Assembly: GCA_943354385.1 (NCBI GenBank)
Contig: CALRBR010000003.1
Coordinates: 1,926-65,925 of the forward strand
Source of the DNA: Candidatus Tayloriibacteriota bacterium
Lineage (GTDB): Bacteria > Patescibacteriota > Minisyncoccia > Phycocordibacterales > PALSA-1337
Direction of reading: 5' to 3'
DNA: 64,000 nt
The position numbers were made by a program, and so were the translations under genes. Under the pieces are notes generated by a model, which worked only from the letters and a program-made list of their open reading frames with translations, had not been told where the DNA came from and searched no databases. This document shows, in pieces, positions 1 to 64,000 of the stretch (position 1 is the first letter of the stretch; each line of letters begins with the position of its first letter).

Positions 1-74
1 AAATTGGCTGTTATTTTTTACTAAAAAAGAGGAACACTTCGGGCAAAATAGGTTTTATTAAACGAGCACTGTTC

Positions 75-103
75 TTGCCATTTCTCTGTATTTTCAGTAT
101 ATT
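75..103 (+). promoter_or_regulatory. Putative sigma70-like promoter of uvrB (TTGCCA -17- TATATT); would give a near-leaderless transcript
   Basis: TTGCCA at 75-80, 17-nt spacer, TATATT at 98-103, ATG at 110. Sequence pattern only. Confidence 0.3.
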
Positions 104-109
104 AAGGGA

Positions 110-2152
110 ATGGGTATTTTTACACTTACGTCACAATTTGAGCCAGCTGGAGACCAGCCAAAGGCCATCGAGGCACTGGTAAGAGGTTTTAAAAAGGGCA
201 TGCGACACCAGACTCTTCTCGGTGTGACTGGCTCGGGCAAGACTTTTACTGCGGCCAACGTGATCGCACAGCTCGATAAGCCAACTCTCGTCATCGCGCA
301 CAACAAAACTCTTGCCGCCCAGCTCGCACAGGAGTATCGGGAATTTTTCCCTAAAAACGCTGTGCACTATTTCGTCTCGTACTATGACTACTATCAGCCT
401 GAGGCATATATGCCGGTGACGGATACCTATATAGAGAAAGAGGCAATGATCAATGATGAGATAGACCGATTGAGACATGCTTCGACGCAAGCTTTGCTCA
501 CGCGCAGAGATGTTATTATTGTCGCTTCGGTCTCTTGTATTTATGGTTTGGGTTCGCCGGTTGAATATGAAAAGGTAAATTTGAAACTGGCGGTGAATTT
601 GGTTTTGCCGAGAGCGGAGCTTTTAAGAAAATTAGTAGACCTTCATTTTAAGCGCACTCACGCTGACCTTGAGCCAGGAACATTCAGGGCTATCGGAAAC
701 TCGGTGGAAATCATGCCGGTCAATGAGCAAATTATTTTTCGTATTGAACATGAAGGCACGACTATTAGCTCGATTGCAAAAATCGACCATATTTCTCGTC
801 GACTTGTTGAAAAGGTACCAGTGTTTTTCCTTTTTCCGGCTAAGCACTTTATCTCAGACTCAGTTCAGCAAAAAAGAGCTTTTACTACTATTAAAGCCGA
901 GCTCGAAAATCGACTAAAAGAGCTCACTACCCAGGGTAAAAATCTCGAAGCTGAGAGACTCAAGCGCCGAGTGAGCTATGATCTCGCACTAATTCGCGAG
1001 GTAGGCTATTGCAACGGTATTGAAAATTACTCTCGACATTTTTCTGACAAAAAGCCAGGCGAGGCGCCCGACTCACTTCTCGCATATTTCCCTCGTACTG
1101 CAGATGGTAAGCCAGGCTTTATGACTGTAATAGACGAGTCCCATGTGACCTTGCCCCAGATCGGCGGTATGTATGCGGGAGATGCGTCTCGAAAAAAAAC
1201 ACTTGTCGAACATGGTTTCCGACTCCCTTCGGCGGGGGACAATAGACCACTGAAATCAGAAGAATTTTTTGAGCGAGTCGGTCAGATTTTGTACACATCG
1301 GCCACACCGAGTGAACATGAGCGAAAAGTTAGTGAGCAAATAGTCCAGCAGGTGATCCGACCAACCGGGCTGATCGATCCAGAAATTGTAGTCAAACCTA
1401 TAGTGGAAAGCGGTAATTATAAAGGGCAGATTTTTGACTTTATTTCTGAAGCTGAAAAAGTAATTAAAAGAGGTTTTCGAGTGATTGCGACGACACTGAC
1501 TAAAAAGATGGCGGAGGACTTGAGTTTATATCTCAAAGAGAAGGGAATTAAGTCAGAATATTTACACAGCGATATCAAAACGATGCAGAGAATTGAGATT
1601 TTGACGCAATTTAGAAAAGGGGAGTTTGACTGTATTGTGGGAGTCAATCTGCTCCGAGAAGGTCTCGATTTGCCGGAAGTGGAGCTCATTGGTATTCTAG
1701 ATGCAGACAAAGAAGGTTTTTTGAGATCGGAGACAGCGCTCATTCAAACTATTGGCCGTGCCGCGAGAAATGTCCTCGGCCGGGTGATCTTGTATGCCGA
1801 TGTGATGACTGGCTCCATGACTCGGGCTATAGGAGAGACCAATCGTCGTCGTGCGATACAGGTGGCACACAATACTGCTCACGGCATCACCCCCCAGACT
1901 ATTATTAAAAAGATTCACGATATTACCGATCAGATGCGTACCGAGCATGACAAGGCTATCAAGTTACTTTTGGATGTTGACCAAGCTCTGTACGCCGAAA
2001 ATCCTAAAAAAGTTATGAAAGAAAAGGAAAAACAGATGGCGGATGCGGTAAAGGAACTTGATTTTGATACAGCTGCGATCTTGAGGGATGAGATACGTGT
2101 ATTGCAGACGCCGAAGAGAGAAAAGCTGACTCAAGATAAAAAGAGGAAGTAA
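110..2152 (+). CDS. uvrB: Excinuclease ABC subunit B (UvrB)
   Basis: 680 aa. N-terminus MGIFTLTSQFEPAGDQPKAIEALV..GVTGSGKTF is the canonical UvrB helicase motif I. C-terminal UVR domain (DFDTAAILRDEIRVLQ). Confidence 0.95.
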   Translation: MGIFTLTSQFEPAGDQPKAIEALVRGFKKGMRHQTLLGVTGSGKTFTAANVIAQLDKPTLVIAHNKTLAAQLAQEYREFFPKNAVHYFVSYYDYYQPEAYMPVTDTYIEKEAMINDEIDRLRHASTQALLTRRDVIIVASVSCIYGLGSPVEYEKVNLKLAVNLVLPRAELLRKLVDLHFKRTHADLEPGTFRAIGNSVEIMPVNEQIIFRIEHEGTTISSIAKIDHISRRLVEKVPVFFLFPAKHFISDSVQQKRAFTTIKAELENRLKELTTQGKNLEAERLKRRVSYDLALIREVGYCNGIENYSRHFSDKKPGEAPDSLLAYFPRTADGKPGFMTVIDESHVTLPQIGGMYAGDASRKKTLVEHGFRLPSAGDNRPLKSEEFFERVGQILYTSATPSEHERKVSEQIVQQVIRPTGLIDPEIVVKPIVESGNYKGQIFDFISEAEKVIKRGFRVIATTLTKKMAEDLSLYLKEKGIKSEYLHSDIKTMQRIEILTQFRKGEFDCIVGVNLLREGLDLPEVELIGILDADKEGFLRSETALIQTIGRAARNVLGRVILYADVMTGSMTRAIGETNRRRAIQVAHNTAHGITPQTIIKKIHDITDQMRTEHDKAIKLLLDVDQALYAENPKKVMKEKEKQMADAVKELDFDTAAILRDEIRVLQTPKREKLTQDKKRK

Positions 2153-2209
2153 TCATTTACATTTTAATCATGGGTGGTATAATCAACAAGTATAATCATT
2201 AATACATAT

Positions 2210-2617
2210 ATGACAGATATTCAAAATAATACTGTGTCTCTAGAAGGGAAGAAGATTATGTGGGTGGAAGATGACAATTTTCTTAGTGGCCTTATCGGCA
2301 AAAAGCTGGGTAATGAAAAGGCGATTCTTTTTCGTGCTTCAAATGGCGAAGAGGCGGTGGTAATGGTAGAAAAAGAAATGCCTGATGTACTACTTCTCGA
2401 CATTCTTCTTCCTGGGATGACTGGCCTGCAAGTTTTACAGAAAATAAAGAGCAACCCAGCTACAAAAGACATCCCTGTACTACTCCTTTCAAATCTCGGC
2501 CAGAAAGCAGATATTGATAAGGGGGCGCAGCTTGGTGCGGAGAAGTTTCTGATCAAAGCGACCTTGTCTCTCGATGAAATTATAAAGGAGGTAAAGAGGG
2601 TGGTTGCAAAGAAGTAG
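2210..2617 (+). CDS. Single-domain response regulator (CheY-like receiver)
   Basis: 135 aa. Receiver signature: acidic pocket VEDD, phospho-acceptor region LLLDILLPGMTG, conserved Lys region in KFLIKAT. No output domain. Confidence 0.8.
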   Translation: MTDIQNNTVSLEGKKIMWVEDDNFLSGLIGKKLGNEKAILFRASNGEEAVVMVEKEMPDVLLLDILLPGMTGLQVLQKIKSNPATKDIPVLLLSNLGQKADIDKGAQLGAEKFLIKATLSLDEIIKEVKRVVAKK

Positions 2618-2649
2618 CCTAGTTTTAGTAAAAAATTTTGGCTAACATT

Positions 2650-2679
2650 AAACGGCTAAACACAAGTGTTTAGCCGTTT
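2650..2679. repeat. Perfect 14-bp-stem hairpin (AAACGGCTAAACAC-aa-GTGTTTAGCCGTTT), a member of the AACGGCT-stem hairpin family
   Basis: Inverted repeat read directly from the sequence. Lies 3' of the response regulator gene. No U-tract. Confidence 0.5.
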
Positions 2680-2783
2680 AGCGTAGCTCTATAGAGCCAA
2701 ATGTTAAAAAATGGGCCTCGACGAGTTTAAGCCACCGTTTGGCGGAAGGGCTCAACGCTGTTGGTTTGATATTGGAGAAGTAT

Positions 2784-2811
2784 CCCCCGAAAATCAGTAG
2801 ATTTTCGGGGG
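2784..2811. terminator. 12-bp-stem hairpin (CCCCCGAAAATC-agta-GATTTTCGGGGG) in the RR-uvrA intergenic region
   Basis: Inverted repeat seen in the sequence. No clear U-tract, so terminator function is uncertain. Confidence 0.35.
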
Positions 2812-2888
2812 TCGCTGTATTACTGGTCTTATTTGCCCACACAACCCTTTTTCTTGTGTTAAAAGAAAAAACCTGATATAATCCGCCC

Positions 2889-5549
2889 ATGTCCAAAGCG
2901 CAATATCATGATCATGGCATAGATTCTATTGTTGTAAAGGGTGCGCGCACTCACAATCTAAAGAATATCAATGTTGAAATGCCACGCAACAAGATGGTGG
3001 TGTTTACTGGTCTCTCAGGCTCTGGCAAATCATCACTTGCATTCGATACTATTTTTGCTGAGGGCCAGCGCCGATATGTAGAGTCACTCTCTTCATACGC
3101 TCGACAGTTTCTCCGCCAGATGCAAAAGCCAGATGTAGATGAGATCACCGGTCTTTCACCAGCTATTTCTATCGACCAAAAGTCGCGCTCAAACAACCCT
3201 CGTTCAACTGTCGCAACTATTACTGAAATCTATGACTATCTACGTATTCTCTACGCTCGTATCGGTATGCCACACTGTCTTGTCTGCGGATCAGCAATTA
3301 AGAAACTTTCAAACGAAGAAATAAAAAACTTTGTGCTCGAAAAAGTGGATAGTTCTTCGTCCCACCACGCTGATTTTATTGAAATCTTTTCACCACTCGT
3401 CCGTGGCCGAAAAGGCGAGTACTATCAGCTTCTCTACGACCTGCTCGGCAAAGGTTACAGTGAAGTACTTATCGATGGGAATAGAAAGAAGCTCCGTGAA
3501 CAAATAGAGCTTACTAAAAACAAGCGACATGATATCGCAGTGCTTGTCGATCGTATTCGTATCGATGATTTTAAAAATGATGCCCAATCCTCGCTCGAGC
3601 GTCTCAGTGAATCTCTCGAAAAAGCTCTTGATGAGTCCGAAGGTCTCATTCGAATTATACTTTCCAATACTACAAAGCAGGTCAAAGAAAAAATTGAGGC
3701 AAGTGACAAACCGGAGCTTGCCGGAGCCCTTTCTCCTGTCATCCTCGAAACAAAAGATTTAACTATCAAGGAAGACTTCTTAATGTCCTCAAAATTCTCT
3801 TGTCCAAAAGATGGCTACTCATATCCAGAGATAGAACCTCGACTTTTCTCATTCAACTCTCCATACGGTGCATGTCCAGAATGTAATGGCCTTGGTACCC
3901 AACAGTTTTTTGGTGAGGAACCTTGTACAAAATGTAAAGGAGCACGACTTCGCGAGGAAGCTCTCCACGTCACTATCGGAGGCAAGAATATTGTCGATTT
4001 TACCGCACTCTCCATCTCTGATTCAGAAGTATTTTTGGAAGGTCTAAAACTCACCGTTACTGAAAAAAATATTGCTAAGGTTATTTTAAAAGAAATAGAA
4101 AGTCGCCTGACATTTATGATCAATGTAGGTATTGAATACCTCTCTCTTAATCGTCGTGCCCACACCCTTTCTGGAGGAGAAGCACAGCGTATCAGACTCG
4201 CTTCTCAGCTTGGTTCAGGACTTGTGGGTGCTCTCTATGTGCTCGATGAGCCGACCATCGGGCTTCACTCTCGAGATAATGACCGCTTGATCAAAACTCT
4301 CGTCGATCTTCGCGATGCTGGTAATAGTATTTTGATTGTGGAGCACGACGAGGACACTATTTATGCTTCAGATTATATTATAGACATCGGCCCTGGTGCA
4401 GGAATACACGGGGGTAAAATCGTAGTGGCTGACTACCTAGAGCCTCTTTTGACCGCAAAAACCAATCCGTCTGAATCCCTCACCCTCGACTATCTTCGTG
4501 GGGAGCGAAAAATAGAAGTCCCAAAGACGCGCAGGGACAAAGACAAAGGCAAGATCATGATTCGTGGAGCAAATATTTTTAATCTAAAAAATATCAATGT
4601 CGACATCCCACTCGGCAAGCTCGTCCTCGTGACCGGTGTGTCTGGCTCGGGCAAATCATCTCTCGTGTATGAAGTGATTTATAAAAATCTTCAAGCTCGA
4701 CTCGAACGACGGCATCGTACCAACGATGTCTACAACTGTGCCTCATTTTCAGGCAGCGAATATCTCGGCCGAGTCGTGCTCATCGATCAGTCTCCGATCG
4801 GTCGTACTCCTCGTTCAAACCCGATGACTTATACCGGTGCGTGGAGTTTTGTGCGAGAGCTTTTTGCGGAGTCTGCCGAAGCTCGTGTGCGTGGCTGGAA
4901 AGCCAATCGTTTTTCATTTAACGTTAAAGGAGGACGATGTGAAGCTTGTCAGGGTAACGGCGAAATTGCGGTGGAAATGCATTTCTTGCCGACTGTCTAT
5001 GTACCATGCGAGGTCTGTGAGGGTAAGCGCTTTATGAAGGAGACTCTAGAAATAAAATACAAGCACAAAAATATTTACGAAATTCTCTGCATGACAGCAG
5101 AGGAAGGTCTCGTTTTTTTTGAAGATATTCCAGCTATCTATGATCGTCTAAAAAGTCTGAGTGATGTCGGTTTGACATATCTCAAGCTAGGGCAATCTGC
5201 AACAACCCTTTCTGGTGGAGAAGCTCAGCGTGTAAAAATATCTTCGGAGCTCTATCGCCCACATATTCAAAAAACTATTTATATTTTGGATGAGCCAACT
5301 ATCGGACTTCACTATGAGGACGTGCGAAAATTGATTGAGATTGTTCAGAAACTCGTTGATAAGGGCAATACGGTGGTTGTGATTGAGCATAATATGGATA
5401 TTGTAAAATCAGCTGACTATGTGATCGACATTGGTCCAGAGGGAGGTGATAAGGGAGGTAAGATAGTGGCCAAGGGTACACCTGAGGATATTGCGATGAA
5501 TGAAAAGTCTTATACTGGAACGTATTTGAAGAAGGTACTTAAAAAGTAG
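2889..5549 (+). CDS. uvrA: Excinuclease ABC subunit A (UvrA)
   Basis: 886 aa. Two ABC ATPase modules ([14 protein letters not shown] and [11 protein letters not shown] Walker A). Zn-finger Cys clusters ([14 protein letters not shown] and [16 protein letters not shown]). Two LSGGEAQR signature motifs. Confidence 0.95.
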
Positions 5550-5810
5550 GGGCGGAGGAGATGTTAGATATTAGTAGTTAGACAGCAGATCAAAATAAAA
5601 AACCGACCTACTCTTTTTGTTTTCGAGTGCGTCGGCAAGAGAGATAGGTAGAAAGCATTTTCTGTTGGCGACCATTAGCAATAATTTTTTTCCTTAAGTG
5701 AGCCGATCGTGCCTCGTGCAGGCCTAGCATTAACCAAAGATGCCTAGCGTGAAGACGGAGCATTTCGAGCTCTGTTTTTTTGCGGATAGCTGACGTGACT
5801 TTTTTCGTTT

Positions 5811-6071
5811 TCATATAGGTCTGAATTTGAAACCGCATTCCGGACAGGTAATGGTGAATCGTAAATCATGGGGACCTTTTTTGTGCTTACATCTGCTTTT
5901 GAGAGCCTCCAGAGCTTTCTCCAATTTTCGCAGATGTTTCTCAAGGAGATCTGTGGTATCTGAACAATACTCTGCTATTTTCAGATGACCATCGATCTTA
6001 TCCATCAGCCTTTCTATCCTTATTTCCAGATGCTTTCTCCTTACTGTAATGGAAACAGATTTCTTTGCCAT
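5811..6071 (-). CDS. Hypothetical small protein with C-terminal zinc-ribbon-like motif (CPECGFKF)
   Basis: 86-aa ORF lying divergently between uvrA and uvrC. Coiled-coil-like composition. No recognisable family, so it may be spurious. Confidence 0.25.
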   Translation of the reverse strand: MAKKSVSITVRRKHLEIRIERLMDKIDGHLKIAEYCSDTTDLLEKHLRKLEKALEALKSRCKHKKGPHDLRFTITCPECGFKFRPI

Positions 6072-6092
6072 AAATTTTGTTAAAAAACCAAT

Positions 6093-6120
6093 TTGAATTT
6101 ACCAACGAATAGTGTATAAT
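6093..6120 (+). promoter_or_regulatory. Near-consensus sigma70 promoter upstream of uvrC (TTGAAT -16- TATAAT)
   Basis: TTGAAT at 6093-6098, TATAAT at 6115-6120, ATG at 6128. Confidence 0.4.
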
Positions 6121-6127
6121 ACAAAAT

Positions 6128-7363
6128 ATGAATAGTCAAGAACTCGCCAAAGCAAACCTACCCGATAGTCCTGGGGTCTACTTCTTTAAACAGGGTGGCT
6201 CGGTACTCTATATCGGTAGGGCAACATCACTAAAAGACCGTGTAAGGAGCTATTTTGGCTCAGATTTGATAGCTACACGGGGACCGCTTTTGGTGGATAT
6301 GGTTTTTCAAGCTAGTGAACTTAGCTTTACAATCACTGATTCGGTACTCGAGGCCATCATCCTTGAGGCAAGTCTGATACGCAAACATCAGCCAAAATAT
6401 AATACTAAGGAAAAAGATAATAAAAGTTTCAATTGTGTGGTGATTACCAAAGAAGCATTTCCTCGGGTACTCATTGTTCGTAAGAGAGACCTCGATCAAG
6501 GTAAAAATGATGTTGTAGCCAAATATACTTTCGGGCCATTTCCACAAGGTTCGAGTATTGTGGAAGGTCTACGAATCATTCGAAAAATATTTCCATTTAG
6601 AGACAAGTGTACACCGCTAGCAGGGAAGCCATGTTTCAATGCCCAGATTGGTCTGTGTCCTGGAGTGTGCGCAGGTAATGTGTCTGCAAAAGAGTATGGA
6701 AAAATAATCGCTCGCATAAAACTTTTTTTTGAAGGCAAAAAGGCTATTTTGATACGAAAAATGGAAAAGGAAATGAAGGATTATGCCAAAAAGCAGGAAT
6801 TTGAAAAAGCGGGGGAGCTCAAAAGACAGACGTTTGCACTGACACATATCCAGGATGTGGCTCTTATTAAAAATCGAGAAAGCTTTTCGACAGAGACTGG
6901 CGAATCGCAGTACAGCGCTACATTCCGCATCGAAGCGTACGACATCGCCCATCTGTCTGGTAAAGACACTGTGGGTGTGATGACTGTACTAGAAGATGGT
7001 CAGCCAGCTAAATCGCAATATCGAAAATTTAAAATAAAAAGGGGAGATGGCGCACATGATATTGCTAATCTCAGGGAAATTATTCAGAGACGACTCACTC
7101 ATACCGAATGGCCACACCCTCAGATGATTGTAACCGATGGAAATGAAGTGCAGAGACGAGCTGTAGAGGAAATCATCGCTGAGGCCAAACTTTCTATACC
7201 CGTAGTTTCTGTGACTAAAGATGAAAGACACAAAGCCCGAGCAATTATTGGTGAGGCAAATCTGGTGGAGAAATATAAAAGGGCAATATTGCTCGCAAAC
7301 AGTGAAGCCCATCGTTTTGCTATCGGATATCATCGAAATTTAAGGACTAGAAATTTTCATTAA
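6128..7363 (+). CDS. uvrC: Excinuclease ABC subunit C (UvrC), short form lacking the C-terminal (HhH)2 domain
   Basis: 411 aa. GIY-YIG N-terminal domain (GVYFFKQGGSVLYIGRATSLKDRVRSY). UvrB-interacting UVR motif (EFEKAGELKRQTFAL). RNase H-like endonuclease domain (YDIAHLSGKDTVGVMTV..QYRKFKI..EAHRFAIGYHRNLR). The protein ends directly after this domain. Confidence 0.9.
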   Translation: MNSQELAKANLPDSPGVYFFKQGGSVLYIGRATSLKDRVRSYFGSDLIATRGPLLVDMVFQASELSFTITDSVLEAIILEASLIRKHQPKYNTKEKDNKSFNCVVITKEAFPRVLIVRKRDLDQGKNDVVAKYTFGPFPQGSSIVEGLRIIRKIFPFRDKCTPLAGKPCFNAQIGLCPGVCAGNVSAKEYGKIIARIKLFFEGKKAILIRKMEKEMKDYAKKQEFEKAGELKRQTFALTHIQDVALIKNRESFSTETGESQYSATFRIEAYDIAHLSGKDTVGVMTVLEDGQPAKSQYRKFKIKRGDGAHDIANLREIIQRRLTHTEWPHPQMIVTDGNEVQRRAVEEIIAEAKLSIPVVSVTKDERHKARAIIGEANLVEKYKRAILLANSEAHRFAIGYHRNLRTRNFH

Positions 7364-7485
7364 ATAGAGGTATAATAGGTATGCTTTCACTTTGGCCAAT
7401 TGTTATCTTTCCAATTGGCTAAGTAAAGGTAGCAGTCAATACTCCGCACGATCTGACGAGGATCGTGTTAGTGGGTACACTGTTT

Positions 7486-7520
7486 GGCGGTGTCCGGTTT
7501 CCGGACACCGCTATTTTTTT
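7486..7520 (+). terminator. Rho-independent terminator after uvrC
   Basis: GGCGGTGTCCGG-ttt-CCGGACACCGC 11-bp stem followed by TATTTTTTT. Confidence 0.7.
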
Positions 7521-7576
7521 ATTAAGTACGGAGTTATCCACCCTGCTCATAGCTAGATTTTTGCTATACTATACGT

Positions 7577-8542
7577 ATGTCAAAAATAAGAGTCGGGGTA
7601 CTCCGTGGTGGACCATCGAGCGAATACGATGTATCGCTCAAAACTGGTGCGTCCGTGCTAAAACATTTGCCTGAGGAGTATTACGCGCATGATATTTTTA
7701 TATCTAAAGATGGCTCATGGCACAAAGGTGGCATTGTCTATTCTCCAGGGGAGATTATTAAACACCTCGACGTAGTTTTTAATGCACTTCATGGTGAATA
7801 CGGCGAGGATGGCAGAGTCCAGCATCTTCTCGACACCTTTGCTATGCCATACACTGGGTCAGGGTATCTTGCCTCAGCTCTGGGGATGAATAAAACTTTA
7901 GCGAAAAAAGTTTTTACGGAACACGGCATCAAAACACCACTTCATAAGACATTAAATAAAGGTGAATACACTCACGCCGACGTTCTGCAAATTTTTAAAA
8001 CATTCCCAATGCCTGCTGTGGTCAAGCCAGTACGAGCCGGCTCATCGATAGGTGTATCTATTGCTCGCACGGTGCACGAGCTGGAAGCCGCGATTATAAA
8101 AGCATTTGAATACGAAACAGAAGCATTGATTGAAGAATATATTTCTGGTAGGGAAGCGACATGTGGAGTGATCGAGGGTTTTCGTGGGGAAGCGCTGTAT
8201 TCTCTCTTGCCAGTAGAAATAGCCCACAACAGCTCTTCTGGTCTCTTTGACTACGAAGCAAAATATGCTGGCAAGAGCAAAGAGATTTGCCCAGGCAATT
8301 TTACGAAAGTGGAATTAAAAAAGATTCAGGATACCTCGGTCGCTGTCCACAGGGCTCTTGGTCTTCGCCACTACTCACGATCGGATTTTATTGTACATCC
8401 AAAACGCGGCGTGTATATTTTAGAAACTAACACACTACCCGGACTTACCGAAGAATCTCTTTTTCCACTTTCTCTCAAAGCAGTGGGAAGTAGCTTGCCT
8501 GAATTTTTAGGACATGTACTCGAAATGGCGAGGAAAAAATAA
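7577..8542 (+). CDS. ddl: D-alanine--D-alanine ligase
   Basis: 321 aa. N-terminus MSKIRVGVLRGGPSSEYDVSLKTG. ATP-grasp motifs. C-terminal EICPGN..ILETNTLPG. Confidence 0.92.
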   Translation: MSKIRVGVLRGGPSSEYDVSLKTGASVLKHLPEEYYAHDIFISKDGSWHKGGIVYSPGEIIKHLDVVFNALHGEYGEDGRVQHLLDTFAMPYTGSGYLASALGMNKTLAKKVFTEHGIKTPLHKTLNKGEYTHADVLQIFKTFPMPAVVKPVRAGSSIGVSIARTVHELEAAIIKAFEYETEALIEEYISGREATCGVIEGFRGEALYSLLPVEIAHNSSSGLFDYEAKYAGKSKEICPGNFTKVELKKIQDTSVAVHRALGLRHYSRSDFIVHPKRGVYILETNTLPGLTEESLFPLSLKAVGSSLPEFLGHVLEMARKK

Positions 8543-8589
8543 TTTCTACTCTATCTGGGTATTATTGTGGCTAGATGTCTGAATTTGCA

Positions 8590-9324
8590 TTATATACCTG
8601 CAACAATCTTCACCTCCTTCGCCTCGTCAAGTTTTTTACCAGCTGCGATACTGATATCTGCTCGCGCTTGTTCTGGGTCGGCGATGTTTCGTAATGAAAA
8701 TTCTTTTACTGCACCAGAGGACTCGACCTCTACCGTACCAATTTTAAGAAAAGTGTTGATAATGCCGAAAATCTTGATATTCAGGTCGACAATATGTTCT
8801 AGTCGAATCTCTGAAATATCACGCTTAAATAAGTTGATCTGATCCACATCGATCAGGCGCTTATTGGTCAGAACCCAAATATCAAAAAAATAAGTAGTGG
8901 CCATCACTAAAATACCAAAAAATAAAATAACCGACCATGCGAGGTATAGTGTACTTAAAAAAGGAGTTATACTTTTAATGAGCTGAGTCCATTCTTTTGG
9001 TAAGAAATAGACGGCAAAAGGGATGAGAGCGGCTAAAATCACGAGCAGTACATCTAGCAAAAAAATAAACCAGTGTTTCCGAAATACCTTTATGATTTGT
9101 TCATCGGGAAGAAGTTTGACGGCAGAGTATCGATTATACTTGGTCCAGTGATAGAGTAGTGCTATTAGTGTGATGCCACATATAATCACTGTTAGTAGCA
9201 AGATACCACTAATTACGTACGGACTATTTAGAAAAGTTATGATTTGACTCGGGTATATTTCTGATGGGATCATGGTATAGAATAGTATAACATAAGCTAG
9301 ATTGATTGAGATATTTGGGGACAT
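8590..9324 (-). CDS. Membrane protein with bacterial PH (bPH_2/YdbT-like) domain
   Basis: 244 aa. Two or three N-terminal TM helices. C-terminal WVLTNKRLIDVD..IKIFGIINTFLKIGTVEVESSG is typical of the bPH_2 domain. Confidence 0.7.
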   Translation of the reverse strand: MSPNISINLAYVILFYTMIPSEIYPSQIITFLNSPYVISGILLLTVIICGITLIALLYHWTKYNRYSAVKLLPDEQIIKVFRKHWFIFLLDVLLVILAALIPFAVYFLPKEWTQLIKSITPFLSTLYLAWSVILFFGILVMATTYFFDIWVLTNKRLIDVDQINLFKRDISEIRLEHIVDLNIKIFGIINTFLKIGTVEVESSGAVKEFSLRNIADPEQARADISIAAGKKLDEAKEVKIVAGI

Positions 9325-9497
9325 GAGGAGAGTCGGACTCCTACCACATCTATGCAGTGTATGTGTAATACCATTTTATTACAGACTCAATAGATATATA
9401 GTTTACCTTAAAATAGTCTGTCAGCAATGCTTGATTTTTATACTAACATTCGGTATAGTATCTAGGCAGTTTTTAGAGACTGTACCGTCAATAACAT

Positions 9498-9570
9498 GGG
9501 CCCTTAGCTCATCTGGTAGAGCACCTCATTTGCAATGAGGGGGTGGCAGGTTCGAGTCCTGTAGGGTCCA
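9498..9570 (+). tRNA. tRNA-Ala (anticodon UGC)
   Basis: 73-nt cloverleaf. Acceptor GGGCCCT/AGGGTCC with the G3:U70 alanine identity pair. Anticodon loop TTTGCAA. T-loop GGTTCGAGTCC. Discriminator A. CCA not encoded. Confidence 0.9.
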
Positions 9571-9580
9571 CCGAACAGAA

Positions 9581-9607
9581 AAAATCTCCACTGCTGGAGA
9601 TTTTTTC
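9581..9607 (+). terminator. Rho-independent terminator after tRNA-Ala
   Basis: AATCTCCA-ctgc-TGGAGATT 8-bp stem followed by TTTTCG. Confidence 0.75.
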
Positions 9608-9905
9608 GTGTGTGTGGAAAGCGCAGGTATATTTTTTAAGCAGAAAAAATACCGAGCTGGGGTCGCGAGCACTTACGTAGATTGTGAGGTCTTCCGAAAC
9701 AATATACTTAGTGACTCGTGATACACGATAAATAGTAAAAGCGTACTCGCGGTTCCATATAAAAGGCGAGTAAGAGTTCCCGCAGGGTCCCAAATTTTTA
9801 AAGGCGCAACCCAAGATGCACTATATGTGTTGAGACTTTAACCTAATGTAACCGTATTTTACAGCGTAAAATATTTTTTGTGTCAAAATATGCTATCATT
9901 ATACA

Positions 9906-10895
9906 ATGGCGAAAAAGAAACTCTCACAAAAGAATCCGGTAGTCATCTACCAAGCAAAATCTGGGGCTATCGAGCTTCGGGGCGATTTTGGCAAGGAGAC
10001 GATTTGGGCGACCCTTGATCAGATTGCTGAAGTTTTTGGGCGTGATAAATCTGTCATTTCTCGTCACTTTAAAAATATCTATGCTGAGGGGGAGCTGGAT
10101 GAAAAGGCAACTGTTGCAAAAAATGCAACAGTTCAAAAAGAGGGTACTCGTACAGTTGAGCGTATTATTGAATACTATAATCTCGACGCGATTATTTCTG
10201 TCGGGTATCGAGTTAATTCGAGTACCGCTACGAAATTTCGTCAGTGGGCCACCAAGACCCTCCGGAGTTACATCATCGACGGCTTTGCCATCAATCGCTC
10301 ACGTATCGCCAAAAATCACGAGCACTTTCTAAGTGTCGTTGAGGATCTCAAGAAATTATTACCGACCACTTCGGCGATTGATCCAAAAGATGCTATCGAG
10401 CTCATCTCATTGTTTGCCGACACCTGGCTGTCTCTCGATGCCTACGATCGAGAGCTGTTGCCAAAAGGGAAGCTTACTAAAAAGAAAGTCTCCATCACCC
10501 CAGAACAGATTGCAAAAGACTTGGCGACACTCCGGAAGACTCTGATCGAAAAAGGTGAGGCGACCGATGTGTTTGGTAATGAACGAAGCGCAGGGTCTGT
10601 GTCCGGAATCGTGGGAAATGTTCTCCAGGCGTTTGGAGGTAGCGATGTCTACCCAACGATTGAAGAAAAAGCGGCACACCTCTTGTATTTTATGGTTAAA
10701 AATCATCCGTTTACCGACGGCAACAAACGCTCGGGTGCTTTTGCATTTGTCTGGCTCTTAAAACAGGCACGGATTCTCGATATCCGTCGCCTGACCCCTT
10801 CGGCACTTACCGCGCTCACCGTATTGGTGGCAGAAAGTGATCCAAGTCACAAAGATAAGACGGTAAAATTGATTCTTAACATGATTGCAAAGTGA
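9906..10895 (+). CDS. RhuM-family N-terminal domain fused to Fic/Doc (death-on-curing-like) domain protein
   Basis: 329 aa. N-terminal IELRGDFGKETIWATLDQIAEVFGRDKSVISRHF..NSSTATKFRQWATKTL matches the virulence RhuM family. C-terminal HPFTDGNKRSGAFAF matches the Doc-type Fic motif HxFx(D/N)GNKR. Confidence 0.85.
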   Translation: MAKKKLSQKNPVVIYQAKSGAIELRGDFGKETIWATLDQIAEVFGRDKSVISRHFKNIYAEGELDEKATVAKNATVQKEGTRTVERIIEYYNLDAIISVGYRVNSSTATKFRQWATKTLRSYIIDGFAINRSRIAKNHEHFLSVVEDLKKLLPTTSAIDPKDAIELISLFADTWLSLDAYDRELLPKGKLTKKKVSITPEQIAKDLATLRKTLIEKGEATDVFGNERSAGSVSGIVGNVLQAFGGSDVYPTIEEKAAHLLYFMVKNHPFTDGNKRSGAFAFVWLLKQARILDIRRLTPSALTALTVLVAESDPSHKDKTVKLILNMIAK

Positions 10896-10937
10896 TAATG
10901 CTTTGAGGGGCTACCATACAGGACCCAAACCCCCTTC

Positions 10938-10976
10938 AACGGCTCAGTCCTTTTGGCTACAAAGGACTGAGCCGTT
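10938..10976. repeat. AACGGCT-stem palindromic hairpin (AACGGCTCAGTCCTTT-tggctac-AAAGGACTGAGCCGTT)
   Basis: 16-bp perfect stem 3' of the RhuM/Doc gene. Shares the AACGGCTCAGT...ACTGAGCCGTT base with the hairpin at 14472. Confidence 0.6.
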
Positions 10977-11125
10977 AAACCCATACAGCCCTTGTTTTGC
11001 AACGTTTTTCGCCCAGAGGTTATCCAATCGACAAAGAAAATGGTAGACTAAATCTGACTCTTTCGACTTTGGAAAAGATAGCTAGATTGCTCATAATTTA
11101 GAACAGTGAGTCGATGTGAAAAAAT

Positions 11126-11473
11126 ATGAAAGATATAAAAGATTTAACAAAAAGAATAATTGCTTTCCGCGATGCACGGGACTGGAAACAATTTCATAAT
11201 CCAAAAGATGTTGCTTTGTCTTTAGTACTAGAGGCTACTGAGGTGATGGAACATTTTCAATGGAAGAGTAAAGAAGAGATGGAAAAGTATATCGTGACCA
11301 ATAAAGTTGACATAGGTGAAGAACTTGCAGATGTTTTGTATTGGGTACTTTTGATGAGTACAGATCTTAAAATTGATGTTCTCGATGCGCTCGAGAAGAA
11401 GATTTCAAAAAACGAAGAAAAATATCCGGTCGAAAAAGCGAAGGGTAGGCATACAAAATATAATAAACTATAA
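11126..11473 (+). CDS. MazG-like nucleoside triphosphate pyrophosphohydrolase (small all-alpha MazG/NTP-PPase domain)
   Basis: 115 aa. EATEVMEHFQW..EELADVLYWVLLMS matches the EExxE/D metal-binding helices of the MazG family. The stop (11471-11473) abuts the ATG of the next gene (11475). Confidence 0.8.
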   Translation: MKDIKDLTKRIIAFRDARDWKQFHNPKDVALSLVLEATEVMEHFQWKSKEEMEKYIVTNKVDIGEELADVLYWVLLMSTDLKIDVLDALEKKISKNEEKYPVEKAKGRHTKYNKL

Positions 11474-11474
11474 A

Positions 11475-13499
11475 ATGTCAGACATAGCCACCTTTTCATT
11501 TAATGCAACTGGGGTAGAAAAAATACGTAATTATAAATATGGCAGTGATTGGCCGGTTGTTTACTTGATAGAAAATGGGAAAGAACTATATGTTGGAGAA
11601 ACAATCAGAGCGTATGGTAGAACAAAACAGCATTTAGAAAACGAAGCCAGAAAACATTTAAAGATGATTCATGTTATTTCTGACGACGAATTTAATAAAT
11701 CCGCAACTCTGGATACAGAATCTTCACTAATTGAGTATTTGGTCGCAGACGGTAAATATATTCTTCAGAATGGAAATGGAGGTTTACAAAACCATGATTA
11801 TTTTGACCGTGAAAGATACAGGGGTAAATTTGAGTTATTGTGGAAGAAATTGCAGGATTTAAATATTGCCAGTAAAGATTTACTACAGATTCGTAATAGT
11901 GATATTTTTAAATACTCACCGTACAAAACCCTCACGGATGATCAGTATTTAATTGCCTCAAAACTTCTAGAACAGTTTAAGGAGAATAAAATACAGACCT
12001 ATATTATTCATGGAGGTCCTGGTACTGGAAAAACAATTCTTGCCACATTTCTTATTAAGCAATTGATTGAAGCAGGTAAAAAGGATGTTGCTCTTGTTAT
12101 AGCAATGGTCTCTTTGCGAAAGACTTTAAAAAAAGTATTCAGAGATATTCCAGGTTTAAGTCCAAATATGGTGATTGGACCTAATGAGGTTGTAAACCAG
12201 AAATATGACATATTGATTGTTGATGAAACACATCGTTTACACCAGAGAAGAAATATTCCAAATTATGGAACTTTTGACAAAACCAATAGGGCTTTAGGTT
12301 TAGGAAATGAAGGCACAGAACTTGATTGGGTACTTAAATCCGCGAATCAAGTAGTACTTTTTTATGATGAAAAACAATCCGTTAGACCTTCAGATATATC
12401 AATTAACAAAGTTTTAGAATCAAAACCAATCAGTTTTGAACTTAAAACACAGATGCGAGTGAAAGGAGGGGAAAAGTATCTTGAATTTATAGATAAACTT
12501 CTTGAGAATGATGGAAATATTAAGGCTAATTTTTCAGATTATGATTTTAAGATTTGCGATGATCTTGCGGAGATGGTTTCGGATATAAAGAAACAAGATA
12601 AAATTCATTCTTTGTCTCGTTTGGTTGCTGGATATGCTTGGAAATGGATATCCAGAACAAATAATGGAATGCCAGATATTGTAATAGGGGATGTTAAGTT
12701 ATTTTGGAATAGCAAGATTCATGATTGGGTAAATTCCTCAAATGCTATAAATGAAGTGGGCTGTATACATACCATTCAAGGATACGATTTAAACTACGCG
12801 GGAGTAATTATAGGACCTGAAATGCTGTATGATCCAATCACAAAAAAGATTATTGTTGATAAGTCAAAATATCTAGATTCGAATGGTCACAATGGGGTGA
12901 ACGATCCAGAGGAACTTAAGAGGTATATAGTTAATATTTATAAAACACTACTTACACGGGGGATACTTGGAACATATATTTATATTGTTGATGAAAACCT
13001 GAGAAACTATTTCAAGGAAAAATTTGGACAAGAAACTAGTAAAAAAATGGATTTTAAAGAAAATTATAATGAAAGGAAAATAGTTTCTCCTTTCACAATG
13101 GAAATGATCAGAGTTCCTTTGGTTGGCTCTGCGCCGTGTGGAAATCCGCTTCTTGGCGAAGAAAACATTGAGGAATATATTGAAGTAGAAAAAAGCAAAA
13201 TTAAACCTGGCTATAACTATTTTATTCTTCGAGCTACTGGAGACTCGATGAACCTTGTTGGAATAAATGACGGGGATCTGGTGCTCTGTCGCCAGCAATT
13301 AAAGGCTGATACCGGCAACAGGGTTGTTGCTTTATTGGGTGATAATGTAACGATAAAAGAGTACGGTCCCCGCGAGGATGGAGTGCGTCTTCTTTTGCCC
13401 AAGAGCTCAAATAAGGATCATATGCCCATAACCCCAGGCGAAGGAGATAGTGTGCAAGGTATTGTACAGGAGGTGCTTAAAGGAGTAGACGAAGAATAA
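11475..13499 (+). CDS. GIY-YIG nuclease + DUF2075-type P-loop ATPase (SF1-helicase-related, Nhi-like) + C-terminal LexA/UmuD-like S24 peptidase domain fusion protein
   Basis: 674 aa from the ATG at 11475; the ORF-track N-terminal extension overlaps mazG. GIY-YIG (VVYLIENGKELYVGET..R..E..N). Walker A HGGPGTGKT, Walker B ILIVDETHRL. S24 hallmarks: candidate cleavage site SAPCG/NPLL, nucleophile Ser in GDSM, catalytic Lys in VTIKEY, plus a GINDGDLVL..VVA strand pattern as in LexA. Confidence 0.8.
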   Translation: MSDIATFSFNATGVEKIRNYKYGSDWPVVYLIENGKELYVGETIRAYGRTKQHLENEARKHLKMIHVISDDEFNKSATLDTESSLIEYLVADGKYILQNGNGGLQNHDYFDRERYRGKFELLWKKLQDLNIASKDLLQIRNSDIFKYSPYKTLTDDQYLIASKLLEQFKENKIQTYIIHGGPGTGKTILATFLIKQLIEAGKKDVALVIAMVSLRKTLKKVFRDIPGLSPNMVIGPNEVVNQKYDILIVDETHRLHQRRNIPNYGTFDKTNRALGLGNEGTELDWVLKSANQVVLFYDEKQSVRPSDISINKVLESKPISFELKTQMRVKGGEKYLEFIDKLLENDGNIKANFSDYDFKICDDLAEMVSDIKKQDKIHSLSRLVAGYAWKWISRTNNGMPDIVIGDVKLFWNSKIHDWVNSSNAINEVGCIHTIQGYDLNYAGVIIGPEMLYDPITKKIIVDKSKYLDSNGHNGVNDPEELKRYIVNIYKTLLTRGILGTYIYIVDENLRNYFKEKFGQETSKKMDFKENYNERKIVSPFTMEMIRVPLVGSAPCGNPLLGEENIEEYIEVEKSKIKPGYNYFILRATGDSMNLVGINDGDLVLCRQQLKADTGNRVVALLGDNVTIKEYGPREDGVRLLLPKSSNKDHMPITPGEGDSVQGIVQEVLKGVDEE

Positions 13500-13502
13500 T
13501 TT

Positions 13503-14015
13503 ATGAGTGATAATCAATTTTCAAAATTAAACGACGAGGAACTGTGGCTTCAATATGCCGATACCGAACTAGAATTAAAAAATAGAGGTTTGGTGCGTAC
13601 TAGAAATATCGTTGGTGAGCGTGGAGAATTTCTTGCGATTGCAACCTACAATTCAATTGCGGGTATGCCAAATCTTCAAGCTGCACCAGAGGGAACACAA
13701 AATGTTGATGCCATAAGTCGAAAAGGAGAAAGATATAGTATAAAAACAATTTCTGAACCGGGTTCAACAACAGGAGTTTTTTATAATTGCGGTGAAAAAG
13801 ATGATAAAAATATACCTGAAAGAAAGTTTGAGTATGTAATTATTGTTCAACTTTTTAAAAATTATAGACCAAAAAGGATTATTGAATTAAATTGGGAAAT
13901 ATTCTTAAGGTATAAAAAATGGCACTCAACGATGCGTGCATGGAATTTGAGCGTGACTAGAGCCTTATTAGCAGATAGTAAACTTATTTATGAAAATATA
14001 GAGAGCATACCTTAA
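13503..14015 (+). CDS. Hypothetical protein, third gene of the MazG/DUF2075 operon
   Basis: 170 aa. Starts 3 nt after the preceding stop. No confident family. Possible D...E.K-like nuclease signature (NVDAISRKGERYSIK), weak. Confidence 0.6.
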   Translation: MSDNQFSKLNDEELWLQYADTELELKNRGLVRTRNIVGERGEFLAIATYNSIAGMPNLQAAPEGTQNVDAISRKGERYSIKTISEPGSTTGVFYNCGEKDDKNIPERKFEYVIIVQLFKNYRPKRIIELNWEIFLRYKKWHSTMRAWNLSVTRALLADSKLIYENIESIP

Positions 14016-14101
14016 TTGCCAAATGTTGTGTAAGAATTGATTAGCAAGAACCGTTCTTGCTAAGTTGAGTCGGTGGGTTTAGTACAGCGTGACTAAAACC
14101 A

Positions 14102-14440
14102 GTGTTGTGTGATTCCAAAAATGCTATACTTACTCCCATGAACACCACCGCGATTATTCTTTTTGCTGTCGTTATTCTCGGACTTTTGGGTTGGGGCTAT
14201 CGCAATCGGGGGAATATACATTGGTCTCCTGACGAGCGGGGTAAAAATAAAGCGGAACACAAGAAAACAATCATGACCTTGTTCTCGACTGATGGAGCCC
14301 GAATCACCAATGACGATGTACAGAAGCTGGTAAATGTATCAGACGCCACTGCCACCCGCTATCTAGACGAGCTCGAACAAGAAAAACAGATCACGCAGGT
14401 AGGTAGGGAAGGCAAATACGTGTATTACGAAAAAAGGTAA
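14102..14440 (+). CDS. Hypothetical small membrane-anchored protein with C-terminal winged-helix-like segment
   Basis: One TM helix (TTAIILFAVVILGLLGWGY). C-terminal VSDATATRYLDELEQEKQITQVGREGKYVYY resembles a wHTH. The true start may be M at 14138. Confidence 0.5.
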   Translation: MLCDSKNAILTPMNTTAIILFAVVILGLLGWGYRNRGNIHWSPDERGKNKAEHKKTIMTLFSTDGARITNDDVQKLVNVSDATATRYLDELEQEKQITQVGREGKYVYYEKR

Positions 14441-14471
14441 AAATACCCCCCAACCAAGGCCTTGTTTACTT

Positions 14472-14512
14472 CAACGGCTCAGTGGTCTGAATACAGTACC
14501 ACTGAGCCGTTG
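14472..14512. repeat. AACGGCT-stem palindromic hairpin (CAACGGCTCAGTGGT-ctgaatacagt-ACCACTGAGCCGTTG)
   Basis: 15-bp stem. The conserved base AACGGCTCAGT is shared with 10938. The distal stem differs with compensatory changes. Confidence 0.6.
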
Positions 14513-14559
14513 AGGCAGTAAGTAGTGCTCTCTATTTATTTTCTGATATAATATACTGC

Positions 14560-15267
14560 ATGACTAAAATATATATTTCAGCTACTTTGGTAGCTTTGGT
14601 GCTTGTGGGTGTAGGGTGGTTTGTATTAGAAAAAGGTAATAAGGCTGAACGGTCTGGTACGAGTGCTAGTGCAAATACCCTGACCACAGCCAAAACCACA
14701 AATACTCCAGAGGCAAGCACAAATAAACCGACTCCAGAAACAGTAAGCGAAACGAAACCAAGTAACACAACCACTAACTCCGTCAAAAAAATCATGAATG
14801 CTACATTTAAAACAAATAAAGGGGATATCACGATCGAATTTAATGAAAAAGGGACACCAAATACTGTCGCCAATTTCATCAAACTTGCTCAAGCAAAATT
14901 TTATGATGGCGTGAAATTCCATCGAGTGATCAAAGGCTTTATGATCCAAGGTGGAGACCCGCTGAGCAAGGATGATTCGCAGGCAGCACGATGGGGGACT
15001 GGCGGTCCAGGCTATACTTTTGCCGATGAGATCAATCCTGAAAATAAAAATGATGCAGGTACTATTTCCATGGCCAATGCTGGTGCAAATACAAACGGTA
15101 GTCAATTTTTTATTAACGTAAATAACAATAATTTTCTTGACCCAAAGCACACCGTATTTGGTCGTGTAGTAAAAGGCCTCGAGGTGGTAAAGGCTATTGA
15201 AAATACTCCCACATCATCTGAACGGCCGATTGATCCGGTGATTATCGAGAGTATTGTGCTTCAGTAG
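14560..15267 (+). CDS. Cyclophilin-type peptidyl-prolyl cis-trans isomerase, membrane-anchored
   Basis: 235 aa. N-terminal TM helix plus Thr/Asn-rich linker. Cyclophilin core FHRVIKGFMIQGGDP..GTISMANAG.NTNGSQFFI. Confidence 0.85.
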   Translation: MTKIYISATLVALVLVGVGWFVLEKGNKAERSGTSASANTLTTAKTTNTPEASTNKPTPETVSETKPSNTTTNSVKKIMNATFKTNKGDITIEFNEKGTPNTVANFIKLAQAKFYDGVKFHRVIKGFMIQGGDPLSKDDSQAARWGTGGPGYTFADEINPENKNDAGTISMANAGANTNGSQFFINVNNNNFLDPKHTVFGRVVKGLEVVKAIENTPTSSERPIDPVIIESIVLQ

Positions 15268-15280
15268 TATAGGCAAAACA

Positions 15281-16594
15281 ATGGTAAAAGCCCTCCTCAA
15301 AAAAATCATCCCGAAACAGCTCTTTTCAGCCTACTATTATGGTCTCGCGATAGGCTCTGCGATGTATTATGGAAAGCCGTCGGAAAAAATGATAGTGATC
15401 GGTGTCACAGGTACTAAGGGTAAGACATCTACCTGCAATTTTATTTGGGCTGGACTGAGTGAAAAATATAAAGTGGGTATGATCACTAGCGCCAATATTC
15501 GTATCGGCGATGATGAGGAGCTCAATGCCTACCACATGACTATGCCTGGTCGCGCGACTATTCAGCGACTAATGAAAAAAATGATGGATGCTGGTTGTCA
15601 GTATTGTGTGATAGAAACCACCTCTGAGGGCATTAAACAATTCCGGCACAAAGGTATTGCGTACGACACTCTAGTCTTTACCAACCTCACTCCTGAGCAT
15701 CTCCCTTCACATGGCGGAAGTTTTGAAAATTATAAACAAGCTAAAGGTACTATTTTTAAGGAGCTGTCACAGAGACCGAAAAAAGTGATCGATGGAAAGG
15801 AAATTCCGACGACGGTTATAGTAAATGCCGACAGCGAACACAAAGACTATTTCCTAAGTTTCCCTGCGGACAGTAAATTGACATATAGTATCGTCAATCC
15901 ATCTGACTTTCAGGTCAAAGGCTCTATACACACCCCTCTTGGCCCCCAATTTACCCTAGGAGACGCGAGCTATCATCTCTCGATACTTGGCACATTTAAT
16001 ATATATAATGCCTTGCCGGCGATTATAATCGCAGAGAAAGCGGGAATTATCCCCGCCGATATTCAGGCGGGGCTAGAAAGGCTGACCCTTATTCCTGGTA
16101 GAATGGAGCAGATTAAAGAAGGACAAAACTTTTCAGTGATTGTCGACTATGCGCACGAAAAAGAAAGTATGGGGGCGCTTCTCGCTACGGCAAAGTCGAT
16201 GCGACCGGCAGGCAAAAAGATTATCGTAGTACTCGGTGCTGAAGGTGGTGGACGAGATAAAGCAAAGAGGCCAGCCATGGGACAGATCGTAGGCAAAGAA
16301 GCTGACTATGTAGTAGTCAGTGATGTAGATCCATACGAGGATGATCCAAAGCAAATCGCTGAGGATATTGCCGTAGTGGCAGAAAAAATGGGTAAGGTTC
16401 GTGAGCAAAATTTATTCACTATTTTGGATAGAAAAGAGGGGATTGCAAAAGCACTTTCTCTAGCAAAAACGGGAGATATTGTACTCATCACTGGCAAGGG
16501 TGCTGAGCAGTCGATGTATACCAATTCAGGCAAGATAGCTTGGGATGATCGGACGGTTGTGAAAGAGTTGTTAAGAAATAAAATACAAAACTAA
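15281..16594 (+). CDS. Mur ligase family protein (MurE/MurF-like UDP-N-acetylmuramoyl peptide ligase)
   Basis: P-loop VIGVTGTKGKTSTC. Mur ligase middle and C-terminal domains (DYAHEKESM, LITGKG). The ORF-track start at 15254 overlaps the cyclophilin stop, so the ATG at 15281 is preferred. Confidence 0.8.
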   Translation: MVKALLKKIIPKQLFSAYYYGLAIGSAMYYGKPSEKMIVIGVTGTKGKTSTCNFIWAGLSEKYKVGMITSANIRIGDDEELNAYHMTMPGRATIQRLMKKMMDAGCQYCVIETTSEGIKQFRHKGIAYDTLVFTNLTPEHLPSHGGSFENYKQAKGTIFKELSQRPKKVIDGKEIPTTVIVNADSEHKDYFLSFPADSKLTYSIVNPSDFQVKGSIHTPLGPQFTLGDASYHLSILGTFNIYNALPAIIIAEKAGIIPADIQAGLERLTLIPGRMEQIKEGQNFSVIVDYAHEKESMGALLATAKSMRPAGKKIIVVLGAEGGGRDKAKRPAMGQIVGKEADYVVVSDVDPYEDDPKQIAEDIAVVAEKMGKVREQNLFTILDRKEGIAKALSLAKTGDIVLITGKGAEQSMYTNSGKIAWDDRTVVKELLRNKIQN

Positions 16595-16618
16595 AACCGC
16601 CCTTGAGGCGGTTTTAGT
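16593..16618. terminator. Bidirectional rho-independent terminator (AAAACCGCC-cttga-GGCGGTTTT)
   Basis: Lies between the convergent Mur ligase (+) and DUF4383-like (-) genes. A/U tracts on both sides. Confidence 0.7.
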
Positions 16619-16651
16619 TTGAACATTCAGAACATTAATACTACCGTATAT

Positions 16652-17029
16652 CTACGCCATTGGTGCAACCTCTTTCTTCCCTGCCGCCACACCGAGCCAG
16701 AGAATGACTACTCCGAGCACTACATGGAGCCAGTTGTCTGCCATATTTACTTCAATCAATCCGAGGAGGGGACCGGTTACTGCAAATCCAAGTACTGCAA
16801 CAAGTAGGTATACTACGCCAATTACCTTGAGAGCGAGTGCAGCTTTGTCTACTGCAAACCATGCAACTGCGAGGAGTACGAGACCAATGACGAGATGTAC
16901 TACATCATGAGCTGTATTTGTATGGAACAATGCTCCTTCACCAGCACCGATAATAGGAGTACCTATCATACCGAGCACAGCTACTAAAACAAACACGATA
17001 CCAAACACTAAGCTTATTGTTTTTGCCAT
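16652..17029 (-). CDS. Small integral membrane protein, DUF4383-like (duplicated AHDxxHLxxG motif)
   Basis: 125 aa with 4 TM helices. Internal repeat NTAHDVVHLVIGLV / NMADNWLHVVLGVV. GC content is higher than that of its neighbours. Confidence 0.6.
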   Translation of the reverse strand: MAKTISLVFGIVFVLVAVLGMIGTPIIGAGEGALFHTNTAHDVVHLVIGLVLLAVAWFAVDKAALALKVIGVVYLLVAVLGFAVTGPLLGLIEVNMADNWLHVVLGVVILWLGVAAGKKEVAPMA

Positions 17030-17180
17030 ATATTTTATGTATTAATAATGATGAATAATGTTAAAAATTCTTCTATCTTGAATAACGACCTTTCTTAATA
17101 ATTAATTATATACCTCGTTTGCGGTAAAAAACATACCCCCTGTGGATAAACCAATCGACTATCTGCTATAGTATAGGTTA

Positions 17181-18602
17181 ATGGAACAAGGCACGATTAC
17201 TACTCCGGAGCAGATTTCTCCGACTATTTTTATCATCTGTGGCGTGACGGGAGACCTCGCTCAGAGGAAGCTTTTACCTGCTTTATTGAGTTTGTATACA
17301 AAGAAGCTACTACCGAAAAAGTTTAAAATTGTTGGATTTTCAAGGCGCGAATTTACTGATGCTGACTTCAGGCTATTTCTTAAAGAAGAAATGCATATCA
17401 AACGAGATGTGTATCGTCCAGAGGATATTCATCATTTCTTAAATAATGTAGTTTATCAGCAAGGACAATTTGATTCTCAGGTAGCTTACGAGAACCTATC
17501 AAAAAGACTAGCTCAAATAGACGATTTAGAATTTAAGCAATGTTCAAATAAACTTTTCCATTTGTCTGTGGCACCTTCTTTTTATGAGACTATTCTGGGA
17601 CAACTTTCAAAATCCGGTCTCACCATACCTTGTGGAGGGAATCTCGGCTGGACACGTATTCTAGTGGAAAAACCATTTGGTAATGACATTGAAACTGCCC
17701 AAAAGCTAGATGCTTTGCTCGGAACTTTATTTAAGGAAGAACAGATCTTCCGAATAGATCATTATTTTGCAAAAGAGGCCCTTCAAAATATCCTAGCATT
17801 TCGTTTTTCTAACTCTCTGTTTGAGCCATTGTGGAATAATCAGCATATTGAATGTGTCCACATTCAACTTTTGGAAAAAATAGGTATTGAGGGACGGGGA
17901 AATTTTTACGATAGTATTGGTGCACTCAAGGATGTTGGACAAAGTCATATTCTTGCTATGCTGGCACAACTTGTTATGAATGAACCTGCTTCTTTTGATG
18001 CGCACAATATCCGTAAAGAACGGGCTAATGTGTTAAAAAATATTAGACCAATTACTTCTAGAAATATCCGTGAGTCGGCAGTACGAGCACAGTATGTTGG
18101 ATATACAGAAGAACCAGGAGTATCTAAGTCTTCTAATACCGAAACCTATTTTCAAATTCAGACTTATATTGATTCCAAGGTTTGGAAGGGTGTAACCTTT
18201 TATCTTGAAAGTGGGAAAGCTCTATCGGAAAATAAAACTGAAATTTCCATATATTTTAAGGACAAAACAAAGCAAAATAAACCCAATATTTTATCTCTGA
18301 GAATACAACCCGATGAAGCTATTAAAATACGTTTTTGGGTAAAAAAGCCTGGATTCGGTATGCAAACTGAACCCAAAACTCTTGATTTTCATTATCGCGA
18401 TTTTCATGCTCCACAGTCAATTCCTGATGCATATGAAAGAGTTTTGTACGATGCCATTTTAGGTGACCAAACACTTTTCACTAGTACCGACGAAATAAAA
18501 TATGCTTGGAAGTTTATAACTCCCATTATTGATTCCTGGAAGACATTACCTCTGGAAAGATATCAAAAGGGAAGCAAGAGACCTAACTTGAATACACTAT
18601 GA
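17181..18602 (+). CDS. zwf: Glucose-6-phosphate 1-dehydrogenase
   Basis: 473 aa. NADP-binding GVTGDLAQRKLLPAL. Active-site region RIDHYFAKEALQNILAFRFSN. Confidence 0.9.
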   Translation: MEQGTITTPEQISPTIFIICGVTGDLAQRKLLPALLSLYTKKLLPKKFKIVGFSRREFTDADFRLFLKEEMHIKRDVYRPEDIHHFLNNVVYQQGQFDSQVAYENLSKRLAQIDDLEFKQCSNKLFHLSVAPSFYETILGQLSKSGLTIPCGGNLGWTRILVEKPFGNDIETAQKLDALLGTLFKEEQIFRIDHYFAKEALQNILAFRFSNSLFEPLWNNQHIECVHIQLLEKIGIEGRGNFYDSIGALKDVGQSHILAMLAQLVMNEPASFDAHNIRKERANVLKNIRPITSRNIRESAVRAQYVGYTEEPGVSKSSNTETYFQIQTYIDSKVWKGVTFYLESGKALSENKTEISIYFKDKTKQNKPNILSLRIQPDEAIKIRFWVKKPGFGMQTEPKTLDFHYRDFHAPQSIPDAYERVLYDAILGDQTLFTSTDEIKYAWKFITPIIDSWKTLPLERYQKGSKRPNLNTL

Positions 18603-19693
18603 TGAAAAAATTAAAACTTGATGGGGTATTTTTAATTAGTATTATAGTACTTGCGATTACTGGTTTTTTTATTTTTACATCGGCCTCACTTGGATTACTT
18701 GCCAGGAATGGTCCTCAGTTTAACTCTATTGCCTCCACACAAGCTATTGGATTGATCCTTGGATTTATCTGTATGGCAGTAACTGCGCATGTAAACTATC
18801 GTGAGTGGAGAAAGTATGCTTTTTATATATTTCTAGCAACAATTTTTATAAACCTACTAATTTTTATCCCTGGACTAGGAATTGAGCATGGCGGGGCAAA
18901 AAGATGGTTAGATATTGGACCAATTTCGTTTCAGCCATCCGAGTTACTGAAAATAGGATTCATTATTTATTTTGCAGCCTGGCTATCTGGTATAAAGGAA
19001 AAAATTTCTCAATTTAGATATGGACTTTTACCACTTTTAATAATTGTTGCAATTCTTGGACCAATCCTATACCTACAGACAGACACAAAGACGATTGTCA
19101 TTGTCTTTATTTCAGGTATAGCAATGCTCTTGGTTGGCGGTGCAAAATGGAAGGATATCATTATTCTCGGCCTCGTATCTCTAGTCGCACTTAGTGCCGT
19201 GGCTTATAGTCGTCCATATATACGAGACCGATTAGAGACTTTTATTAATCCAGCTCTAAATCCACAAGGTTCGGGTTATCAAATACAGCAGTCACTCATC
19301 GCTATTGGTTCGGGGCAAATGTTCGGTAGAGGTTTTGGACAAAGTGTACAGAAATTCAATTTTCTGCCTGAGCCTGTCGGGGACTCTATTTTTGCGGTGC
19401 AAGCGGAGGAGTTTGGTTTTGTGGGTAGTCTTTCATTAGTAGGTTTATTTTTATTCTTTGCTTTTAGAGCTCTAAAGATTGCGTCAAGATCTGCCGATCA
19501 ATTTGGTGGACTATTGGTGGTTGGAATTGTTATACTGGTGATATCCGAGTCGTTTATGAACATTGCATCGATGCTCGGCGTAATACCTCTTTCCGGAATG
19601 CCCCTACTTTTTGTGAGTCATGGTGGTACGGCACTACTTCTTGTCCTTGCTGAAGTTGGTATTATTCTCAATGTTTCAAAATATCAAAAATAA
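18599..19693 (+). CDS. ftsW: SEDS-family peptidoglycan glycosyltransferase (FtsW/RodA)
   Basis: 364 aa with about 10 TM helices. Conserved SEDS motifs (PSELLKIGFIIYFAAWL, GDSIFAVQAEEFGFVG). Its start overlaps the zwf stop by 4 nt. Confidence 0.85.
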   Translation: MMKKLKLDGVFLISIIVLAITGFFIFTSASLGLLARNGPQFNSIASTQAIGLILGFICMAVTAHVNYREWRKYAFYIFLATIFINLLIFIPGLGIEHGGAKRWLDIGPISFQPSELLKIGFIIYFAAWLSGIKEKISQFRYGLLPLLIIVAILGPILYLQTDTKTIVIVFISGIAMLLVGGAKWKDIIILGLVSLVALSAVAYSRPYIRDRLETFINPALNPQGSGYQIQQSLIAIGSGQMFGRGFGQSVQKFNFLPEPVGDSIFAVQAEEFGFVGSLSLVGLFLFFAFRALKIASRSADQFGGLLVVGIVILVISESFMNIASMLGVIPLSGMPLLFVSHGGTALLLVLAEVGIILNVSKYQK

Positions 19694-19702
19694 TTATCTG
19701 CT

Positions 19703-20830
19703 ATGAAAATATTACTAACTGGTGGTGGCACAGGCGGACATTTTTACCCAATCATTGCAATTGCGACAGCCATCCGAGCTGTTGCTCGGGAGGAGAAGGT
19801 TATCGCACCGCAAATTTATTATATGGCGGAGACTCGGTACGATAGCCGAGTACTTTTTGATAACGAAATTATTTTTGTACCTGTTTCTGCTGGCAAAATA
19901 CGAAATTATTTTTCCATATTAAATTTTTTTGATTTATTTAAAACAGCTTGGGGAGCGATCCGGGCAACTATAGATATGTTTAGTATTTACCCAGATGTGG
20001 TGTTTGGAAAGGGTGGGTATGTCAGCTTCCCAGCTCTTTTCGCAGCACGAATCTTGCGTATACCAGTAATTATTCACGAGTCTGATAGTACTCCAGGTAA
20101 GGTCAATAAATGGGCGAGTAAATTTGCACAGAAAATCGCTGTGTCCTACAAAGAGGCTGCGGACGATTTTCCACCAGGTAAAGTGGCGTTTACTGGTAAC
20201 CCAATTCGTTCTGAATTGATTACGCCACTCAAAAACGGTGCGCATGAATTTCTTAAACTTGATCCAGATATACCGACATTACTTATTATTGGGGGCTCGC
20301 AGGGCTCACAAATAATTAACGATACGATTCTAGACATTTTACCTAGCTTGATTGAAAAATATCAGGTTATACATCAGACAGGTAAAAATAATTTTACAGA
20401 TGTATCTGGTCGAGCAAGTATAATTCTACAAAAAAACCCGATGAAGGAACGATATCATCCATATGATTATTTGAATGTTTTAGCGATGCGTATGGTGGCT
20501 GGTATTGCGGAGCTGGCCATATCTCGTGCGGGCTCAACTGTTTTTGAAATTGCTTGTTGGGGTATTCCATCTATTTTGATACCTATTGAGAAATCAAACG
20601 GGGATCATCAGCGTAAAAATGCTTTTAGTTATGCTCGTGAGGGTGGTGCGGTAGTACTCGAAGAGCCAAATTTAACCCCCCATGTACTTTTGGGTGAGAT
20701 TACAAGACTCATGGATAGCAAGCAAATACGTGAAAGAATGTCTCTGAGTGCTAAGTCTTTCGCACATATAGATTCTGCAGTAATTATCGCAAAAGAGATA
20801 GTTTCTATCGCGCTAAGGCACGAAAACTGA
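19703..20830 (+). CDS. murG: UDP-N-acetylglucosamine--N-acetylmuramyl-(pentapeptide) pyrophosphoryl-undecaprenol N-acetylglucosamine transferase
   Basis: 375 aa. N-terminal MKILLTGGGTGGHFYP and GT28 C-terminal domain. Confidence 0.9.
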   Translation: MKILLTGGGTGGHFYPIIAIATAIRAVAREEKVIAPQIYYMAETRYDSRVLFDNEIIFVPVSAGKIRNYFSILNFFDLFKTAWGAIRATIDMFSIYPDVVFGKGGYVSFPALFAARILRIPVIIHESDSTPGKVNKWASKFAQKIAVSYKEAADDFPPGKVAFTGNPIRSELITPLKNGAHEFLKLDPDIPTLLIIGGSQGSQIINDTILDILPSLIEKYQVIHQTGKNNFTDVSGRASIILQKNPMKERYHPYDYLNVLAMRMVAGIAELAISRAGSTVFEIACWGIPSILIPIEKSNGDHQRKNAFSYAREGGAVVLEEPNLTPHVLLGEITRLMDSKQIRERMSLSAKSFAHIDSAVIIAKEIVSIALRHEN

Positions 20831-20882
20831 TTATATGCTATACTATCTCTAGTAGGTTTTACTAAGCATTTTTATTAATTAT

Positions 20883-21392
20883 ATGGATACATTCAATACA
20901 CAACCTTCTCCTCTGGGAGAAAACAATAATGTTCAGTATATTTGGGTAATCGGAGGACTTGTTTTAATCGTTCTTATTTTTGTTGGATACCGTATGTACA
21001 ATAAAAATGGCACTTCTAGTGCAGGTACAGATAGTTATAACCAAGAAAGGTCACTAGAAAACATGACTGAAGCCACAGGAGATCTTGAAGTTGAAAATCA
21101 ACTTCCAGGTGACATGATTTATATTTCATCTGTTACCTTGTCACACCAGGGTTTTGTGGAGATCTCAATCACCAAAGGAACAAGTGCAGGTAGGGTAATA
21201 GGATCAAAAGGTTTCCCAGAAGGTAATAACCCTGGACAAATCTCCGTTTCTGAAAGGACTTCGGAAGGTCAGACATACGCTGCTGTTCTATATGCAGACG
21301 ATGGAGATGGAAAGCTTGATGCTACAAAAGACCGAGTACTTGTCAAAAAGACCTTCAGAGCTACCAAGTATCTTGATTATATAAAGGGATAA
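20883..21392 (+). CDS. Hypothetical membrane-anchored protein
   Basis: 169 aa with one TM helix (IWVIGGLVLIVLIFVGY). No family recognised. Confidence 0.5.
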   Translation: MDTFNTQPSPLGENNNVQYIWVIGGLVLIVLIFVGYRMYNKNGTSSAGTDSYNQERSLENMTEATGDLEVENQLPGDMIYISSVTLSHQGFVEISITKGTSAGRVIGSKGFPEGNNPGQISVSERTSEGQTYAAVLYADDGDGKLDATKDRVLVKKTFRATKYLDYIKG

Positions 21393-21424
21393 TCTTTTTC
21401 ATCATAGTAGGAAAGTGACGAAAC

Positions 21425-21452
21425 AAAAAATCGCCTTTCGTGGCGATTTTTT
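21425..21452 (+). terminator. Rho-independent terminator (AAAAAATCGCC-tttcgt-GGCGATTTTTT)
   Basis: Perfect stem plus U-tract after the hypothetical gene. The stem sequence is shared with the terminator at 49462. Confidence 0.7.
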
Positions 21453-21477
21453 GTTTCAAATATGTTATACTAAAAAA

Positions 21478-22836
21478 ATGTCGCTATCAAAAGTTATTAC
21501 TCGTTTTCCACCATCACCGACAGGTTTTTTACACCTAGGTCGTGCTCGTACGGCTCTTTTTAACTATATATTTGCTAAACAGAGCAAAGGCGAAATGGTA
21601 CTCAGATTTGAAGATACTGATTCTGATCGATCAAAAAAAGAGTTTGAAAATGATATGACTGAGTGTCTAAGCTGGCTCGGGATTAAGTATGATGTGGGAC
21701 CATTTTGGCAATCTAAGCGAACAGATATATACAAAAAATATCTCAAAAAAATGATTGATGACGGCTTTGCTTATTTATCAAAAGAAGATCCGACTGAAGC
21801 TGATAGGGCAGAGGGTAGAACCAGAACTGAAGTAATTCGTTTTAAAAATCCCAATAAAAAAATTACGTTTACTGATCTTATTCGGGGCGATATTACATTT
21901 GATACGACAGATTTAAAAGATTTTGTGATTGCCAGGTCTGTGAATGAGCCACTCTACCACCTGGCCGTTGTTGTTGATGACTATGAGATGGGCATTACTC
22001 ACATTATTCGTGGGGAAGACGGCATCTCAAATACACCTCGTCAAATTCTCATACAAGAAGCAATAGGTGCAGGAAGACCTCTATATGCACATTTACCACT
22101 TATTCTCGCAAAGGACAAGAGTAAATTGTCAGGTAGACACGGAGCTGTTTCTGTAAAAGAATATAGGGAAAAAGGTTATCTGCCTGATGCATTGATCAAC
22201 TACCTAGCTCTTTTGGGTTGGAACCCTGGTACTGAGCAGGAAATCTTTAGTCTAGGTGACCTAATCAGAGAATTTAAAATCGAGGGCATCAATAAAGCTG
22301 GGGCTATTTTCAATGATGAGAAATTACAGTGGACGAATAAAGAATATATTAGAAAAATCCCTTTGGTAGAGCAGACGAAACTACTTACTAAATGGGCGCC
22401 GGGACTCATTTCATTAAACACAGAAACTTTGACAAAACTAACACCACTTGTGTTTGAACGTATTAGTATTTTTGGAGAAATTACCCAAATGTTTAATGAT
22501 GGAGAATTCGATTATTTACTAAGTGCACCAACATACGCACCGGAGGTTCTACTCTGGAAAGGGAAGTCAACGACCGAGGAAGTATCTGCGTATCTCTCAA
22601 AATCTATTGAATTACTTTCTTCTGTTTCAGATCAGACATTTGACAGGGTTGTGGTAAAGGAGGCTATTTGGACATATGCCGAAAGTGTTGGTAGGGGACA
22701 GCTTCTATGGCCTATGCGCTACGCACTTTCTGGGCGAGAAAAGTCGCCAGATCCTTTTATCCTTTCAGAATTACTCGGCAAAACAGAGACCCTTAAAAGA
22801 CTCACTCATGCTCGAGATCTTCTTCTCAAAAAATAA
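21478..22836 (+). CDS. gltX: Glutamyl-tRNA synthetase
   Basis: Class I HIGH motif (PSPTGFLHLGRARTA) and KMSKS-type motif (KLSGRHGA). The start is taken at the ATG at 21478, after the terminator, rather than the track start at 21415. Confidence 0.9.
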   Translation: MSLSKVITRFPPSPTGFLHLGRARTALFNYIFAKQSKGEMVLRFEDTDSDRSKKEFENDMTECLSWLGIKYDVGPFWQSKRTDIYKKYLKKMIDDGFAYLSKEDPTEADRAEGRTRTEVIRFKNPNKKITFTDLIRGDITFDTTDLKDFVIARSVNEPLYHLAVVVDDYEMGITHIIRGEDGISNTPRQILIQEAIGAGRPLYAHLPLILAKDKSKLSGRHGAVSVKEYREKGYLPDALINYLALLGWNPGTEQEIFSLGDLIREFKIEGINKAGAIFNDEKLQWTNKEYIRKIPLVEQTKLLTKWAPGLISLNTETLTKLTPLVFERISIFGEITQMFNDGEFDYLLSAPTYAPEVLLWKGKSTTEEVSAYLSKSIELLSSVSDQTFDRVVVKEAIWTYAESVGRGQLLWPMRYALSGREKSPDPFILSELLGKTETLKRLTHARDLLLKK

Positions 22837-24127
22837 AACTGTAACTAGAAATAACGCGATTAGCACTATTTATCTTATTGCGTTGTTGTTTGTTTTTTCT
22901 ATATTGTTACCGGCAGAAGCTCAGGGTACTAAATCAGTAGACGAACTCAGAGTATCTATTATAGAAACTCAAAATAAGCGAGCCGATCTCGAACGAGAAA
23001 TTGCCCGTTTTCAGGAACAAATAGACATTCTCGGTAAAAGTGCCAATACCCTTGCCAACACAATCAAGTCACTAGATTTATCGAGAAAAAAAATTGAAGC
23101 AACGATCTCCTTAACCGAGAATAAAATTAAATTAACAAATCTAGATATACAAAGATTGGGTGTCCAGATTGGTCTAAAGAGGGATGCGATTACCGAGGAT
23201 AAAGAAATCATAGCTAAAACATTTCGGGGTGTACATAAAAAGGAATCAACAAGTCTTATGGAGATACTTCTTTCTACAGAATCGATTTCTGGTGTTTCTG
23301 ATGATGTGTATTCCTTGCTTAAAGTACAGGAGGGGATTGCTCTGGTAGTAGAAAACCTGGAAAAAGCAAAGCAAGGACTCGAAACTAACAAAAAAGAGAC
23401 AGAGGGAAAGAAAAAGCATTTGGTAGTCCTGCGTATTGAGCTTAGAGACCAAGTACGAGTGCTTGAAGAAAGTAAAAAAGAAAAAAATAAACTTTTAGCA
23501 GAAACAAAAAATCAGGAGTCCATTTATAAAAGTCTCCTCGCGGAAAAAGAAGCTAAACACGATCAATTTGAGAGGGAATTGTTCCAATACGAATCTGAAC
23601 TTCGCATCGCAATCAATTTAAACGATATACCGTCTGTTGGTTTAAAAGTACTCAAATGGCCTTTAGATAAAGTATTTGTCACCCAATATTATGGAGATAC
23701 ACCCTTTTCTAAAGAATATAATGCATACAACGGCAAGGGACACAACGGCATAGACCTAAGAGCTTCTGTTGGTACAAAGGTAAAAAGTGCACTCGGTGGG
23801 GTAGTCAAAGGTACAGGAAATACAGATGCTGCGAAAAGTTGCTATTCTTATGGTAAATGGGTACTAATTGAACATGCAAATGGCCTTTCTACGGTGTATG
23901 GGCACCTATCTTATATTAGTGTACAGGCAGGTCAATTGGTGGCGACCGGTGATACTATCGGCTATAGCGGTAATACTGGGTATTCATTTGGACCCCATTT
24001 ACACTTAGGTGTGTTCGCTACCGAGGGTGTTCGAATTACCCGAAATCTCAAAAGTAAATACTGCAGTACAGTCGATATGCCGAGTGTCAGTATTAACGCA
24101 TACCTAAACCCACTTTCGTATCTTTAA
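22808..24127 (+). CDS. M23-family peptidase with N-terminal signal peptide and long coiled-coil region
   Basis: M23 LytM motifs HNGIDLRA..GTKV and GHLSYISVQAGQLVATGDTIGYSGNTG..GPHLHLGV. Signal peptide IYLIALLFVFSILLPAEAQG. The start is uncertain; the ATG at 22808 overlaps the gltX end. Confidence 0.8.
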   Translation: MLEIFFSKNKTVTRNNAISTIYLIALLFVFSILLPAEAQGTKSVDELRVSIIETQNKRADLEREIARFQEQIDILGKSANTLANTIKSLDLSRKKIEATISLTENKIKLTNLDIQRLGVQIGLKRDAITEDKEIIAKTFRGVHKKESTSLMEILLSTESISGVSDDVYSLLKVQEGIALVVENLEKAKQGLETNKKETEGKKKHLVVLRIELRDQVRVLEESKKEKNKLLAETKNQESIYKSLLAEKEAKHDQFERELFQYESELRIAINLNDIPSVGLKVLKWPLDKVFVTQYYGDTPFSKEYNAYNGKGHNGIDLRASVGTKVKSALGGVVKGTGNTDAAKSCYSYGKWVLIEHANGLSTVYGHLSYISVQAGQLVATGDTIGYSGNTGYSFGPHLHLGVFATEGVRITRNLKSKYCSTVDMPSVSINAYLNPLSYL

Positions 24128-24175
24128 TTCGTTTTTTAGATGCGATGAACATTGTTCACAGTTGCGATCTAGTAT

Positions 24176-24535
24176 TTGAGGTTTGAGTCTAGTATTATAG
24201 GTCATATGGTACACACACATAGTGTTCAAAAAAAGGGTTTTATCAAACTAATTATAATTATTGTTATTGGTTTAATTGTACTCGGTTATTTCGGGTTTGA
24301 TATAAAAAAAATTATTGATTCGCCGACGGTAAGCAAAAATTTGACCTATACCAAAGATTTAGTGGTAGGTGTATACCAAAAGTATCTTGCAAGACCAATT
24401 GACTATCTTTGGAACAATTTTTTTTTAAATCTTTTGTGGTCAGGATTTATAGATAACCTAGAGCGCATTAAAAATAATAAGCCCTCGGATATCTATAAGT
24501 ACGCACCCAGAGCTCTACCATTCCCAGTCACTTGA
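24176..24535 (+). CDS. Hypothetical small membrane protein
   Basis: 119 aa with one TM helix. No family recognised. Alternative start at 24206. Confidence 0.4.
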   Translation: MRFESSIIGHMVHTHSVQKKGFIKLIIIIVIGLIVLGYFGFDIKKIIDSPTVSKNLTYTKDLVVGVYQKYLARPIDYLWNNFFLNLLWSGFIDNLERIKNNKPSDIYKYAPRALPFPVT

Positions 24536-24800
24536 GTTCAGGAGACCATAACGCAGTCATGCAAAGTAACGAGAACACCGAGAGGGGCCTTTACTATCAC
24601 TTGGACGTAAGGAGTATATATGTCTAAAAGATATATTGTGCGACATCTTTACTTTGGGAACTATTAGGTGTTTAAAACCTCGGGCACTACCTTCCCTAGC
24701 AATACATTTGGATGCCCTAATCTAGGTTGGGACAAGTTTGTAATTTCCTTGTAAATCATATTTGCAATTATATCTCAGAACACATTACATACTTACAATA

Positions 24801-24832
24801 AAATACACCGGCCATAAGTGGCCGGTGTATTT
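24801..24832. terminator. Bidirectional terminator hairpin (AAATACACCGGCC-ataagt-GGCCGGTGTATTT)
   Basis: 13-bp stem flanked by A- and T-tracts. Lies 3' of both the plus-strand hypothetical gene and the minus-strand SLT-like gene. Confidence 0.65.
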
Positions 24833-24842
24833 TATTGTTACT

Positions 24843-25313
24843 TTATCTTACCGCTATTTGGGCACTTACTTTCTTTCCCCAACATGGAGATGAAGCTGAC
24901 CAAGGGGCTGTCCCCTTTTTGTCATAGAGGTACTTTCCATATGCAAGATTACCTTCCACAGAGTAAATATTGTAACCAAGCTTTTTTGCTGGCTCTGCGT
25001 GATAATACTCATTGATCTGCATGAGTCCAACATCGGCTGGGTTTTCAATTCCACGCATGACCTTACCGTTCTTAGTGAACTGAGTAAAGGTTGATTCACA
25101 ACGAGATACTTCTGCGAGAATTGGTGTGTCTTTATAGTACTCACGAACATACGTTTTAATATCAGCAATAGTTGCTCGCTTTTCAGTAAGCATCTGTTCT
25201 TTTGCAATTATTTCAGCTTTTGTCTGTATCGGAGCAGTAGAGTCCAGAGTTGCTGGAGACCCCGCATAGACGGCAGACATAAGCATCATTAGACTTGTAG
25301 TTAATTCAATCAT
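24843..25313 (-). CDS. Secreted lytic transglycosylase-like (SLT domain) protein
   Basis: 156 aa. Signal peptide. Catalytic-Glu region CESTF and GLMQIN resemble the SLT/GEWL ES...GLMQ signature. Confidence 0.5.
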   Translation of the reverse strand: MIELTTSLMMLMSAVYAGSPATLDSTAPIQTKAEIIAKEQMLTEKRATIADIKTYVREYYKDTPILAEVSRCESTFTQFTKNGKVMRGIENPADVGLMQINEYYHAEPAKKLGYNIYSVEGNLAYGKYLYDKKGTAPWSASSPCWGKKVSAQIAVR

Positions 25314-25531
25314 AAAGGTTTAAAATGAAAACACCAGACCGAAATCTGATGTGTATCCATTATAGCACCTTCCTTTACTTTTGTCAATGATTTACAATAT
25401 AAAAATGGCTGTGTCAAACACCAGAAAATAGCCTAGAATAAGACTAAAATGCTTGACAACACCCCTAAAACGTCGTACATAGTATAGCGCTCGTTTAGGA
25501 ATAGATTCTTGAAGTTTTTGGTTAAAAATGA

Positions 25532-26437
25532 CTACTTTGAAATGCCTAATCTATCCGCGTAAATCTGCTCACATTTGTCACTACAAAAGGCTTCTCCTGA
25601 GCTTGCGAGGCAATTTTTACAGCTGATAAAGTGCCTGTGACACATTATGTAGGCACAGTTTACATAATTTTCAGAAGATGAGGCGCATCGTAAGCACTTA
25701 CCTACAATCGTGCGCTTTTCGTCTGGTGTGAATGTCATTCCTACACGATTATCAAAAACATAAAGCTTTCCCTGAAAATCATCGTTCTTATACTTTTCCA
25801 TATAACTCACAATACCGCCGTCGAGCTGGTATACATCTTTGAAACCTTGCTTTACGAGATAGCCAGAAGCCTTTTCACAACGGACGCCACCAGTACAGAC
25901 AGTTAAAACAGTTTTTTCTTTAAGAGGTTCAAGAGTCGGTAATACCTTAGGTAGATCACGAAAATTTTCAAGAGGAGGTAAAATAGAATCTTTAAAATGA
26001 CCGATCGCATGCTCATAATCATTTCTCATGTCTACTATCTCAAACTCCTTACCTTCCGCGAGCCATTTATGAAGCTCCTCAGGGGGCAGATGTTTACCCG
26101 TCACTTCTGTTGGGCTAAAATTTTGTTCGCCAAGACCAAGTGTAACTATTTCGTCTCTGACCTTAATTGAAAGCTTCGAGAAGGCCTTCCCTGTTCCCTC
26201 ACTTTTCTTTATATGAGTATCTGTAAATCGAGAGTCTCTTAAAAGATGCCTAATGTATAGATCAATATTTGAATCGGTACCCTCAAATGTCATGTTAATA
26301 CCCTCATGAGCAATAATACCTCGTCCAGTTAGACGAAGTTTGGCGCATATAGCCTTTTGAGTACCCATAAGCGCTATGGGATCTTCTACATATGTATATT
26401 TATAAAATAAAATAATTGTGTGGTCAGATTCAATCAT
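25532..26437 (-). CDS. trhO: tRNA uridine(34) hydroxylase (rhodanese-domain protein TrhO/YceA)
   Basis: 301 aa. UPF0176 N-terminus (ILFYKY..LMGTQ..AHEGIN). Rhodanese active-site loop CTGGVRCEKA. C-terminal Cys cluster. Confidence 0.85.
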   Translation of the reverse strand: MIESDHTIILFYKYTYVEDPIALMGTQKAICAKLRLTGRGIIAHEGINMTFEGTDSNIDLYIRHLLRDSRFTDTHIKKSEGTGKAFSKLSIKVRDEIVTLGLGEQNFSPTEVTGKHLPPEELHKWLAEGKEFEIVDMRNDYEHAIGHFKDSILPPLENFRDLPKVLPTLEPLKEKTVLTVCTGGVRCEKASGYLVKQGFKDVYQLDGGIVSYMEKYKNDDFQGKLYVFDNRVGMTFTPDEKRTIVGKCLRCASSSENYVNCAYIMCHRHFISCKNCLASSGEAFCSDKCEQIYADRLGISK

Positions 26438-26461
26438 AGCAAAAGTACTATAGCATTTTCC

Positions 26462-27463
26462 TTATCTTTTCGGAATGGTTTCAAGAATCTTCTCTAGTCT
26501 TTTGAAAAGGGTGAGTCTGCTTGACTCAGTGATTTGTATTTCCCTATTTCTTACATCTAATAGTTTTGAAATCTCGTCATGAGGATTTTGTACCGAACTA
26601 AACGCTTCAAAAAGATTCTTTTTTAATACTATAAGGCTCGCATGCAAACTTAGTCTTATTACGCGAGGAGAAACACCCTCCATACAGTCATTTTTTGCAG
26701 TAGCTAAGGATTTCGAAGTAATGTCCTCAAAACCAGAAAGGTTCTTGCTAATCTTCTTTTGGTATATATCTATCGCATCCCTGGCACCGAGACTTACTGA
26801 GTCTGTTGACAGATCTGCCTTTTTTCTCGATTCATTTATTACCATCATAATTTCTGTTTGTAGTGCACTCAGCTGAGTGTACGATGTTGAAGTAGCTAGT
26901 GAATTTTTTAATCTGGTAAAATATGTCCCAATTTGTTCATCACTAAGATTTCTATTTCGCTCAACTTTCTTTTCTCGAAACAATTTTTCTGCCGAAATAG
27001 TTCTCGCCTGTTTTTCAAATAAATCTGCTATCTTTATCTTCGCATCACCTACTCTCTTAGTTAGGAGCTCTGAATAGGTTGAAAGTTTTGAACAAAATGT
27101 CTTTTTGTCATTACCCGGAAGAGTATTTATCGTGTCTTCAATTTTCACCAAATGATTAGTAGTAATATCTGGTATACTCGAGGTCGCAAAAGTATCATCA
27201 CGCGCTACAGACGATTCGAAGGAATTTACTTGTAAAACTGTTGCTATCAAAAACTCGAAATCTGAGCGAGCTTTCCTAGATAACAATGGCTCATCGATTT
27301 GTGGTATTGAAGAGGCTGTGGATATGACATTACTTAAAATCGATGGCAGAGCAACAACATCTTTTTTCGAATAAAAGATAATTAGAGACAAAATAATCAG
27401 GACAGCAAAACCAAATGTTATATGCGTGGTGGAAATTGAGCGTTTTATTTTTCTTGAAATCAT
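26462..27463 (-). CDS. Hypothetical membrane-anchored coiled-coil protein
   Basis: N-terminal TM helix then coiled-coil composition. Start chosen at MISRK (27463), because the track start at 27517 would overlap the upstream gene by 44 nt. Confidence 0.5.
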   Translation of the reverse strand: MISRKIKRSISTTHITFGFAVLIILSLIIFYSKKDVVALPSILSNVISTASSIPQIDEPLLSRKARSDFEFLIATVLQVNSFESSVARDDTFATSSIPDITTNHLVKIEDTINTLPGNDKKTFCSKLSTYSELLTKRVGDAKIKIADLFEKQARTISAEKLFREKKVERNRNLSDEQIGTYFTRLKNSLATSTSYTQLSALQTEIMMVINESRKKADLSTDSVSLGARDAIDIYQKKISKNLSGFEDITSKSLATAKNDCMEGVSPRVIRLSLHASLIVLKKNLFEAFSSVQNPHDEISKLLDVRNREIQITESSRLTLFKRLEKILETIPKR

Positions 27464-27473
27464 ACAAACAAGG

Positions 27474-27956
27474 TTAGAGAACAAAAACGAGGAATGTGAC
27501 CAGAAATGAAATCGCAAGTATGCAATTTATTACCATTCCTACAAAAGTACCAATGAGGCTACCCGTAGCAGCTTTTAAGGCCAAGTTTTGATTGCGATGC
27601 GCCATAAATTCTGCAATTAGGACTCCACCAAATAGTCCTAGGAGGCCACCAAGTGGAAAAAAGAGCACCGTACCGACAATAATGCCGACAAAACCATAGA
27701 TGATAGATTTTTTTGAGGCTCCTCCATACTTTGCACCAACAATGCCAGACAGTGTATCTACCAGCATCGAAAGAAGCACGATCCCGGCAAGTATAGCTAA
27801 TCCTGTTAGGGATATATGGACAAACCCATCAAACAAAGCAAATGCTGATGCAACAAAAAGCATATACCAGAGTGCTGGAAAGGCAGGGATGAATACCAAA
27901 AAGATTGCTGGCACAAGCAGTAGGGATGATATGATAAGAAAAATTGAGTAGTACAT
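27474..27956 (-). CDS. DUF456-like small membrane protein, continuous in frame with the upstream def reading frame
   Basis: About 160 aa from MYYSIFLI. 4 TM helices with GAKYGGASKK and GGLLGLFGGVLIAEF, typical of DUF456. No stop codon separates it from the def-derived frame. Confidence 0.55.
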   Translation of the reverse strand: MYYSIFLIISSLLLVPAIFLVFIPAFPALWYMLFVASAFALFDGFVHISLTGLAILAGIVLLSMLVDTLSGIVGAKYGGASKKSIIYGFVGIIVGTVLFFPLGGLLGLFGGVLIAEFMAHRNQNLALKAATGSLIGTFVGMVINCILAISFLVTFLVFVL

Positions 27957-28487
27957 ATTATTTTTTTTATGTTTAATAAAATAATTTCGACTGACTAATT
28001 TATGCATGTCAGAAATTTTGTCTAGAAACACCACCCCGTTTACATGATCATTTTCATGCTGGACCAACCACGCAAGCATTCCTTTTGCAGAAAGTTTAAA
28101 AGGCTTGCCATACATACCAAGGGCTTCAACCGTCACTGCCTGAGCAAGTTTTACTGGCCTAAAAAGCTTTCCGTAGGCAATACTCCCACACCCTTCGTAG
28201 CCCACAACCTGTTTCTTTAAATACGAACGAATTCGGGGGTTAATAAAGACATACAGGGGGCATGTATCGAGGTCTTTTCGAGCTTTGATTTTTCGAAGCT
28301 CGACTACAAAGATACGCGTGCTGCTTCCGATTTATGGCGCCGCCATACCGACGAGCCCCATAGATCTCAGAGAGTCAGTCAAATCTTTTGCTATTTTACT
28401 AGTTGATAGAGCCGAGGGCTTTTTAATCTCATTTGCAATATTCCTTATCACCGGCTCTTTTATTTGTATTGCTTTTTTAATAGCCAT
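27957..28487 (-). pseudogene. def: Peptide deformylase (def) with an in-frame TAA at the motif-1 Gln codon and a possible 1-nt deletion
   Basis: Minus-strand translation from the ATG at ~28487: MAIKKAIQIKEPVIRNIANEI..GLVGMAAP*IGSSTRIFVVEL (motif 1 G[IV]GLAAPQ[IV]G with TAA in place of Q, + strand tta at ~28332-28334). Continues ..CPLYVFINPRI..VVGYEGCGS (motif 2 EGCLS-like) ..QHENDH (motif 3). As printed, a G4 run at ~28257-28260 puts motif 1 and motif 2 in different frames. The ORF-track coordinates here disagree with my reading by 1 nt, so the frameshift is uncertain. Confidence 0.55.
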
Positions 28488-28744
28488 AAATAATTGATAG
28501 CAGAAATTCTTAGATTAATATTTAGATCGCAACTTAAACCAGACACGCGGTGATTTAAATACACTAATGGCACAGAGAACTAGCCCCAACAATCAACCAC
28601 TTTTATTATTGAATTATACCAAAAAATGATCAAAAATACTAGGAAATAAATAGTGTAATTTAATATTATCACATATAAATAAAAAAGTACGCTCACATCA
28701 ATTGTGCTACGTACTTGTGCGAGGCTAGGCCTCAACTGCTTTCG

Positions 28745-30118
28745 TCAGGTTCCCGTCGGACCGGGCAAAACCCTGAACTTGATCTCGGGATTCATCCCGG
28801 AGATCTTGATCAGGTTTGAGCCCGTCCGCTCGGCGAGGAACTTTGCGAATAGCTTCCCCAGGTTGCTCTGCTGGAGAGTCTCCCTGTCCTTGACGTAATC
28901 GTCATTGTCGGCCAAATCCTTTGCATGATGCGCGAGGAAGAGGTCGAGTGCCGACTGCGCCACTGCTATGTCTTCCTGGGTTTTGACGTCCACTGCGAGG
29001 GAGTATTCCCGAGTGATCACCTGACCACCCTTTGATTCCCGCGAGTCAAACTTTCGGAAGGTCCAACCAATCCCCCAACCACGGTCTTTGAGTCCCTTAT
29101 CCAGGGTGACCGTATTGATGTGCTTCACGAGCACGCGACCAGCCTTGAATGCCGGAGCCTTCGGTGCGGGAACGACTTGCGTTACTTTCGTGGGAGGCTG
29201 AACCTCGGCCGGCGGAGTCGCAGGCGCCTTCTGGGCCTTCACTTTCGCCGGTTGCTTGGGAGCAACAGGTGGAGCGGGGGCTAGCGCAGGTGCGAGCGTA
29301 GCGGGCTTCGGGGTCACGATCACTTTGGTCGGGACTGCCGACGTCAGTGTCCCAGTTGTCACGTTGGTGATGGTAAATGTCACGGGTGTGGGTTGCACAA
29401 CCGTCACATTCGTCACCACATTCTGAATGGTCACCGGCGGGGTTGCCGCAGGTGCCACATTCACAATGTTCGTGACAGCCGACGCCTGCACCGTAAAGGT
29501 CGCCGTTGAGGGCGCGACATTGACGATGTTGGTGATAGTGGGAACCTGCACTGTCGTGTAGTTCGTCACATTCACCACCGGCGGTTTCTGCGTGGAGATC
29601 TTCTCCAGCAGTTTCAGTTGGCCTTCGCCAACTTTCGCAAACCGTTCGAACACAGCGAGCTTGCTGTCGAGTTTTTCAGCCTTCAAGGCTTGCTCGCGTT
29701 GCTTCTCGATGTGTGCGCGGTCAGCCTTGGTCGTCGCCGCTTGGGCGTCGCTCAGGGCCATCTGGCGTTTGTGCACATCGCGGAGCTCTTGCTCGATCTG
29801 CTTCTGCACTGTCGTCTCGTGAAGAGTCGGCGGGACAGGAACGGGATTGGCAACAAGCACCGGAGCCGTGTCTTGCTTCTTGAGCGAAGCCAAGGAGTCA
29901 TGGCCGTTGGTCACGATGTAGGTGAACACGCAAGCCACCACAGCGAGAAACAGGACGGTCATGATAACCGCAAACATGTTCTTCTCTTTCTGCTTGGGGT
30001 TCGGGCTGACCGTGGGATCCCCGATGCCGAGCCAATGATTGTAGGCCCAGGCGCCGAGGACGGTGCAGAACACGACGAAGGCGGCCATCTGGAGGAGGAG
30101 TGACAGGGTGGAGTTCAT
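28745..30118 (-). CDS. Hypothetical membrane-anchored protein with coiled coil, VTNIVNVAP repeats and Pro/Ala-rich linker, encoded in a GC-rich (60-67%) island
   Basis: 457-aa ORF. Local GC is 60-67% against ~38% for the window. No recognisable family. Likely start at MFAVIMTV (~29977), giving a single TM helix. Confidence 0.6.
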   Translation of the reverse strand: MNSTLSLLLQMAAFVVFCTVLGAWAYNHWLGIGDPTVSPNPKQKEKNMFAVIMTVLFLAVVACVFTYIVTNGHDSLASLKKQDTAPVLVANPVPVPPTLHETTVQKQIEQELRDVHKRQMALSDAQAATTKADRAHIEKQREQALKAEKLDSKLAVFERFAKVGEGQLKLLEKISTQKPPVVNVTNYTTVQVPTITNIVNVAPSTATFTVQASAVTNIVNVAPAATPPVTIQNVVTNVTVVQPTPVTFTITNVTTGTLTSAVPTKVIVTPKPATLAPALAPAPPVAPKQPAKVKAQKAPATPPAEVQPPTKVTQVVPAPKAPAFKAGRVLVKHINTVTLDKGLKDRGWGIGWTFRKFDSRESKGGQVITREYSLAVDVKTQEDIAVAQSALDLFLAHHAKDLADNDDYVKDRETLQQSNLGKLFAKFLAERTGSNLIKISGMNPEIKFRVLPGPTGT

Positions 30119-30280
30119 AGAATTTCAGGAGTTTCCGAGTTTTCCGAGTGTTTGTTGACCGACGTTAACCGAAACCGATTGAATTGTGAAGGTGCCCTAC
30201 ACAAGTAGGCCCAACCCTAATACTAGCACATTGTAGTATAAAAGTCAAGCAAGTGCTTGACGTACCCATATTTTGTATCA

Positions 30281-30424
30281 TTATTCGCCCAAATATGCCT
30301 CAACCACGGCCTTTTCTGAGAGGGCTTTATCCGGAGTACCTTCTGCCGAAAGCTTGCCACTGTCCAGCACAAAAACATAGTCCGAAAGTTGACATATCAA
30401 GTCCTTATATGCTCCATAGTGTAA
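30281..30424 (-). pseudogene. Remnant of the C-terminus of a branched-chain amino acid ABC transporter ATP-binding protein (LivF-like tail)
   Basis: Minus-strand frame reads ..YGAYKDLICQLSDYVFVLDSGKLSAEGTPDKALSEKAVVEAYLGE*. This matches the LivF C-terminus (..YVLENG.IV..GT..EL..NE.V..AYLG). A stop precedes it and there is no start. Confidence 0.5.
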
Positions 30425-30679
30425 TTAAAAAAGTAGACTTACCGGATACGTTTGGACGATTACATAAGTAATTTTCCTTATTGAAAAAAAGAGATGGTCT
30501 ACTGCATATACCCCATCAAACTTTTTAACCCAATTTTTTGTTTATAGATTGGGCTGGAAATAAATTTAAAGTTTAAATGATCTTAGTTTCAAATCCTACA
30601 CTTCGACTACTCACCGAGTCGATCGTTTGTGATCGACACCTGTGGACGGCCTTCTTTAAAAGGAGGAATGAGTACCAAA

Positions 30680-31096
30680 CTACTTCTTTAAATCCCCGAC
30701 AATATGATAAACTGCTTCGTAGGCACGGAGGGCAGAAGGTATTTCTGGCGACCGGCCAAAACGCGCTCTGAATCTTCTTTCAAAAACTTCGTAGCCTGGA
30801 GTTGTGGTAGATACTTGCGTAGAGATAAAAGGCACATCTTCAGCGATCAGATCTACTGGTCGTCCATCTACACCTCCCTTTCCGTTTATTTCATCTATTG
30901 CGAGGTGTACTGCCTTTAAATTCTCCTCACCAATTGAGCTTCCCACACCACTAAGTGCAGAAATAAAACCAACCTTCACCGGCTCGAGAGTGGATACATC
31001 ACGACGATTATTAGATATCGCGGAAAAAGTCACTATACCAAAAGCAATTACCATCGTCACCAATAGCATTTTTTCATATCGAGGACTCGTAGACAT
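30680..31096 (-). pseudogene. Truncated LivK-family periplasmic substrate-binding protein fragment
   Basis: 138 aa. Signal/TM helix then VKVGFISALSGVGSSIGEENLKAVHLAIDEINGKGGVDGRPVDLIAEDV, typical of Leu/Ile/Val-binding proteins. Then it degenerates and stops at about one third of normal length. Confidence 0.55.
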
Positions 31097-31114
31097 GCCT
31101 ATATAATAGCGTAT

Positions 31115-32149
31115 TTATTCTTTTTTAGGTACTGTTCCTGACACCATCATTTTATAAATATCTCCGAGGGTAAAGAGAAGGCTCAAGAGAAGTGGCCCGA
31201 GCAAAAAACCAAGTATTCCAAAAAAAGATATTCCACCGAGCACTGAGAGAAGGATAAGGAGTGGATGAATATGAAAATCTTTTTTCAGGAAAATTGGTAG
31301 GAGCATATTGTCTATGAGTCCTATGGCAAGTACACCCCAGGCCAGGAGTCCTATTGACGAGCCTGTGTTGCCTGTAACAAAAAGGAAAATCGCTGACGGC
31401 AGAATAACAAAAGCCGTACCGAGACCTGGTACTAGTGCAGCGACCGCAGCAATGGTCGCCCAAAGTGTAGCGTTGGGTACTCCGAAAAATGCAAGACCGA
31501 CACCAGTAAAGATACCTTGAATGACGGCTACCAAAAGTGAACCCTTGACCACCGAGTTTACCGCAAGCGAAATACGAGAAAGAATCTCTTGATCGTAGTT
31601 ATCTGAGAGTGGACTTAATCGCACAATTTCGTTTCTAAACCTTACACCATCTTTGAGAAAATAAAATAGCATGAGGATACCGAGGAATACATTAAACACA
31701 CCATATGCCGTGCTTGAGAAAAGCTTGCCCAAATTATCAGCAATAAAAGATACGATGAGCGCGGCATACTTTTGTACATCAATCGAGAAGTTAGGGAAAA
31801 ATTCCTGTATTGGAAGTTCTATCTTGTGTACCATAGTAACCAGTCCATCTACCCCTCCAGCTTTTATTGTTCCATAAAGACCAACTGCATCAGCAAAGAC
31901 CTGGTGGGTAATGAAAACTAGCGGAGCTACAATAGCCACGGCAACCAAAGACAGAACAGCGAGCGATGCTAAACTTTTTTTTCCACGAAAAATTTTTTCA
32001 AAGCTATCATAGAGTGGAGAGAGAATGATTGCACACATTGAGGAAACTACAATAACAATGAGGAATGGCAAAAAAACAGCGATATTTGCTACTACAGCTA
32101 TCAAACCAAGTACTCCGAGAAAATATAGTTGTCCTTTTTGTGGGATCAT
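31115..32149 (-). CDS. AI-2E family transporter (PerM/YdiK-like, UPF0118)
   Basis: About 8 TM helices. Conserved AI-2E architecture. Start probably MIPQKGQLY (32149); the track start is at 32200. Confidence 0.8.
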   Translation of the reverse strand: MIPQKGQLYFLGVLGLIAVVANIAVFLPFLIVIVVSSMCAIILSPLYDSFEKIFRGKKSLASLAVLSLVAVAIVAPLVFITHQVFADAVGLYGTIKAGGVDGLVTMVHKIELPIQEFFPNFSIDVQKYAALIVSFIADNLGKLFSSTAYGVFNVFLGILMLFYFLKDGVRFRNEIVRLSPLSDNYDQEILSRISLAVNSVVKGSLLVAVIQGIFTGVGLAFFGVPNATLWATIAAVAALVPGLGTAFVILPSAIFLFVTGNTGSSIGLLAWGVLAIGLIDNMLLPIFLKKDFHIHPLLILLSVLGGISFFGILGFLLGPLLLSLLFTLGDIYKMMVSGTVPKKE

Positions 32150-32430
32150 AATTAAATAGTATACCTTGTAATGATAACCTGGACAAGAAAACAGAAGCAA
32201 CTGAACCCTCTCCTGACTTTGTCGGTGGAGGGTTCAATTACGCCGCGATTAAGGACAACTGTAAATTTCAGCTCGATACCAAAAACATCCTAGATTACTA
32301 CCTAAATTTAGACCCCAATTAGTAAACACCCTGTTAATACTTTTCATCGTACCACATACAGAGGTTACCTCCAGGGCAGTCTAATGCTCCCGAATCTGCC
32401 GATTTTAGGGAGAAATGCTCAAAAACTCAC

Positions 32431-33675
32431 CTACTTGCCATTCCTATAATCCTTTAGAAACGTCTCCTTGAACTCGTTGAAAGTATCTGCCAAAATAGCT
32501 AGCCGAATCTTCTCCACAAGATGCACGATAAAATGTAAATTATGAATCGAGGTCAGTGTATGTGCCAAAAGCTCTTTAGTACGGGCTAGGTAAGCTACAT
32601 AGGCCAAAGTATAGTTGCGACAGGTATAGCAGGTACAGTCCGCTTCAATCGGTGAAAAATATTCCCGATATTTTGTATTATCAATATGTATTTTGCCAGC
32701 CCTGGTGTAGAGAGTGCCGTTGCGAGCTTGTCGAGTAGGGGCAACACAGTCAAAGGTATCACACCCATTTTCAATTGCGAGGAAAAAATCTTCTGGCTCG
32801 CCAATTCCGAGCAAGTGTCTAGGTTTCCCTTCTGGTAACTCTTCATTGATCCAAGAGACTGCAGTTCCAATATCCTGCTTATCAAAACTTCCCCCAATAC
32901 CAAAGCCGTCAAAGTCCATCGCACCGATAGTCTTCGCACTTTCTTTTCTCAAATCTTCAAAGCGTCCGCCCTGCACCACACCAAAAAGCGCTTGCTTACC
33001 CTTCCTCTCCTCAAATTTTAATTTTGCATTTTCAATTTGTAGTTCTCGATGCCTAGCAAGGCTTCGAGCCGCCCACCTATGAGTCCGATCCATTGCCTCT
33101 TTTTGGTATTGTTTGTCAGCGGTCGGTGAAGTACATTCATCAAACGCAAAAATAATATCTGCGCCAATACTGTTTTGTATTTCAATTGATTTTTCTGGAG
33201 AGAAAAAATGCTCGCCACCGTCTCTGTATGATTTGAACATCACCCCGTCTTCAGTAATTTTTGCCAAAGGTGGCATTCCTTCACTTCGCACAGATTCGCT
33301 CTGCCTCTCTCGTTCCTCAAAGCCGTTTGATTGGGGCTTAGAAAGTTTACTAATAGTAGTACCGAAAGCCACACCAAGTGAAAAGGCCTGAAACCCTCCT
33401 GAATCAGTAAATGTCGGCCCAGACCAATTCATAATTTTGTGCAAACCGCCACATGCTTTGACTATTTTTTCACCTGGCTCTAGGTAGAGATGATAGGTAT
33501 TGGCCAGTACCGCCTGAGCACCGAGCTCTTTGACCTGCTCAGGTGTCAGTGCTTTGACCGTCGCTTTTGTCCCCACCACAATAAAAGCCGGGGTATTTAT
33601 AGTCCCATGTGGTGTTTCTATTTTTCCAGCTCGTCCGAGCTTGCCAAACATTTTTTTCTCAATGGTAAATTTCAT
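32431..33675 (-). CDS. tgt: Queuine tRNA-ribosyltransferase
   Basis: 414 aa. N-terminal GTINTPAFIVVGTKATVKAL. Catalytic DSGGFQ. Zn-binding CTCYTCRNYTLAYVAYL..H. Contains a ~55-aa low-complexity insertion. Confidence 0.9.
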   Translation of the reverse strand: MKFTIEKKMFGKLGRAGKIETPHGTINTPAFIVVGTKATVKALTPEQVKELGAQAVLANTYHLYLEPGEKIVKACGGLHKIMNWSGPTFTDSGGFQAFSLGVAFGTTISKLSKPQSNGFEERERQSESVRSEGMPPLAKITEDGVMFKSYRDGGEHFFSPEKSIEIQNSIGADIIFAFDECTSPTADKQYQKEAMDRTHRWAARSLARHRELQIENAKLKFEERKGKQALFGVVQGGRFEDLRKESAKTIGAMDFDGFGIGGSFDKQDIGTAVSWINEELPEGKPRHLLGIGEPEDFFLAIENGCDTFDCVAPTRQARNGTLYTRAGKIHIDNTKYREYFSPIEADCTCYTCRNYTLAYVAYLARTKELLAHTLTSIHNLHFIVHLVEKIRLAILADTFNEFKETFLKDYRNGK

Positions 33676-33816
33676 AATAGCGAAACATCAGCCATCAGAG
33701 CACAATTCCTCCTTTCTTAAAGTAGGTGCCTTGTACTCAATATGGAGGATTTTAAAATGAAAAAATCCCTTTCCCTTCGGGTACTCACTTTACAAAGGGA
33801 GGATTAATACTTAAGT

Positions 33817-34392
33817 CTACTTCACGCTAAGCAACTCTACATCAAACAAAAGTGTTGAGTTCCCAGGAATCGGCCCGTATGTATTTGCTCCGTACCCAAG
33901 ACTCGCAGGAATAGTGAGCTGTCTTTTACCACCCACTTTCATACCAGCCACTCCGAGATCCCAACCCTTGATCACTTTTCCTGCACCGAGCAAAAAAGGA
34001 AGTGGCTGTCCTCGATCTACAGAACTATCAAACTTTTTACCATTAGTAAATGTTCCCGTGTAATGCACAGTCACTTCTTTACCTGCCACAGCCACAGCTC
34101 CAGTACCAACAACTATGTCAGTATATTTCAAACCCTCTTTTGTTGTAATTTCTTCAGACATTATTTTTGTTGTTTCTTTTTTAATTTCTTCTGGTTTTGT
34201 AGCCTCGGGTGTAGTCTGAATTGCAGTCTGTTCAATATTCGCCTGTGGCACCTGATCAAAATCGCTTGTATTGGTTACAGAATCTACATCACCAGGAGAC
34301 TGCACTACCGAGGTACCGAACATCAACAACCCTAATACCACGATTACCCCCGCCCCTATCGCCACCCCCTGATTTACCTTTGGATTATTCAT
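33817..34392 (-). CDS. FKBP-type peptidyl-prolyl cis-trans isomerase, secreted/membrane-anchored
   Basis: 191 aa. FKBP core VTVHYTGTFTNGKKFDSSVDRGQPLPFLLGAGKVIKGWDLGVAGMKVGGKR..LLFDVELL. Confidence 0.8.
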   Translation of the reverse strand: MNNPKVNQGVAIGAGVIVVLGLLMFGTSVVQSPGDVDSVTNTSDFDQVPQANIEQTAIQTTPEATKPEEIKKETTKIMSEEITTKEGLKYTDIVVGTGAVAVAGKEVTVHYTGTFTNGKKFDSSVDRGQPLPFLLGAGKVIKGWDLGVAGMKVGGKRQLTIPASLGYGANTYGPIPGNSTLLFDVELLSVK

Positions 34393-34534
34393 ATGTGTTT
34401 ACTATTTATTTTTTTTATAATAACTAAAGACAATGTATCACATTTTTTTATAAAAATCAAAAGTTACAAGGTACAAATTAGACAAAAACCTATTTTTGTT
34501 GTAATTTCTACAATTTTATGCTAGACTGCACCAC

Positions 34535-35365
34535 ATGTATAGACCAAGAGCTAAGACATCGAAGAGAGCATATCCGGCAAAAGACTATCCAACACCTTCT
34601 CAAAAAAAGGTGGTAAAGATAGATGTACCAGAAACCCAGAATATTGAGTACCCTATTCGCATCAATCGTTACCTTTCTCTCAAAAACTATTGCACACGTC
34701 GCAAGGCAGATGTAATTATTGAATCTGGTAAGGTGTTTATCAATCATAAAAAAGCGGTTCTCGGTGACAAGGTAGAGGAAAGTGATGTGGTGGAAGTCAA
34801 TCTTCCGCGTGACTTTGCTCCAGAGACACGCACCTACTACGCCTACAACAAACCCGTAGGAGTGGTGACCAATCTACCTCAAGCCGGTGAAAAAAGTATC
34901 ATCAATATTACTAAATTTCCTAAAAAAGTTTTCCCGATCGGCCGACTTGACAAAGACTCTCGCGGATTGATTATTTTGACTGACGACGGACGTATCACAG
35001 ACAAACTTTTAAACCCGAAATATGTTCACAGCAAGGAATATATTGTTCGTGTACACAAAACCATTAATGAAAACTTTATAAAAAAAATGAGCCTGGGTAT
35101 TAAGCTCGATGATGGGTACACAACCAAACCTTGTGAAGTGTCCCAGTTGGACGATCAACATTTCCGTATTGTATTAACAGAAGGTAAAAAAAGACAGATC
35201 CGTCGAATGTGTATGGTACTCAACCATGAAGTACTTGACCTTTTGCGCATTCGTATTATGAACATCGAGCTAGGTGAGCTCCGAGAAGGTCAGTACCGAG
35301 AAATAAAAGGTGACGATCTAGCGGAGTTTTTGAAAAGCCTGAGTATGACTAATCCGAAGGAATAG
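34535..35365 (+). CDS. Pseudouridine synthase (RsuA/RluB family) with S4 domain
   Basis: S4 domain (IRINRYLSLKNYCTRRKADVIIESGKVFIN). Catalytic Asp motif GRLDKDSRGLIILTDDG. Confidence 0.85.
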   Translation: MYRPRAKTSKRAYPAKDYPTPSQKKVVKIDVPETQNIEYPIRINRYLSLKNYCTRRKADVIIESGKVFINHKKAVLGDKVEESDVVEVNLPRDFAPETRTYYAYNKPVGVVTNLPQAGEKSIINITKFPKKVFPIGRLDKDSRGLIILTDDGRITDKLLNPKYVHSKEYIVRVHKTINENFIKKMSLGIKLDDGYTTKPCEVSQLDDQHFRIVLTEGKKRQIRRMCMVLNHEVLDLLRIRIMNIELGELREGQYREIKGDDLAEFLKSLSMTNPKE

Positions 35366-35407
35366 GTACTTTAGTATTAGCAACATATTTCATGCTATAC
35401 TATTTGC

Positions 35408-36103
35408 ATGAAATTTTTCAAAACTTTTAAAAAAGGTGTAGCAAAGCCAATCTTGGTAGGAGAAATGGATCATGAAACATCTGATAGACTCGACAGAATA
35501 AATCGAGAGCTCAGAGAAGGTTTCGATTTTATTCGTCCACACAAAAAATCAGTTACTTTTTTTGGCTCTGCTCGTTTAGTTGAAGATAACCCACACTACA
35601 AATGGGCGTACGAAATTGCAAAAATGATAGTTACCGAGCTTGGTTATGCAGTAGTAACAGGAGGTGGTTACGGCATCATGGAAGCTGCAAATAAGGGTGC
35701 AAGTGAAGCAAGTGGGGTGTCGCTGGGCGTCCACATCAAACTTCCTCATGAACAACTGGTAATAAACAAGTATGTCCAGAAATCTATCATCTGTAACTAT
35801 TTCTTCACACGAAAAGTAATTCTTGCCTTTTCTGCTGAAGCATACCTCTTCTTCCCCGGTGGTTTTGGTACTCTTGACGAATTTTTCGGTATAGTGACTC
35901 TAGTTCAGACTCACAAGATTCCAAGAGTTCCACTCATCCTTGTCGGTAAGGATTATTGGGAACCCCTTCAAGAAACTATTTTCAAAGATTTATACGAAGA
36001 ACATGGTACTATTACTAAGAAAGATATGCAATTATATACCATTACCGATAGTCCTGAGGAGATTTTAGAAATGGTGAGAAAAGCCCCGATGAGAAAGGAG
36101 TAA
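35408..36103 (+). CDS. LOG-family protein (cytokinin riboside 5'-monophosphate phosphoribohydrolase-like, TIGR00730)
   Basis: GGGYGIMEA and PGGFGTLDEF signature motifs. Confidence 0.85.
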   Translation: MKFFKTFKKGVAKPILVGEMDHETSDRLDRINRELREGFDFIRPHKKSVTFFGSARLVEDNPHYKWAYEIAKMIVTELGYAVVTGGGYGIMEAANKGASEASGVSLGVHIKLPHEQLVINKYVQKSIICNYFFTRKVILAFSAEAYLFFPGGFGTLDEFFGIVTLVQTHKIPRVPLILVGKDYWEPLQETIFKDLYEEHGTITKKDMQLYTITDSPEEILEMVRKAPMRKE

Positions 36104-36141
36104 TAGTCAGTGATTGACTAATACCTCTTAAGTGATAAGGT

Positions 36142-36390
36142 ATGTATGGATTAAAAATCAATATTCACATGAAACTTTTCAAAGCTGGTCAGACTGTCCG
36201 ACCGAAAGCAAAGCTTCTACCAATAGACTCAGGAAACAGTGAGATTGCTGGTCAATACCGGATCACAGATGGTATTGACCTCCTCGTCAACACCGTTACA
36301 GCTCCCCACAACGGAGAACAGATGCTTAGTTTCCTGGGTATCCGAGGAAGCTACGTTTCTTCTTTTTTTGAGTTGGTGGATAGAAATTAA
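36142..36390 (+). CDS. Possible small hypothetical protein in a long intergenic region. Uncertain.
   Basis: 82-aa ORF followed by two terminator hairpins. No homology recognised and no clear RBS. Confidence 0.2.
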   Translation: MYGLKINIHMKLFKAGQTVRPKAKLLPIDSGNSEIAGQYRITDGIDLLVNTVTAPHNGEQMLSFLGIRGSYVSSFFELVDRN

Positions 36391-36396
36391 TGTTTT

Positions 36397-36424
36397 CAAA
36401 CAACTGCTTTCGAGCAGTTTTTTA
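36397..36424 (+). terminator. Rho-independent terminator (AACTGCT-ttcg-AGCAGTT plus TTTTT)
   Basis: Stem-loop plus U-tract. Confidence 0.6.
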
Positions 36425-36427
36425 ATT

Positions 36428-36469
36428 AAAAGAATTCCCCCGGCCGTACTCGGCCGGGGGAATTCTTTT
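36428..36469. terminator. Perfect 19-bp-stem hairpin AAAAGAATTCCCCCGGCCG-tact-CGGCCGGGGGAATTCTTTT (bidirectional terminator-like)
   Basis: Perfect inverted repeat flanked by A/T runs. Lies 3' of the minus-strand dnaB. Confidence 0.7.
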
Positions 36470-36579
36470 AATCCAATCTTAAATCTTAAAACTCTGCCCC
36501 CAAAAAATTTTTATTAAAATGTTCCGGCGAATAAGTTTTATATCTAAATAGAGTCTATTTCTGCCAAGAAAAATTTGTT

Positions 36580-37953
36580 TTAGCTTTTATCAAAATCACC
36601 AAAATCATTTCTTTCAATACTCATAAAAGTAGTTTTCTTTTCATCAAAGAATAGCTCAGCTACACCAGTAGGGCCATTTCGATGTTTTTCTATCATAATT
36701 TCTGCAATACCCTTTTTGTCTGAATTTTCATTGTACTTGTCTTCTCGATGAATGAACATAACTACGTCTGCATCCTGCTCAATAGAGCCTGAGTCTCGCA
36801 AGTCAGAAAGCCTCGGCTTGCCACCTCTTTGCTCCACCGCACGAGAAAGCTGTGACAAAGCGATTACCGGCACATCTAGCTCACGAGCTAGGTTTTTTAG
36901 TGAGCGGGAAATTTCGGTCACCTGTTGCACTACATTGTCAGAATGGCGACTAGTAGTAGGTACCATGAGCTGGAGGTAGTCAACAATAATAAGACCAAGT
37001 CCCTTTTCACTTTTTAGTCGACGTGCAATAGCTCGCATTTTTAATATATTATTTCCTGGCTGATCGTCAATATAAATAGGCGCCTTCGAAAGCTTATCCA
37101 TTGCGTCACGGATACGGCCAAAGTCATTTTCGATCGACAAATTTTGTCCTGTACGGATTTTCCACGAGTCCACCTGAGACTCTGCAGAGAGCATTCTGTC
37201 TACAAGCTGTTGCGAGCTCATTTCAAGAGAGAATATACCTACTGGGATTTTATGATTGATTGCGGTTTTTCGAGCAATATCGAGCGCAAGGGATGTCTTA
37301 CCCATACTAGGTCGCGCGGCAAGAATGATCAAGTCAGACTTCTGGAAACCTGCGAGCTTGTTATCGAGCTCTTTGAAACCAGTCGGTACACCACGCATAT
37401 CATCTTTCGTTTTATGCAAACGGTCAATTCTATCCCATGCCTCCACTAAAGTATCTTTAATTTCTACAAACTTACTCGAGCCTGAATAATTGGTAACCTC
37501 AAAAATTTTTTTCTCTGCACGATCGAGCAAATCTTCGAGCTCAGAAGCCTCGTCAAAGCCAAGCTCCCCGATATGCTCAGCAGCCTCAATCAGGCTTCTC
37601 ATCATATGCTTTTTTTCTACTATTTCCGCATAGTGTTTTGCATTCGTGGATGAAGGCACTGCGTTTACGAGCTCGGTGAGAAAGCTCGCACCGCCCACCT
37701 GTTCAAGCTGCTCTTTTTCCTTGAGACGAGATGAGAGTGAGAGAAGATCAATCGGTGTGCCTTTACCAAAAAGCTCGAGCATCGTCTTCCAAATATTACG
37801 GTGCTTTTCGACGTAAAAAGAATGTCCGCCCACCACGTCCATCACTTCATTGATCGCATCAGGACGTATCATAATAGAACCAAGCAATGCTTTTTCAGCC
37901 TCAATACTTTGAGGTGGAATGCGAAGTGGCGCTGGTCGGATTGTTTTTTGCAT
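36580..37953 (-). CDS. dnaB: Replicative DNA helicase DnaB
   Basis: 457 aa. N-terminal PPQSIEAEKALLGSIM. Walker A ARPSMGKTSLAL. Walker B/H3-H4 motifs (IIVDYLQLM, ALSQLSRAVEQR). Confidence 0.92.
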   Translation of the reverse strand: MQKTIRPAPLRIPPQSIEAEKALLGSIMIRPDAINEVMDVVGGHSFYVEKHRNIWKTMLELFGKGTPIDLLSLSSRLKEKEQLEQVGGASFLTELVNAVPSSTNAKHYAEIVEKKHMMRSLIEAAEHIGELGFDEASELEDLLDRAEKKIFEVTNYSGSSKFVEIKDTLVEAWDRIDRLHKTKDDMRGVPTGFKELDNKLAGFQKSDLIILAARPSMGKTSLALDIARKTAINHKIPVGIFSLEMSSQQLVDRMLSAESQVDSWKIRTGQNLSIENDFGRIRDAMDKLSKAPIYIDDQPGNNILKMRAIARRLKSEKGLGLIIVDYLQLMVPTTSRHSDNVVQQVTEISRSLKNLARELDVPVIALSQLSRAVEQRGGKPRLSDLRDSGSIEQDADVVMFIHREDKYNENSDKKGIAEIMIEKHRNGPTGVAELFFDEKKTTFMSIERNDFGDFDKS

Positions 37954-38172
37954 AGAGTCATTCTAGCATGTCTGTTTTATTCGCAAAGATTGAAAATGGG
38001 AGAAGTCTGTGTCTAAGCTGTGTACAAATAAAGAGCCTCCGCAATAGGTACTTAAAAATGGGCTACGGAGACTGTCGAGGCGAGTATCGAGACACTTTTC
38101 AGCAGAAAAATAGTCGTACCATTTTTAAGTACCTATGGCGGAGGCTTGTTATGATTTGCTATACTAGTCTCT

Positions 38173-38829
38173 ATGGACTCAATTCATTCACTGATACAGT
38201 ATTTTACCGAGTTACCTGGGGTCGGCCCAAGACAGGCAAAAAGATTTGTCTATTTTCTCCTCAGTCGTAATGCACATTACTTAGACGAGATGTGTCGGCT
38301 AATACAAGAGCTCAAAAATACAATTCGCACCTGTAGCGAATGTTTTCGCTTTTTTCCCAATGATACTCGTGGTGACCTCATCTGCTCTATTTGTAAAAAT
38401 AAAAATCGGGAAATGGTGAGCCTGATGGTAGTCTGTCGAGATATTGATTTTGAAACAATAGAAAAGAATCATATTTTCAATGGTAAATATTTTATTCTCG
38501 GAGGAACAGTGCCGGTACTTGAAAAAATACCAGAAAAGAAAATCCGCCTTAGTGAGCTCTTGGCAAAAGTTGAAAAAAGAGCTGTAGCGGACGGGCTCAA
38601 AGAAATTATCTTTGCGATGAGCGTCAATCCCGAAGGAGAAAATACTTTAGACTTTTTGAAACAGTCGCTTGCACCGCTTGCACAAAAATATAACATCACC
38701 ATGAGTGCTCTCGGTCGTGGTCTCTCGACAGGCACTGAGCTCGAATACTCAGATAGCGATACAATTAAAAATGCTCTTAAAAATAGAGTTTCGGAGCAAA
38801 AAAGCGAGACTCCTAGCGAAATAGTATAA
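38173..38829 (+). CDS. recR: Recombination protein RecR
   Basis: 218 aa. HhH (LPGVGPRQAKRF). C4 zinc finger (CSEC..CSIC). Toprim domain and C-terminal Walker-B-like segment. Confidence 0.92.
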   Translation: MDSIHSLIQYFTELPGVGPRQAKRFVYFLLSRNAHYLDEMCRLIQELKNTIRTCSECFRFFPNDTRGDLICSICKNKNREMVSLMVVCRDIDFETIEKNHIFNGKYFILGGTVPVLEKIPEKKIRLSELLAKVEKRAVADGLKEIIFAMSVNPEGENTLDFLKQSLAPLAQKYNITMSALGRGLSTGTELEYSDSDTIKNALKNRVSEQKSETPSEIV

Positions 38830-39205
38830 AAAATCGGCAATGTTGGCTAAAATTCTCTCGGTCCCTGGATTTTCTACTAAAATCCAGGGGCCTTCCCAAA
38901 TTACCCTTCTACACAGCCACCAAACTCCCACCACACCATAGTACTTGACATTTATGTACATAGTATGCTATAATAGATAAATAAAGGTAAGTAATGGTTC
39001 TTTGATACAAGTTCGCCGACAGGATAGTGTGTGGGAGATAAAAAGGTAATATTCGCTCAGTTGATTTAATTTTACCGAACCACACCTTTCATCTCTCCCC
39101 CACTCTTCTGTCGTGTGAACAACTAAATACACATAATGGATCTTGTGCTCCCGTTTGGGCACGGAGGTAGGAATCGGAAACAGTCGGAAGGAAAAAAGGA
39201 AAATT

Positions 39206-40009
39206 ATGTTACGCAACATCACCTCCCTCGCAACAGCGATGGGACCAAAGTTCGACAAGATGTGGAGAATCGACGGCCAGTTTGGCCTCGAGGACCCCAC
39301 GCTCACGGTCATCCAAGTGCGAATGAGCTTCTTGGGCAACCAGCACCGCGTCCTCGCACGGGAGGTAGATGAGAAAATCTCCACCCGTCCGGGCACGGAT
39401 TTCAAAAAAATCCAGGGGGCGAAATACGTCCCTCTCGGCAAGGAAGTCATCCGCACGCACGGCGTGCGGATCACCAACCTATCTGCGGGGTTGCGAAACA
39501 ACAACTGGAGGTTGGTCGAACTTTACAAAACAACGGGATGGGTCAAGAACCAATATGATCCCCGTGGGCCACAACTCGAGAAGACCACCATCATGCAGGA
39601 GTGGCTCCGGTTTGAAAATATGGACGATGGCTCCCGTCCCACACAGGATGGAATCCCCATCGAAAAGACCGCGGCGAGCTTCGGTATCAGTGTCGAACAT
39701 CTCCAACAAAAGCTGGCAGCACTCGACGCCCTGCCAAAAGTCAAGGTTTTCGGGGCAGACACGCTAGACCTCATCCGTGAGCTCAACCGTGGCAAAGCAT
39801 GGAAAGATGCATTCGTGTGGGAGAACCCTCCAGGGATGTATCCCGATCGGTCCGGCCAGCTCGTCATGCAGGAGGATGGCATCCTGGCAATCAACGTTCG
39901 TGGCCCCAGCTGGGACCAGAACGCTAGGGGCGCCAACAACGCGTTGGTCGTCCACGATCACCATCTGATGGTGGTCAAAAATCTCCAGCCTGGAGAGATG
40001 GAGGAATAA
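39206..40009 (+). CDS. Hypothetical protein encoded in a second GC-rich (~60%) island
   Basis: About 267 aa from MLRNIT; the ORF-track start is at 39143. GC is ~60% against ~38% in the flanks. No family recognised. Confidence 0.55.
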   Translation: MLRNITSLATAMGPKFDKMWRIDGQFGLEDPTLTVIQVRMSFLGNQHRVLAREVDEKISTRPGTDFKKIQGAKYVPLGKEVIRTHGVRITNLSAGLRNNNWRLVELYKTTGWVKNQYDPRGPQLEKTTIMQEWLRFENMDDGSRPTQDGIPIEKTAASFGISVEHLQQKLAALDALPKVKVFGADTLDLIRELNRGKAWKDAFVWENPPGMYPDRSGQLVMQEDGILAINVRGPSWDQNARGANNALVVHDHHLMVVKNLQPGEMEE

Positions 40010-40020
40010 CCCTCATCTAG

Positions 40021-40056
40021 GCACACAAACAATGGGCGGCTCTTTCGAGACCGCCC
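40021..40056 (+). terminator. Rho-independent terminator (AATGGGCGG-loop-CCGCCCATT plus CCTTTTTT)
   Basis: GC-rich stem plus U-tract directly after the GC-rich ORF. Confidence 0.65.
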
Positions 40057-40084
40057 ATTCCTTTTTTATATACTTTCTCAAAAC

Positions 40085-40108
40085 ATTAAATCCCCGAAAG
40101 GGGATTTA
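40085..40108 (-). terminator. Terminator hairpin 3' of rplU (TTAAATCCCC-gaaa-GGGGATTTAA)
   Basis: 10-bp stem with GNRA-like loop, flanked by A/T. Confidence 0.6.
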
Positions 40109-40117
40109 ATGTTTCAG

Positions 40118-40435
40118 TTATTTTATTGAATCAATCGCTACTTTGAAGAAAGGCTGGCGGTGGCCGTTTTTCTTGAAGTATCGGCTCTTTTGCTTATACT
40201 TGATGACGTTTACCTTTGCCTCTCGGCCAATTTCTTTGAGGGTTGCTTCTACTGCTGCGCCAGCAATAAAAGGAGTACCGATAGTGGTATCTTTGCCGTT
40301 ATCTACAAGCAAAACCTTGTCAAAAGTGATCTTGTCACCTTCGGCATAAGTACCCGTGATTTTCTCAATCATCACCACATCGCCCTTGGCGACCTTGTAT
40401 TGCTTACCTCCTGTTTGTATAACCGCAAATTCCAT
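40118..40435 (-). CDS. rplU: 50S ribosomal protein L21
   Basis: 105 aa. MEFAVIQTGGKQYKVAKGDVV..EKI is the canonical bL21 N-terminus. No rpmA downstream. Confidence 0.9.
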   Translation of the reverse strand: MEFAVIQTGGKQYKVAKGDVVMIEKITGTYAEGDKITFDKVLLVDNGKDTTIGTPFIAGAAVEATLKEIGREAKVNVIKYKQKSRYFKKNGHRQPFFKVAIDSIK

Positions 40436-40624
40436 AGTGCTACACAGTATATATGAAACAAAATAAAAGTCAACGATACCTGGTGGTATAGGGAAATAGC
40501 CCCATGGAGCACTTGACGATATTCATTATTTATATTAATATATAGACAGAATAGTCAAGAAAGAGTCAAAAGACACTTTCCCTTGAAAACCTCTCACCTC
40601 GGTCAACCGTCAGTATAGGAATCC

Positions 40625-41659
40625 ATGAAAAAACACTACACTCCCCCACCCGTTTCCGAATGTAAGCTTGATCGGTTTTCCATGTTCTGTGTTCTCTGTG
40701 TCATCATCGTAGCCTCAGTCTGGCTAATGACTCGGCCATCGAAAACTGGCGAGGGAGCACAGACCACCTCCCCGACACCAGTAGCGAAAACAGTCTCGAG
40801 TCCATCTGGTCAAAAAGTCCACGCCCTAGAAACTGCCTATTTTCGAGAGAAAGCTAAAGTTCCCGAAATATGGTGGCTCAGCGACCTTCCGCTCAATCCG
40901 GAAGATGGTGCCTTTGTCCAAAAAATGATGGATCGAGAAAAACTAGTGAAAAATACTCTCGATCGCTTCCGCAAAGTCAGTCCCCTGGCTGAGCAAATAC
41001 ACACGAAATTTGGAACATTTGCAGTATCTGTATTCCTACGTGGAAATGCCTCTATTACTATTGGCCAAGCTCATCAGATTAAACAAGCTGGTGTGGAAAT
41101 ATGCTTCGTCGCCAAAAAACAGGCTGGAACACTCGAAAAAAGTATTAACGCTCCCTCCAGCCTTTACTGGCGATCAGACTGGGGAATGTTTGTAAATGCG
41201 GTTGAGGTGCCTTACTCGGTTTTTGCAGGCCTCCTCTACCACGAACTTGGACATGGAATAAGGCATCCTGTCTCACTTACTGGCAAGGGGTATTTTACAC
41301 CTGACTCAAGCGAGTATGTAGCCGAAGAGATTGAAATGCACAGGCTCGAAACTCTTGTTTTTAACGAAGCCTCAGGCGGGATCTTCGAAAAAACAATTGC
41401 TGAGATTATGTTGAGAAATCCAAAAGCCTTGCATGTCACCGAGGTTATGGCAGGAGTCACTCTAGATGATCTGGGGAAACTTGATCGCTCGATCGGTGCC
41501 GACAAAGCTGGACTAGAGACTTCACAGCTTCTGTTTGCTCACTACATGATCGCTATCGGAACAGCCTACAGTGACCTCAAATCACTCGGGATTATGGAGC
41601 AGATTAGTATGTTCCGCTGGCTTAATCGAGAGGTTTTTGATGTTCCTGTAAAAATGTAA
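40625..41659 (+). CDS. Hypothetical membrane-anchored protein with HExxH zinc-metallopeptidase-like motif
   Basis: 344 aa. N-terminal TM helix. YHELGHG motif. No specific family recognised. Confidence 0.55.
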   Translation: MKKHYTPPPVSECKLDRFSMFCVLCVIIVASVWLMTRPSKTGEGAQTTSPTPVAKTVSSPSGQKVHALETAYFREKAKVPEIWWLSDLPLNPEDGAFVQKMMDREKLVKNTLDRFRKVSPLAEQIHTKFGTFAVSVFLRGNASITIGQAHQIKQAGVEICFVAKKQAGTLEKSINAPSSLYWRSDWGMFVNAVEVPYSVFAGLLYHELGHGIRHPVSLTGKGYFTPDSSEYVAEEIEMHRLETLVFNEASGGIFEKTIAEIMLRNPKALHVTEVMAGVTLDDLGKLDRSIGADKAGLETSQLLFAHYMIAIGTAYSDLKSLGIMEQISMFRWLNREVFDVPVKM

Positions 41660-41707
41660 AGTGTTTAGACAGAAACACTTCACGGCGACTACTGTAGTCG
41701 CTTTTTT
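41659..41707 (+). terminator. Tandem hairpins (AAGTGTTT-agacag-AAACACTT; GCGACTA-ctg-TAGTCGC plus TTTTTT) terminating the HExxH gene
   Basis: Two stem-loops, the second followed by a U-tract. Confidence 0.65.
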
Positions 41708-42253
41708 ATTTACATTGTTTGATTTACCTAGTTCACCATAAGAGTACGCTATTGAAAAAGAGAAACCTCTGAACGTAAGCTCTCTCCCGGGGCTGCGACT
41801 CGATAGTCGCAATAGGTGATTGGAATACTGATAAGACCGTTACTCTATCGTCAGCAATTTGCCATGATCCTAACCAAGGCTGGCCTCTCTGCATGAAACA
41901 AAGGGGTGGTTATGGGCCACCTCCAAATCATATATATTGAATCTATTTGGTATAACATAATGCCTTTAAAACAAGCAGAGAGACAGAATAAATCACCTAC
42001 AAAAACACAACACATCGTCATAAAATTAAAAATAGGAAAAAGTGAAGCCACGGGGATGAGGATTCCCCGTGGCTTTTTCGTGGTGGTGACACGATGGTGA
42101 TAAAGCTCGTAGCTTTTTTAATAGTGTCGCAGATCCAGGGTAGGACGGATTTCAACACACCCTTTGGGTTCTTTTTTAGTCAGCTAGCGAGCAAGAACAA
42201 AATCACCGCTATGCATTGTAACACAATCTCACAAAAAAACACCTACAAAAAAA

Positions 42254-43354
42254 TTACTCCTCCTGCGCAATATCTGGCTTCTCCAGCATTGCAACCTCAA
42301 TCCCCGCCGAAACTCCAGCAATGCGCAAAACATCCTTATCGATTTTTTTAAATTCCTTGCCGGAATTGTTGTAATGGCTCACCACCGTGCCGAGCGAAGT
42401 GCCGAGCTTTTTATGATATTCCTCAAAGCTCTTTAAATGCTTACCAAGCTCCTCCACCCGCTTCACTATATCTTTTGCCGTCTCCTCGATTTGCATCGCC
42501 TTTAGGCCCTGTAACACGGTCTGGAGATAGGCAAGGAAGGAGGTCGGCGACACAATAATTACCTTGTACTTGCCCGCCGCTCTTTGTATCAAATTTTCAG
42601 TATCTTCCACCACCGCACCAATTTTGTTGATAAGTAAATCATAATAAATCGCCTCGTGCGGAATAAACATAAAAGCGAAATCCATAGTTCCTTCGTTGGG
42701 TCGGATATATTTTGATGTTTCCACAATACGTAGTTTTAAATCATTTACAAAGGTTTTCTCCAGACGCTCCTTCTCCGCTGGGTCACGAGTTTCCACCATA
42801 CGATTGTAATTTTCAAGAGAAAACTTTGAGTCAATCGGTATAATTTTATCCCTTACAAAAACAGCTGCATCTACGATTTCGCCGTTTGCAAAAGCATACT
42901 GCATTTGAAACTGCGCGGGAGACAACACATTTTTTAAAAGGGTTTCGAGGTAGTACTCGCCCAAAACTCCGCGCTGTTTTGGATTTTTTAAAATATCTTG
43001 AAGGCCTTGGAGCTGGTCAGCAAAAGATACCACCTGCCTATTGGTCTCATCGAGCTTAGTAAGACCCTGAGTTACTTCTTTTATAAGCTTTGCCGACTCC
43101 CCAAACTGACGGTGGATAGTGTCACTCATTCCTCTTGCTGATTCAGTCATTTTTGCATCAACAGTTTTATTGAGTTCCCCCACTTTGCTATCTACCGTAC
43201 GGGAAAGCTCATTCATTTGTTGGAGCAAAAGTTGCATACTGTTACTCTCGGAGGTGTCTGCAGGTTCCTTCTTTTTTCGCAAAGCAAAAAACACTAAAGC
43301 AATGTTGCCTACGAGAAGGAGCGCGACGAGGAAAATTAGAATATTTTGAATCAT
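42254..43354 (-). CDS. rmuC: DNA recombination protein RmuC
   Basis: From MIQNILIFLVALLLVG (N-terminal TM helix), then coiled coil and the conserved RmuC C-terminal domain (DFAFMFIPHEAIYYDLL). The ORF-track N-terminal extension to 43669 overlaps yqeY and is rejected. Confidence 0.85.
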   Translation of the reverse strand: MIQNILIFLVALLLVGNIALVFFALRKKKEPADTSESNSMQLLLQQMNELSRTVDSKVGELNKTVDAKMTESARGMSDTIHRQFGESAKLIKEVTQGLTKLDETNRQVVSFADQLQGLQDILKNPKQRGVLGEYYLETLLKNVLSPAQFQMQYAFANGEIVDAAVFVRDKIIPIDSKFSLENYNRMVETRDPAEKERLEKTFVNDLKLRIVETSKYIRPNEGTMDFAFMFIPHEAIYYDLLINKIGAVVEDTENLIQRAAGKYKVIIVSPTSFLAYLQTVLQGLKAMQIEETAKDIVKRVEELGKHLKSFEEYHKKLGTSLGTVVSHYNNSGKEFKKIDKDVLRIAGVSAGIEVAMLEKPDIAQEE

Positions 43355-43475
43355 GTCGAAATTATACCAATTATCTCCTCTGTATGATAGTATGAGGTCA
43401 GCTATTATTCCTCCTTTCATAAAGGAGGTGGCGAGTATTCGAGACGGAGGATTTAAAAAAATAATATAAAAAACC

Positions 43476-43931
43476 ATGTCCCTACAACAAACCATCAAAG
43501 ACCAAATGAAGCCAGCTATGATCGCAAAAGATGCTGTAAGACTAGGTGTGATCCGAGGACTGATGGCTGGATTTATCAACGAGCTCGTAGCAAAAAACAA
43601 AAGCCCGCAAGACGCTCTCATCGATGAAGAAACTATAGCTGTGGTCAAAAAGGCAGTCAAACAGCGCAAAGATTCTATCGATCAATTTACTAAAGGCGGA
43701 CGAGAAGATCTTGCAATAGATGAAAAAGCTGAGCTTGCTATACTTGAAACATTCCTCCCAAAAATGATGGGGCAGGATGAGATAAAAAAGATTGCTGAAG
43801 TCCTAAAAATCAAAATGGCTGTGACTGATAAAGCCAAGATGGGTCAGTTTATTGGGGTTGTAATGAAAGAGACAAAGGGCCAAGCAGATGGTATGGATGT
43901 TAAAGCAGTAGTTGAAAGTTTGTTTCAGTAG
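43476..43931 (+). CDS. yqeY: GatB/YqeY domain protein
   Basis: 151 aa. The MSLQQTIKDQMKPAMIAKDAVRLGVIRGLMA..KNK pattern is typical of YqeY. Confidence 0.8.
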   Translation: MSLQQTIKDQMKPAMIAKDAVRLGVIRGLMAGFINELVAKNKSPQDALIDEETIAVVKKAVKQRKDSIDQFTKGGREDLAIDEKAELAILETFLPKMMGQDEIKKIAEVLKIKMAVTDKAKMGQFIGVVMKETKGQADGMDVKAVVESLFQ

Positions 43932-44231
43932 TATTTCTGGATGTTGTAAAATTTACATAGACATGAAATAAAAAGCAGAGTAACGCTCTGTTTTTTATGG
44001 ATGCACATATTGAAAAAGTGCATGTAATGGAAAAATGATGGTGGCGTGAAGGAAATGGAAATTGAACACTCTCCAGACAAAGTTGTGGGAGGGTTCAATA
44101 TTTTTTCTTATGAGTACATCTTCAAAAATTTAGAAAGTCTTTCAAGTCCTCTCTCGCAAAACGGTTCCCACTTTGCTTTGGCACAAAATACAGGTTGTTT
44201 TTCTTTCAGTGTTCTACCCGTAAGGATATTC

Positions 44232-44305
44232 ACGCAGGTGGCGGAACAATGCGGACGAGGTTTAGCGAAAACTATTTTTTGGGTTGAGAAAGTGGGGACA
44301 CTTTT
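44232..44305 (+). repeat. Partial (third) copy of the repeat family that flanks the R-M cassette
   Basis: GCAGGTGGCGGAACAATGCGGACGAGGTTTAGCGAAAACTATTTTTTGGG closely matches 58795-58850 (GCAGGTGGCGGAACAATGTGGACGAAGTTTTGGCAAAACTATTTTTTGGG). Similarity decays afterwards. Confidence 0.65.
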
Positions 44306-44348
44306 GCAAGGCCTTTTGAGCTTGTACTCAAGCCCAAATTGGATGGGA

Positions 44349-44558
44349 TTATTTTTTCTTCCAAAATTGGAATTTATCAAAAAACAAAATTCGTACACCT
44401 AATAATTCAAGACCAATAATTGCTAACCATGAACCTGGTGTGAGTGGCGTAAAGAAAGCGGCAAATCCAATAAAAAACAAAATTGCCCCTACTACCTTTT
44501 TGATTTTCGGTTTACTATGAATATATTTTTTAATGGTTTTGAGCAGATTTATACACAT
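44349..44558 (-). CDS. Possible small membrane protein downstream of the P-type ATPase
   Basis: 69 aa. Lys-rich N-terminus plus 2 hydrophobic helices. No family recognised. Confidence 0.35.
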   Translation of the reverse strand: MCINLLKTIKKYIHSKPKIKKVVGAILFFIGFAAFFTPLTPGSWLAIIGLELLGVRILFFDKFQFWKKK

Positions 44559-47240
44559 TTAAGCTAACTTTCTTCGGTAAAAGAATTTGCGTATTTCTTC
44601 AGCAGGGACAATCAATATTGCCACTGGTATGAGTATCATCCAATCGGAAAGATTGAGGGGAACTGTTTTCAAGTATGTATTCATGATTGGAGTATAAATA
44701 GCAAGTAATTGTAGTGAGATAACAGTGACAGTGGCCCACACTAAATATTTGTTAGAAAACGGGTTCATTTTGAAGATAGATTTGCTATCGGATCTACAAT
44801 TCCATGCATTAAACCATTGGAACGCAGCTAAGACGGTAAGTGATATTGTCCAAGCTTTTGCCAAGTCCGCCTCGTAGTAATTTTTAAAAAGAAAGAGTGT
44901 TCCGACAGCCATCACCAAGGACATAAGCACCATTCTCTTTGCCATCAGTTTATCAACGAAATATTTTTTCGGCTTTTCAAACTTGCCGTCGAGCAAATGA
45001 TGCTCTTTGGGTTCCATGGCCAGCGACACATCAAGAAAACCATCTGTGACAAAATTCAGCCAGATAATCTGTGCCGCTAATATTGGTAGTGGATATCCCA
45101 AAATAAGCGCACCTATAATAGTAAAAACTTCTCCCATGCTTGTTGAAAAGAGATACAAAATGACTTTCTTGATAGTCTTATAAATACTGCGACCTTCTTC
45201 AATCGCCGAAACAATACTTTCTAAATTGTCGTCGAGAAGAACGATATCAGAGGCCTCTTTTGCTACTTCGGTCCCGATGTTACCCATTGCCACACCAATA
45301 TCGGCGGCAACTAGCGATGGCGCATCATTTACCCCATCTCCAGTCATGGCCACCACTTCACCGCGAGCGCGATATGCCCCGATGATTTTCATCTTATGTT
45401 CTGGGTTCACTCGAGCAAACACTGAAATCGTTTTGAGTCTTTCTGATAACTCCCCACCGGACATGCCTTCAATTTCCAACCCAGTGAGCACTTCATCACC
45501 TTCATGCCAGATACCTACTTCTTTGGCTATGGCATGGGCGTTTATATTGTGGTCACCGGTAATCATCACTACTTTTACTCCAGCGGATTCCACCTTCTTT
45601 ATAGCCATGGCCGCTTCCGTCCTTGTGGCATCTTTCATTCCATAGAAGCCCCCGAAAGAAAGATTTTTTATCTTTTCCGGCTTGAGAGTTTTGCCTGCAT
45701 CAGGATCGATGGCAAAAGCGACCACACGCAAACCCTCCTGCGACATTTTATAAAAAACTGACTTAAGATTTTTTCGTTCATCATTTGTGAGTTCTTTCCG
45801 TTTGCCGTTCAACCAGACAGTCTCAGATAATTCCAAAATAATTTCAGGGGCACCGACGGTAATTAAAAAATTCTTGCCTTCGACAGCTCGAAGCATTGCG
45901 TGATATTTGAGCCGGTAGTCAAATGGAATTTCTCCAATAACAGCAGACTCTCTCTCAAGGTCTTCTTTGTGAAAACCAAGCTTTTGCGAGAGTACAAGCA
46001 TTGCTGCTTCGGTCGGGTCTCCGCTGATCCGGAACCGTTTATCCTCTTCGGAATACATGACCCTGGCACTAGAACAAAAAGCACCAGTCTTTCCGGCGAG
46101 TAAAAGTTCCGGATGATTAACGGCGTCAATGATACGGCCATTCAAAATGATATTACCTTTTGACTCATATCCAATACCCCCAACATCAAACATTGTTTCT
46201 CCCACATACACCTTTCGAATCACCAGCTCGTTTTTGGTGATCGTACCGGTTTTATCAACAGCAATGATACTGACTTGCCCTAAAGCCTCGACCGCCTGAA
46301 GTTTCTTGACCAGTGCGTTGCGCTTACTCATTCGTCGCACGCCCATGGCGAGAATAAGAGTCACCACAATAGGTAGTCCTTCCGGTATAATTGATACCGA
46401 CAGAGAAACAACTGTAGTGAACATATCTTTGACTGGTTTGCCAACAGCGATGCCCAGGGTAAAGATCACCAAAGAAACAACGGCTACTGTAATTATGATG
46501 AGGCGTGAAAGATACCTAATATTGCCTTTAAGAGGAATCTCGGTATTGACCAGTGCAATCTTGCTTGCAATTGCGCCTATAGTAGTTTGCGATCCTGTTG
46601 CGATAACAACAGCACGACCATTACCAGCGACTATATTCGTTCCTTTGTACGCAATATTTTTATACTTTCCGAGCGTTTCTACATTGACCTCCTGTTCACT
46701 AGTTTTATGTACTGGCTCAGACTCTCCGGTTAGGGCCGCCTCATCAATCTTAAGATTATGGGAAACAATGACTCGCGCGTCAGCCGGAATTTTCTCTCCT
46801 TCTTGGAGTATGAGAATATCCCCAGGTACCAATTCCGTATCCGGAATGATGATCTCCTTGTCGTCCCGAAGTACAGTGGCTTTGGTCTCAACGAATTTCT
46901 TAAGAGCCAGCAATGTGTTCTGCGCTTTGCCTTCCTGAATTGTCCCAACGATAGCGTTAAAAAGAAGGACAGCGAGAATGATCGATCCATCAACCACTTC
47001 TCCGATTACAAACACCACGACACTTGCGGCGACAAGTATATAAATGAGAGGACTTTGGAATTGACGCAGGAAAATAATAAAAATGCTGTCTACCTTTGCT
47101 TCCGGTAGTTTATTTTGTCCATATAGTTTCAGTCGAAGTGCCACCTCTGCGTGACTTAAGCCGCGCTCGCTTGAGTGCAATTCTTCAATAACGACTATTG
47201 ATGATTTTGTGTGCCATAAAATTTGTCGTGTTTTTGCCAT
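44559..47240 (-). CDS. Cation-transporting P-type ATPase (type II, Ca2+/Mg2+-ATPase-like)
   Basis: 893 aa. Phosphorylation motif DKTGTIT. TGES motif (LTGESEPV). Hinge MTGDGVNDAPSL. 10 TM segments. Confidence 0.9.
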   Translation of the reverse strand: MAKTRQILWHTKSSIVVIEELHSSERGLSHAEVALRLKLYGQNKLPEAKVDSIFIIFLRQFQSPLIYILVAASVVVFVIGEVVDGSIILAVLLFNAIVGTIQEGKAQNTLLALKKFVETKATVLRDDKEIIIPDTELVPGDILILQEGEKIPADARVIVSHNLKIDEAALTGESEPVHKTSEQEVNVETLGKYKNIAYKGTNIVAGNGRAVVIATGSQTTIGAIASKIALVNTEIPLKGNIRYLSRLIIITVAVVSLVIFTLGIAVGKPVKDMFTTVVSLSVSIIPEGLPIVVTLILAMGVRRMSKRNALVKKLQAVEALGQVSIIAVDKTGTITKNELVIRKVYVGETMFDVGGIGYESKGNIILNGRIIDAVNHPELLLAGKTGAFCSSARVMYSEEDKRFRISGDPTEAAMLVLSQKLGFHKEDLERESAVIGEIPFDYRLKYHAMLRAVEGKNFLITVGAPEIILELSETVWLNGKRKELTNDERKNLKSVFYKMSQEGLRVVAFAIDPDAGKTLKPEKIKNLSFGGFYGMKDATRTEAAMAIKKVESAGVKVVMITGDHNINAHAIAKEVGIWHEGDEVLTGLEIEGMSGGELSERLKTISVFARVNPEHKMKIIGAYRARGEVVAMTGDGVNDAPSLVAADIGVAMGNIGTEVAKEASDIVLLDDNLESIVSAIEEGRSIYKTIKKVILYLFSTSMGEVFTIIGALILGYPLPILAAQIIWLNFVTDGFLDVSLAMEPKEHHLLDGKFEKPKKYFVDKLMAKRMVLMSLVMAVGTLFLFKNYYEADLAKAWTISLTVLAAFQWFNAWNCRSDSKSIFKMNPFSNKYLVWATVTVISLQLLAIYTPIMNTYLKTVPLNLSDWMILIPVAILIVPAEEIRKFFYRRKLA

Positions 47241-47244
47241 AAAT

Positions 47245-47445
47245 CTACCTTATTAAGTTATCCACTTTAACTTCTAATGCATTGGCGATCCTGGTTAGGG
47301 TTTCTATCGTTGGATTTTGATTAGCGCCATTTTCAACTTTAACAATGGTATTAAGAGATAAATCAGCAAGGCGAGCTATCTTTTCGAGGGAGTAACCCCT
47401 TTTACTCCTCAACTTTCCTAGATTATCCGAAATATTATTTAACAT
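47245..47445 (-). CDS. XRE-family helix-turn-helix transcriptional regulator
   Basis: 66 aa. HTH_3 pattern (LRSKRGYSLEKIARLADLSLNTIVKVENG). Confidence 0.7.
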   Translation of the reverse strand: MLNNISDNLGKLRSKRGYSLEKIARLADLSLNTIVKVENGANQNPTIETLTRIANALEVKVDNLIR

Positions 47446-47605
47446 TACTTTGGTAATTGTTTAGCATTAAAATATAATGTATAGCGTGATTTCTTGATAT
47501 TATAATGATACATAATTTAAGCAATTTTGTAAATAAATTTTTAATGATTTTCTTTGTATTATTCGCTCGAATTTCTCCAAAATCAGCGGAGCCAATCAAA
47601 AAAAC

Positions 47606-47637
47606 AAAAAACCAACCGTATATGCGGTTGGTTTTTT
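47606..47637 (-). terminator. Terminator hairpin 3' of tRNA-Leu (ACCAACCG-loop-CGGTTGGT with A/T tracts)
   Basis: Stem-loop flanked by AAAAA and TTTTT. Confidence 0.6.
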
Positions 47638-47645
47638 GTAATTTG

Positions 47646-47727
47646 TGCCGGGGAGAGGACTTGAACCTCCATGGGTTACCCCGCTTGCTCCTAAGGCAAG
47701 TGCGTCTGCCAATTTCGCCACCCCGGC
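47646..47727 (-). tRNA. tRNA-Leu (anticodon UAG), type II with long variable arm
   Basis: Reverse complement folds as acceptor GCCGGGG, D-arm GCGAAATTGGCAGACGC, anticodon arm CTTGC-CTTAGGA-GCAAG (anticodon TAG), variable arm GGGGTAACCC, T-arm GGAGGTTCAAGTCCTCT, 3' end CCCCGGCA. Confidence 0.88.
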
Positions 47728-48006
47728 ATATTTTCTATTTTGTTGACTACAACTTTTTCACTTTGTGAACTCAGTGAAAAGTAGAAGCCCCCGCCTCCCT
47801 CCGCTATGCTCCAGTCCGACCCGCCCATTGCAAAGAAAATTCTTAAGGATTGGGACAATTTTCTTTGCAATATGGTCACAAATATTTTGCTAGTCGCCAC
47901 TCCCAAAATTTCTCGATTCTGACTCAGTAGTTTTGATTGCTATCAAAACTACTATCGTCTTGCACAAGTCTCAAAAAATCTACGGCCGTGCAGATTTTTT
48001 AGCTTG

Positions 48007-48079
48007 TGCGCCCAGTTGGAGTCGAACCAACGACCTTATCCTTAAGAGGGATCTGCTCTACCAGCTGAGCTATGGGCGC
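48007..48079 (-). tRNA. tRNA-Lys (anticodon CUU)
   Basis: Reverse complement: GCGCCCA-TA-GCTCAGCTGGTAGAGC-A-GATCC-CTCTTAA-GGATA-AGGTC-GTTGGTTCGACTCCAAC-TGGGCGC-A. Anticodon CTT with U33 and A37. Confidence 0.88.
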
Positions 48080-48225
48080 AAGGAATAACCTAGAGAATAT
48101 AGCAGGTTTTTAGTATTTCAGCAATACCGAAATCAATCGACCTTTGGCAGGAACACCGAAGTGGGCTTGATTGACTAACAAAAAAACACCCTATTGGGGT
48201 GTTTTTTAATTTTTATACCTGTATA

Positions 48226-49074
48226 TTACTGAGTCGCTGTCGTTGTAGAAGCGGTCACTGCCACTGGTTTCAGAGCGGTCTTCAGATCCTTTCGTGCCTG
48301 ATCCACTGTTGCCTTAAAATCAGCGTGGGCTTTTTCTATTCCTGCCTTGCGGGTTGTCTTTTCGGCTTCTGAAATGTCTTTTACTTTTTCCACAGACTGT
48401 ACGGTCGTTTTGAATGTATCCTGAGCAGACTTTACTGATGTACGGAGAGTAGTCTTTATCATCTCTGAAGATGTGCCGGCTGTACACGACGCTTTTGCAG
48501 TAGCCTTAGCAGAATCTATAGTAGCTTTCATTGTAGCCATTGCTGTCTCAATCGAAGCCATTCTAGATATGACCACAGTGTCCACTGAATCTCGGTGTGA
48601 CTTTAAAATTGCATCTACAGCAGAGTCACGGGTAACTAGAGCTTTGTCCATAACAGCGACAAAAGCAGCAATGGCTTGCTTTTGAACATCGGTCGTTGCT
48701 CGAGCTGAGAGTTCTGCCAGCTGTGTCTTTTTCTTTGCATCGTTCTCATTACGCTTCATGTCAACCTTCTCTCGCATCTCATCTCTCTTTTCCATTTTCT
48801 TTACCCCTTTTTCATCACGCTTTTTTTCCATTTTTAGACCTCTCGTATCAAGACCTGCGAGCATCTTGTCTATTTGCGCACAAAACATATCCTGTCGAGT
48901 AGTCGAGGCGTTAGCTTTTTTCTCAGCTCTATTCTCCCCCATCATCTCTATCTTTTCAGCACGATTTTGTCTACTCTCCTTCTGTGCTATTCCAACCATG
49001 CCAGATGTATTTGCAAATGCGAATGATGGTGCCAAAAGACTGGTAATAGTAAGTGTTAAAATTAATGTATTCAT
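48226..49074 (-). CDS. Hypothetical secreted Ala/Lys-rich coiled-coil protein
   Basis: 282 aa. Signal peptide (MNTLILTLTITSLLAPSFAFA). Low-complexity helical repeats. Confidence 0.5.
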   Translation of the reverse strand: MNTLILTLTITSLLAPSFAFANTSGMVGIAQKESRQNRAEKIEMMGENRAEKKANASTTRQDMFCAQIDKMLAGLDTRGLKMEKKRDEKGVKKMEKRDEMREKVDMKRNENDAKKKTQLAELSARATTDVQKQAIAAFVAVMDKALVTRDSAVDAILKSHRDSVDTVVISRMASIETAMATMKATIDSAKATAKASCTAGTSSEMIKTTLRTSVKSAQDTFKTTVQSVEKVKDISEAEKTTRKAGIEKAHADFKATVDQARKDLKTALKPVAVTASTTTATQ

Positions 49075-49080
49075 AGATAG

Positions 49081-49392
49081 TTAGAAATTAGTGTTAATAC
49101 TAGAACCAGCATCTGCTTGCGATGATGCTTTTGTACTATCAATATTTGCTTCAGAAGTAGTCTTTGAGTCATCTGAGAGACCATCTACAAGGTAATCAAC
49201 AATTTCATCCGTTGAGCTCGTTTTTGCTGGTACTTTTGCAGTCATTGTTTCTGTCTGTGTTTCCTGTACGACGACCGTTTTCTCCACTGGCTTTACCGAC
49301 ACCCCAGTATTCACACTGTTACTTGAATAAAGAAATAAACCAAGAAGCACAATCACTACCATTACAGCTATCGCGACTTTTTTTGAAGACAT
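49081..49392 (-). CDS. Hypothetical small membrane-anchored Thr/Ser-rich protein
   Basis: 103 aa with one TM helix. Confidence 0.4.
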   Translation of the reverse strand: MSSKKVAIAVMVVIVLLGLFLYSSNSVNTGVSVKPVEKTVVVQETQTETMTAKVPAKTSSTDEIVDYLVDGLSDDSKTTSEANIDSTKASSQADAGSSINTNF

Positions 49393-49461
49393 TGATGTAT
49401 AAATTAAACGCTAGTAATATACTAAGTATACACCCAGAAAGATATATATCAAAACGACAAT

Positions 49462-49491
49462 AAAAAAATCGCCTATACTGGCGATTTTTTT
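49462..49491 (-). terminator. Terminator 3' of the DEAD-box helicase gene (AAAAAAATCGCC-tatact-GGCGATTTTTTT)
   Basis: Perfect stem with A/U tracts. Same stem sequence as the terminator at 21425. Confidence 0.7.
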
Positions 49492-49511
49492 AGTGCTTGG
49501 CATTTATATGA

Positions 49512-50804
49512 TTACTCAACAAATGTCAGGGCTTTTCCCTTTTTGTTACCTCGTCCGGTACGGCCGATGCGGTGTACATAGTCATCGTATGTCGCAGGAA
49601 TATCATAGTTGATTACGTGACTGACATCGGCAATATCAAGGCCTCGAGCAGCCACGTCAGTAGCCACGAGCACCTGCATTTGATTATTTTTAAACATAGT
49701 CAAAGCTTTTTGTCGGCGAGAATGATTTTTGTCACCATGGATAGAGTCGGCTTTGAAACCCTTTTGCACAAGTAGTCCGGAAAGTTTTTCTACACCATGT
49801 TTCGTCCTTCCAAAAATAAGAACTTTACTAAATTCTTTCTGGTTGAGTAAATCATGGAGCACGTCTATCTTGTTTGCCCCACGAGCAACCTTGACCACAT
49901 CCTGGTCAACGTTCTTTGAAGTATCCTGGGTCTTCACTGAAATACGCACAGGCTCTTTTAAAAATTCATGAATCAACTTTTCGATTTCTGAAGAAAGTGT
50001 TGCTGAAAAGAAAAGAGTTTGGCGATCCTTTGGCATACCGGCCATTACCGCTCGCATATCATTCACAAATCCCATATCGAGCATACGGTCAGCCTCATCG
50101 AGTACGATCGTATTAAATTCTTTTAAGAAAATCATCTTTCGGTCGATCAGATCCTTGAGTCGTCCTGGAGTACCGATGATAAAGTTGTATTGATACCTGA
50201 GATCGTTAATCTGTCGACTGAGACTCGCTCCTCCCACGCAACAGACCGAATACATACGCATACCGGCAGCAAATGTTTTAAGCTCGGCATCGATCTGTAT
50301 TGCAAGCTCTCGTGTTGGGACAACGATGAGAACTTGCTGTTTTCGGTTGAGAAGTACTTTGTTGATAAGGGGTAGAAGAAAGGCTGCGGTTTTGCCGGTA
50401 CCGGTGTTGGCAATACCCACCACATCCGTACCCTTCAGTACATGCGGAATAGCCCGATCTTGAATCGGTGTGGGGAGCAAGTAGCCCTTAGTGACGATGG
50501 CTTGTTTGAGAGATGGCTCAAAAACAAAGTCTTGAAATTTATGCTCAGGTACAAAGTGCACCATCTCTTCGGTAATAATTGCTTTGTTTATAAATCGAGC
50601 ATGGTTGATATTCTCACCACGGGCACCACCGCCTCTACCACCAAAAGATGGTCGGCCTCGAAATCCTCCACTGTTTCCTCCGCGGTATCCACTGCTGGTT
50701 CCACCACGAGAAAATCGCGACGGCCCGCTGGGTCGAAATGATGAAGACGGCTTATGAGTAGAGAATCGTGAAGACCCTCCTGTGTTTGTATTTTTTGTGT
50801 ACAT
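49512..50804 (-). CDS. DEAD-box ATP-dependent RNA helicase with N-terminal RGG/Gly-Arg-rich tail
   Basis: 430 aa. Q-motif, Walker A (GTGKTAAF), DEAD (VLDEADRM), SAT, HRIGRTGR. N-terminal 60 aa rich in GG/RG/SR. Confidence 0.9.
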   Translation of the reverse strand: MYTKNTNTGGSSRFSTHKPSSSFRPSGPSRFSRGGTSSGYRGGNSGGFRGRPSFGGRGGGARGENINHARFINKAIITEEMVHFVPEHKFQDFVFEPSLKQAIVTKGYLLPTPIQDRAIPHVLKGTDVVGIANTGTGKTAAFLLPLINKVLLNRKQQVLIVVPTRELAIQIDAELKTFAAGMRMYSVCCVGGASLSRQINDLRYQYNFIIGTPGRLKDLIDRKMIFLKEFNTIVLDEADRMLDMGFVNDMRAVMAGMPKDRQTLFFSATLSSEIEKLIHEFLKEPVRISVKTQDTSKNVDQDVVKVARGANKIDVLHDLLNQKEFSKVLIFGRTKHGVEKLSGLLVQKGFKADSIHGDKNHSRRQKALTMFKNNQMQVLVATDVAARGLDIADVSHVINYDIPATYDDYVHRIGRTGRGNKKGKALTFVE

Positions 50805-51161
50805 ATTCTTTTTAAAAAATCCCCTTCCCCTTTCGGAGAAACAAAAATTCGTTGAAGGCGTATCTTTTAAAAGGACTTCGCAAGCGCGACGGCGCGAGAC
50901 TTAAGGAAAATTTCAGCAGAAATTTATTCGTGCCTTTTAAAAGACATGCCGATTAATAATTTTTGTTTCGAGATCAATATAACCCTCTAGTCTTTATAAT
51001 AAAGATAGTGACTAGGTTGTCTCGAAAGTTCTTAAAAAGCCTTACGACTTCTGGGGTTTAGAGAGTTATCCCCAAACACAAAAACCAATGAGATTCAGTT
51101 ACATTTACTATTATACACCCATTCGTATTTTTTGTCAACCTTTTAGTCGCTTACTCCTAAA

Positions 51162-51665
51162 CTACAGCCCACTGCCTAGCAAAACAAGGAGTACCGCATA
51201 GAATATATTGAACCAGAAAAAACGGGTACTGTTTGCAATTTTGATTAGCCAAACAAAGGGAAATGCGAGGTAGTGCAAAAAAGAGCCTCCCTGCCCCAAG
51301 GCCGATCGACTGGCTCCGGAAATATGTCGCATGTCATGATTGCTCGGAAAAGATTGAAAGCCGATAGAAAAAGCAATCCAGAGCAAGACAAGCTGACTCC
51401 ACTCCGGGACAAACCAGTGGAAAGCGATGAAACTTACAAGAACGGTAAAAATAGAACTTAAAATAAGTGGCCCGATTGATATCCAAAAAATTTGCCGATA
51501 GGTGCTGGGTGCTTCGTGAAGTACAAACCCCGCAGGATTACCAAATTTAAAATAAACCACTTTCTGTACCCGCACACCGAGCCAATCACAAAACTTTTTA
51601 TGCGACATCTCGTGCATAATCACACCAGGAAAGGTGAGTAGAAAAATAAGCCACATCGGTATCAT
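51162..51665 (-). CDS. Membrane protein with HExxH motif (putative zincin-like metallopeptidase, DUF3267-like)
   Basis: 167 aa. HEMSH within the first TM region, 4 TM helices. Confidence 0.55.
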   Translation of the reverse strand: MIPMWLIFLLTFPGVIMHEMSHKKFCDWLGVRVQKVVYFKFGNPAGFVLHEAPSTYRQIFWISIGPLILSSIFTVLVSFIAFHWFVPEWSQLVLLWIAFSIGFQSFPSNHDMRHISGASRSALGQGGSFLHYLAFPFVWLIKIANSTRFFWFNIFYAVLLVLLGSGL

Positions 51666-51690
51666 CGTAGTTGAGTATAATAATTATATA

Positions 51691-53403
51691 TCATGAAATC
51701 TTTTTATCCCCTGTTGCCCTCTCTGCCATCATATATAGTCGCACGAGACGGAGGTCTTCAAAAGGTACTTTACTGTTCAACTTTTCAAAAACAGGCGTCA
51801 AAATTTCGGTTTTTAATTCGATGAAAGCTGCACTGATTTTTGGAATCTGAGGGACGAGCTCTTTTGGAATGATATTTTTGATGACTGCAATATCCAGATC
51901 CCCTCGCATAAAAAGAGTCTCGAGATGGCCGATGATAGTGCCTTTTGTTACATCACGCTGTTTTGCAATCTCCTCTACACTCTTGCCGTCCTTGCATAGC
52001 GAAAGGGTTTGATCATAAGTGCTGACTTTTGCCACGCTGATTTTTCCTGATTTACTTTTTTTCTTTTTGACTTTGCTCGGATCGACGCTACCACCACAGG
52101 CGTGAATAAAATTGTGTTCGAGCTTCATCTGTTCTGCTTCAACTATTTTATCAAGTGAATTTTCGGCTTTGAGAGATGCTTCCTTGAACTGACTATCGAC
52201 AGAGGCGACCTCGGGATGCACTTCGAGCGCTCGAGCATTGTAGCCGAGAAGAGAGAGTCCGGAAAAAGACCTTACTCGAGAAAGCGCCACATACCCCTGA
52301 CCGTATTCAAAAGCCTCTCTCAGATCTATGGTCGCCTCATCGAGTGTCATACCCTGGCTTTTGTGTACCGTGATCGCCCACGCTAGCCGTAGTGGTATCT
52401 GGGAAATAGTCGCGAGTACCCGCGTCCCATCAGACATAGTCCAGTCTTGGGGTACAACCTGGATACGCTTGCCTTTTTTCGTCCGTACTACCGGATCACC
52501 ATCGGCAGTAAAACTTTCTACTTCTCCCAGCGTCCCATTGACATACCCAGATTCAAATACATTTTTAGTAAACATAACCTGCGCGCCCACCTTGAGAGAA
52601 AGTGATTCTGGAGACAGACAACTTTTTTTCAGTGACTCGATAGAATATTCTCCTCCACGAGCAGACATAGAAAAAGTCCGGCCGGTATGAGTGAGGGCAT
52701 TTAGCTTTTCAATATTTACTCGGTCTACATTTACATTATGTGCATACAGTCTAGTTGCATTTCCATGTTCCGTTTTATTAGTGATGCGTGCTTGCAAAAT
52801 CTCGTGAATATCCTCGGTGATTTCCCCACTGCGTATAGCTGAAAGAAATTTTAAAAAGCTTGCGTCTTCGGTACGATGTTGCTCAGAAAGATAGCACACG
52901 ATAGGCTCAGCTTCCTGCCACACTGGGGCTAGATAGGCAAAAAGGGATATTTCCTGCCCAGCCCTGTTTACCGGTGGAAGTTGGAAAAAATCCCCCACAA
53001 ACACCGTCTGCATGCCTCCAAAAGGCTCATCACGACGTCTGAGTGCCTTACACGCCATATCAACGGCTGTCAGGGTCTGCGAGTCTAGCATCGAAATTTC
53101 GTCGATGATGAGTACTTTGGTTTTTGATACCCTTGAGACCAGTCGCTCGCGCTGGCAGAGCTCATCGAGGTCATTTTCAGATAAAAACTTCTTAATACCG
53201 ATACCACTCCAGGCGTGTATCGTCATCCCTCCGATATGTGTGGAGGCTATACCAGTCGAAGCGGTGATAGCTGGCTCGATACCGTGAGCCCGCAGATATT
53301 TTACATACTCATTGATCGTGTGTGTTTTGCCTGACCCTGGCTCCCCTGTCAGAAAAACATTTGCACCAATTTTTAAAAACGCCAGTGCCTCTTTTTGAGT
53401 CAT
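51691..53403 (-). CDS. Pif1/RecD-like SF1 DNA helicase with C-terminal HTH domain
   Basis: 570 aa. Walker A GEPGSGKTH. Pif1-type motifs (VLIIDEISML, FVGDFFQLPPV). C-terminal helix-turn-helix-like segment (SVEEIAKQRDVTKGTIIGHLE). Confidence 0.8.
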   Translation of the reverse strand: MTQKEALAFLKIGANVFLTGEPGSGKTHTINEYVKYLRAHGIEPAITASTGIASTHIGGMTIHAWSGIGIKKFLSENDLDELCQRERLVSRVSKTKVLIIDEISMLDSQTLTAVDMACKALRRRDEPFGGMQTVFVGDFFQLPPVNRAGQEISLFAYLAPVWQEAEPIVCYLSEQHRTEDASFLKFLSAIRSGEITEDIHEILQARITNKTEHGNATRLYAHNVNVDRVNIEKLNALTHTGRTFSMSARGGEYSIESLKKSCLSPESLSLKVGAQVMFTKNVFESGYVNGTLGEVESFTADGDPVVRTKKGKRIQVVPQDWTMSDGTRVLATISQIPLRLAWAITVHKSQGMTLDEATIDLREAFEYGQGYVALSRVRSFSGLSLLGYNARALEVHPEVASVDSQFKEASLKAENSLDKIVEAEQMKLEHNFIHACGGSVDPSKVKKKKSKSGKISVAKVSTYDQTLSLCKDGKSVEEIAKQRDVTKGTIIGHLETLFMRGDLDIAVIKNIIPKELVPQIPKISAAFIELKTEILTPVFEKLNSKVPFEDLRLVRLYMMAERATGDKKIS

Positions 53404-53710
53404 GGGTTTATTGTAGCATTAAAAACTAACTGTGGTCACACCAAGTAGCACTAAAATAATCGGCGACAGACAGCAAAGTTATGCGAAGAGTACTGGTATC
53501 TAGCTAATTTTTAAAATTTCCTTTATATTAGTCATTTTACTAATATCATACCACAAAAGAAAGAGACTAAGTTTAGAAAATAAGCAAAGCTTTTTCAACT
53601 TCGACTCGAACGCTGTAAACAAGAGTACTCGCGCAAGCGCCGTCGATAGGTGCACATTATCAAACGATGAGCCTTCTCGCTCGTTGAAATAAAAAATCAC
53701 ATTTTAGTGA

Positions 53711-54076
53711 TTAACCAAGATTCATTCTCACTACCAGACGCTCAGGATAAATAGCCCACCCAGTCAAGCTACCAAATCTGGATGTGACAAACTCCGTTAC
53801 CTCGGATATGTCTAGGCCGAGAGCGTGCGTGCTCAGCGTCAGCAGGTTTTGATCAACATCGCAGCGAACTACCGAGAAGTCCCAACGGGTGATACTGATC
53901 AAACCGAGTGTCGCCTTTCTAAGGGCTTCCGGGTTATTGACGTCTATTTCAAGCTCCCCCTTGAATTCAGCGATTGGGAGATTATCTCCATTTGTTTGAC
54001 TAAATTTTACGGGAACAAAAACCTGGGCAATTACATTCAATTTCATAATGAGCCTTTCTCCAAAACCATTGTGCAA
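53711..54076 (-). CDS. Hypothetical protein
   Basis: 121 aa. No confident family (possibly DUF3467-like). Alternative start at MKLNVIAQ. Confidence 0.4.
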   Translation of the reverse strand: MHNGFGERLIMKLNVIAQVFVPVKFSQTNGDNLPIAEFKGELEIDVNNPEALRKATLGLISITRWDFSVVRCDVDQNLLTLSTHALGLDISEVTEFVTSRFGSLTGWAIYPERLVVRMNLG

Positions 54077-54100
54077 TCTACCACAATCATTCTAAAATGT

Positions 54101-55579
54101 CTACTTCTCCAAATCCAATGTCTCATCTATCCTTATCTGTGCCACAAACTCTGGGACATGGGAGACGAGAATCATCGCGCCCTTGTATTCAGAGAGAGCC
54201 TTTGCAATCAGAGGAAGGTGGCGAAAGTTAATATGGTTGGTCGGCTCGTCAAGAATAAGGAAACCTGGTTTCTCGAGGACTAGGCGAGCAAAAGCTACCA
54301 AACCTTTTTGCCCTTCAGAAAGACTTCCTATTTTTGTGTCGATCACATCTGAGGTAATGAGAAATCCTGATGCGACGGCACGCACTCGTTCCTGATCAAA
54401 TCCCCCAGCCGCGGTCATCAGTGACTTGAGTACTGTCTCATCAAAATTAAGTGTTGAAAAATCTTGTCTATAGTAGCCCACCTTCACTCCGTCAGTTATT
54501 TTAGTACCTGGAGCCGTACCTCGTGCCATAGCCTCAAGCAAAGTACTTTTACCGATACCGTTTGGACCACGCAAAAGTAAATGTTGTCCTCGTTTAAGAG
54601 AAATGTGGGATTTCCGGGCTACCGGCTTATGATTTTTACTTATTACAGTATATGAGGAAATGTTGACCAGCTCGCCGAGCATATCTTGGTGTGGAATTTC
54701 AAAAGGTCTGATAGTGCGATCCTCTTTGCGTACATCCACTTTTTCATCCTCAAGCTCTTCAGCTTTTTCTCGCATTCTTTTTGCCACCAAACGCATTTGG
54801 CCTCCCTTTTGAGCAAAAAAGTTGGCTTTGTCTTTGTTGTCTTGAATCTCTTTTGCGAGCTGGGCGTTTTTACGATTTTCTTTTTCAATACGAGCAGAAA
54901 TTTCTTTTACTACATCAAAATAATTACCGTGATACTGCTCGACTTTGCGAGTATGAATATCGAGATAAAGCACACCATCAGTAAACGCATTAAGAAAGTC
55001 TGCGTCATGAGAAATCACCACCACCGTCTTTTTATAGCCAGTTAAAAATTGTGTGAGGTGCTCGATACCGGCTTTGTCGAGGTTGTTGGTCGGCTCATCG
55101 AGAAGGAGGAGGTCTGGGTCTTGGATCAGGGCGGAAGCAAGGAGGAGACGTGCTTGCTGACCGCCTGAAAAGCTTTTAACGATTCGCTCGTGCATTTTGG
55201 CATGACCTTTGAGATTGACCACTTCCAGTACAGCATCAATACGAGGATCAATATCATACACTTTCTCAGTAAAACATTTTTCGAAAAATGCTCGGACAGT
55301 AAGTTCTAGGTCTGGCCGAGGAATGACCTGACGAGAGAGTGCTATCGTTACACCGTTCGTAAGATTTACTTTTCCTGATTCTGGCTTCAGCGCTTTAGTG
55401 ATGAGCTGAAAGATGGTGCTTTTGCCGGCACCGTTCTGACCCATAAATGTAATCTTTGTGCCACGACGAATGACAAAATTAGCCTCATCTAAAATAGGCT
55501 TGTTTTGTCCATAATCAAAGGATGTTTTTTCAAACGAAACGATGCTATCGGTTTTTGCCATGAGGTAGTACTGTAACAC
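54101..55579 (-). CDS. ABC-F family ATPase (tandem ABC domains, no TMD)
   Basis: 492 aa. Two Walker A motifs (GQNGAGKST, GPNGIGKST), two signature motifs (FSGGQQARL, LSEGQKGLV) and an inter-domain linker. Confidence 0.85.
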   Translation of the reverse strand: MLQYYLMAKTDSIVSFEKTSFDYGQNKPILDEANFVIRRGTKITFMGQNGAGKSTIFQLITKALKPESGKVNLTNGVTIALSRQVIPRPDLELTVRAFFEKCFTEKVYDIDPRIDAVLEVVNLKGHAKMHERIVKSFSGGQQARLLLASALIQDPDLLLLDEPTNNLDKAGIEHLTQFLTGYKKTVVVISHDADFLNAFTDGVLYLDIHTRKVEQYHGNYFDVVKEISARIEKENRKNAQLAKEIQDNKDKANFFAQKGGQMRLVAKRMREKAEELEDEKVDVRKEDRTIRPFEIPHQDMLGELVNISSYTVISKNHKPVARKSHISLKRGQHLLLRGPNGIGKSTLLEAMARGTAPGTKITDGVKVGYYRQDFSTLNFDETVLKSLMTAAGGFDQERVRAVASGFLITSDVIDTKIGSLSEGQKGLVAFARLVLEKPGFLILDEPTNHINFRHLPLIAKALSEYKGAMILVSHVPEFVAQIRIDETLDLEK

Positions 55580-55646
55580 GAGAATCGGAACGAATCAAGA
55601 TTTACTATTCACGATTTATGAATGGGAATGAAAACAAACGACTTAT

Positions 55647-55692
55647 ACAAATTAAAATAGCGCGACCTTTCGGTCGCGCTATTTTAATTTGT
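55647..55692. terminator. Long bidirectional terminator hairpin (CAAATTAAAATAGCGCGACC-tttc-GGTCGCGCTATTTTAATTTG)
   Basis: About 20-bp perfect stem. Lies 3' of the minus-strand csp and upstream of the ABC-F gene. Confidence 0.7.
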
Positions 55693-55711
55693 ATTCGTAC
55701 TTACGTACTAT

Positions 55712-55915
55712 TTACGCAACTACTGATACGTTGATCGCTGAAGGGCCTTTTGGTCCGTCACCGATTTCAAATGCAACTTTCATACCCTCTTTTAGAGCGT
55801 CGAAAGCAACACCTTTAAGATCCTTTGAATGGAAGAAAAGGTCCTTTGCTTCGCCTTCGCGTGCAATGAATCCAAATCCTCGATCTGTAAGAGTCTTGAT
55901 TGTTCCTGACATCAT
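55712..55915 (-). CDS. cspA: Cold-shock protein (CspA family)
   Basis: 67 aa. RNP motifs GFGFI and FFH. Confidence 0.9.
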   Translation of the reverse strand: MMSGTIKTLTDRGFGFIAREGEAKDLFFHSKDLKGVAFDALKEGMKVAFEIGDGPKGPSAINVSVVA

Positions 55916-56152
55916 GTGAATATTCTATTAGTTATACTAAGAAACTCGACTGCGTTTCTGTGCCTCTAGGCACCTATATATCAAGTATATACTATAAGTA
56001 TTATTTTGTCAAGCTTTTTGTATAAGATTTTCAATATTCACTTACAGGAATAGTAAGTACTGACAATATCAGAATGGCCCTACAGAGAATATATAAAACA
56101 AAAAGCCCGCACCCTCTGGCGCGCGCTTTTTTTGTTTGACTACTTTTAAAAA

Positions 56153-56410
56153 TTATGAGAGGTGCTTTGAAATATGTCCCGCCATCTTCATCATGTGCAC
56201 TGTCTTTTCCCCACCAAAAACCTTTTTTAACTTTTCATCATTGTTAATCATGCGCTTATCTTTTGGATCCTGAAGATTATTACCCTTGATGTAAACCCAG
56301 AGAGCTTTGACAACTTCTGATCGAGCCATTGGGCCCTTGCCAACAACAGCGGCTAGGTCAGCGCTCACAGTCAGCGGCTTCATAAATGCAGATGTAGCTT
56401 TTGGTGCCAT
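56153..56410 (-). CDS. SWIB/MDM2 domain protein
   Basis: 85 aa. PLTVSADLAAVVGKGPMARSEVVKALWVYIKGNNLQDPKDKRMINNDEKLKKVFG is the canonical SWIB domain pattern. Confidence 0.75.
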   Translation of the reverse strand: MAPKATSAFMKPLTVSADLAAVVGKGPMARSEVVKALWVYIKGNNLQDPKDKRMINNDEKLKKVFGGEKTVHMMKMAGHISKHLS

Positions 56411-56473
56411 ATATGTTTAATTATTTAATAACAAATCAATTGTATCACAGTGCAGGCGACTTGGGAAGCAGGG

Positions 56474-57214
56474 CTACTTTTTTATAAAACCCTCAAGGGC
56501 TTTCAGAGCCTCTACCGGTACCATGTACACTACGGTATTGCTTTGATCAGAAGACATGTCATTTATCGACTGGAGTGTTCTCAAATGAAGCGCTCCGGGT
56601 GTTTTTGCAAGCATTTCTGCCGCTTTTGCGATATTTTCTGATGCCGCAAGCTCCCCCTCGGAATTGATAATAACCGCTCGCTTTTCTCGTTCCGCTTCTG
56701 CTTGCTTACCGATAGTACGCTCCATATCTGCTGGCAAACTCACATCTTTCAATTCAACATTTTGAACTTTTAAACCCCAGGCATCAGTTTCCTTGTCGAC
56801 AATCTCCCTTATTCTATCCGCAATCTTATCTCGACTTGAAAGTAGCTCGTCGAGCGTGACCTCCCCTACAATATTTCGCATTGTTGTCTGTGCATATTGA
56901 GAAATCGCGTATTTAAAGTCTTCTACTTCAACTATCGCTTTGTTTGCATCACTTACTTTATAATAAATAACTGCATTTACTTTTACAGTCACATTATCTC
57001 GTGTGATGGCATTTTGATCTGGCACGTCAACTGCCTTTGTACGTATGTCCACCTTTTGGTACCCCTGAACTACAGGTAAAACAAGTCTCCAGCCAGGTTC
57101 CATAATCGAAGTAAACCTACCAAAGGTAAATTTTACCCCTCTTTCATATTGATTGATTTGGCGGATACTGATTAGTATTAAAAACAGAACAATAGCTAAA
57201 ATTGTATACAACAT
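56474..57214 (-). CDS. SPFH/band-7 (stomatin/prohibitin-like) membrane protein
   Basis: 246 aa. N-terminal TM helix then SPFH domain (RGVKFTFGRF..NVTVKVNAVIYYKV). Confidence 0.85.
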   Translation of the reverse strand: MLYTILAIVLFLILISIRQINQYERGVKFTFGRFTSIMEPGWRLVLPVVQGYQKVDIRTKAVDVPDQNAITRDNVTVKVNAVIYYKVSDANKAIVEVEDFKYAISQYAQTTMRNIVGEVTLDELLSSRDKIADRIREIVDKETDAWGLKVQNVELKDVSLPADMERTIGKQAEAEREKRAVIINSEGELAASENIAKAAEMLAKTPGALHLRTLQSINDMSSDQSNTVVYMVPVEALKALEGFIKK

Positions 57215-57272
57215 AATATGGTGTTAATAATTAAATCTGCTTAGTGTGAATACTAGCACAAGTTATTACAAA

Positions 57273-57533
57273 TTAGAATTCTTCTTTTTTCTGACTCATC
57301 AGACTTATTTTTCTCTCTCTCGACCAGCTTTGTAACTCCATTTCCCTCTTTCGTGCCTCAGAAAACGTTTTGTAGGTTTCAAAATACTTGAGTACGACAG
57401 GTCGGCGGATTTTAGTATAATGTGCGCCTGTTTTAGAGTTGTTGTGTTGATGTACCCGCTTTTCCAAATCATTTGTAAAGCCTGTATAAAAAGTCTTGTC
57501 ATTGCACTCGAGAATGTAGGTGTAGTAAAGCAT
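57273..57533 (-). CDS. GIY-YIG nuclease family protein (UPF0213/YhbQ-like)
   Basis: 86 aa. YTYILECNDKTFYTGFTNDLEKRVHQHN..E. Confidence 0.8.
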   Translation of the reverse strand: MLYYTYILECNDKTFYTGFTNDLEKRVHQHNNSKTGAHYTKIRRPVVLKYFETYKTFSEARKREMELQSWSRERKISLMSQKKEEF

Positions 57534-58156
57534 TATTTTTTTGTGACTATGAATTTGATTTTCTCGACAAGCTCAGGAAAAATCTCCTGATTGAAATGCT
57601 GGCGATTCTCAATTAAAATAGCTTCTGCCTCTGGAAGAGCTTTTTGATATTTATAAAAATTAGACACAGGAACAACCGAGTCGTCTGAGCTGTGGTAAAT
57701 ATAAATGTTTTGAATTTGTTCTGATAGTTTATTCAAATTGGTAGGTAAAATAAAGTCAACCAACGAATCTTCAAAGTCTGCATCATCATACGGAGCCGAG
57801 ATCATAAAAACTGCTTTGATCTTCTTTGAAACAGTTTCCTCAGACAAATATTTTGCCAGGAAAATACCACCCAGAGAATGTCCGATCAAAATACATCCTT
57901 CCTCGAGAAAAGGTGCTATTTTATCAAACCAAATTTTCCATTCGAGGTATTTGGCATTCTTTTTGTTGGGCATTTGCGGAAGTATCACCTGGAAGTTATT
58001 ACCCAGCTTGTCTGCGAGACCTGTTTTCCAGTCTTCTTGCATCAGTCGTGTAAAGTCCAGTTTTTTCGCCTGCAAATTTTCCAGATATTCTTCATAAGTA
58101 TCAAATGTCTCCCCTCCGTGTAGTACAATAACTTGAGTTTTCATAAGATATTTCAA
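57533..58156 (-). CDS. Alpha/beta hydrolase (YdeN/RBBP9-like serine hydrolase)
   Basis: 207 aa. GHSLGG nucleophile elbow. Start at 58156 or 58141. Confidence 0.7.
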   Translation of the reverse strand: MKYLMKTQVIVLHGGETFDTYEEYLENLQAKKLDFTRLMQEDWKTGLADKLGNNFQVILPQMPNKKNAKYLEWKIWFDKIAPFLEEGCILIGHSLGGIFLAKYLSEETVSKKIKAVFMISAPYDDADFEDSLVDFILPTNLNKLSEQIQNIYIYHSSDDSVVPVSNFYKYQKALPEAEAILIENRQHFNQEIFPELVEKIKFIVTKK

Positions 58157-58774
58157 GAATACAATATCTCTGGGTATTTAACAACAGTTTTTATAAGGAA
58201 ATGGTCGCTGACTGAGCAATCTTGTTGATATAAAAAATCGCCTGCGGGACTTGGACCATGAGTACATTTATCTCCCGCGACTAAATTTTGCTACCCGCAG
58301 AATTTGTCTGGACACCGCCTAACATTTTTATTTACTAATAAAAAAGGGCTCCGGAGTTCGATTCCAAGCGAAGGTAGTACCCACCACTTTCTTCCCGCAT
58401 AAAAATACCTTTGGTATTTTGGCTGCGGGACTTGGACGCTTCGCTATCTCACTCGCCCTCCGTGTGTCGGGCTCTTTAGAAACCCACGGTTTCTAACACT
58501 CGAGTACTCGTTGTTTTCCTCCACGGGGAACTCCCGTTCCCCGACCACTCCCCGTTCGATTCCAAGTCCCTCCGTAAAACGGCGCTTTGCGCGTTTGGCT
58601 GTGTCTCCTGAACAAAATCCGAACTTTTTACCAACAAAATCCCGATGTGGAATGAATCGTTCCGCCACTGCCTCGCTTCACTCGGCAACACCAAAGAAAA
58701 ATGTTCCTTGCTTTCCTGATTTGGCGGTGGTGAAATTTTTCTTGAAAAAGGAAAGGACATTTTTCTTCGGTGTT

Positions 58775-58967
58775 CTGCCCTCAAGGTCTCGGGCAGGTGG
58801 CGGAACAATGTGGACGAAGTTTTGGCAAAACTATTTTTTGGGGAAAGGATTTGCCAAAACTTCGGCTCATTTGTTTTTGAATTCGGATGTCGCAAATGGA
58901 AAAAGAGGGGTTTGGGGAGGAATTTTCCATTTGCTCCTCTTTTTGTTTTGGCGAAATTCGGGGCGGA
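58775..58967 (+). repeat. Left terminal inverted repeat of the R-M cassette (repeat family copy B)
   Basis: 58802-58967 is the reverse complement of 63834-64000, with 3 mismatches in ~166 bp. Confidence 0.85.
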
Positions 58968-58995
58968 CAAAAAACAGAAAAATCAAATCCAATTT

Positions 58996-61038
58996 TCATT
59001 CTTTCACTATTTTTATAGAAAATTGTATATTTTCGGCTTGATAATTCAAACGTTCACATATTTTTGCTAAAAATGCGATTATTCCATTAGCACTCATATT
59101 ACCCTCTACGACTTCATTCGTGCGAAATTCTAGTGAGTGTCTAAGCGGTTTGTCTTTATTAAAATACCATTTGAATTCTGAACTATTCTGAATTTCAGTA
59201 AATTGTGTCGGAGAATATTCGTATAAGAAATTGCAAGTTTTAGTTAGTAAATCTCTCCAATTTTTTAATTCAATTCCTTTTTCATCTTCTTCAAAATATA
59301 AATGAGAGGGCTTGCTTCGACTAAAACTATCTTCACTGGTTAAATCAAATAACTGTTCTTCTGGAATTGGTTTTGAATATGTTGTTTTTGGGTATGGCCA
59401 AATGTCTTTAGCATTTTTGACTAGATCTTTTGCTCTTTCCACTATTTTTTCTTCATTCCAAATTGTTAAACCCTCAAGTTTATAATTTAATTTTAGTCTA
59501 CTAACTTGAAAATCAATCTGTTGCTTATCTTCAAAAGAACTGTTTGATAATTCAGTATTTTTTGCAGTTAAACTTAAATTTCCAAGAGTGTGTAGATATT
59601 TATTATGTATTTCTTGCCAATTTTCTCCTAGTTTATTTTTCCAATCCTTTGTTAAAGTTTGAGGCATTATATGTTCAACAGTTAATTCATCTAAACTGAC
59701 GGGATAAGCGGAGTGGAAATTTTCTAAAGATTCTAACAAGAAATTTCTATTTTTTGATTGAAGTCTATATATCTCTTTATTTATAAGTGCACTTTCAAAT
59801 TCTTCATTGTTTGGAAATCTCTGAGAGACTCTTTTTTCAAGTAGAATATAACTCAAAATATTAATATATTGCTCTTTCCACGACTCTTCTTTTTTAATAT
59901 CTCTAGCTAGGGAAATAAATAACTTATTCAATCCTTGCGTAGTATTGTCTACTAAAATCTTTCTAAAAGCATAACTTTCTATGATAAGAAGGATATCTTT
60001 TGTAGTTTCTTCCGTTATATTTTTAGAATCTAGCTCATTAAAAACATCCAACAAGTACGGATAACAAACTGTGAACTCTATTTTATTTATTTTTAACAGT
60101 TCTTTATTGATGGCACTATTGGGATGATTTTGAATTTGTGTTAACCAGCTATAAATTCCAGCAAAATATAATAAGTCTTTCAAGACACCTTCCTTGTTTT
60201 TATAGAAGTTATCTGTTGATAATTTTTTAAAAACAGAGTAAACATCATCTTTTTTAACCCAAATCCTTAGTTTAAAAATTAAATAATTTCTTACAAATTC
60301 CGCTATATCACCAGTTGATTTTTCAATTTCAACCCAGTATTTCTTATACATTTGCTCTTGTTGGAGCGGTTCTAAATCCATTAGGATATAATTGCGTATC
60401 AAATCACCAGCGGTAAGATCTACTCCAGTAGAATTTAAGCTTTCAAAAATCAATTGGGGATCGTCTTGCCCCCTCACCAAATCTATTAAAACTATTTTTA
60501 ATCTTCTAAATGCCTCGAATAGTTGTTGAGGAGTTAATGCTTCAGATGAAATTTTATCAAAAAAGAAATTATAGTTAGTAACTATATTAGAATTAGCATT
60601 TAAGTTATTGGAATTTTCAAACAGATTTTCAAAATTCTCCTTATCTTGTTTGTTTGGCTTTAATCTAATTCTTTTATCTTTTTCGGGAGAATATTTATTA
60701 ACAAGAAAATCTAATAACTGCTCTATTAAAATATTTTCTTCATTATTTTTTGTTTCTTTTGTCTTTAAAAACTTGTGTAAGGCGATCAACATGATCGAAA
60801 CCGTTGTTAGTCTTTGTTGCCCATCAATTATGGTATATTCCTCAAATCCGCTACCAATTGTAACAAGAGTACCCAAAAAATGATCACTCCTAGTATTGTT
60901 ATTCAGGTCTACTAAATCATCCCATAGCTTCTGACAATTTATTCTTGTCCAAGCATAATCTCTTTGGTATACAGGTATAGCAAAACTTTTCCCTGTGCCT
61001 TCTAAGAATTGATAAATTGGTAATTGTTGAACTTGCAT
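58996..61038 (-). CDS. GmrSD-like type IV (modification-dependent) restriction enzyme, DUF262 + DUF1524 architecture
   Basis: 680 aa. N-terminal DUF262/ParB-like NTPase with IPVYQRDYAW and DGQQRLTT motifs. C-terminal DUF1524 His-Me finger (ELTVEHIMPQT..W..LGNLSL). Confidence 0.8.
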   Translation of the reverse strand: MQVQQLPIYQFLEGTGKSFAIPVYQRDYAWTRINCQKLWDDLVDLNNNTRSDHFLGTLVTIGSGFEEYTIIDGQQRLTTVSIMLIALHKFLKTKETKNNEENILIEQLLDFLVNKYSPEKDKRIRLKPNKQDKENFENLFENSNNLNANSNIVTNYNFFFDKISSEALTPQQLFEAFRRLKIVLIDLVRGQDDPQLIFESLNSTGVDLTAGDLIRNYILMDLEPLQQEQMYKKYWVEIEKSTGDIAEFVRNYLIFKLRIWVKKDDVYSVFKKLSTDNFYKNKEGVLKDLLYFAGIYSWLTQIQNHPNSAINKELLKINKIEFTVCYPYLLDVFNELDSKNITEETTKDILLIIESYAFRKILVDNTTQGLNKLFISLARDIKKEESWKEQYINILSYILLEKRVSQRFPNNEEFESALINKEIYRLQSKNRNFLLESLENFHSAYPVSLDELTVEHIMPQTLTKDWKNKLGENWQEIHNKYLHTLGNLSLTAKNTELSNSSFEDKQQIDFQVSRLKLNYKLEGLTIWNEEKIVERAKDLVKNAKDIWPYPKTTYSKPIPEEQLFDLTSEDSFSRSKPSHLYFEEDEKGIELKNWRDLLTKTCNFLYEYSPTQFTEIQNSSEFKWYFNKDKPLRHSLEFRTNEVVEGNMSANGIIAFLAKICERLNYQAENIQFSIKIVKE

Positions 61039-61087
61039 AATAACTACATATTAGCATTTTTAGCCCTTAATATCAACGATTCTTAAT

Positions 61088-61837
61088 TTATTTTTGAAAC
61101 ACAAAAAGATGTTCGTGCATTATCAGTAAGAAGTTTGATTCCTTTGATTTTGTGACCCAAAAACCTGTTGCTTTGCAATTAAACTGTCTTTTGATTATGT
61201 CCTCTTTTAAAACAAAACCTACATCTAAAAACTTCTGCATTACCTTAAATGCAAGAGGTTGATACATTTTATTTCTGCGAGTGTCTCCCATTAAAATTGC
61301 ACAGTATTTTCCTTTCTTTAAAACTCGAAACAACTCTTTGGCAACTTTTTCTATTTCATCAACAAAAACGTCTATGTCGTGTATTCCCGAAAGATCTTCC
61401 TTAATCTTACCCTCACTGTATTTTATTATGTCTGCATAGGGAGGATGAGTTAAAACAAAATCAATTTCATTGTCTTTAATAAAGCTCATATCTCTCGCAT
61501 CACATTTCACGATCCGTTGTTTCGCTTTATTATCAACCTCAAATTCAAGAGATTTTTTAGTTCTCTCTAGTGCTTCTTCATTTACATCAATACAAGTAAT
61601 ATGGCGATTTAGTATCTTTGCTTCTATTGCCGTAGTACCTCCACCGATCATGCAATCGAGCAAGTGATCTTTTTCTTTTGAATAACGCAAAATAAGATTG
61701 CGGGCTACTTCGGGCGACCAGTTTCCGCGCCAGTCAGAAGTATGCGTTGCCCAATTACCACGACGAGGAAAAGCCCATACGGTTGTACACTCTAGTTCAA
61801 ATTCATCTGGGTTAAGTTTCATCTCTATTTCAGACAT
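61088..61837 (-). CDS. SAM-dependent DNA methyltransferase (amino-MTase; motif I before motif IV)
   Basis: 249 aa. AdoMet motif LLDCMIGGGTTAIEA. Catalytic (D/H)PPY-type motif DFVLTHPPYADII. Its start abuts the REase stop (61837/61838). Confidence 0.75.
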   Translation of the reverse strand: MSEIEMKLNPDEFELECTTVWAFPRRGNWATHTSDWRGNWSPEVARNLILRYSKEKDHLLDCMIGGGTTAIEAKILNRHITCIDVNEEALERTKKSLEFEVDNKAKQRIVKCDARDMSFIKDNEIDFVLTHPPYADIIKYSEGKIKEDLSGIHDIDVFVDEIEKVAKELFRVLKKGKYCAILMGDTRRNKMYQPLAFKVMQKFLDVGFVLKEDIIKRQFNCKATGFWVTKSKESNFLLIMHEHLFVFQK

Positions 61838-62437
61838 TTAGACGATTTTATATTTTTTAGATTTAACTAATTTAATAGAATCGTAACTATTTTTATCTGT
61901 AAACTTATATTGCCAAATTAAATACTCATCAATTCTTTTTTCAAAAAACAATAGGAAAACTTCTTTTTTTGTATGTTCTGTCCATTGTCTGTATGGATAA
62001 TATAATTGCCTAATTATTGTATTTTTTGTAGATGAATTTTTAGCTTCTATTAGAACAATTTTATTTTTTCCTTCATAACCAGCATCAACTTCTGTCTGAA
62101 CCCCCTTCGTTTCAATTGTGGTATTACCAATTTTATAACTAAACTCCGGTGTATATTTTCTCCCTCTGATTGCTAGCACAAGCGAAGGATCGTCCATGAA
62201 TGTTCTAATGAGACTTGAAGCATAGGCAAAATCAAGATGTTGCATCTCAGAATTTCCAATTTTTGCTGTGTCTAAATCAAAATCGAGCTTGGTATTATAA
62301 ATTTCAGCTTCACTTTTAATTTCAGGAATATCAACATATCCCTCGGCTTTTACAAGAACATATTGACCATTTTTTACTGGCAATAAGACTAGCCCATTTT
62401 CTTTCATTATTACTGGAACACTTTCTCTTGTATCCAT
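61838..62437 (-). CDS. Putative type II restriction endonuclease (PD-(D/E)xK)
   Basis: 199 aa. Candidate catalytic core ..TEVDAGYEGKNKIVLIEAKN.. (D...E-A-K). Sandwiched between two MTase genes. Confidence 0.5.
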   Translation of the reverse strand: MDTRESVPVIMKENGLVLLPVKNGQYVLVKAEGYVDIPEIKSEAEIYNTKLDFDLDTAKIGNSEMQHLDFAYASSLIRTFMDDPSLVLAIRGRKYTPEFSYKIGNTTIETKGVQTEVDAGYEGKNKIVLIEAKNSSTKNTIIRQLYYPYRQWTEHTKKEVFLLFFEKRIDEYLIWQYKFTDKNSYDSIKLVKSKKYKIV

Positions 62438-62600
62438 CTTGCATAAAATCCGAACTTCTTTTTCTGTTGTACTTTTAAAATCTTGAACTGATTTTTTTAT
62501 ATCTTTTGCAGATAAATAAAATGGTGATTTAGAAAAATTATGTTCTAAAATTTTGTTATCCTTAAATATTTTTGTCCAAGAATTATTGTTAGCCTTAAAT

Positions 62601-63557
62601 TTAATAATTAGTTACCAATACCTCTGTAATTTTTCCTCTTTTAGAAGCGTCGGAGTTAATGGCACGACCCGCTTGTACTTTTGTAATACGGACACCTTTA
62701 ATCTTGGAATAAATTTTGTTAATAAATGCAGTGTCGGAATTTGAAAGCATAACAAAACAACCTCGTTTGTGTAGTTCTACAAATGTATCTCTTAGTTCGG
62801 TTTGCTCTTTATCTAAAAATGCCTCGCTGGTGTATGAAGTAAATGACGCGGTTTTACTTACTGGATAATATGGTGGATCAAAATAAACAAAATCTCCTTT
62901 CTTTGCTTTTTTAAGCACTTCTCTGTAATCCTGTTTTATTATCTCAACATTTTTCAATGCTTTTGATGCTTTTCTAAGATTATTTTCATCACAAATAAGA
63001 GGGTTTGTATATTTACCAAACGGAACATTAAACCCACCTTTGCTGTTCACGCGATACATACCATTGAAACAAGTTCTGTTCAGATAGATAAAACGAGAGG
63101 CAGTATTTAAATCAGAAAGCTTTTCTGGATTTTGTGCCCGTATTTTTAGAAAATATTCCTTGTCTAGTTTATGTTTTTTGAGTGATTTTATTAGACTTTC
63201 AACATCACTTTTAATTACATTGTAAGTGATAACAAGTTCATTGTTCAAATCAGAAAGATAAGCTGTTTCAGGAAGAAGATCAAAGAATACTGCACCTCCG
63301 CCGACAAATGGTTCAAAATATTTTCCGCTTTGTGGATCAAATTTTTCTGGTGGATAAAGATTCATTAAACGAAATTGTGCGAGGAGTTGTCTTTTTCCAC
63401 CAACCCACTTAACAAAAGGTTTTGGTTTTTCTGCAATAATGCGGGAAGCGTCTTCAATGAGTTTTGTTTTATCTGCAAGCGAAAAAACCCTGTAAGCATA
63501 AATCGAATTTATGTTGAAGGTTTCTTTAATTTCTAAAATTGCTTGGTCTTTTGTCAT
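62601..63557 (-). CDS. Dam-family (D12 class, alpha) N6-adenine DNA methyltransferase
   Basis: 318 aa. KWVGGKRQLL (Dam motif). Motif I YFEPFVGGGAVFF. Motif IV VYFDPPYYP. Confidence 0.85.
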   Translation of the reverse strand: MTKDQAILEIKETFNINSIYAYRVFSLADKTKLIEDASRIIAEKPKPFVKWVGGKRQLLAQFRLMNLYPPEKFDPQSGKYFEPFVGGGAVFFDLLPETAYLSDLNNELVITYNVIKSDVESLIKSLKKHKLDKEYFLKIRAQNPEKLSDLNTASRFIYLNRTCFNGMYRVNSKGGFNVPFGKYTNPLICDENNLRKASKALKNVEIIKQDYREVLKKAKKGDFVYFDPPYYPVSKTASFTSYTSEAFLDKEQTELRDTFVELHKRGCFVMLSNSDTAFINKIYSKIKGVRITKVQAGRAINSDASKRGKITEVLVTNY

Positions 63558-63561
63558 ATGT

Positions 63562-63774
63562 CTATTTTAACAATTCATCGCTCGAAACACCAAGGGCTTT
63601 GGCAATATTAGTAATGGTTGAAAGTGTCGGGTTTGTCTTCCCATTTTCAATATTGCTTATAAAACTTCGGCTAACGCCGAGGTTTCGGACAATATCGCCC
63701 TGTGTTATGCCTTTTTCTGTTCGGATACGCTTTAAATTCTTGCCTAATTTCGCAGATTCGCTTTTCATATCCAC
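63562..63774 (-). CDS. R-M controller (C) protein, XRE-family HTH
   Basis: 70 aa. HTH_3 (LKRIRTEKGITQGDIVRNLGVSRSFISNIENGK). First gene of the cassette, 4 nt upstream of the Dam-like MTase. Confidence 0.75.
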   Translation of the reverse strand: MDMKSESAKLGKNLKRIRTEKGITQGDIVRNLGVSRSFISNIENGKTNPTLSTITNIAKALGVSSDELLK

Positions 63775-63825
63775 AGTATAGCACTAACATTTACATTATA
63801 CACCAATATTATAGTATAATGTAAT

Positions 63826-64000
63826 AGTATGATTTCCGCCCCGAATTTCGCCAAAACAAAAAGAGGAGCAAATGGAAAATTCCTCCCCAAACCCCTCCTT
63901 TTCCATTTGCGACATCCGAATTCAAAAACAAATGAGCCGAAGTTTTGGCAAATCCTTTCCCCAAATAATAGTTTTGCCAAAACTTCGTCCGCATTGTTCC
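63826..64000 (-). repeat. Right terminal inverted repeat of the R-M cassette (copy C, truncated by the window end)
   Basis: Reverse complement matches 58802-58967. Confidence 0.85.

Follow-up and report, generated by a model that had tools for sequence, protein, structure and literature searches.

Structured inverted arms mark the boundaries of an exchangeable gene cassette in Patescibacteria

What bounds a restriction-modification (R-M) cassette that carries no transposase, and what could move it? The question is raised by one end of the window, the 64,000-nucleotide stretch of Candidatus Tayloriibacteriota DNA analysed here, which belongs to a Patescibacteria (Parcubacteria-type) genome. 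Positions 58802-58967 and the reverse complement of 63835-64000 (166 nt each) are 98% complementary, with mismatches at three positions only (58811, 58836 and 58904), and the two inverted arms converge on the 4867 nt between them. A first-pass annotation had described them as ~170 bp, 98%-identical inverted repeats. The identity stands, but the length is an artefact of the window's edge: as that annotation had also noted, the right copy runs off the window, which holds only its inner 166 nt. Contig L001, 99.95% identical to the window across the cassette, carries the right arm 38 nt past the window end, and the match to the left side persists back to 58763. Because the right arm keeps matching beyond position 64000 in L001, GCAGGTGGCGGAACAATG, first taken for the outermost end of the repeats, is not a terminus.

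Homology to ~55 other copies extends the left (distal) arm to 58598-58970 on the plus strand, a three-hairpin module of ~373 nt and the sole full-length arm measured in the window, with an outer end GCTGTGTCTCC... and an inner end ...TTCGGGGCGGACA; these limits draw on the homologous loci, their alignment and covariation, and the empty-site break described below. The inverted arms of two complete pairs elsewhere measure 340 and 367 bp. The right (proximal) arm (63835-64000, minus strand) is defined by the repeat alignment and by the 38 nt added from L001. After distal-type arms only, the sequence continues in an extension (58971-58995, plus strand; CAAAAAACAGAAAAATC...) that reaches the stop codon of the first gene of the interval, and homology to the window runs on to 58991-59005 in L020, L021, L023, L029, L033, L086, L091 and L095. 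The right arm departs from the left where this extension begins. Contig L138 follows the left arm for 38 nt and then diverges, so the outer parts of the two arms also differ.

The interval between the arms holds exactly five genes and nothing else, as first annotated, and all are read from the minus strand. Counting from the proximal arm, the first encodes an XRE-family helix-turn-helix (HTH) protein of controller/C-protein type (63562-63774; Pfam HTH_3, PADLOC Control_protein). Upstream of it, the stretch 63775-63834 (minus strand) contains an 11-bp inverted repeat read from the sequence (TTACATTATAC...GTATAATGTAA) and may serve as its C-box-like promoter/operator. There follow a Dam-family N6-adenine DNA methyltransferase (62601-63557; Pfam MethyltransfD12, TIGR00571, PADLOC MTase_II), a putative type II restriction endonuclease of the DUF6996/DUF6997 kind with a D...EAK motif (61838-62596; Pfam DUF6997, PADLOC REase_II, 1.5e-33), a second, N6/N4 DNA methyltransferase (61088-61837; Pfam N6_N4_Mtase, PADLOC MTase_II, 2e-90) and a GmrSD-family type IV restriction enzyme (58996-61038; Pfam GmrSD_N and GmrSD_C, PADLOC Orf5, HEC-06 and mREase_IV). 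With methyltransferase, endonuclease and C-protein in one operon (two MTase_II hits, REase_II and Control_protein by PADLOC, together with the Pfam matches), the cargo is a type II R-M system under XRE/C-protein control, accompanied by a GmrSD enzyme. Compared in translation with L002, the endonuclease gene of the window has AAG in place of the initial ATG and its first in-frame ATG at 62437; its start codon has been lost here.

The first-pass annotation had proposed a search for empty-site alleles, and one was found whose break coincides exactly with the outer end of the arm. Contigs L126/L129 (GCA_965006225.1) and L136 match window positions 54666-58601 at 99.3-100% and then pass into tRNA-Gln and dnaX; they contain neither arms nor cassette, and the hydrolase flank abuts the 3' end of tRNA-Gln. 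The alignment with the window is lost at 58601|58602, where the arm has its outer end, and at the final base of tRNA-Gln; the empty site reads ...CCCGCAGCCA|AACGCGCAAAG and the window ...GGAGACACAGCCA|AACGCGCAAAG. As a genome with a 99.3%-identical flank lacks arms and cassette, the unit represents an insertion at the tRNA-Gln 3' end. These data show the arm-cassette-arm unit to be a presence/absence polymorphism. The non-coding flank that the window has in common with the empty-site genome (58157-58597), which follows tRNA-Gln in L126/L129, contains three relic tRNA-Gln 3' ends (TCCAAGTCCC; 58246-58255 and 58427-58436 on the minus strand, 58561-58570 on the plus strand) against 0.11 expected, and these are probably scars of old attachment sites. 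A hairpin at 58433-58580 was ruled out as a tRNA or tmRNA, being built of these relics. Target duplications were sought in two further genomes: the JBAQ pair (JBAQFO010000009.1, L033+L018) has none and the LBUF pair (LBUF02000001.1, L091+L105) has a ~13-nt direct repeat; the right junction of the window cassette lies outside the window, which shares CAGCCA with the tRNA end.

Seven independent inverted pairs were recovered across Patescibacteria, enclosing cassettes of 3.3-5 kb. The inner junction (...TTCGGGGCGGACA|cargo) is identical in all seven despite differing cargo, every pair has an XRE gene, homologous to that of the window, whose start lies 38-139 nt inward of one arm, and in the pairs examined the cargo is always oriented from the proximal arm towards the distal one. 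The proposal that the repeats bound the cassette is borne out by this shared junction: the arms mark cassette boundaries. That the enclosed genes form a defence cassette holds for the window, where Pfam and PADLOC agree, but not elsewhere, where cargo is not limited to defence genes. Mapping the copies in each genome did not reveal the dispersed repeats that had been expected, as genomes hold about one pair each (1-2 copies in species-representative genomes). The window and LBUF share arms at 95-97% identity and 3 kb of cassette at 91.7%, whereas their distal cargo differs and their flanks show neither alignment nor synteny; together these comparisons show that the arms plus cassette move horizontally. 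At 8 of 57 loci a tRNA gene lies within ~200 nt of the outer end, tRNA-Gln in LBUF and L111 among them. A literature search found no described Patescibacteria element of this kind.

The arm itself is a non-coding module of three hairpins. Copies at ~55 Patescibacteria loci in other genomes are 72-97% identical to the window arm, and the two arms of one pair are 96-100% identical to each other. In the arm alignment 98.4% of cells are paired, compensatory changes occur at 11 pairs and the hairpin loops include invariant ones; the structure score was reached by none of 500 shuffles and controls slid along the sequence scored far lower. These data demonstrate that the arms are under selection for structure. 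A protein-coding arm was considered and rejected: all six frames contain few stop codons and several are open at once, but none is conserved, the open frame varies among copies, and 1-2-nt indels are present. Runs of T follow hairpins B and C on the inward-reading strand, and a consensus terminator scan of the arms found none. The folding energy was -126 kcal/mol for the plus strand versus -107 kcal/mol for the minus strand, while G-U and A-C pairs, counted among pairs predicted on both strands, were balanced (5 versus 5). Rfam 15 at gathering threshold returned only tRNAs in the window and no match to the arms, and at E <= 10 only weak microRNA-model matches to the arm hairpins. An 18-mer query had no match in viral contigs, and a metagenome scan for cargo-less head-to-head arms (the palindromic 'empty' form) retrieved only unrelated GC-rich hairpins. 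At their outer ends, module copies carry several unrelated modules. The arm is a candidate structured RNA or DNA element, supported by covariation and without an Rfam match.

Two familiar classes did not fit the arms. The label MITE-like was not sustained: the ~373-nt arm (340 and 367 bp in complete pairs) lacks terminal inverted repeats of its own, its first 50 nt aligning to the reverse complement of its last 50 with a local score of 9 (shuffle mean 6.8, maximum 11), and copy number is low, the window containing one pair and two relics of a second. An integron cassette was likewise rejected, since the arms are inverted, unlike attC sites, which stand in direct orientation.

A recombinase came to light outside the window. 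Within it, tblastn with large serine recombinase (LSR) queries found no recombinase or transposase homologue, in agreement with the first-pass annotation; outside it, that description fails. In same-sample contigs L138, L130 and L131, tRNA-Gln is followed by a 525-526-aa Resolvase+Recombinase+Zn_ribbon protein, whose gene lies between the tRNA and an arm-type outer end. The sequence 3' of the gene in L138, GGCTGTGTCTCCTGAACAAAATCCGAACTTTTTACCAA, is identical to window positions 58597-58634. L138 shares an assembly with L002, and L130 shares one with L001 and L112. In four other genomes (L016, L018, L020 and L032), recombinases 44-51% identical to those of these contigs have the same position and orientation beside arms and other tRNAs, though only 4-7 of the ~45 loci having outer flanks possess one. 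The gene is bracketed by its own 110-144-bp inverted repeats, and LSR-less alleles have a short palindrome in its place. All-against-all clustering of flanking ORFs yielded only methyltransferases, and the recombinase surfaced from Pfam counts of the outer ORFs; Phage_integrase, expected of the intI tyrosine integrase of an integron, was absent among the 25 most often matched of the 98 (inner) and 153 (outer) families that flanking ORFs hit.

Taken together, the reading we favour, and consider somewhat more probable than all others combined, is of a recombinase-mobilised island at the tRNA-Gln 3' end, its cassette bounded by structured inverted arms. The layout would run from the tRNA through an optional LSR gene reading back into it, the proximal arm, the HTH gene and the cargo operon to the inverted distal arm. 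The LSR would integrate and excise the island at a short core, GGCTG at the arm end and CAGCC at the tRNA 3' end; units that lack the gene would be mobilised in trans, or stranded. The arms may provide common flanks through which cassettes are replaced or inverted, may insulate a toxic R-M operon from read-through, or may do both. An empty-site allele broken at both the element end and the tRNA 3' end, as seen in L126/L129 and L136, is the pattern expected of a serine-recombinase island. As the window stops inside the right arm, the connection of that arm to the LSR and tRNA-Gln is drawn from the sister contigs, and no circular junction was seen. Site-specific integrases normally neither need nor create long inverted repeats, so any part of the arms in recombination is conjectural. 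A bolder proposal remains tentative and, in our estimate, rather doubtful: that the arms form a new class of structured nucleic-acid element as well as the recognition or synapsis substrate of one LSR family, and that arms and recombinases together constitute a platform for gene capture throughout Patescibacteria, a 'cassette chromosome' anchored to tRNA 3' ends, whose XRE-headed cassettes are swapped precisely at ...GGGGCGGACA.

Several characterised systems resemble this unit in part. Staphylococcal and enterococcal SCC elements use Ccr large serine recombinases, insert at the 3' end of rlmH between short boundary repeats and carry variable cargo, R-M systems among it; some cassettes have no recombinase, and tandem arrays occur. 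They resemble the proposed island in being cassettes of variable content that a serine recombinase mobilises and that sit at a conserved gene's 3' end, but target rlmH rather than a tRNA and lack a conserved structured arm of this size. The pdif modules of Acinetobacter plasmids, exchanged between replicons, likewise have inverted bounding sites and no recombinase of their own, although those sites are 28-bp XerC/D sites. MITEs have terminal inverted repeats of their own, occur in many copies and leave target duplications, and flanking MITEs can mobilise integrons; composite units bounded by them resemble ours in that two copies of a short non-coding repeat enclose the cargo, yet the first two of these MITE traits were not found here and no clear target duplication was seen. 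R-M systems as cargo flanked by inverted repeats, which had been thought rarely documented, are known from 24 transposon-like R-M units (Furuta, Abe and Kobayashi 2010, NAR, PMC2853133); that work also describes a unit of R-M genes plus an integrase that lies in a tRNA gene. Those units share with ours R-M genes, inverted repeats, the lack of an internal transposase and identification by empty-site comparison. Their repeats, however, measure 26-65 bp, every unit has its own, and the target duplications are 8 bp long, whereas the arms described here are 340-373 nt long, structured, conserved over dozens of genomes and combined with interchangeable cargo, with no clear target duplication and a tRNA 3' end as target. 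In Prochlorococcus, tycheposons (bioRxiv 10.1101/2020.12.28.424599) target tRNA genes for integration, most with a tyrosine recombinase and a minority with a large serine recombinase. They too occur in streamlined genomes, with cargo at tRNA genes, tandem accretion, partial-tRNA scars and ~1-2 elements per genome, but they have direct partial-tRNA repeats, no long inverted structured arms, in many cases replication genes, and hosts of another phylum.

The arm-to-arm unit could instead be a non-autonomous transposon mobilised in trans, with the arms as very long terminal inverted repeats and the recombinase a separate neighbour at the same tRNA hotspot. LSR-less units directly after tRNAs in LBUF (19 nt), L111, L103, L048 and L030 are consistent with this, as are the exact stop of empty-site homology at the arm's outer end, the ~13 nt (ATTTCGTATTTAA) repeated in LBUF after the tRNA and past the distal arm, and the enclosure of the recombinase gene in its own inverted repeats. 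We nevertheless regard a transposon as unlikely, given that the JBAQ pair has no target-site duplication, genomes contain only about one pair, outer ends carry several unrelated modules and can differ between the arms of one pair, and, to our knowledge, no transposase family uses such ends. Lower still stands the proposal that the arms are portable flanks and not recombinase substrates, cassettes being swapped by homologous recombination after DNA uptake and the arms persisting also as transcriptional insulators. DpnI/DpnII cassette exchange in pneumococcus is analogous, and the mosaic cargo of the window and LBUF inside shared arms, the homogenisation of arms within pairs, the T-runs on the inward strand and the L001 arm, which mixes left-arm and right-arm variants of the window (T, T and G at three diagnostic sites), all point this way. 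Homology alone would leave the compensatory changes, invariant loops and exact inner junction unexplained, along with a first insertion at a tRNA end whose empty site is arm-less, and the terminator scan was negative; we judge this improbable.

An invertible, phase-variable segment flipped by a serine recombinase or RecA would account for the inverted geometry beside a serine recombinase gene, the chimeric arm of L001 and the breaking of assemblies at the arms. It appears very improbable: the opposite orientation is absent from L001, L002, L112-L114 and L129-L138, though contigs break in the arms, and cargo invariably reads from proximal to distal in the pairs examined. Moreover, promoter and regulator lie within the segment, and inversion would therefore leave expression unswitched. 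That the repeat is an assembly artefact (a chimeric join or fold-back) is barely credible; the arms are longer than the k-mer, and contigs often terminate in them, but independent assemblies concur, including the curated LBUF02000001.1 with its complete 340-bp pair, L002 passes through the left arm into both flanks, and the seven pairs come from different projects.

An empty site at population level that proves insertion, a candidate recombinase, a defined junction and, in the arm, a recognisable sequence marker for accessory cassettes across the phylum now make cassette mobility directly testable in an uncultured group. Patescibacteria have tiny genomes with few recognised mobile elements, and their acquisition of defence and stress genes is poorly understood.

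The window also preserves traces of a second cassette. The third repeat copy first annotated at 44.2 kb does match the arm, but is a ~150-nt fragment of a module variant bearing an insertion rather than a full copy (44183-44338, plus strand; blastn, nhmmer E = 9e-22). It is what remains of the distal arm of a second cassette, now decayed, that adjoins tRNA-Leu. The cargo of that cassette, on the minus strand (44559-47445), comprises an XRE HTH gene (47245-47445) followed by a P-type (Ca2+-type) ATPase gene (44559-47240). A possible ~40-nt remnant of the proximal arm's inner end (47561-47600, minus strand), with a weak nhmmer E of 0.2 only, has the predicted place and orientation, between the tRNA-Leu (47645-47727, minus strand) and the HTH gene.

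The segment at the right end of the window is best supported as an integrative island of the serine-recombinase type that targets tRNA 3' ends and has its cargo between two structured inverted arms. An empty-site genome, GCA_965006225.1 (loci L126/L129), was located via homologues of a flanking hydrolase and is 99.26% identical to window 54666-58601; its flank joins tRNA-Gln(ttg) and a dnaX-type gene directly, with neither arms nor cassette, and the same flank-tRNA join recurs at 100% identity in L136, a metagenome contig belonging to that sample series. The empty-site allele that the first-pass annotation had suggested looking for therefore exists. Homology stops between 58601 and 58602, at the left arm's outer end and the last bases of tRNA-Gln, marking an exact boundary between insertion and absence: the junction reads ...CCCGCAGCCA/AACGCGCAAAG in the empty site and ...GGAGACACAGCCA/AACGCGCAAAG in the window. 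GGCTG at the end of the arm and CAGCC at the end of the tRNA share a short core. The non-coding flank 58157-58597 contains three further relic tRNA-Gln 3' ends (TCCAAGTCCC) at 58246-58255 and 58427-58436 (minus strand) and 58561-58570 (plus strand), all of them shared with the empty-site genome; with respect to the tRNA, two are direct and one is inverted. They resemble scars left by past integrations, as expected of an attachment site used repeatedly. tRNA-Gln also adjoins the proximal arm in LBUF02000001.1 and at locus L111, and a tRNA occurs within ~200 nt of the outer end at 8 of 57 loci.

Within the window, 58802-58967 and the reverse complement of 63835-64000 (166 nt) differ only at 58811, 58836 and 58904, as described at first pass, a match that cannot be attributed to chance given its length and identity. 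By contrast, the 18-mer GCAGGTGGCGGAACAATG, which had been taken for the outermost end, is internal: the window end truncates the right arm, and in sister contig L001 (cassette 99.95% identical to the window's) that arm runs on for another 38 nt, matching the left side back to 58763. A search of species-representative genomes with this 18-mer returned 109 stretches, of which ~55-57 were true homologues; almost all of these came from MAGs spread over many Patescibacteria lineages. BLAST against these homologues placed the conserved module at ~58598-58970 (72-97% identity). Some copies have an extra module of ~80 nt, and many are located at contig ends, as expected of a sequence that occurs twice in inverted orientation.

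The arm is non-coding and matches no Rfam family. Its fold consists of hairpin A, ~150 nt long, and two shorter ones, B and C (z-score -7 to -8). In a 24-sequence alignment 98.4% of cells were paired and 11 pairs (59 cells) had changed on both sides, values reached by 0/500 shuffles, while slid-partner controls scored much lower; the loops are nearly invariant. The arms are thus under structural selection, and their stems, Watson-Crick on either strand, are compatible with an RNA or a DNA hairpin. Hairpins B and C, neither of which was called by a simple terminator scan, each have a T-run behind them on the inward-reading strand; these runs suggest that the arms could insulate a potentially toxic operon. 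A protein-coding reading was rejected: the open frame varies between copies, several are open simultaneously, and copies often differ by 1-2-nt indels. In the arm (window 58652-58972 and homologues), every one of the six frames has fewer stop codons than dinucleotide-preserving shuffles predict (5-9 observed versus 13-15 expected), which accounts for long spurious ORFs on both strands. A second conserved non-coding, GC-rich block (~500 nt, 83-92%) adjoins the inner end of distal-type arms elsewhere (L095 754-1300, L021 7063-7543, L023 4321-4678, L029 1007-1274, L086 85-632, L025 3006-3415, L008 1-429 and L064 7333-7872); it has no Rfam match or conserved ORF and is missing from the window. A metagenome scan for cargo-less head-to-head arms returned only unrelated hairpins.

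As first proposed, the arms enclose five genes and nothing else, all on the minus strand: a GmrSD-family type IV enzyme (58996-61038), an N6/N4 methyltransferase (61088-61837), a DUF6996/DUF6997 protein with a D...EAK motif that matches a PADLOC type II restriction-enzyme model (61838-62596), a Dam-family methyltransferase (62601-63557) and an XRE/controller-type HTH protein (63562-63774). The putative restriction endonuclease gene starts with AAG (62594-62596) where the 99.9%-identical sister contig L002 has ATG (173-175), so that its start codon is lost in the window; the nuclease gene may thus be inactivated with both methyltransferases intact.

Inverted, facing arm pairs enclosing 3.3-5.0 kb were found in six genomes besides the window: LBUF02000001.1 (L091+L105; arms 340 bp, 100% identical), JBAQFO010000009.1 (L033+L018; 367 bp, 96%), CAIMLU010000050.1 (L020+L041), and those of L004, L010 and L076. 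All share the inner junction, ...TTCGGGGCGGACA and then cargo, while outer ends are of several module types. The layout of arm, XRE gene and cargo is conserved: in 7/7 pairs a co-directional XRE-family gene lies 38-139 nt past one arm, termed proximal for that reason, and the cargo beyond it mostly runs toward the other, distal arm. This cargo is mostly restriction-modification or defence (N6/N4, D12 and C5 methyltransferases; MvaI/BcnI and HinP1I-type nucleases; HNH; GmrSD; LexA-methyltransferase fusions), and L076 carries MsrA, MsrB, a DsbD-thioredoxin fusion and thioredoxin, which fall outside defence. In the fusions, an unusual architecture, a LexA-like DNA-binding domain and S24 peptidase are joined to an N6/N4 or C5 methyltransferase (L004:4749-6611; L008, 525-aa ORF; L048:3275-4798), which hints at damage-responsive control of modification. 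Between the window and LBUF02000001.1, arms are 95-97% and 3 kb of cassette 91.7% identical, but distal cargo and both flanks differ, indicating that arm plus cassette is mosaic and spreads horizontally. Arms are 96-100% identical within a pair, versus 72-97% between the window's arm and other genomes' copies.

The first-pass report of no transposase holds within the window, but a serine recombinase gene most likely sits just beyond position 64000, judging from sister contigs. Among ORFs outside the arms, the Pfam counts are led by the large serine recombinase (LSR) domains Resolvase, Recombinase and Zn_ribbon_recom. At L016, L018, L020 and L032 the LSR gene starts ~140-260 nt outside the proximal arm and points away from it, toward a convergent tRNA whose 3' end it reads into. 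A look-up with the empty-site genome's dnaX product retrieved further alleles of the tRNA-Gln locus; in L138, L130 and L131 the tRNA is followed by a 525-526-aa recombinase, 44-51% identical to those at the four loci. L138, from the same assembly as L002, ends 80 nt past its recombinase region; there it carries GGCTGTGTCTCCTGAACAAAATCCGAACTTTTTACCAA, identical to the left arm's outer end in the window, before it diverges. One recombinase family and tRNAs are thus associated with these elements. The LSR gene has its own flanking inverted repeats of 110-144 bp (JBAQFO010000009.1, 9156-9299/10694-10833; L020, 4616-4736/6156-6275; L131, 10894-11003; L138, 5384-5515), one of which starts at the final tRNA bases and overlaps the recombinase 3' coding end; the recombinase-less alleles L048 and L111 have a short palindrome in its place. 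The tRNA-Gln locus is a hypervariable hotspot, with at least four alleles in the sister-contig population: empty, recombinase with an arm-type end, recombinase with a structured region of another kind plus an unknown 458-aa protein, and two more (variants at L130 10812-12986, and in L132 and L133 past position 9332).

Among other explanations, most weight falls on the arm-to-arm unit being a non-autonomous transposon-like element, with the recombinase as an independent neighbour. Units at tRNAs that lack an LSR, and a direct repeat of ~13 nt in LBUF02000001.1, favour this, but JBAQFO010000009.1 has no duplication and copy number is low. Swapping of cassettes by plain homologous recombination between arms comes next, ahead of the cassette being an invertible segment, while agreement between independent assemblies effectively excludes an assembly artefact. 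For the tRNA-targeted island, integration would be carried out by this LSR family, and the exact inner junction, within-pair homogenisation and mosaic cargo point to cassette replacement at or between arms.

Tycheposons and SCC-type cassette chromosomes are functional analogues of the arm-bounded island. Furuta et al. 2010 (PMC2853133) described restriction-modification units that are flanked by inverted repeats and lack a transposase, as well as one that combines restriction-modification with an integrase inside a tRNA gene. The literature searched yielded no description of this Patescibacteria element. Neither the Furuta units nor Tycheposons or SCC have inverted arms that are long, structured, conserved across a phylum and joined to cargo at a fixed point.

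The third repeat copy noted at 44.2 kb is present (44183-44338) but is only a relic distal arm. From 47727 down to 44183 the order is tRNA-Leu (minus strand), a ~40-nt remnant of the arm inner end adjoining it (47561-47600; E = 0.2, weak alone, with place and orientation as predicted), an XRE HTH gene (47245-47445), a P-type ATPase gene (44559-47240) and the relic inverted arm; the window thus probably contains a second cassette with this layout, now decayed. Elsewhere, a ~116-nt repeat (90%) links window 53578-53696 with L129 5409-5582, in the ferredoxin-gene region upstream of dnaX in sister contigs, and G+C is raised in two 1-kb bins, 29001-30000 (0.58) and 39001-40000 (0.53), against a window average of ~0.41.

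Follow-up and report, generated by a model that had tools for sequence, protein, structure and literature searches.

What kind of defence unit is formed by the five genes near the end of this stretch of DNA, and do all of them belong to one restriction-modification (R-M) system? The window, that is, the whole 64,000-nucleotide stretch that was analysed, had been given a preliminary description listing a C-protein, a Dam-like methylase, a restriction endonuclease, a second methylase and a GmrSD-like type IV enzyme in one transcriptional direction. This gene content was borne out: the ORF translations of the window contain all five ORFs at the coordinates it gave, all on the minus strand, the profile results match its domain calls (HTH_3, MethyltransfD12/TIGR00571 dam, DUF6997, N6_N4_Mtase, and GmrSD_N with GmrSD_C), and the motifs it quoted (KWVGGK, DPPY, GGGTT, HPPY) can all be seen in the translations. 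Its interpretation of the locus as a foreign unit, found here to be repeat-bounded, with a DpnII/LlaDCHI-type layout also stood, whereas its account of the nuclease family, the class of the second methylase, the nuclease start, the unity with GmrSD and the role of the C-protein had to be revised.

The cassette is a foreign, horizontally acquired defence unit in the chromosome of a groundwater member of the Patescibacteria (CPR); it is AT-rich, with a GC content of 0.27–0.37 against 0.37–0.49 outside. It also belongs to a large and widespread family of cassettes flanked by repeats; in many of these an HTH gene stands at the head and the cargo consists of defence genes. Taken as a whole, it probably comprises a regulator at its head, a DpnII-like core of methylase M1, nuclease R and methylase M2 in which R has lost its start codon, and a swappable GmrSD tail, all bounded by repeats.

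The nuclease R

R (61838..62596, minus strand; ancestral gene of 252 codons) is a candidate restriction endonuclease of the PD-(D/E)xK type with the domains DUF6996 and DUF6997; long plasmid forms carry DUF7226 besides. Its profile matches are DUF6997 and the PADLOC model REase_II (PDLC03513), and residues D171, E184 and K186 are invariant. The AF2 model (pLDDT 80.5) shows an alpha-beta-beta-beta-alpha-beta order, with the D in core strand 2 and the ExK in core strand 3, and its best Foldseek matches are Cas4-family, RecU and RecB/AddA nucleases. Motif and predicted topology thus uphold the earlier call of a PD-(D/E)xK-like enzyme, and on this model R is a member of an uncharacterised PD-(D/E)xK-type family (DUF6996/DUF6997). 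Assignment to the DpnII/MboI family was ruled out: DUF6996/DUF6997 is not Pfam DpnII (PF04556), and BLASTP found no similarity between R and R.LlaDCHI. A DNA methylase lies within 1.6 kb of R in 79 of 80 genomes, the partners being M1 with M2 (28 genomes), a DpnA-like enzyme alone (25), a DpnA-like enzyme with M1 (16), M1 alone (6) and M2 alone (4).

M1 and the predicted specificity

M1 (62601..63557, minus strand) is a Dam-family (alpha-class, D12) N6-adenine DNA methyltransferase of the DpnM/LlaDCHIA type, extended by 45 aa at its N-terminus and scoring 293 bits against MethyltransfD12/TIGR00571 dam. Because it also matches DpnM (2dpm) with 235 bits across the full DpnM length, and is 45% identical (E 6e-86) to the adenine methylase of pSRQ700, M.LlaDCHIA, and because the partner methylases at sister loci share 60% identity with the second methylase of pSRQ700 (LlaDCHIB), the target site is most probably GATC, methylated to m6A. 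LlaDCHIA methylates GmATC, and the LlaDCHI system is related to DpnII (PMC4132740); the roles of DpnM and DpnA have likewise been described (PMC3573125). Against GATC stand the other sites known for Dam-family enzymes (EcoRV, FokI, NlaIII) and the window itself, which shows no avoidance of the motif (O/E 0.88). The three genes form a tightly packed operon, M1-R-M2, with gene spacings of 4 nt and 0 nt, and probably make up a type II system of the DpnII kind: both methylases would act on one site, and R would cut that site when it is unmodified.

The layout had previously been described as either type IIS or DpnII/MboI/LlaDCHI-type. Under a type IIS or otherwise asymmetric reading, the site would be non-palindromic, M1 and M2 would modify one strand each, and protection from R would require the two together. 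Two different amino-methyltransferases do flank one nuclease, and the two-domain structure of R, extended by DUF7226 in the long plasmid forms, makes a separate recognition module conceivable. Some Dam-family enzymes also act on asymmetric sites, as in FokI. However, a single methylase type stands beside R in 35 of the 80 genomes, which should be lethal if each protected only one strand; the occurrence of R with any one of the three methylase types alone thus argues against a strand-by-strand division. M1 is moreover closest to enzymes acting on GATC, DpnM and LlaDCHIA, and the alternative partner methylases share 60% identity with LlaDCHIB. We therefore regard type IIS as improbable and favour, from the homology of M1, the DpnII/LlaDCHI-type reading, minus the DpnII/MboI-family nuclease that the earlier wording implied.

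The permuted methylase M2

M2 (61088..61837, minus strand) is a 249-aa DNA methyltransferase in which motif I precedes motif IV, a circular permutation of the beta-class N6/N4 enzymes. It scored 78 bits against N6_N4_Mtase (Pfam cut-off 26.7), its residues 13-94 falling on profile positions 136-220, and matched the PADLOC Type II MTase model MTase_II (PDLC03376) over its full length with 301 bits. The N-terminus of 2zie corresponds to residues 108-187 of M2 and the C-terminus of M.MboIIA to residues 47-92; in an alignment with a DpnA-like enzyme, M2 residues 42-103 pair with positions 196-255. Across 32 M2 homologues HPPY is invariant and D-x-x-GGGTT nearly so. Judged by these alignments, M2 is a circularly permuted relative of the beta-class methylases with its catalytic motifs intact. 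A DpnA-type beta-class enzyme was considered and rejected, since the matches to 2zie, M.MboIIA and the DpnA-like enzyme point to a permuted relative.

M2 weakly matches UPF0020/RMKL-like and TIGR01177, and some members of its cluster carry the JGI label 'tRNA G10 N-methylase Trm11', so that it might be a linked RNA methyltransferase (Trm11/THUMP-less type) rather than an R-M DNA methylase. This is very improbable given its clear pass of the N6_N4_Mtase cut-off, its full-length PADLOC match and its association with R: it adjoins R in 32 of 80 loci, typically a few to about 30 nt from the R stop, and is the sole companion methylase of R in four genomes. By analogy with DpnA, M2 might act on a particular kind of substrate, for instance single-stranded DNA entering the cell, although this is speculation.

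Loss of the R start codon

The preliminary description had treated R as an ORF of 199 aa. A nuclease candidate does lie there, but that ORF (61838-62437) is only the ATG-delimited remnant of the 252-codon gene. The R frame is open from 62611, the ancestral start at 62596-62594 reads AAG in the window, the earliest in-frame ATG being that at 62437. In L001, a locus 99.93% identical to the window, the ATG is kept, the change from ATG to AAG being one of five differences between them, while L084, from an independent sample and 99.95% identical, has AAG as well. Homologues of R are 251-253 aa long (top 120 of 3,667 homologues). The full 252-aa protein is thus probably made poorly or not at all here, with restriction off or weak.

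R could nevertheless still function, and the cassette be a complete active R-M system, if translation began at a non-canonical start (AAG, or an in-frame ATT at 62605-62603) coupled to the M1 stop, or if the 199-aa product starting at M54 were active. The frame is otherwise intact, with just one further, synonymous, change relative to the ATG allele; re-initiation is favoured by the spacing of 4 nt between the M1 stop and the old start; and the DUF6997 nuclease domain falls entirely inside the 199-aa ORF. Yet translation table 11 does not recognise AAG as an initiator, M54 is both internal and invariant, residues 1-53 contain some 24 invariant positions, the N-terminus folds confidently (pLDDT 82-96 over the first 30 residues), and all of the top 120 homologues keep the long form. 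An active R is thus unlikely in this strain. The usual route of decay of R-M systems is loss of R with retention of M. Methylation would continue in the AAG strain and restriction would be lost or weakened, with the ATG kept in the sister population. Two findings would have told against the preliminary description, an ORF with no nuclease fold and orphan methylases; the fold topology is present in the model of R, and it is through the mutated start that this strain may have been left with what amounts to orphan methylases.

The GmrSD tail module

The last gene (58996..61038, minus strand) encodes a 680-aa GmrSD-family type IV restriction enzyme, with scores of 120 bits for GmrSD_N, 87 bits for GmrSD_C and 458 bits for its best PADLOC model (PDLC02693). 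The NTPase and His-Me finger motifs, as defined for the GmrSD/BrxU family (PMC8565348), are kept: IFES(LN) near residue 198, DGQQR at 72, EHIMP at 455 and GNLSL...N at 486-494. The loss of catalytic residues from this DUF262/DUF1524 protein, raised earlier as a possibility, is thus not seen.

The claim that GmrSD shares one unit with the R-M genes did not hold, as it is a swappable tail outside the conserved unit. GmrSD was found at none of the 80 other R loci, and a 96%-identical copy stands behind different cargo in both L205 and L206. Directly upstream of the gene lies a promoter-like junction (61048..61076, minus strand; TTGATA-N17-TAATAT, TG-extended, from a consensus scan) that coincides with a breakpoint of module exchange: homology to the related locus L002 stops about 8 nt ahead of the GmrSD ATG, and homology to L205/L206 starts at 61056. 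GmrSD is therefore, as read from its motifs and breakpoints, an intact, separate and exchangeable module with its own promoter-like junction. Plugged into this variable slot, it would be expected to act against phage DNA that carries modified cytosines and to tolerate the adenine methylation of the cassette itself; BrxU is found alongside m6A methylation by Dam and BREX (PMC8565348).

The head regulator

A C-like XRE/HTH_3 regulator heads the cassette (63562..63774, minus strand; 70 aa if read from a GTG, 68 aa if read from the ATG at 63768). It scored 62.9 bits against HTH_3, 56 bits against HTH_VI and 47 bits against the PADLOC Control_protein model (PDLC03665), generic HTH models thus scoring no worse than control-protein models. 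A search upstream of 63774 for a C-box palindrome, as had been recommended, found a candidate operator (63791..63824, minus strand) read from the sequence as TTACATTATAC-N12-GTATAATGTAA, which overlaps TATAAT-like -10 elements and is conserved in L002 and L123. Diverged HTH variants come with different palindromes, operators co-varying with the protein variant. A regulator of the XRE type behind such a promoter-overlapping operator would autoregulate and so time expression after transfer.

A regulator with a palindromic operator candidate does head the unit, then, but it belongs to the repeat-cassette family. Its homologues lie 230-440 nt inside the arm termini and read inward in about a quarter of the copies (~22/83). 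Because the gene is absent from 76 of 80 loci with the same R-M core (present in only 4) and its homologues head many unrelated cargos within the same repeat family, it looks like a cassette-level regulator rather than part of the R-M system.

Flanking repeats and mobility

The inverted repeats bracketing the cassette are an addition to the earlier account. Within the window they match over 166 nt at 98% identity (58802-58967 / 63835-64000). The left, tail-side arm (58595..58972) has the outer terminus ..TTGGCTGTGTCTCCTGAACAAAATCC.. and the inner end ..GAATTCGGGGCGGACAAAA, its full extent of about 370 nt being set by 97% identity to the arms of L002, which form a perfect inverted repeat of 340 nt. 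The right, head-side arm (63835..64000) is cut by the window end, and L084 continues just 39 nt further before its assembly breaks. Just outside the left arm is a fragment resembling the 3' end of a tRNA-Gln (58554..58575, plus strand), its 3' end facing the arm; it aligns to the tRNA-Gln 3' end, spacer and terminus of L123, and ARAGORN detects no intact tRNA there. At other loci, 13 tRNAs lie no more than 300 nt beyond an arm terminus, and every one of them is a tRNA-Gln in the same orientation.

Metagenomes contain at least 120 copies of the arm terminus, often behind a tRNA-Gln; these come so far only from groundwater-type CPR metagenomes, and no copy was found on viral contigs. Of the 47 termini with at least 2.5 kb of interior, only 11 had a detectable partner arm. 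The arms are mosaic and 98 to 385 nt long. No recombinase was found within cassettes of the repeat family, and an empty insertion site was sought and not found.

The repeats could instead be the terminal inverted repeats of a non-autonomous transposon, similar to a mobile insertion cassette and moved in trans by a transposase that lies elsewhere, rather than recombination arms of a tRNA-Gln-linked hotspot. The element is bounded by inverted repeats, has no recombinase inside and has genomic surroundings in L002 that differ from those in the window; its terminal 45-50 nt are conserved over at least 120 copies despite divergent interiors; and in L002, the only locus to show one, a direct repeat of 8 bp (GTATTTAA) to 14 bp abuts both ends. 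Against this, L086, L094 and L102 have no flanking direct repeat, arm length is variable, the sites are strongly biased to one type, the top 25 cargo families include no transposase, viral-contig copies are lacking, and internal module swaps at conserved junctions fit homologous or site-specific exchange better. The transposon is thus possible, if doubtful, and on the preferred reading as recombination arms, recombination at the conserved arms and junctions may be what exchanges the modules. Cassettes that lie between inverted repeats and carry no transposase include mobile insertion cassettes and pdif modules, and R-M 'mobile forms' were reportedly treated by Furuta et al. in 2010.

Comparison with known systems

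Like DpnII, LlaDCHI and MboI, the core is an operon in which a Dam-family alpha-class methylase is joined by one further amino-methyltransferase and just one endonuclease, and the second methylase in sister loci is a true DpnA/LlaDCHIB-type enzyme (60% identity). It differs in its unrelated endonuclease (DUF6996/DUF6997, not PF04556), in its gene order (M1-R-M2, theirs being M-M-R) and in its permuted M2 of 249 aa with an HPPY motif.

Controller-regulated type II R-M systems include PvuII, BamHI, AhdI and Esp1396I. As in such systems, a small XRE-type HTH gene matching the PADLOC Control_protein model heads the operon, with a palindromic operator overlapping TATAAT promoter-like elements; unlike in them, it precedes the methylase gene and not the endonuclease gene.

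The tail protein shares with GmrSD, BrxU and SspE the same two domains (DUF262 and DUF1524), the NTPase motifs IFES/DGQQR and the His-Me finger EHIMP/GN..N, and like BrxU is embedded next to a methylating defence system. It is, however, very distant in sequence from the solved members, only its N-terminal ~95 residues aligning to SspE, and has ~130 aa of extra tail past the models.

The repeat family resembles mobile R-M units and cassettes without a transposase in that inverted repeats enclose defence or accessory genes, with no recombinase of their own, in varied contexts and with module exchange. It departs from them in its mosaic arms of far greater length (about 100-385 nt); moreover, target duplication is not consistent, copies are so far confined to groundwater-type CPR metagenomes, and the family is tied to the 3' side of tRNA-Gln, frequently with an HTH gene at its head.

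Composition and layout of the cassette

The preliminary description named five open reading frames between 58996 and 63774, and all five were found there on the minus strand, with each assignment confirmed by profile searches. The leading gene, C (63562–63774), encodes a 70-aa HTH_3/XRE regulator (HTH_3, 62.9 bits) and is followed by M1 (62601–63557), a 318-aa Dam-family D12 methylase (TIGR00571, 293 bits). The endonuclease candidate R (61838–62596) contains the 199-aa ORF of that description, with DUF6997, the tail of DUF6996 and a match to the PADLOC type II REase model PDLC03513. M2 (61088–61837) is a 249-aa N6_N4 methylase (PADLOC MTase_II PDLC03376, 301 bits), and GmrSD (58996–61038) is a 680-aa protein with GmrSD_N and GmrSD_C domains. 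The cassette is AT-rich (GC 0.27–0.37 versus 0.37–0.49 in its surroundings) and its genes are tightly spaced: M1 follows C after 4 nt, the ancestral start of R follows M1 after a further 4 nt, M2 adjoins R with no gap (0 nt), and 49 nt separate M2 from GmrSD. A promoter and terminator scan gave counts not above those of shuffled sequence (26 versus 21.1±4.1 and 3 versus 3.6±1.7, respectively), and only its GmrSD-proximal site was used, as a pointer. The closest relatives of R are from CPR lineages, and sequence-cluster members of GmrSD and M1 are annotated as Patescibacteria. The earlier reading of a restriction-modification (R-M) system and a type IV enzyme in a foreign, regulator-headed unit thus stands in outline, with four corrections: R is a truncated allele of a gene from an uncharacterised family, a DpnII-like system is more likely than type IIS, M2 is permuted, and GmrSD and the regulator are parts of a modular cassette.

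Loss of the start codon of R

Because the 199-aa ORF covers only part of its profiles, the sequence upstream of it was translated. The frame is open up to 62611, and the upstream stretch encodes conserved-looking sequence. A metagenome contig (L001) that is 99.93% identical to window positions 55537–62768, with five differences in 7,232 nt, has an ATG at 62596–62594 that gives a protein of 252 aa; the window has AAG at this codon, one of the five differences. The AAG allele is also present in a contig from a different sample (L084; 2 mismatches in 4,320 nt relative to the window), so the variant is real and segregating rather than a read error. All of the best 120 of 3,667 R homologues are 251–253 aa long, about 24 of residues 1–53 are invariant, and so is M54, which is internal. 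The 199-aa ORF, previously taken for the whole endonuclease gene, is therefore what a truncated allele leaves of a gene for 252 aa. From the loss of this codon, this strain probably produces little or no full-length R, with both methylases intact; the AAG, or a nearby ATT, may instead support weak initiation. The ATG/AAG polymorphism catches an R-M system in the course of decay, with restriction being lost and methylation retained. R is also shortened or disrupted in L023, L031 and L075 (and in L014 and L016), with ORFs of 183–189 aa or no intact ORF found, and its decay is thus not confined to the window.

A candidate family of restriction endonucleases

R lacks a curated name and is called "hypothetical" in every source that gives it one. 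Sequence searches found no relative in the PDB, profile searches matched only DUF6996/DUF6997, and a literature search found no paper on these domains. Several lines of evidence nonetheless point to a PD-(D/E)xK nuclease, as had been proposed, with genomic linkage stronger than structure. Residues D171, E184 and K186 are invariant among 31 sequences. In an AlphaFold (AF2) model (pLDDT 80.5, pTM 0.78) they lie on consecutive strands (167–175 and 179–186) between helices 115–134 and 195–206, which is the order of the PD-(D/E)xK core (alpha-beta-beta-beta-alpha-beta). The best Foldseek matches in the PDB included the Cas4-family ACE1, SSO0001, RecU, the RecB/AddA nuclease domains and Nt.BspD6I, all weak (E at least 5e-3, TM 0.2–0.26).

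The linkage was examined in 80 genomes with R, drawn from CPR bacteria, DPANN archaea, Bacteroidota, Planctomycetota and others. A DNA methylase lies within 1.6 kb of R in 79 of them; the exception has R near a contig end. The adjoining methylases are M1 and M2 together (28 loci), a DpnA-like enzyme alone (25) or with M1 (16), M1 alone (6), or M2 alone (4). Members of DUF6996/DUF6997 number in the thousands and come from CPR bacteria, DPANN archaea, Bacteroidota and Firmicutes plasmids. On the plasmids (L082, L083 and hits H6, H8 and H11) the homologues are longer (423–429 aa), with an extra C-terminal DUF7226, and lie directly 3' of a DNA adenine methylase gene. As its members are constantly paired with methylases of the DpnM and DpnA types, DUF6996/DUF6997 is a strong candidate for, and likely to be, a new restriction endonuclease family, probably specific for GATC. 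Some of the plasmid homologues are labelled "translation elongation factor" or "AAA-associated domain-containing protein" by PGAP, an apparent misannotation. Homologues with 67–77% identity also occur in Pacearchaeota and Woesearchaeota MAGs (L017, L025 and L032; DPANN), some with a Dam-like methylase upstream, which suggests either CPR–DPANN transfer of the system or mis-binned contigs.

GmrSD as an exchangeable module

The possibility had been raised that GmrSD lacks its catalytic residues, but these are present. The N-terminal DUF262 domain (GmrSD_N, 120 bits) has DGQQR at residue 72 and IFES(LN) near 198, and the C-terminal His-Me/HNH domain, DUF1524 (GmrSD_C, 87 bits), has EHIMP at 455 and GNLSL...N at 486–494. 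The motifs of the GmrSD/BrxU family, including an (R)LFDS-type NTPase motif and a DHIYP-type motif, have been defined (PMC8565348).

GmrSD was found in none of the 80 other R loci and is thus outside the conserved unit. The sister cassette L002, from Parcubacteria GW2011_GWA2_38_13b, has C, M1, R and M2 at 92% nucleotide identity to the window and three other ORFs exactly at the position of GmrSD. Homology between the two stops about 8 nt ahead of the GmrSD ATG, within a promoter-like TTGATA-N17-TAATAT, and restarts about 25 nt ahead of the inner end of the repeat arm. The replacement cargo (L002 9557–11747) encodes an SDH/ClpP-like serine protease of 343 aa and proteins of 215 and 172 aa; the protease domain is the only Pfam match, PADLOC gives none, and the cargo may represent a defence module not described before. 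Conversely, a GmrSD 96% identical to that of the window, with the same arm, lies behind different cargo in contigs L205 and L206: an HTH gene, a gene for an unknown 462-aa protein, and a pair of D12 methylases, of which one is fused to LexA/S24. This fusion of a LexA DNA-binding domain, an S24 peptidase and a D12 methylase is 501 aa long (L205 7370–8875, L206 2779–4284) and adjoins the second D12 methylase; it suggests damage-responsive control of methylation. Of 122 cargo ORFs, 4 have LexA/S24 domains.

It had been argued that the cassette's own methylation must not be a substrate of GmrSD. GmrSD lies beside adenine methylases in both contexts, and BrxU is found together with m6A methylation by Dam and BREX (PMC8565348). 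The argument is consistent with both, and by this analogy the predicted GmrSD would be compatible with the cassette's adenine methylation.

The regulator

A search for a C-box upstream of 63774 had been suggested, and a candidate is present at 63824–63791 as the palindrome TTACATTATAC-N12-GTATAATGTAA, which overlaps TATAAT-like elements. This candidate operator is kept in L002 and in another locus, L123, and diverged C homologues have different palindromes in the same place, as expected for autoregulated controller proteins. C resembles known C-proteins in being a small XRE-type HTH protein of 70 aa with a palindromic candidate operator upstream of its own gene; it differs in preceding M1 (by 4 nt) and not the endonuclease, R being the third gene. 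It scores 47 bits with the PADLOC model Control_protein PDLC03665 and 56 bits with HTH_VI, and many generic HTH and antitoxin models score similarly. Although C does head the unit, as previously noted, it is not specific to this R-M system, as a C-like gene is found in only 4 of the 80 R loci and C homologues head quite different cargos elsewhere. It behaves as a cassette-level regulator, and both it and GmrSD are features of a modular cassette design, not of this R-M system.

Repeat arms and the wider cassette family

The cassette is bracketed by an inverted repeat of 166 nt (98%) that runs off the window end. Comparison with L002, whose own arms include a perfect 340-nt inverted repeat, gives full arms of 365–385 nt, the left arm of the window being at 58595–58972. 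The L002 element lies between tRNA-Gln/dnaX and rny, and the window has neither dnaX nor rny. The arm terminus, GCTGTGTCTCCTGAACAAAATCC, has at least 120 exact matches to its terminal 23-mer in metagenome contigs and no copies in viral contigs. Most copies share just the first 45–50 nt, and several share the whole arm at 92–98% identity. Of 85 termini, 13 have a tRNA within 300 nt outside, in every case tRNA-Gln with its 3' end toward the arm; the window has a tRNA-Gln 3' fragment in the equivalent position (58554–58575). An inward-reading C-like HTH gene is found 230–440 nt inside the terminus in about 22 of 83 copies. Where the interior is at least 2.5 kb, an inverted partner arm was detectable for 11 of 47 termini, with cassettes of 1.6–6.1 kb. 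Cargo consists mostly of defence genes, including methylases (m5C, N6/N4, EcoRI-type and Eco57I-type), nucleases (HNH, GmrSD_N and the MvaI/BcnI, HaeIII, HinP1I and Tsp45I endonucleases), a PLD-SNF2 protein, LexA-S24 fusions and AAA_15/21 ATPases. The CPR horizontal transfer and methyltransferase literature found contains no description of this cassette.

The arm was ruled out as a known RNA. At the gathering threshold, Rfam matched three tRNAs only in the whole window, and a relaxed scan of the arm produced nothing above threshold, just miRNA-type chance matches. A third partial copy of the arm's middle (CAGGTGGCGGAACAATG.GGACGA..; about 82% identity) lies at 44198–44283 in the intergenic region 43931–44559, indicating that the arm belongs to a small dispersed repeat family in this genome. 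Within the non-coding and relatively GC-rich stretch between a hydrolase gene and the left arm (58160–58594), ctgcgggacttggac is directly repeated (58242 and 58414) and a T-arm-like motif, gttcgattccaag, occurs twice (58356 and 58553); these could be remnants of earlier insertions or tRNA-Gln copies. A second conserved module (..GCGACGCTCCGAATTTTGGCGAAAACGGCGATTCTATTTTTTG) often lies directly outside the 23-nt terminus (L086, L093, L094, L097, L106, L113, L124, L133, L141, L149 and L159). The repeats are thus built as mosaics from short modules, and in some copies the element may really end further out.

Mobility and proposed exchange of cassettes and modules

The same arms in different contexts, together with swapped modules, show mobility of the cassette in its outcome. 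As to how it moves, recombination through the conserved arms and junctions at a tRNA-Gln-linked hotspot is a possible mechanism, in which we place somewhat less than even confidence. In a further and more doubtful reading, cassettes defined by the roughly 370-nt inverted repeats, the conserved 45–50-nt terminus and the HTH head gene would sit directly downstream of tRNA-Gln and encode no recombinase; host recombination after DNA uptake would swap entire cassettes as well as internal modules such as GmrSD. Movement by a trans-mobilised transposon seems rather unlikely. L002 does have a flanking direct repeat of 8–14 bp; none was found in L086, L094 or L102, and target-site duplication was rejected as a general feature. 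The 25 commonest cargo families include no transposase or integrase. No empty site or homologue of the L002 flanks was found among the loci, and contigs with the exact proteins of the window break at the repeat.

CPR bacteria are mostly without CRISPR and are thought to depend on R-M systems. A widespread family of cassettes with swappable modules, often HTH-headed and tRNA-Gln-linked, would reveal how defence genes are traded among such tiny genomes. These findings extend current ideas and overturn none.

Methylases, specificity and comparison with known systems

M1 aligns with DpnM (2dpm) over its full length (235 bits), shares 45% identity with M.LlaDCHIA, the adenine methylase of pSRQ700, and retains the hairpin FNGxYRVN...FNVP and the KW(x)GGK lysine, which we take, from the E. 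coli Dam–DNA structure, to be the GATC-reading residues. Its residues 1–45 (63423–63557) form an N-terminal extension that is not in DpnM, E. coli Dam or M.LlaDCHIA; alignments with homologues from Bacteroidota, which cover about 86%, leave it out. In sister loci, R has beta-class partners that share about 60% identity with the second methylase of pSRQ700 and are true DpnA-like enzymes. In M2, motif I (GGGTT, residue 65) precedes motif IV (HPPY, residue 131), its N-terminal motif-I region aligns to the C-termini of beta-class enzymes, and its HPPY region aligns to their N-termini. Among 32 homologues HPPY is invariant and D-x-x-GGGTT nearly so. By this sequence arrangement, M2 is a circular permutation of the beta-class enzymes.

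From methylase homology only, the system fairly probably recognises GATC, with protection by m6A. Tetranucleotide counts gave no guide to the site: the observed/expected ratio of GATC outside the cassette is 0.88, compared with 1.01 within it, and among 4-mer palindromes only ACGT stands out (0.65). Two layouts had been offered for the paired methylases, type IIS and DpnII/MboI/LlaDCHI. R is found with a single methylase type in 35 of the 80 genomes and with any one of the three types alone, so the methylases most likely protect the same site, which argues, as an indirect test, against a type IIS division of labour with one methylase per strand. M1 homology and these single-methylase loci favour the DpnII/LlaDCHI layout, although R itself is not of the DpnII/MboI family.

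LlaDCHIA methylates GmATC, and the LlaDCHI system is related to DpnII (PMC4132740), in which DpnM acts on duplex DNA and DpnA on single strands taken up in transformation (PMC3573125). A joint reading, which we hold to be doubtful as a whole, combines an undescribed family of exchangeable Patescibacteria defence cassettes with a DpnII-analogue core in which M2 has the role of DpnA. M1, R and M2 would then form a counterpart of DpnII whose endonuclease represents a new GATC family, and the permuted M2 would methylate incoming single strands, so that transformation-borne cassette exchange is tolerated.

Set against DpnII and LlaDCHI, the cassette shares a DpnM-type, alpha-class methylase of the Dam family. 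However, M2 is permuted and does not have the beta-class order of DpnA and LlaDCHIB, with motif IV before motif I, and R has no similarity to R.LlaDCHI, which belongs to PF04556 (289 bits). With its second methylase and endonuclease both differing from those of the family, the system is probably DpnII/LlaDCHI-like in its working.
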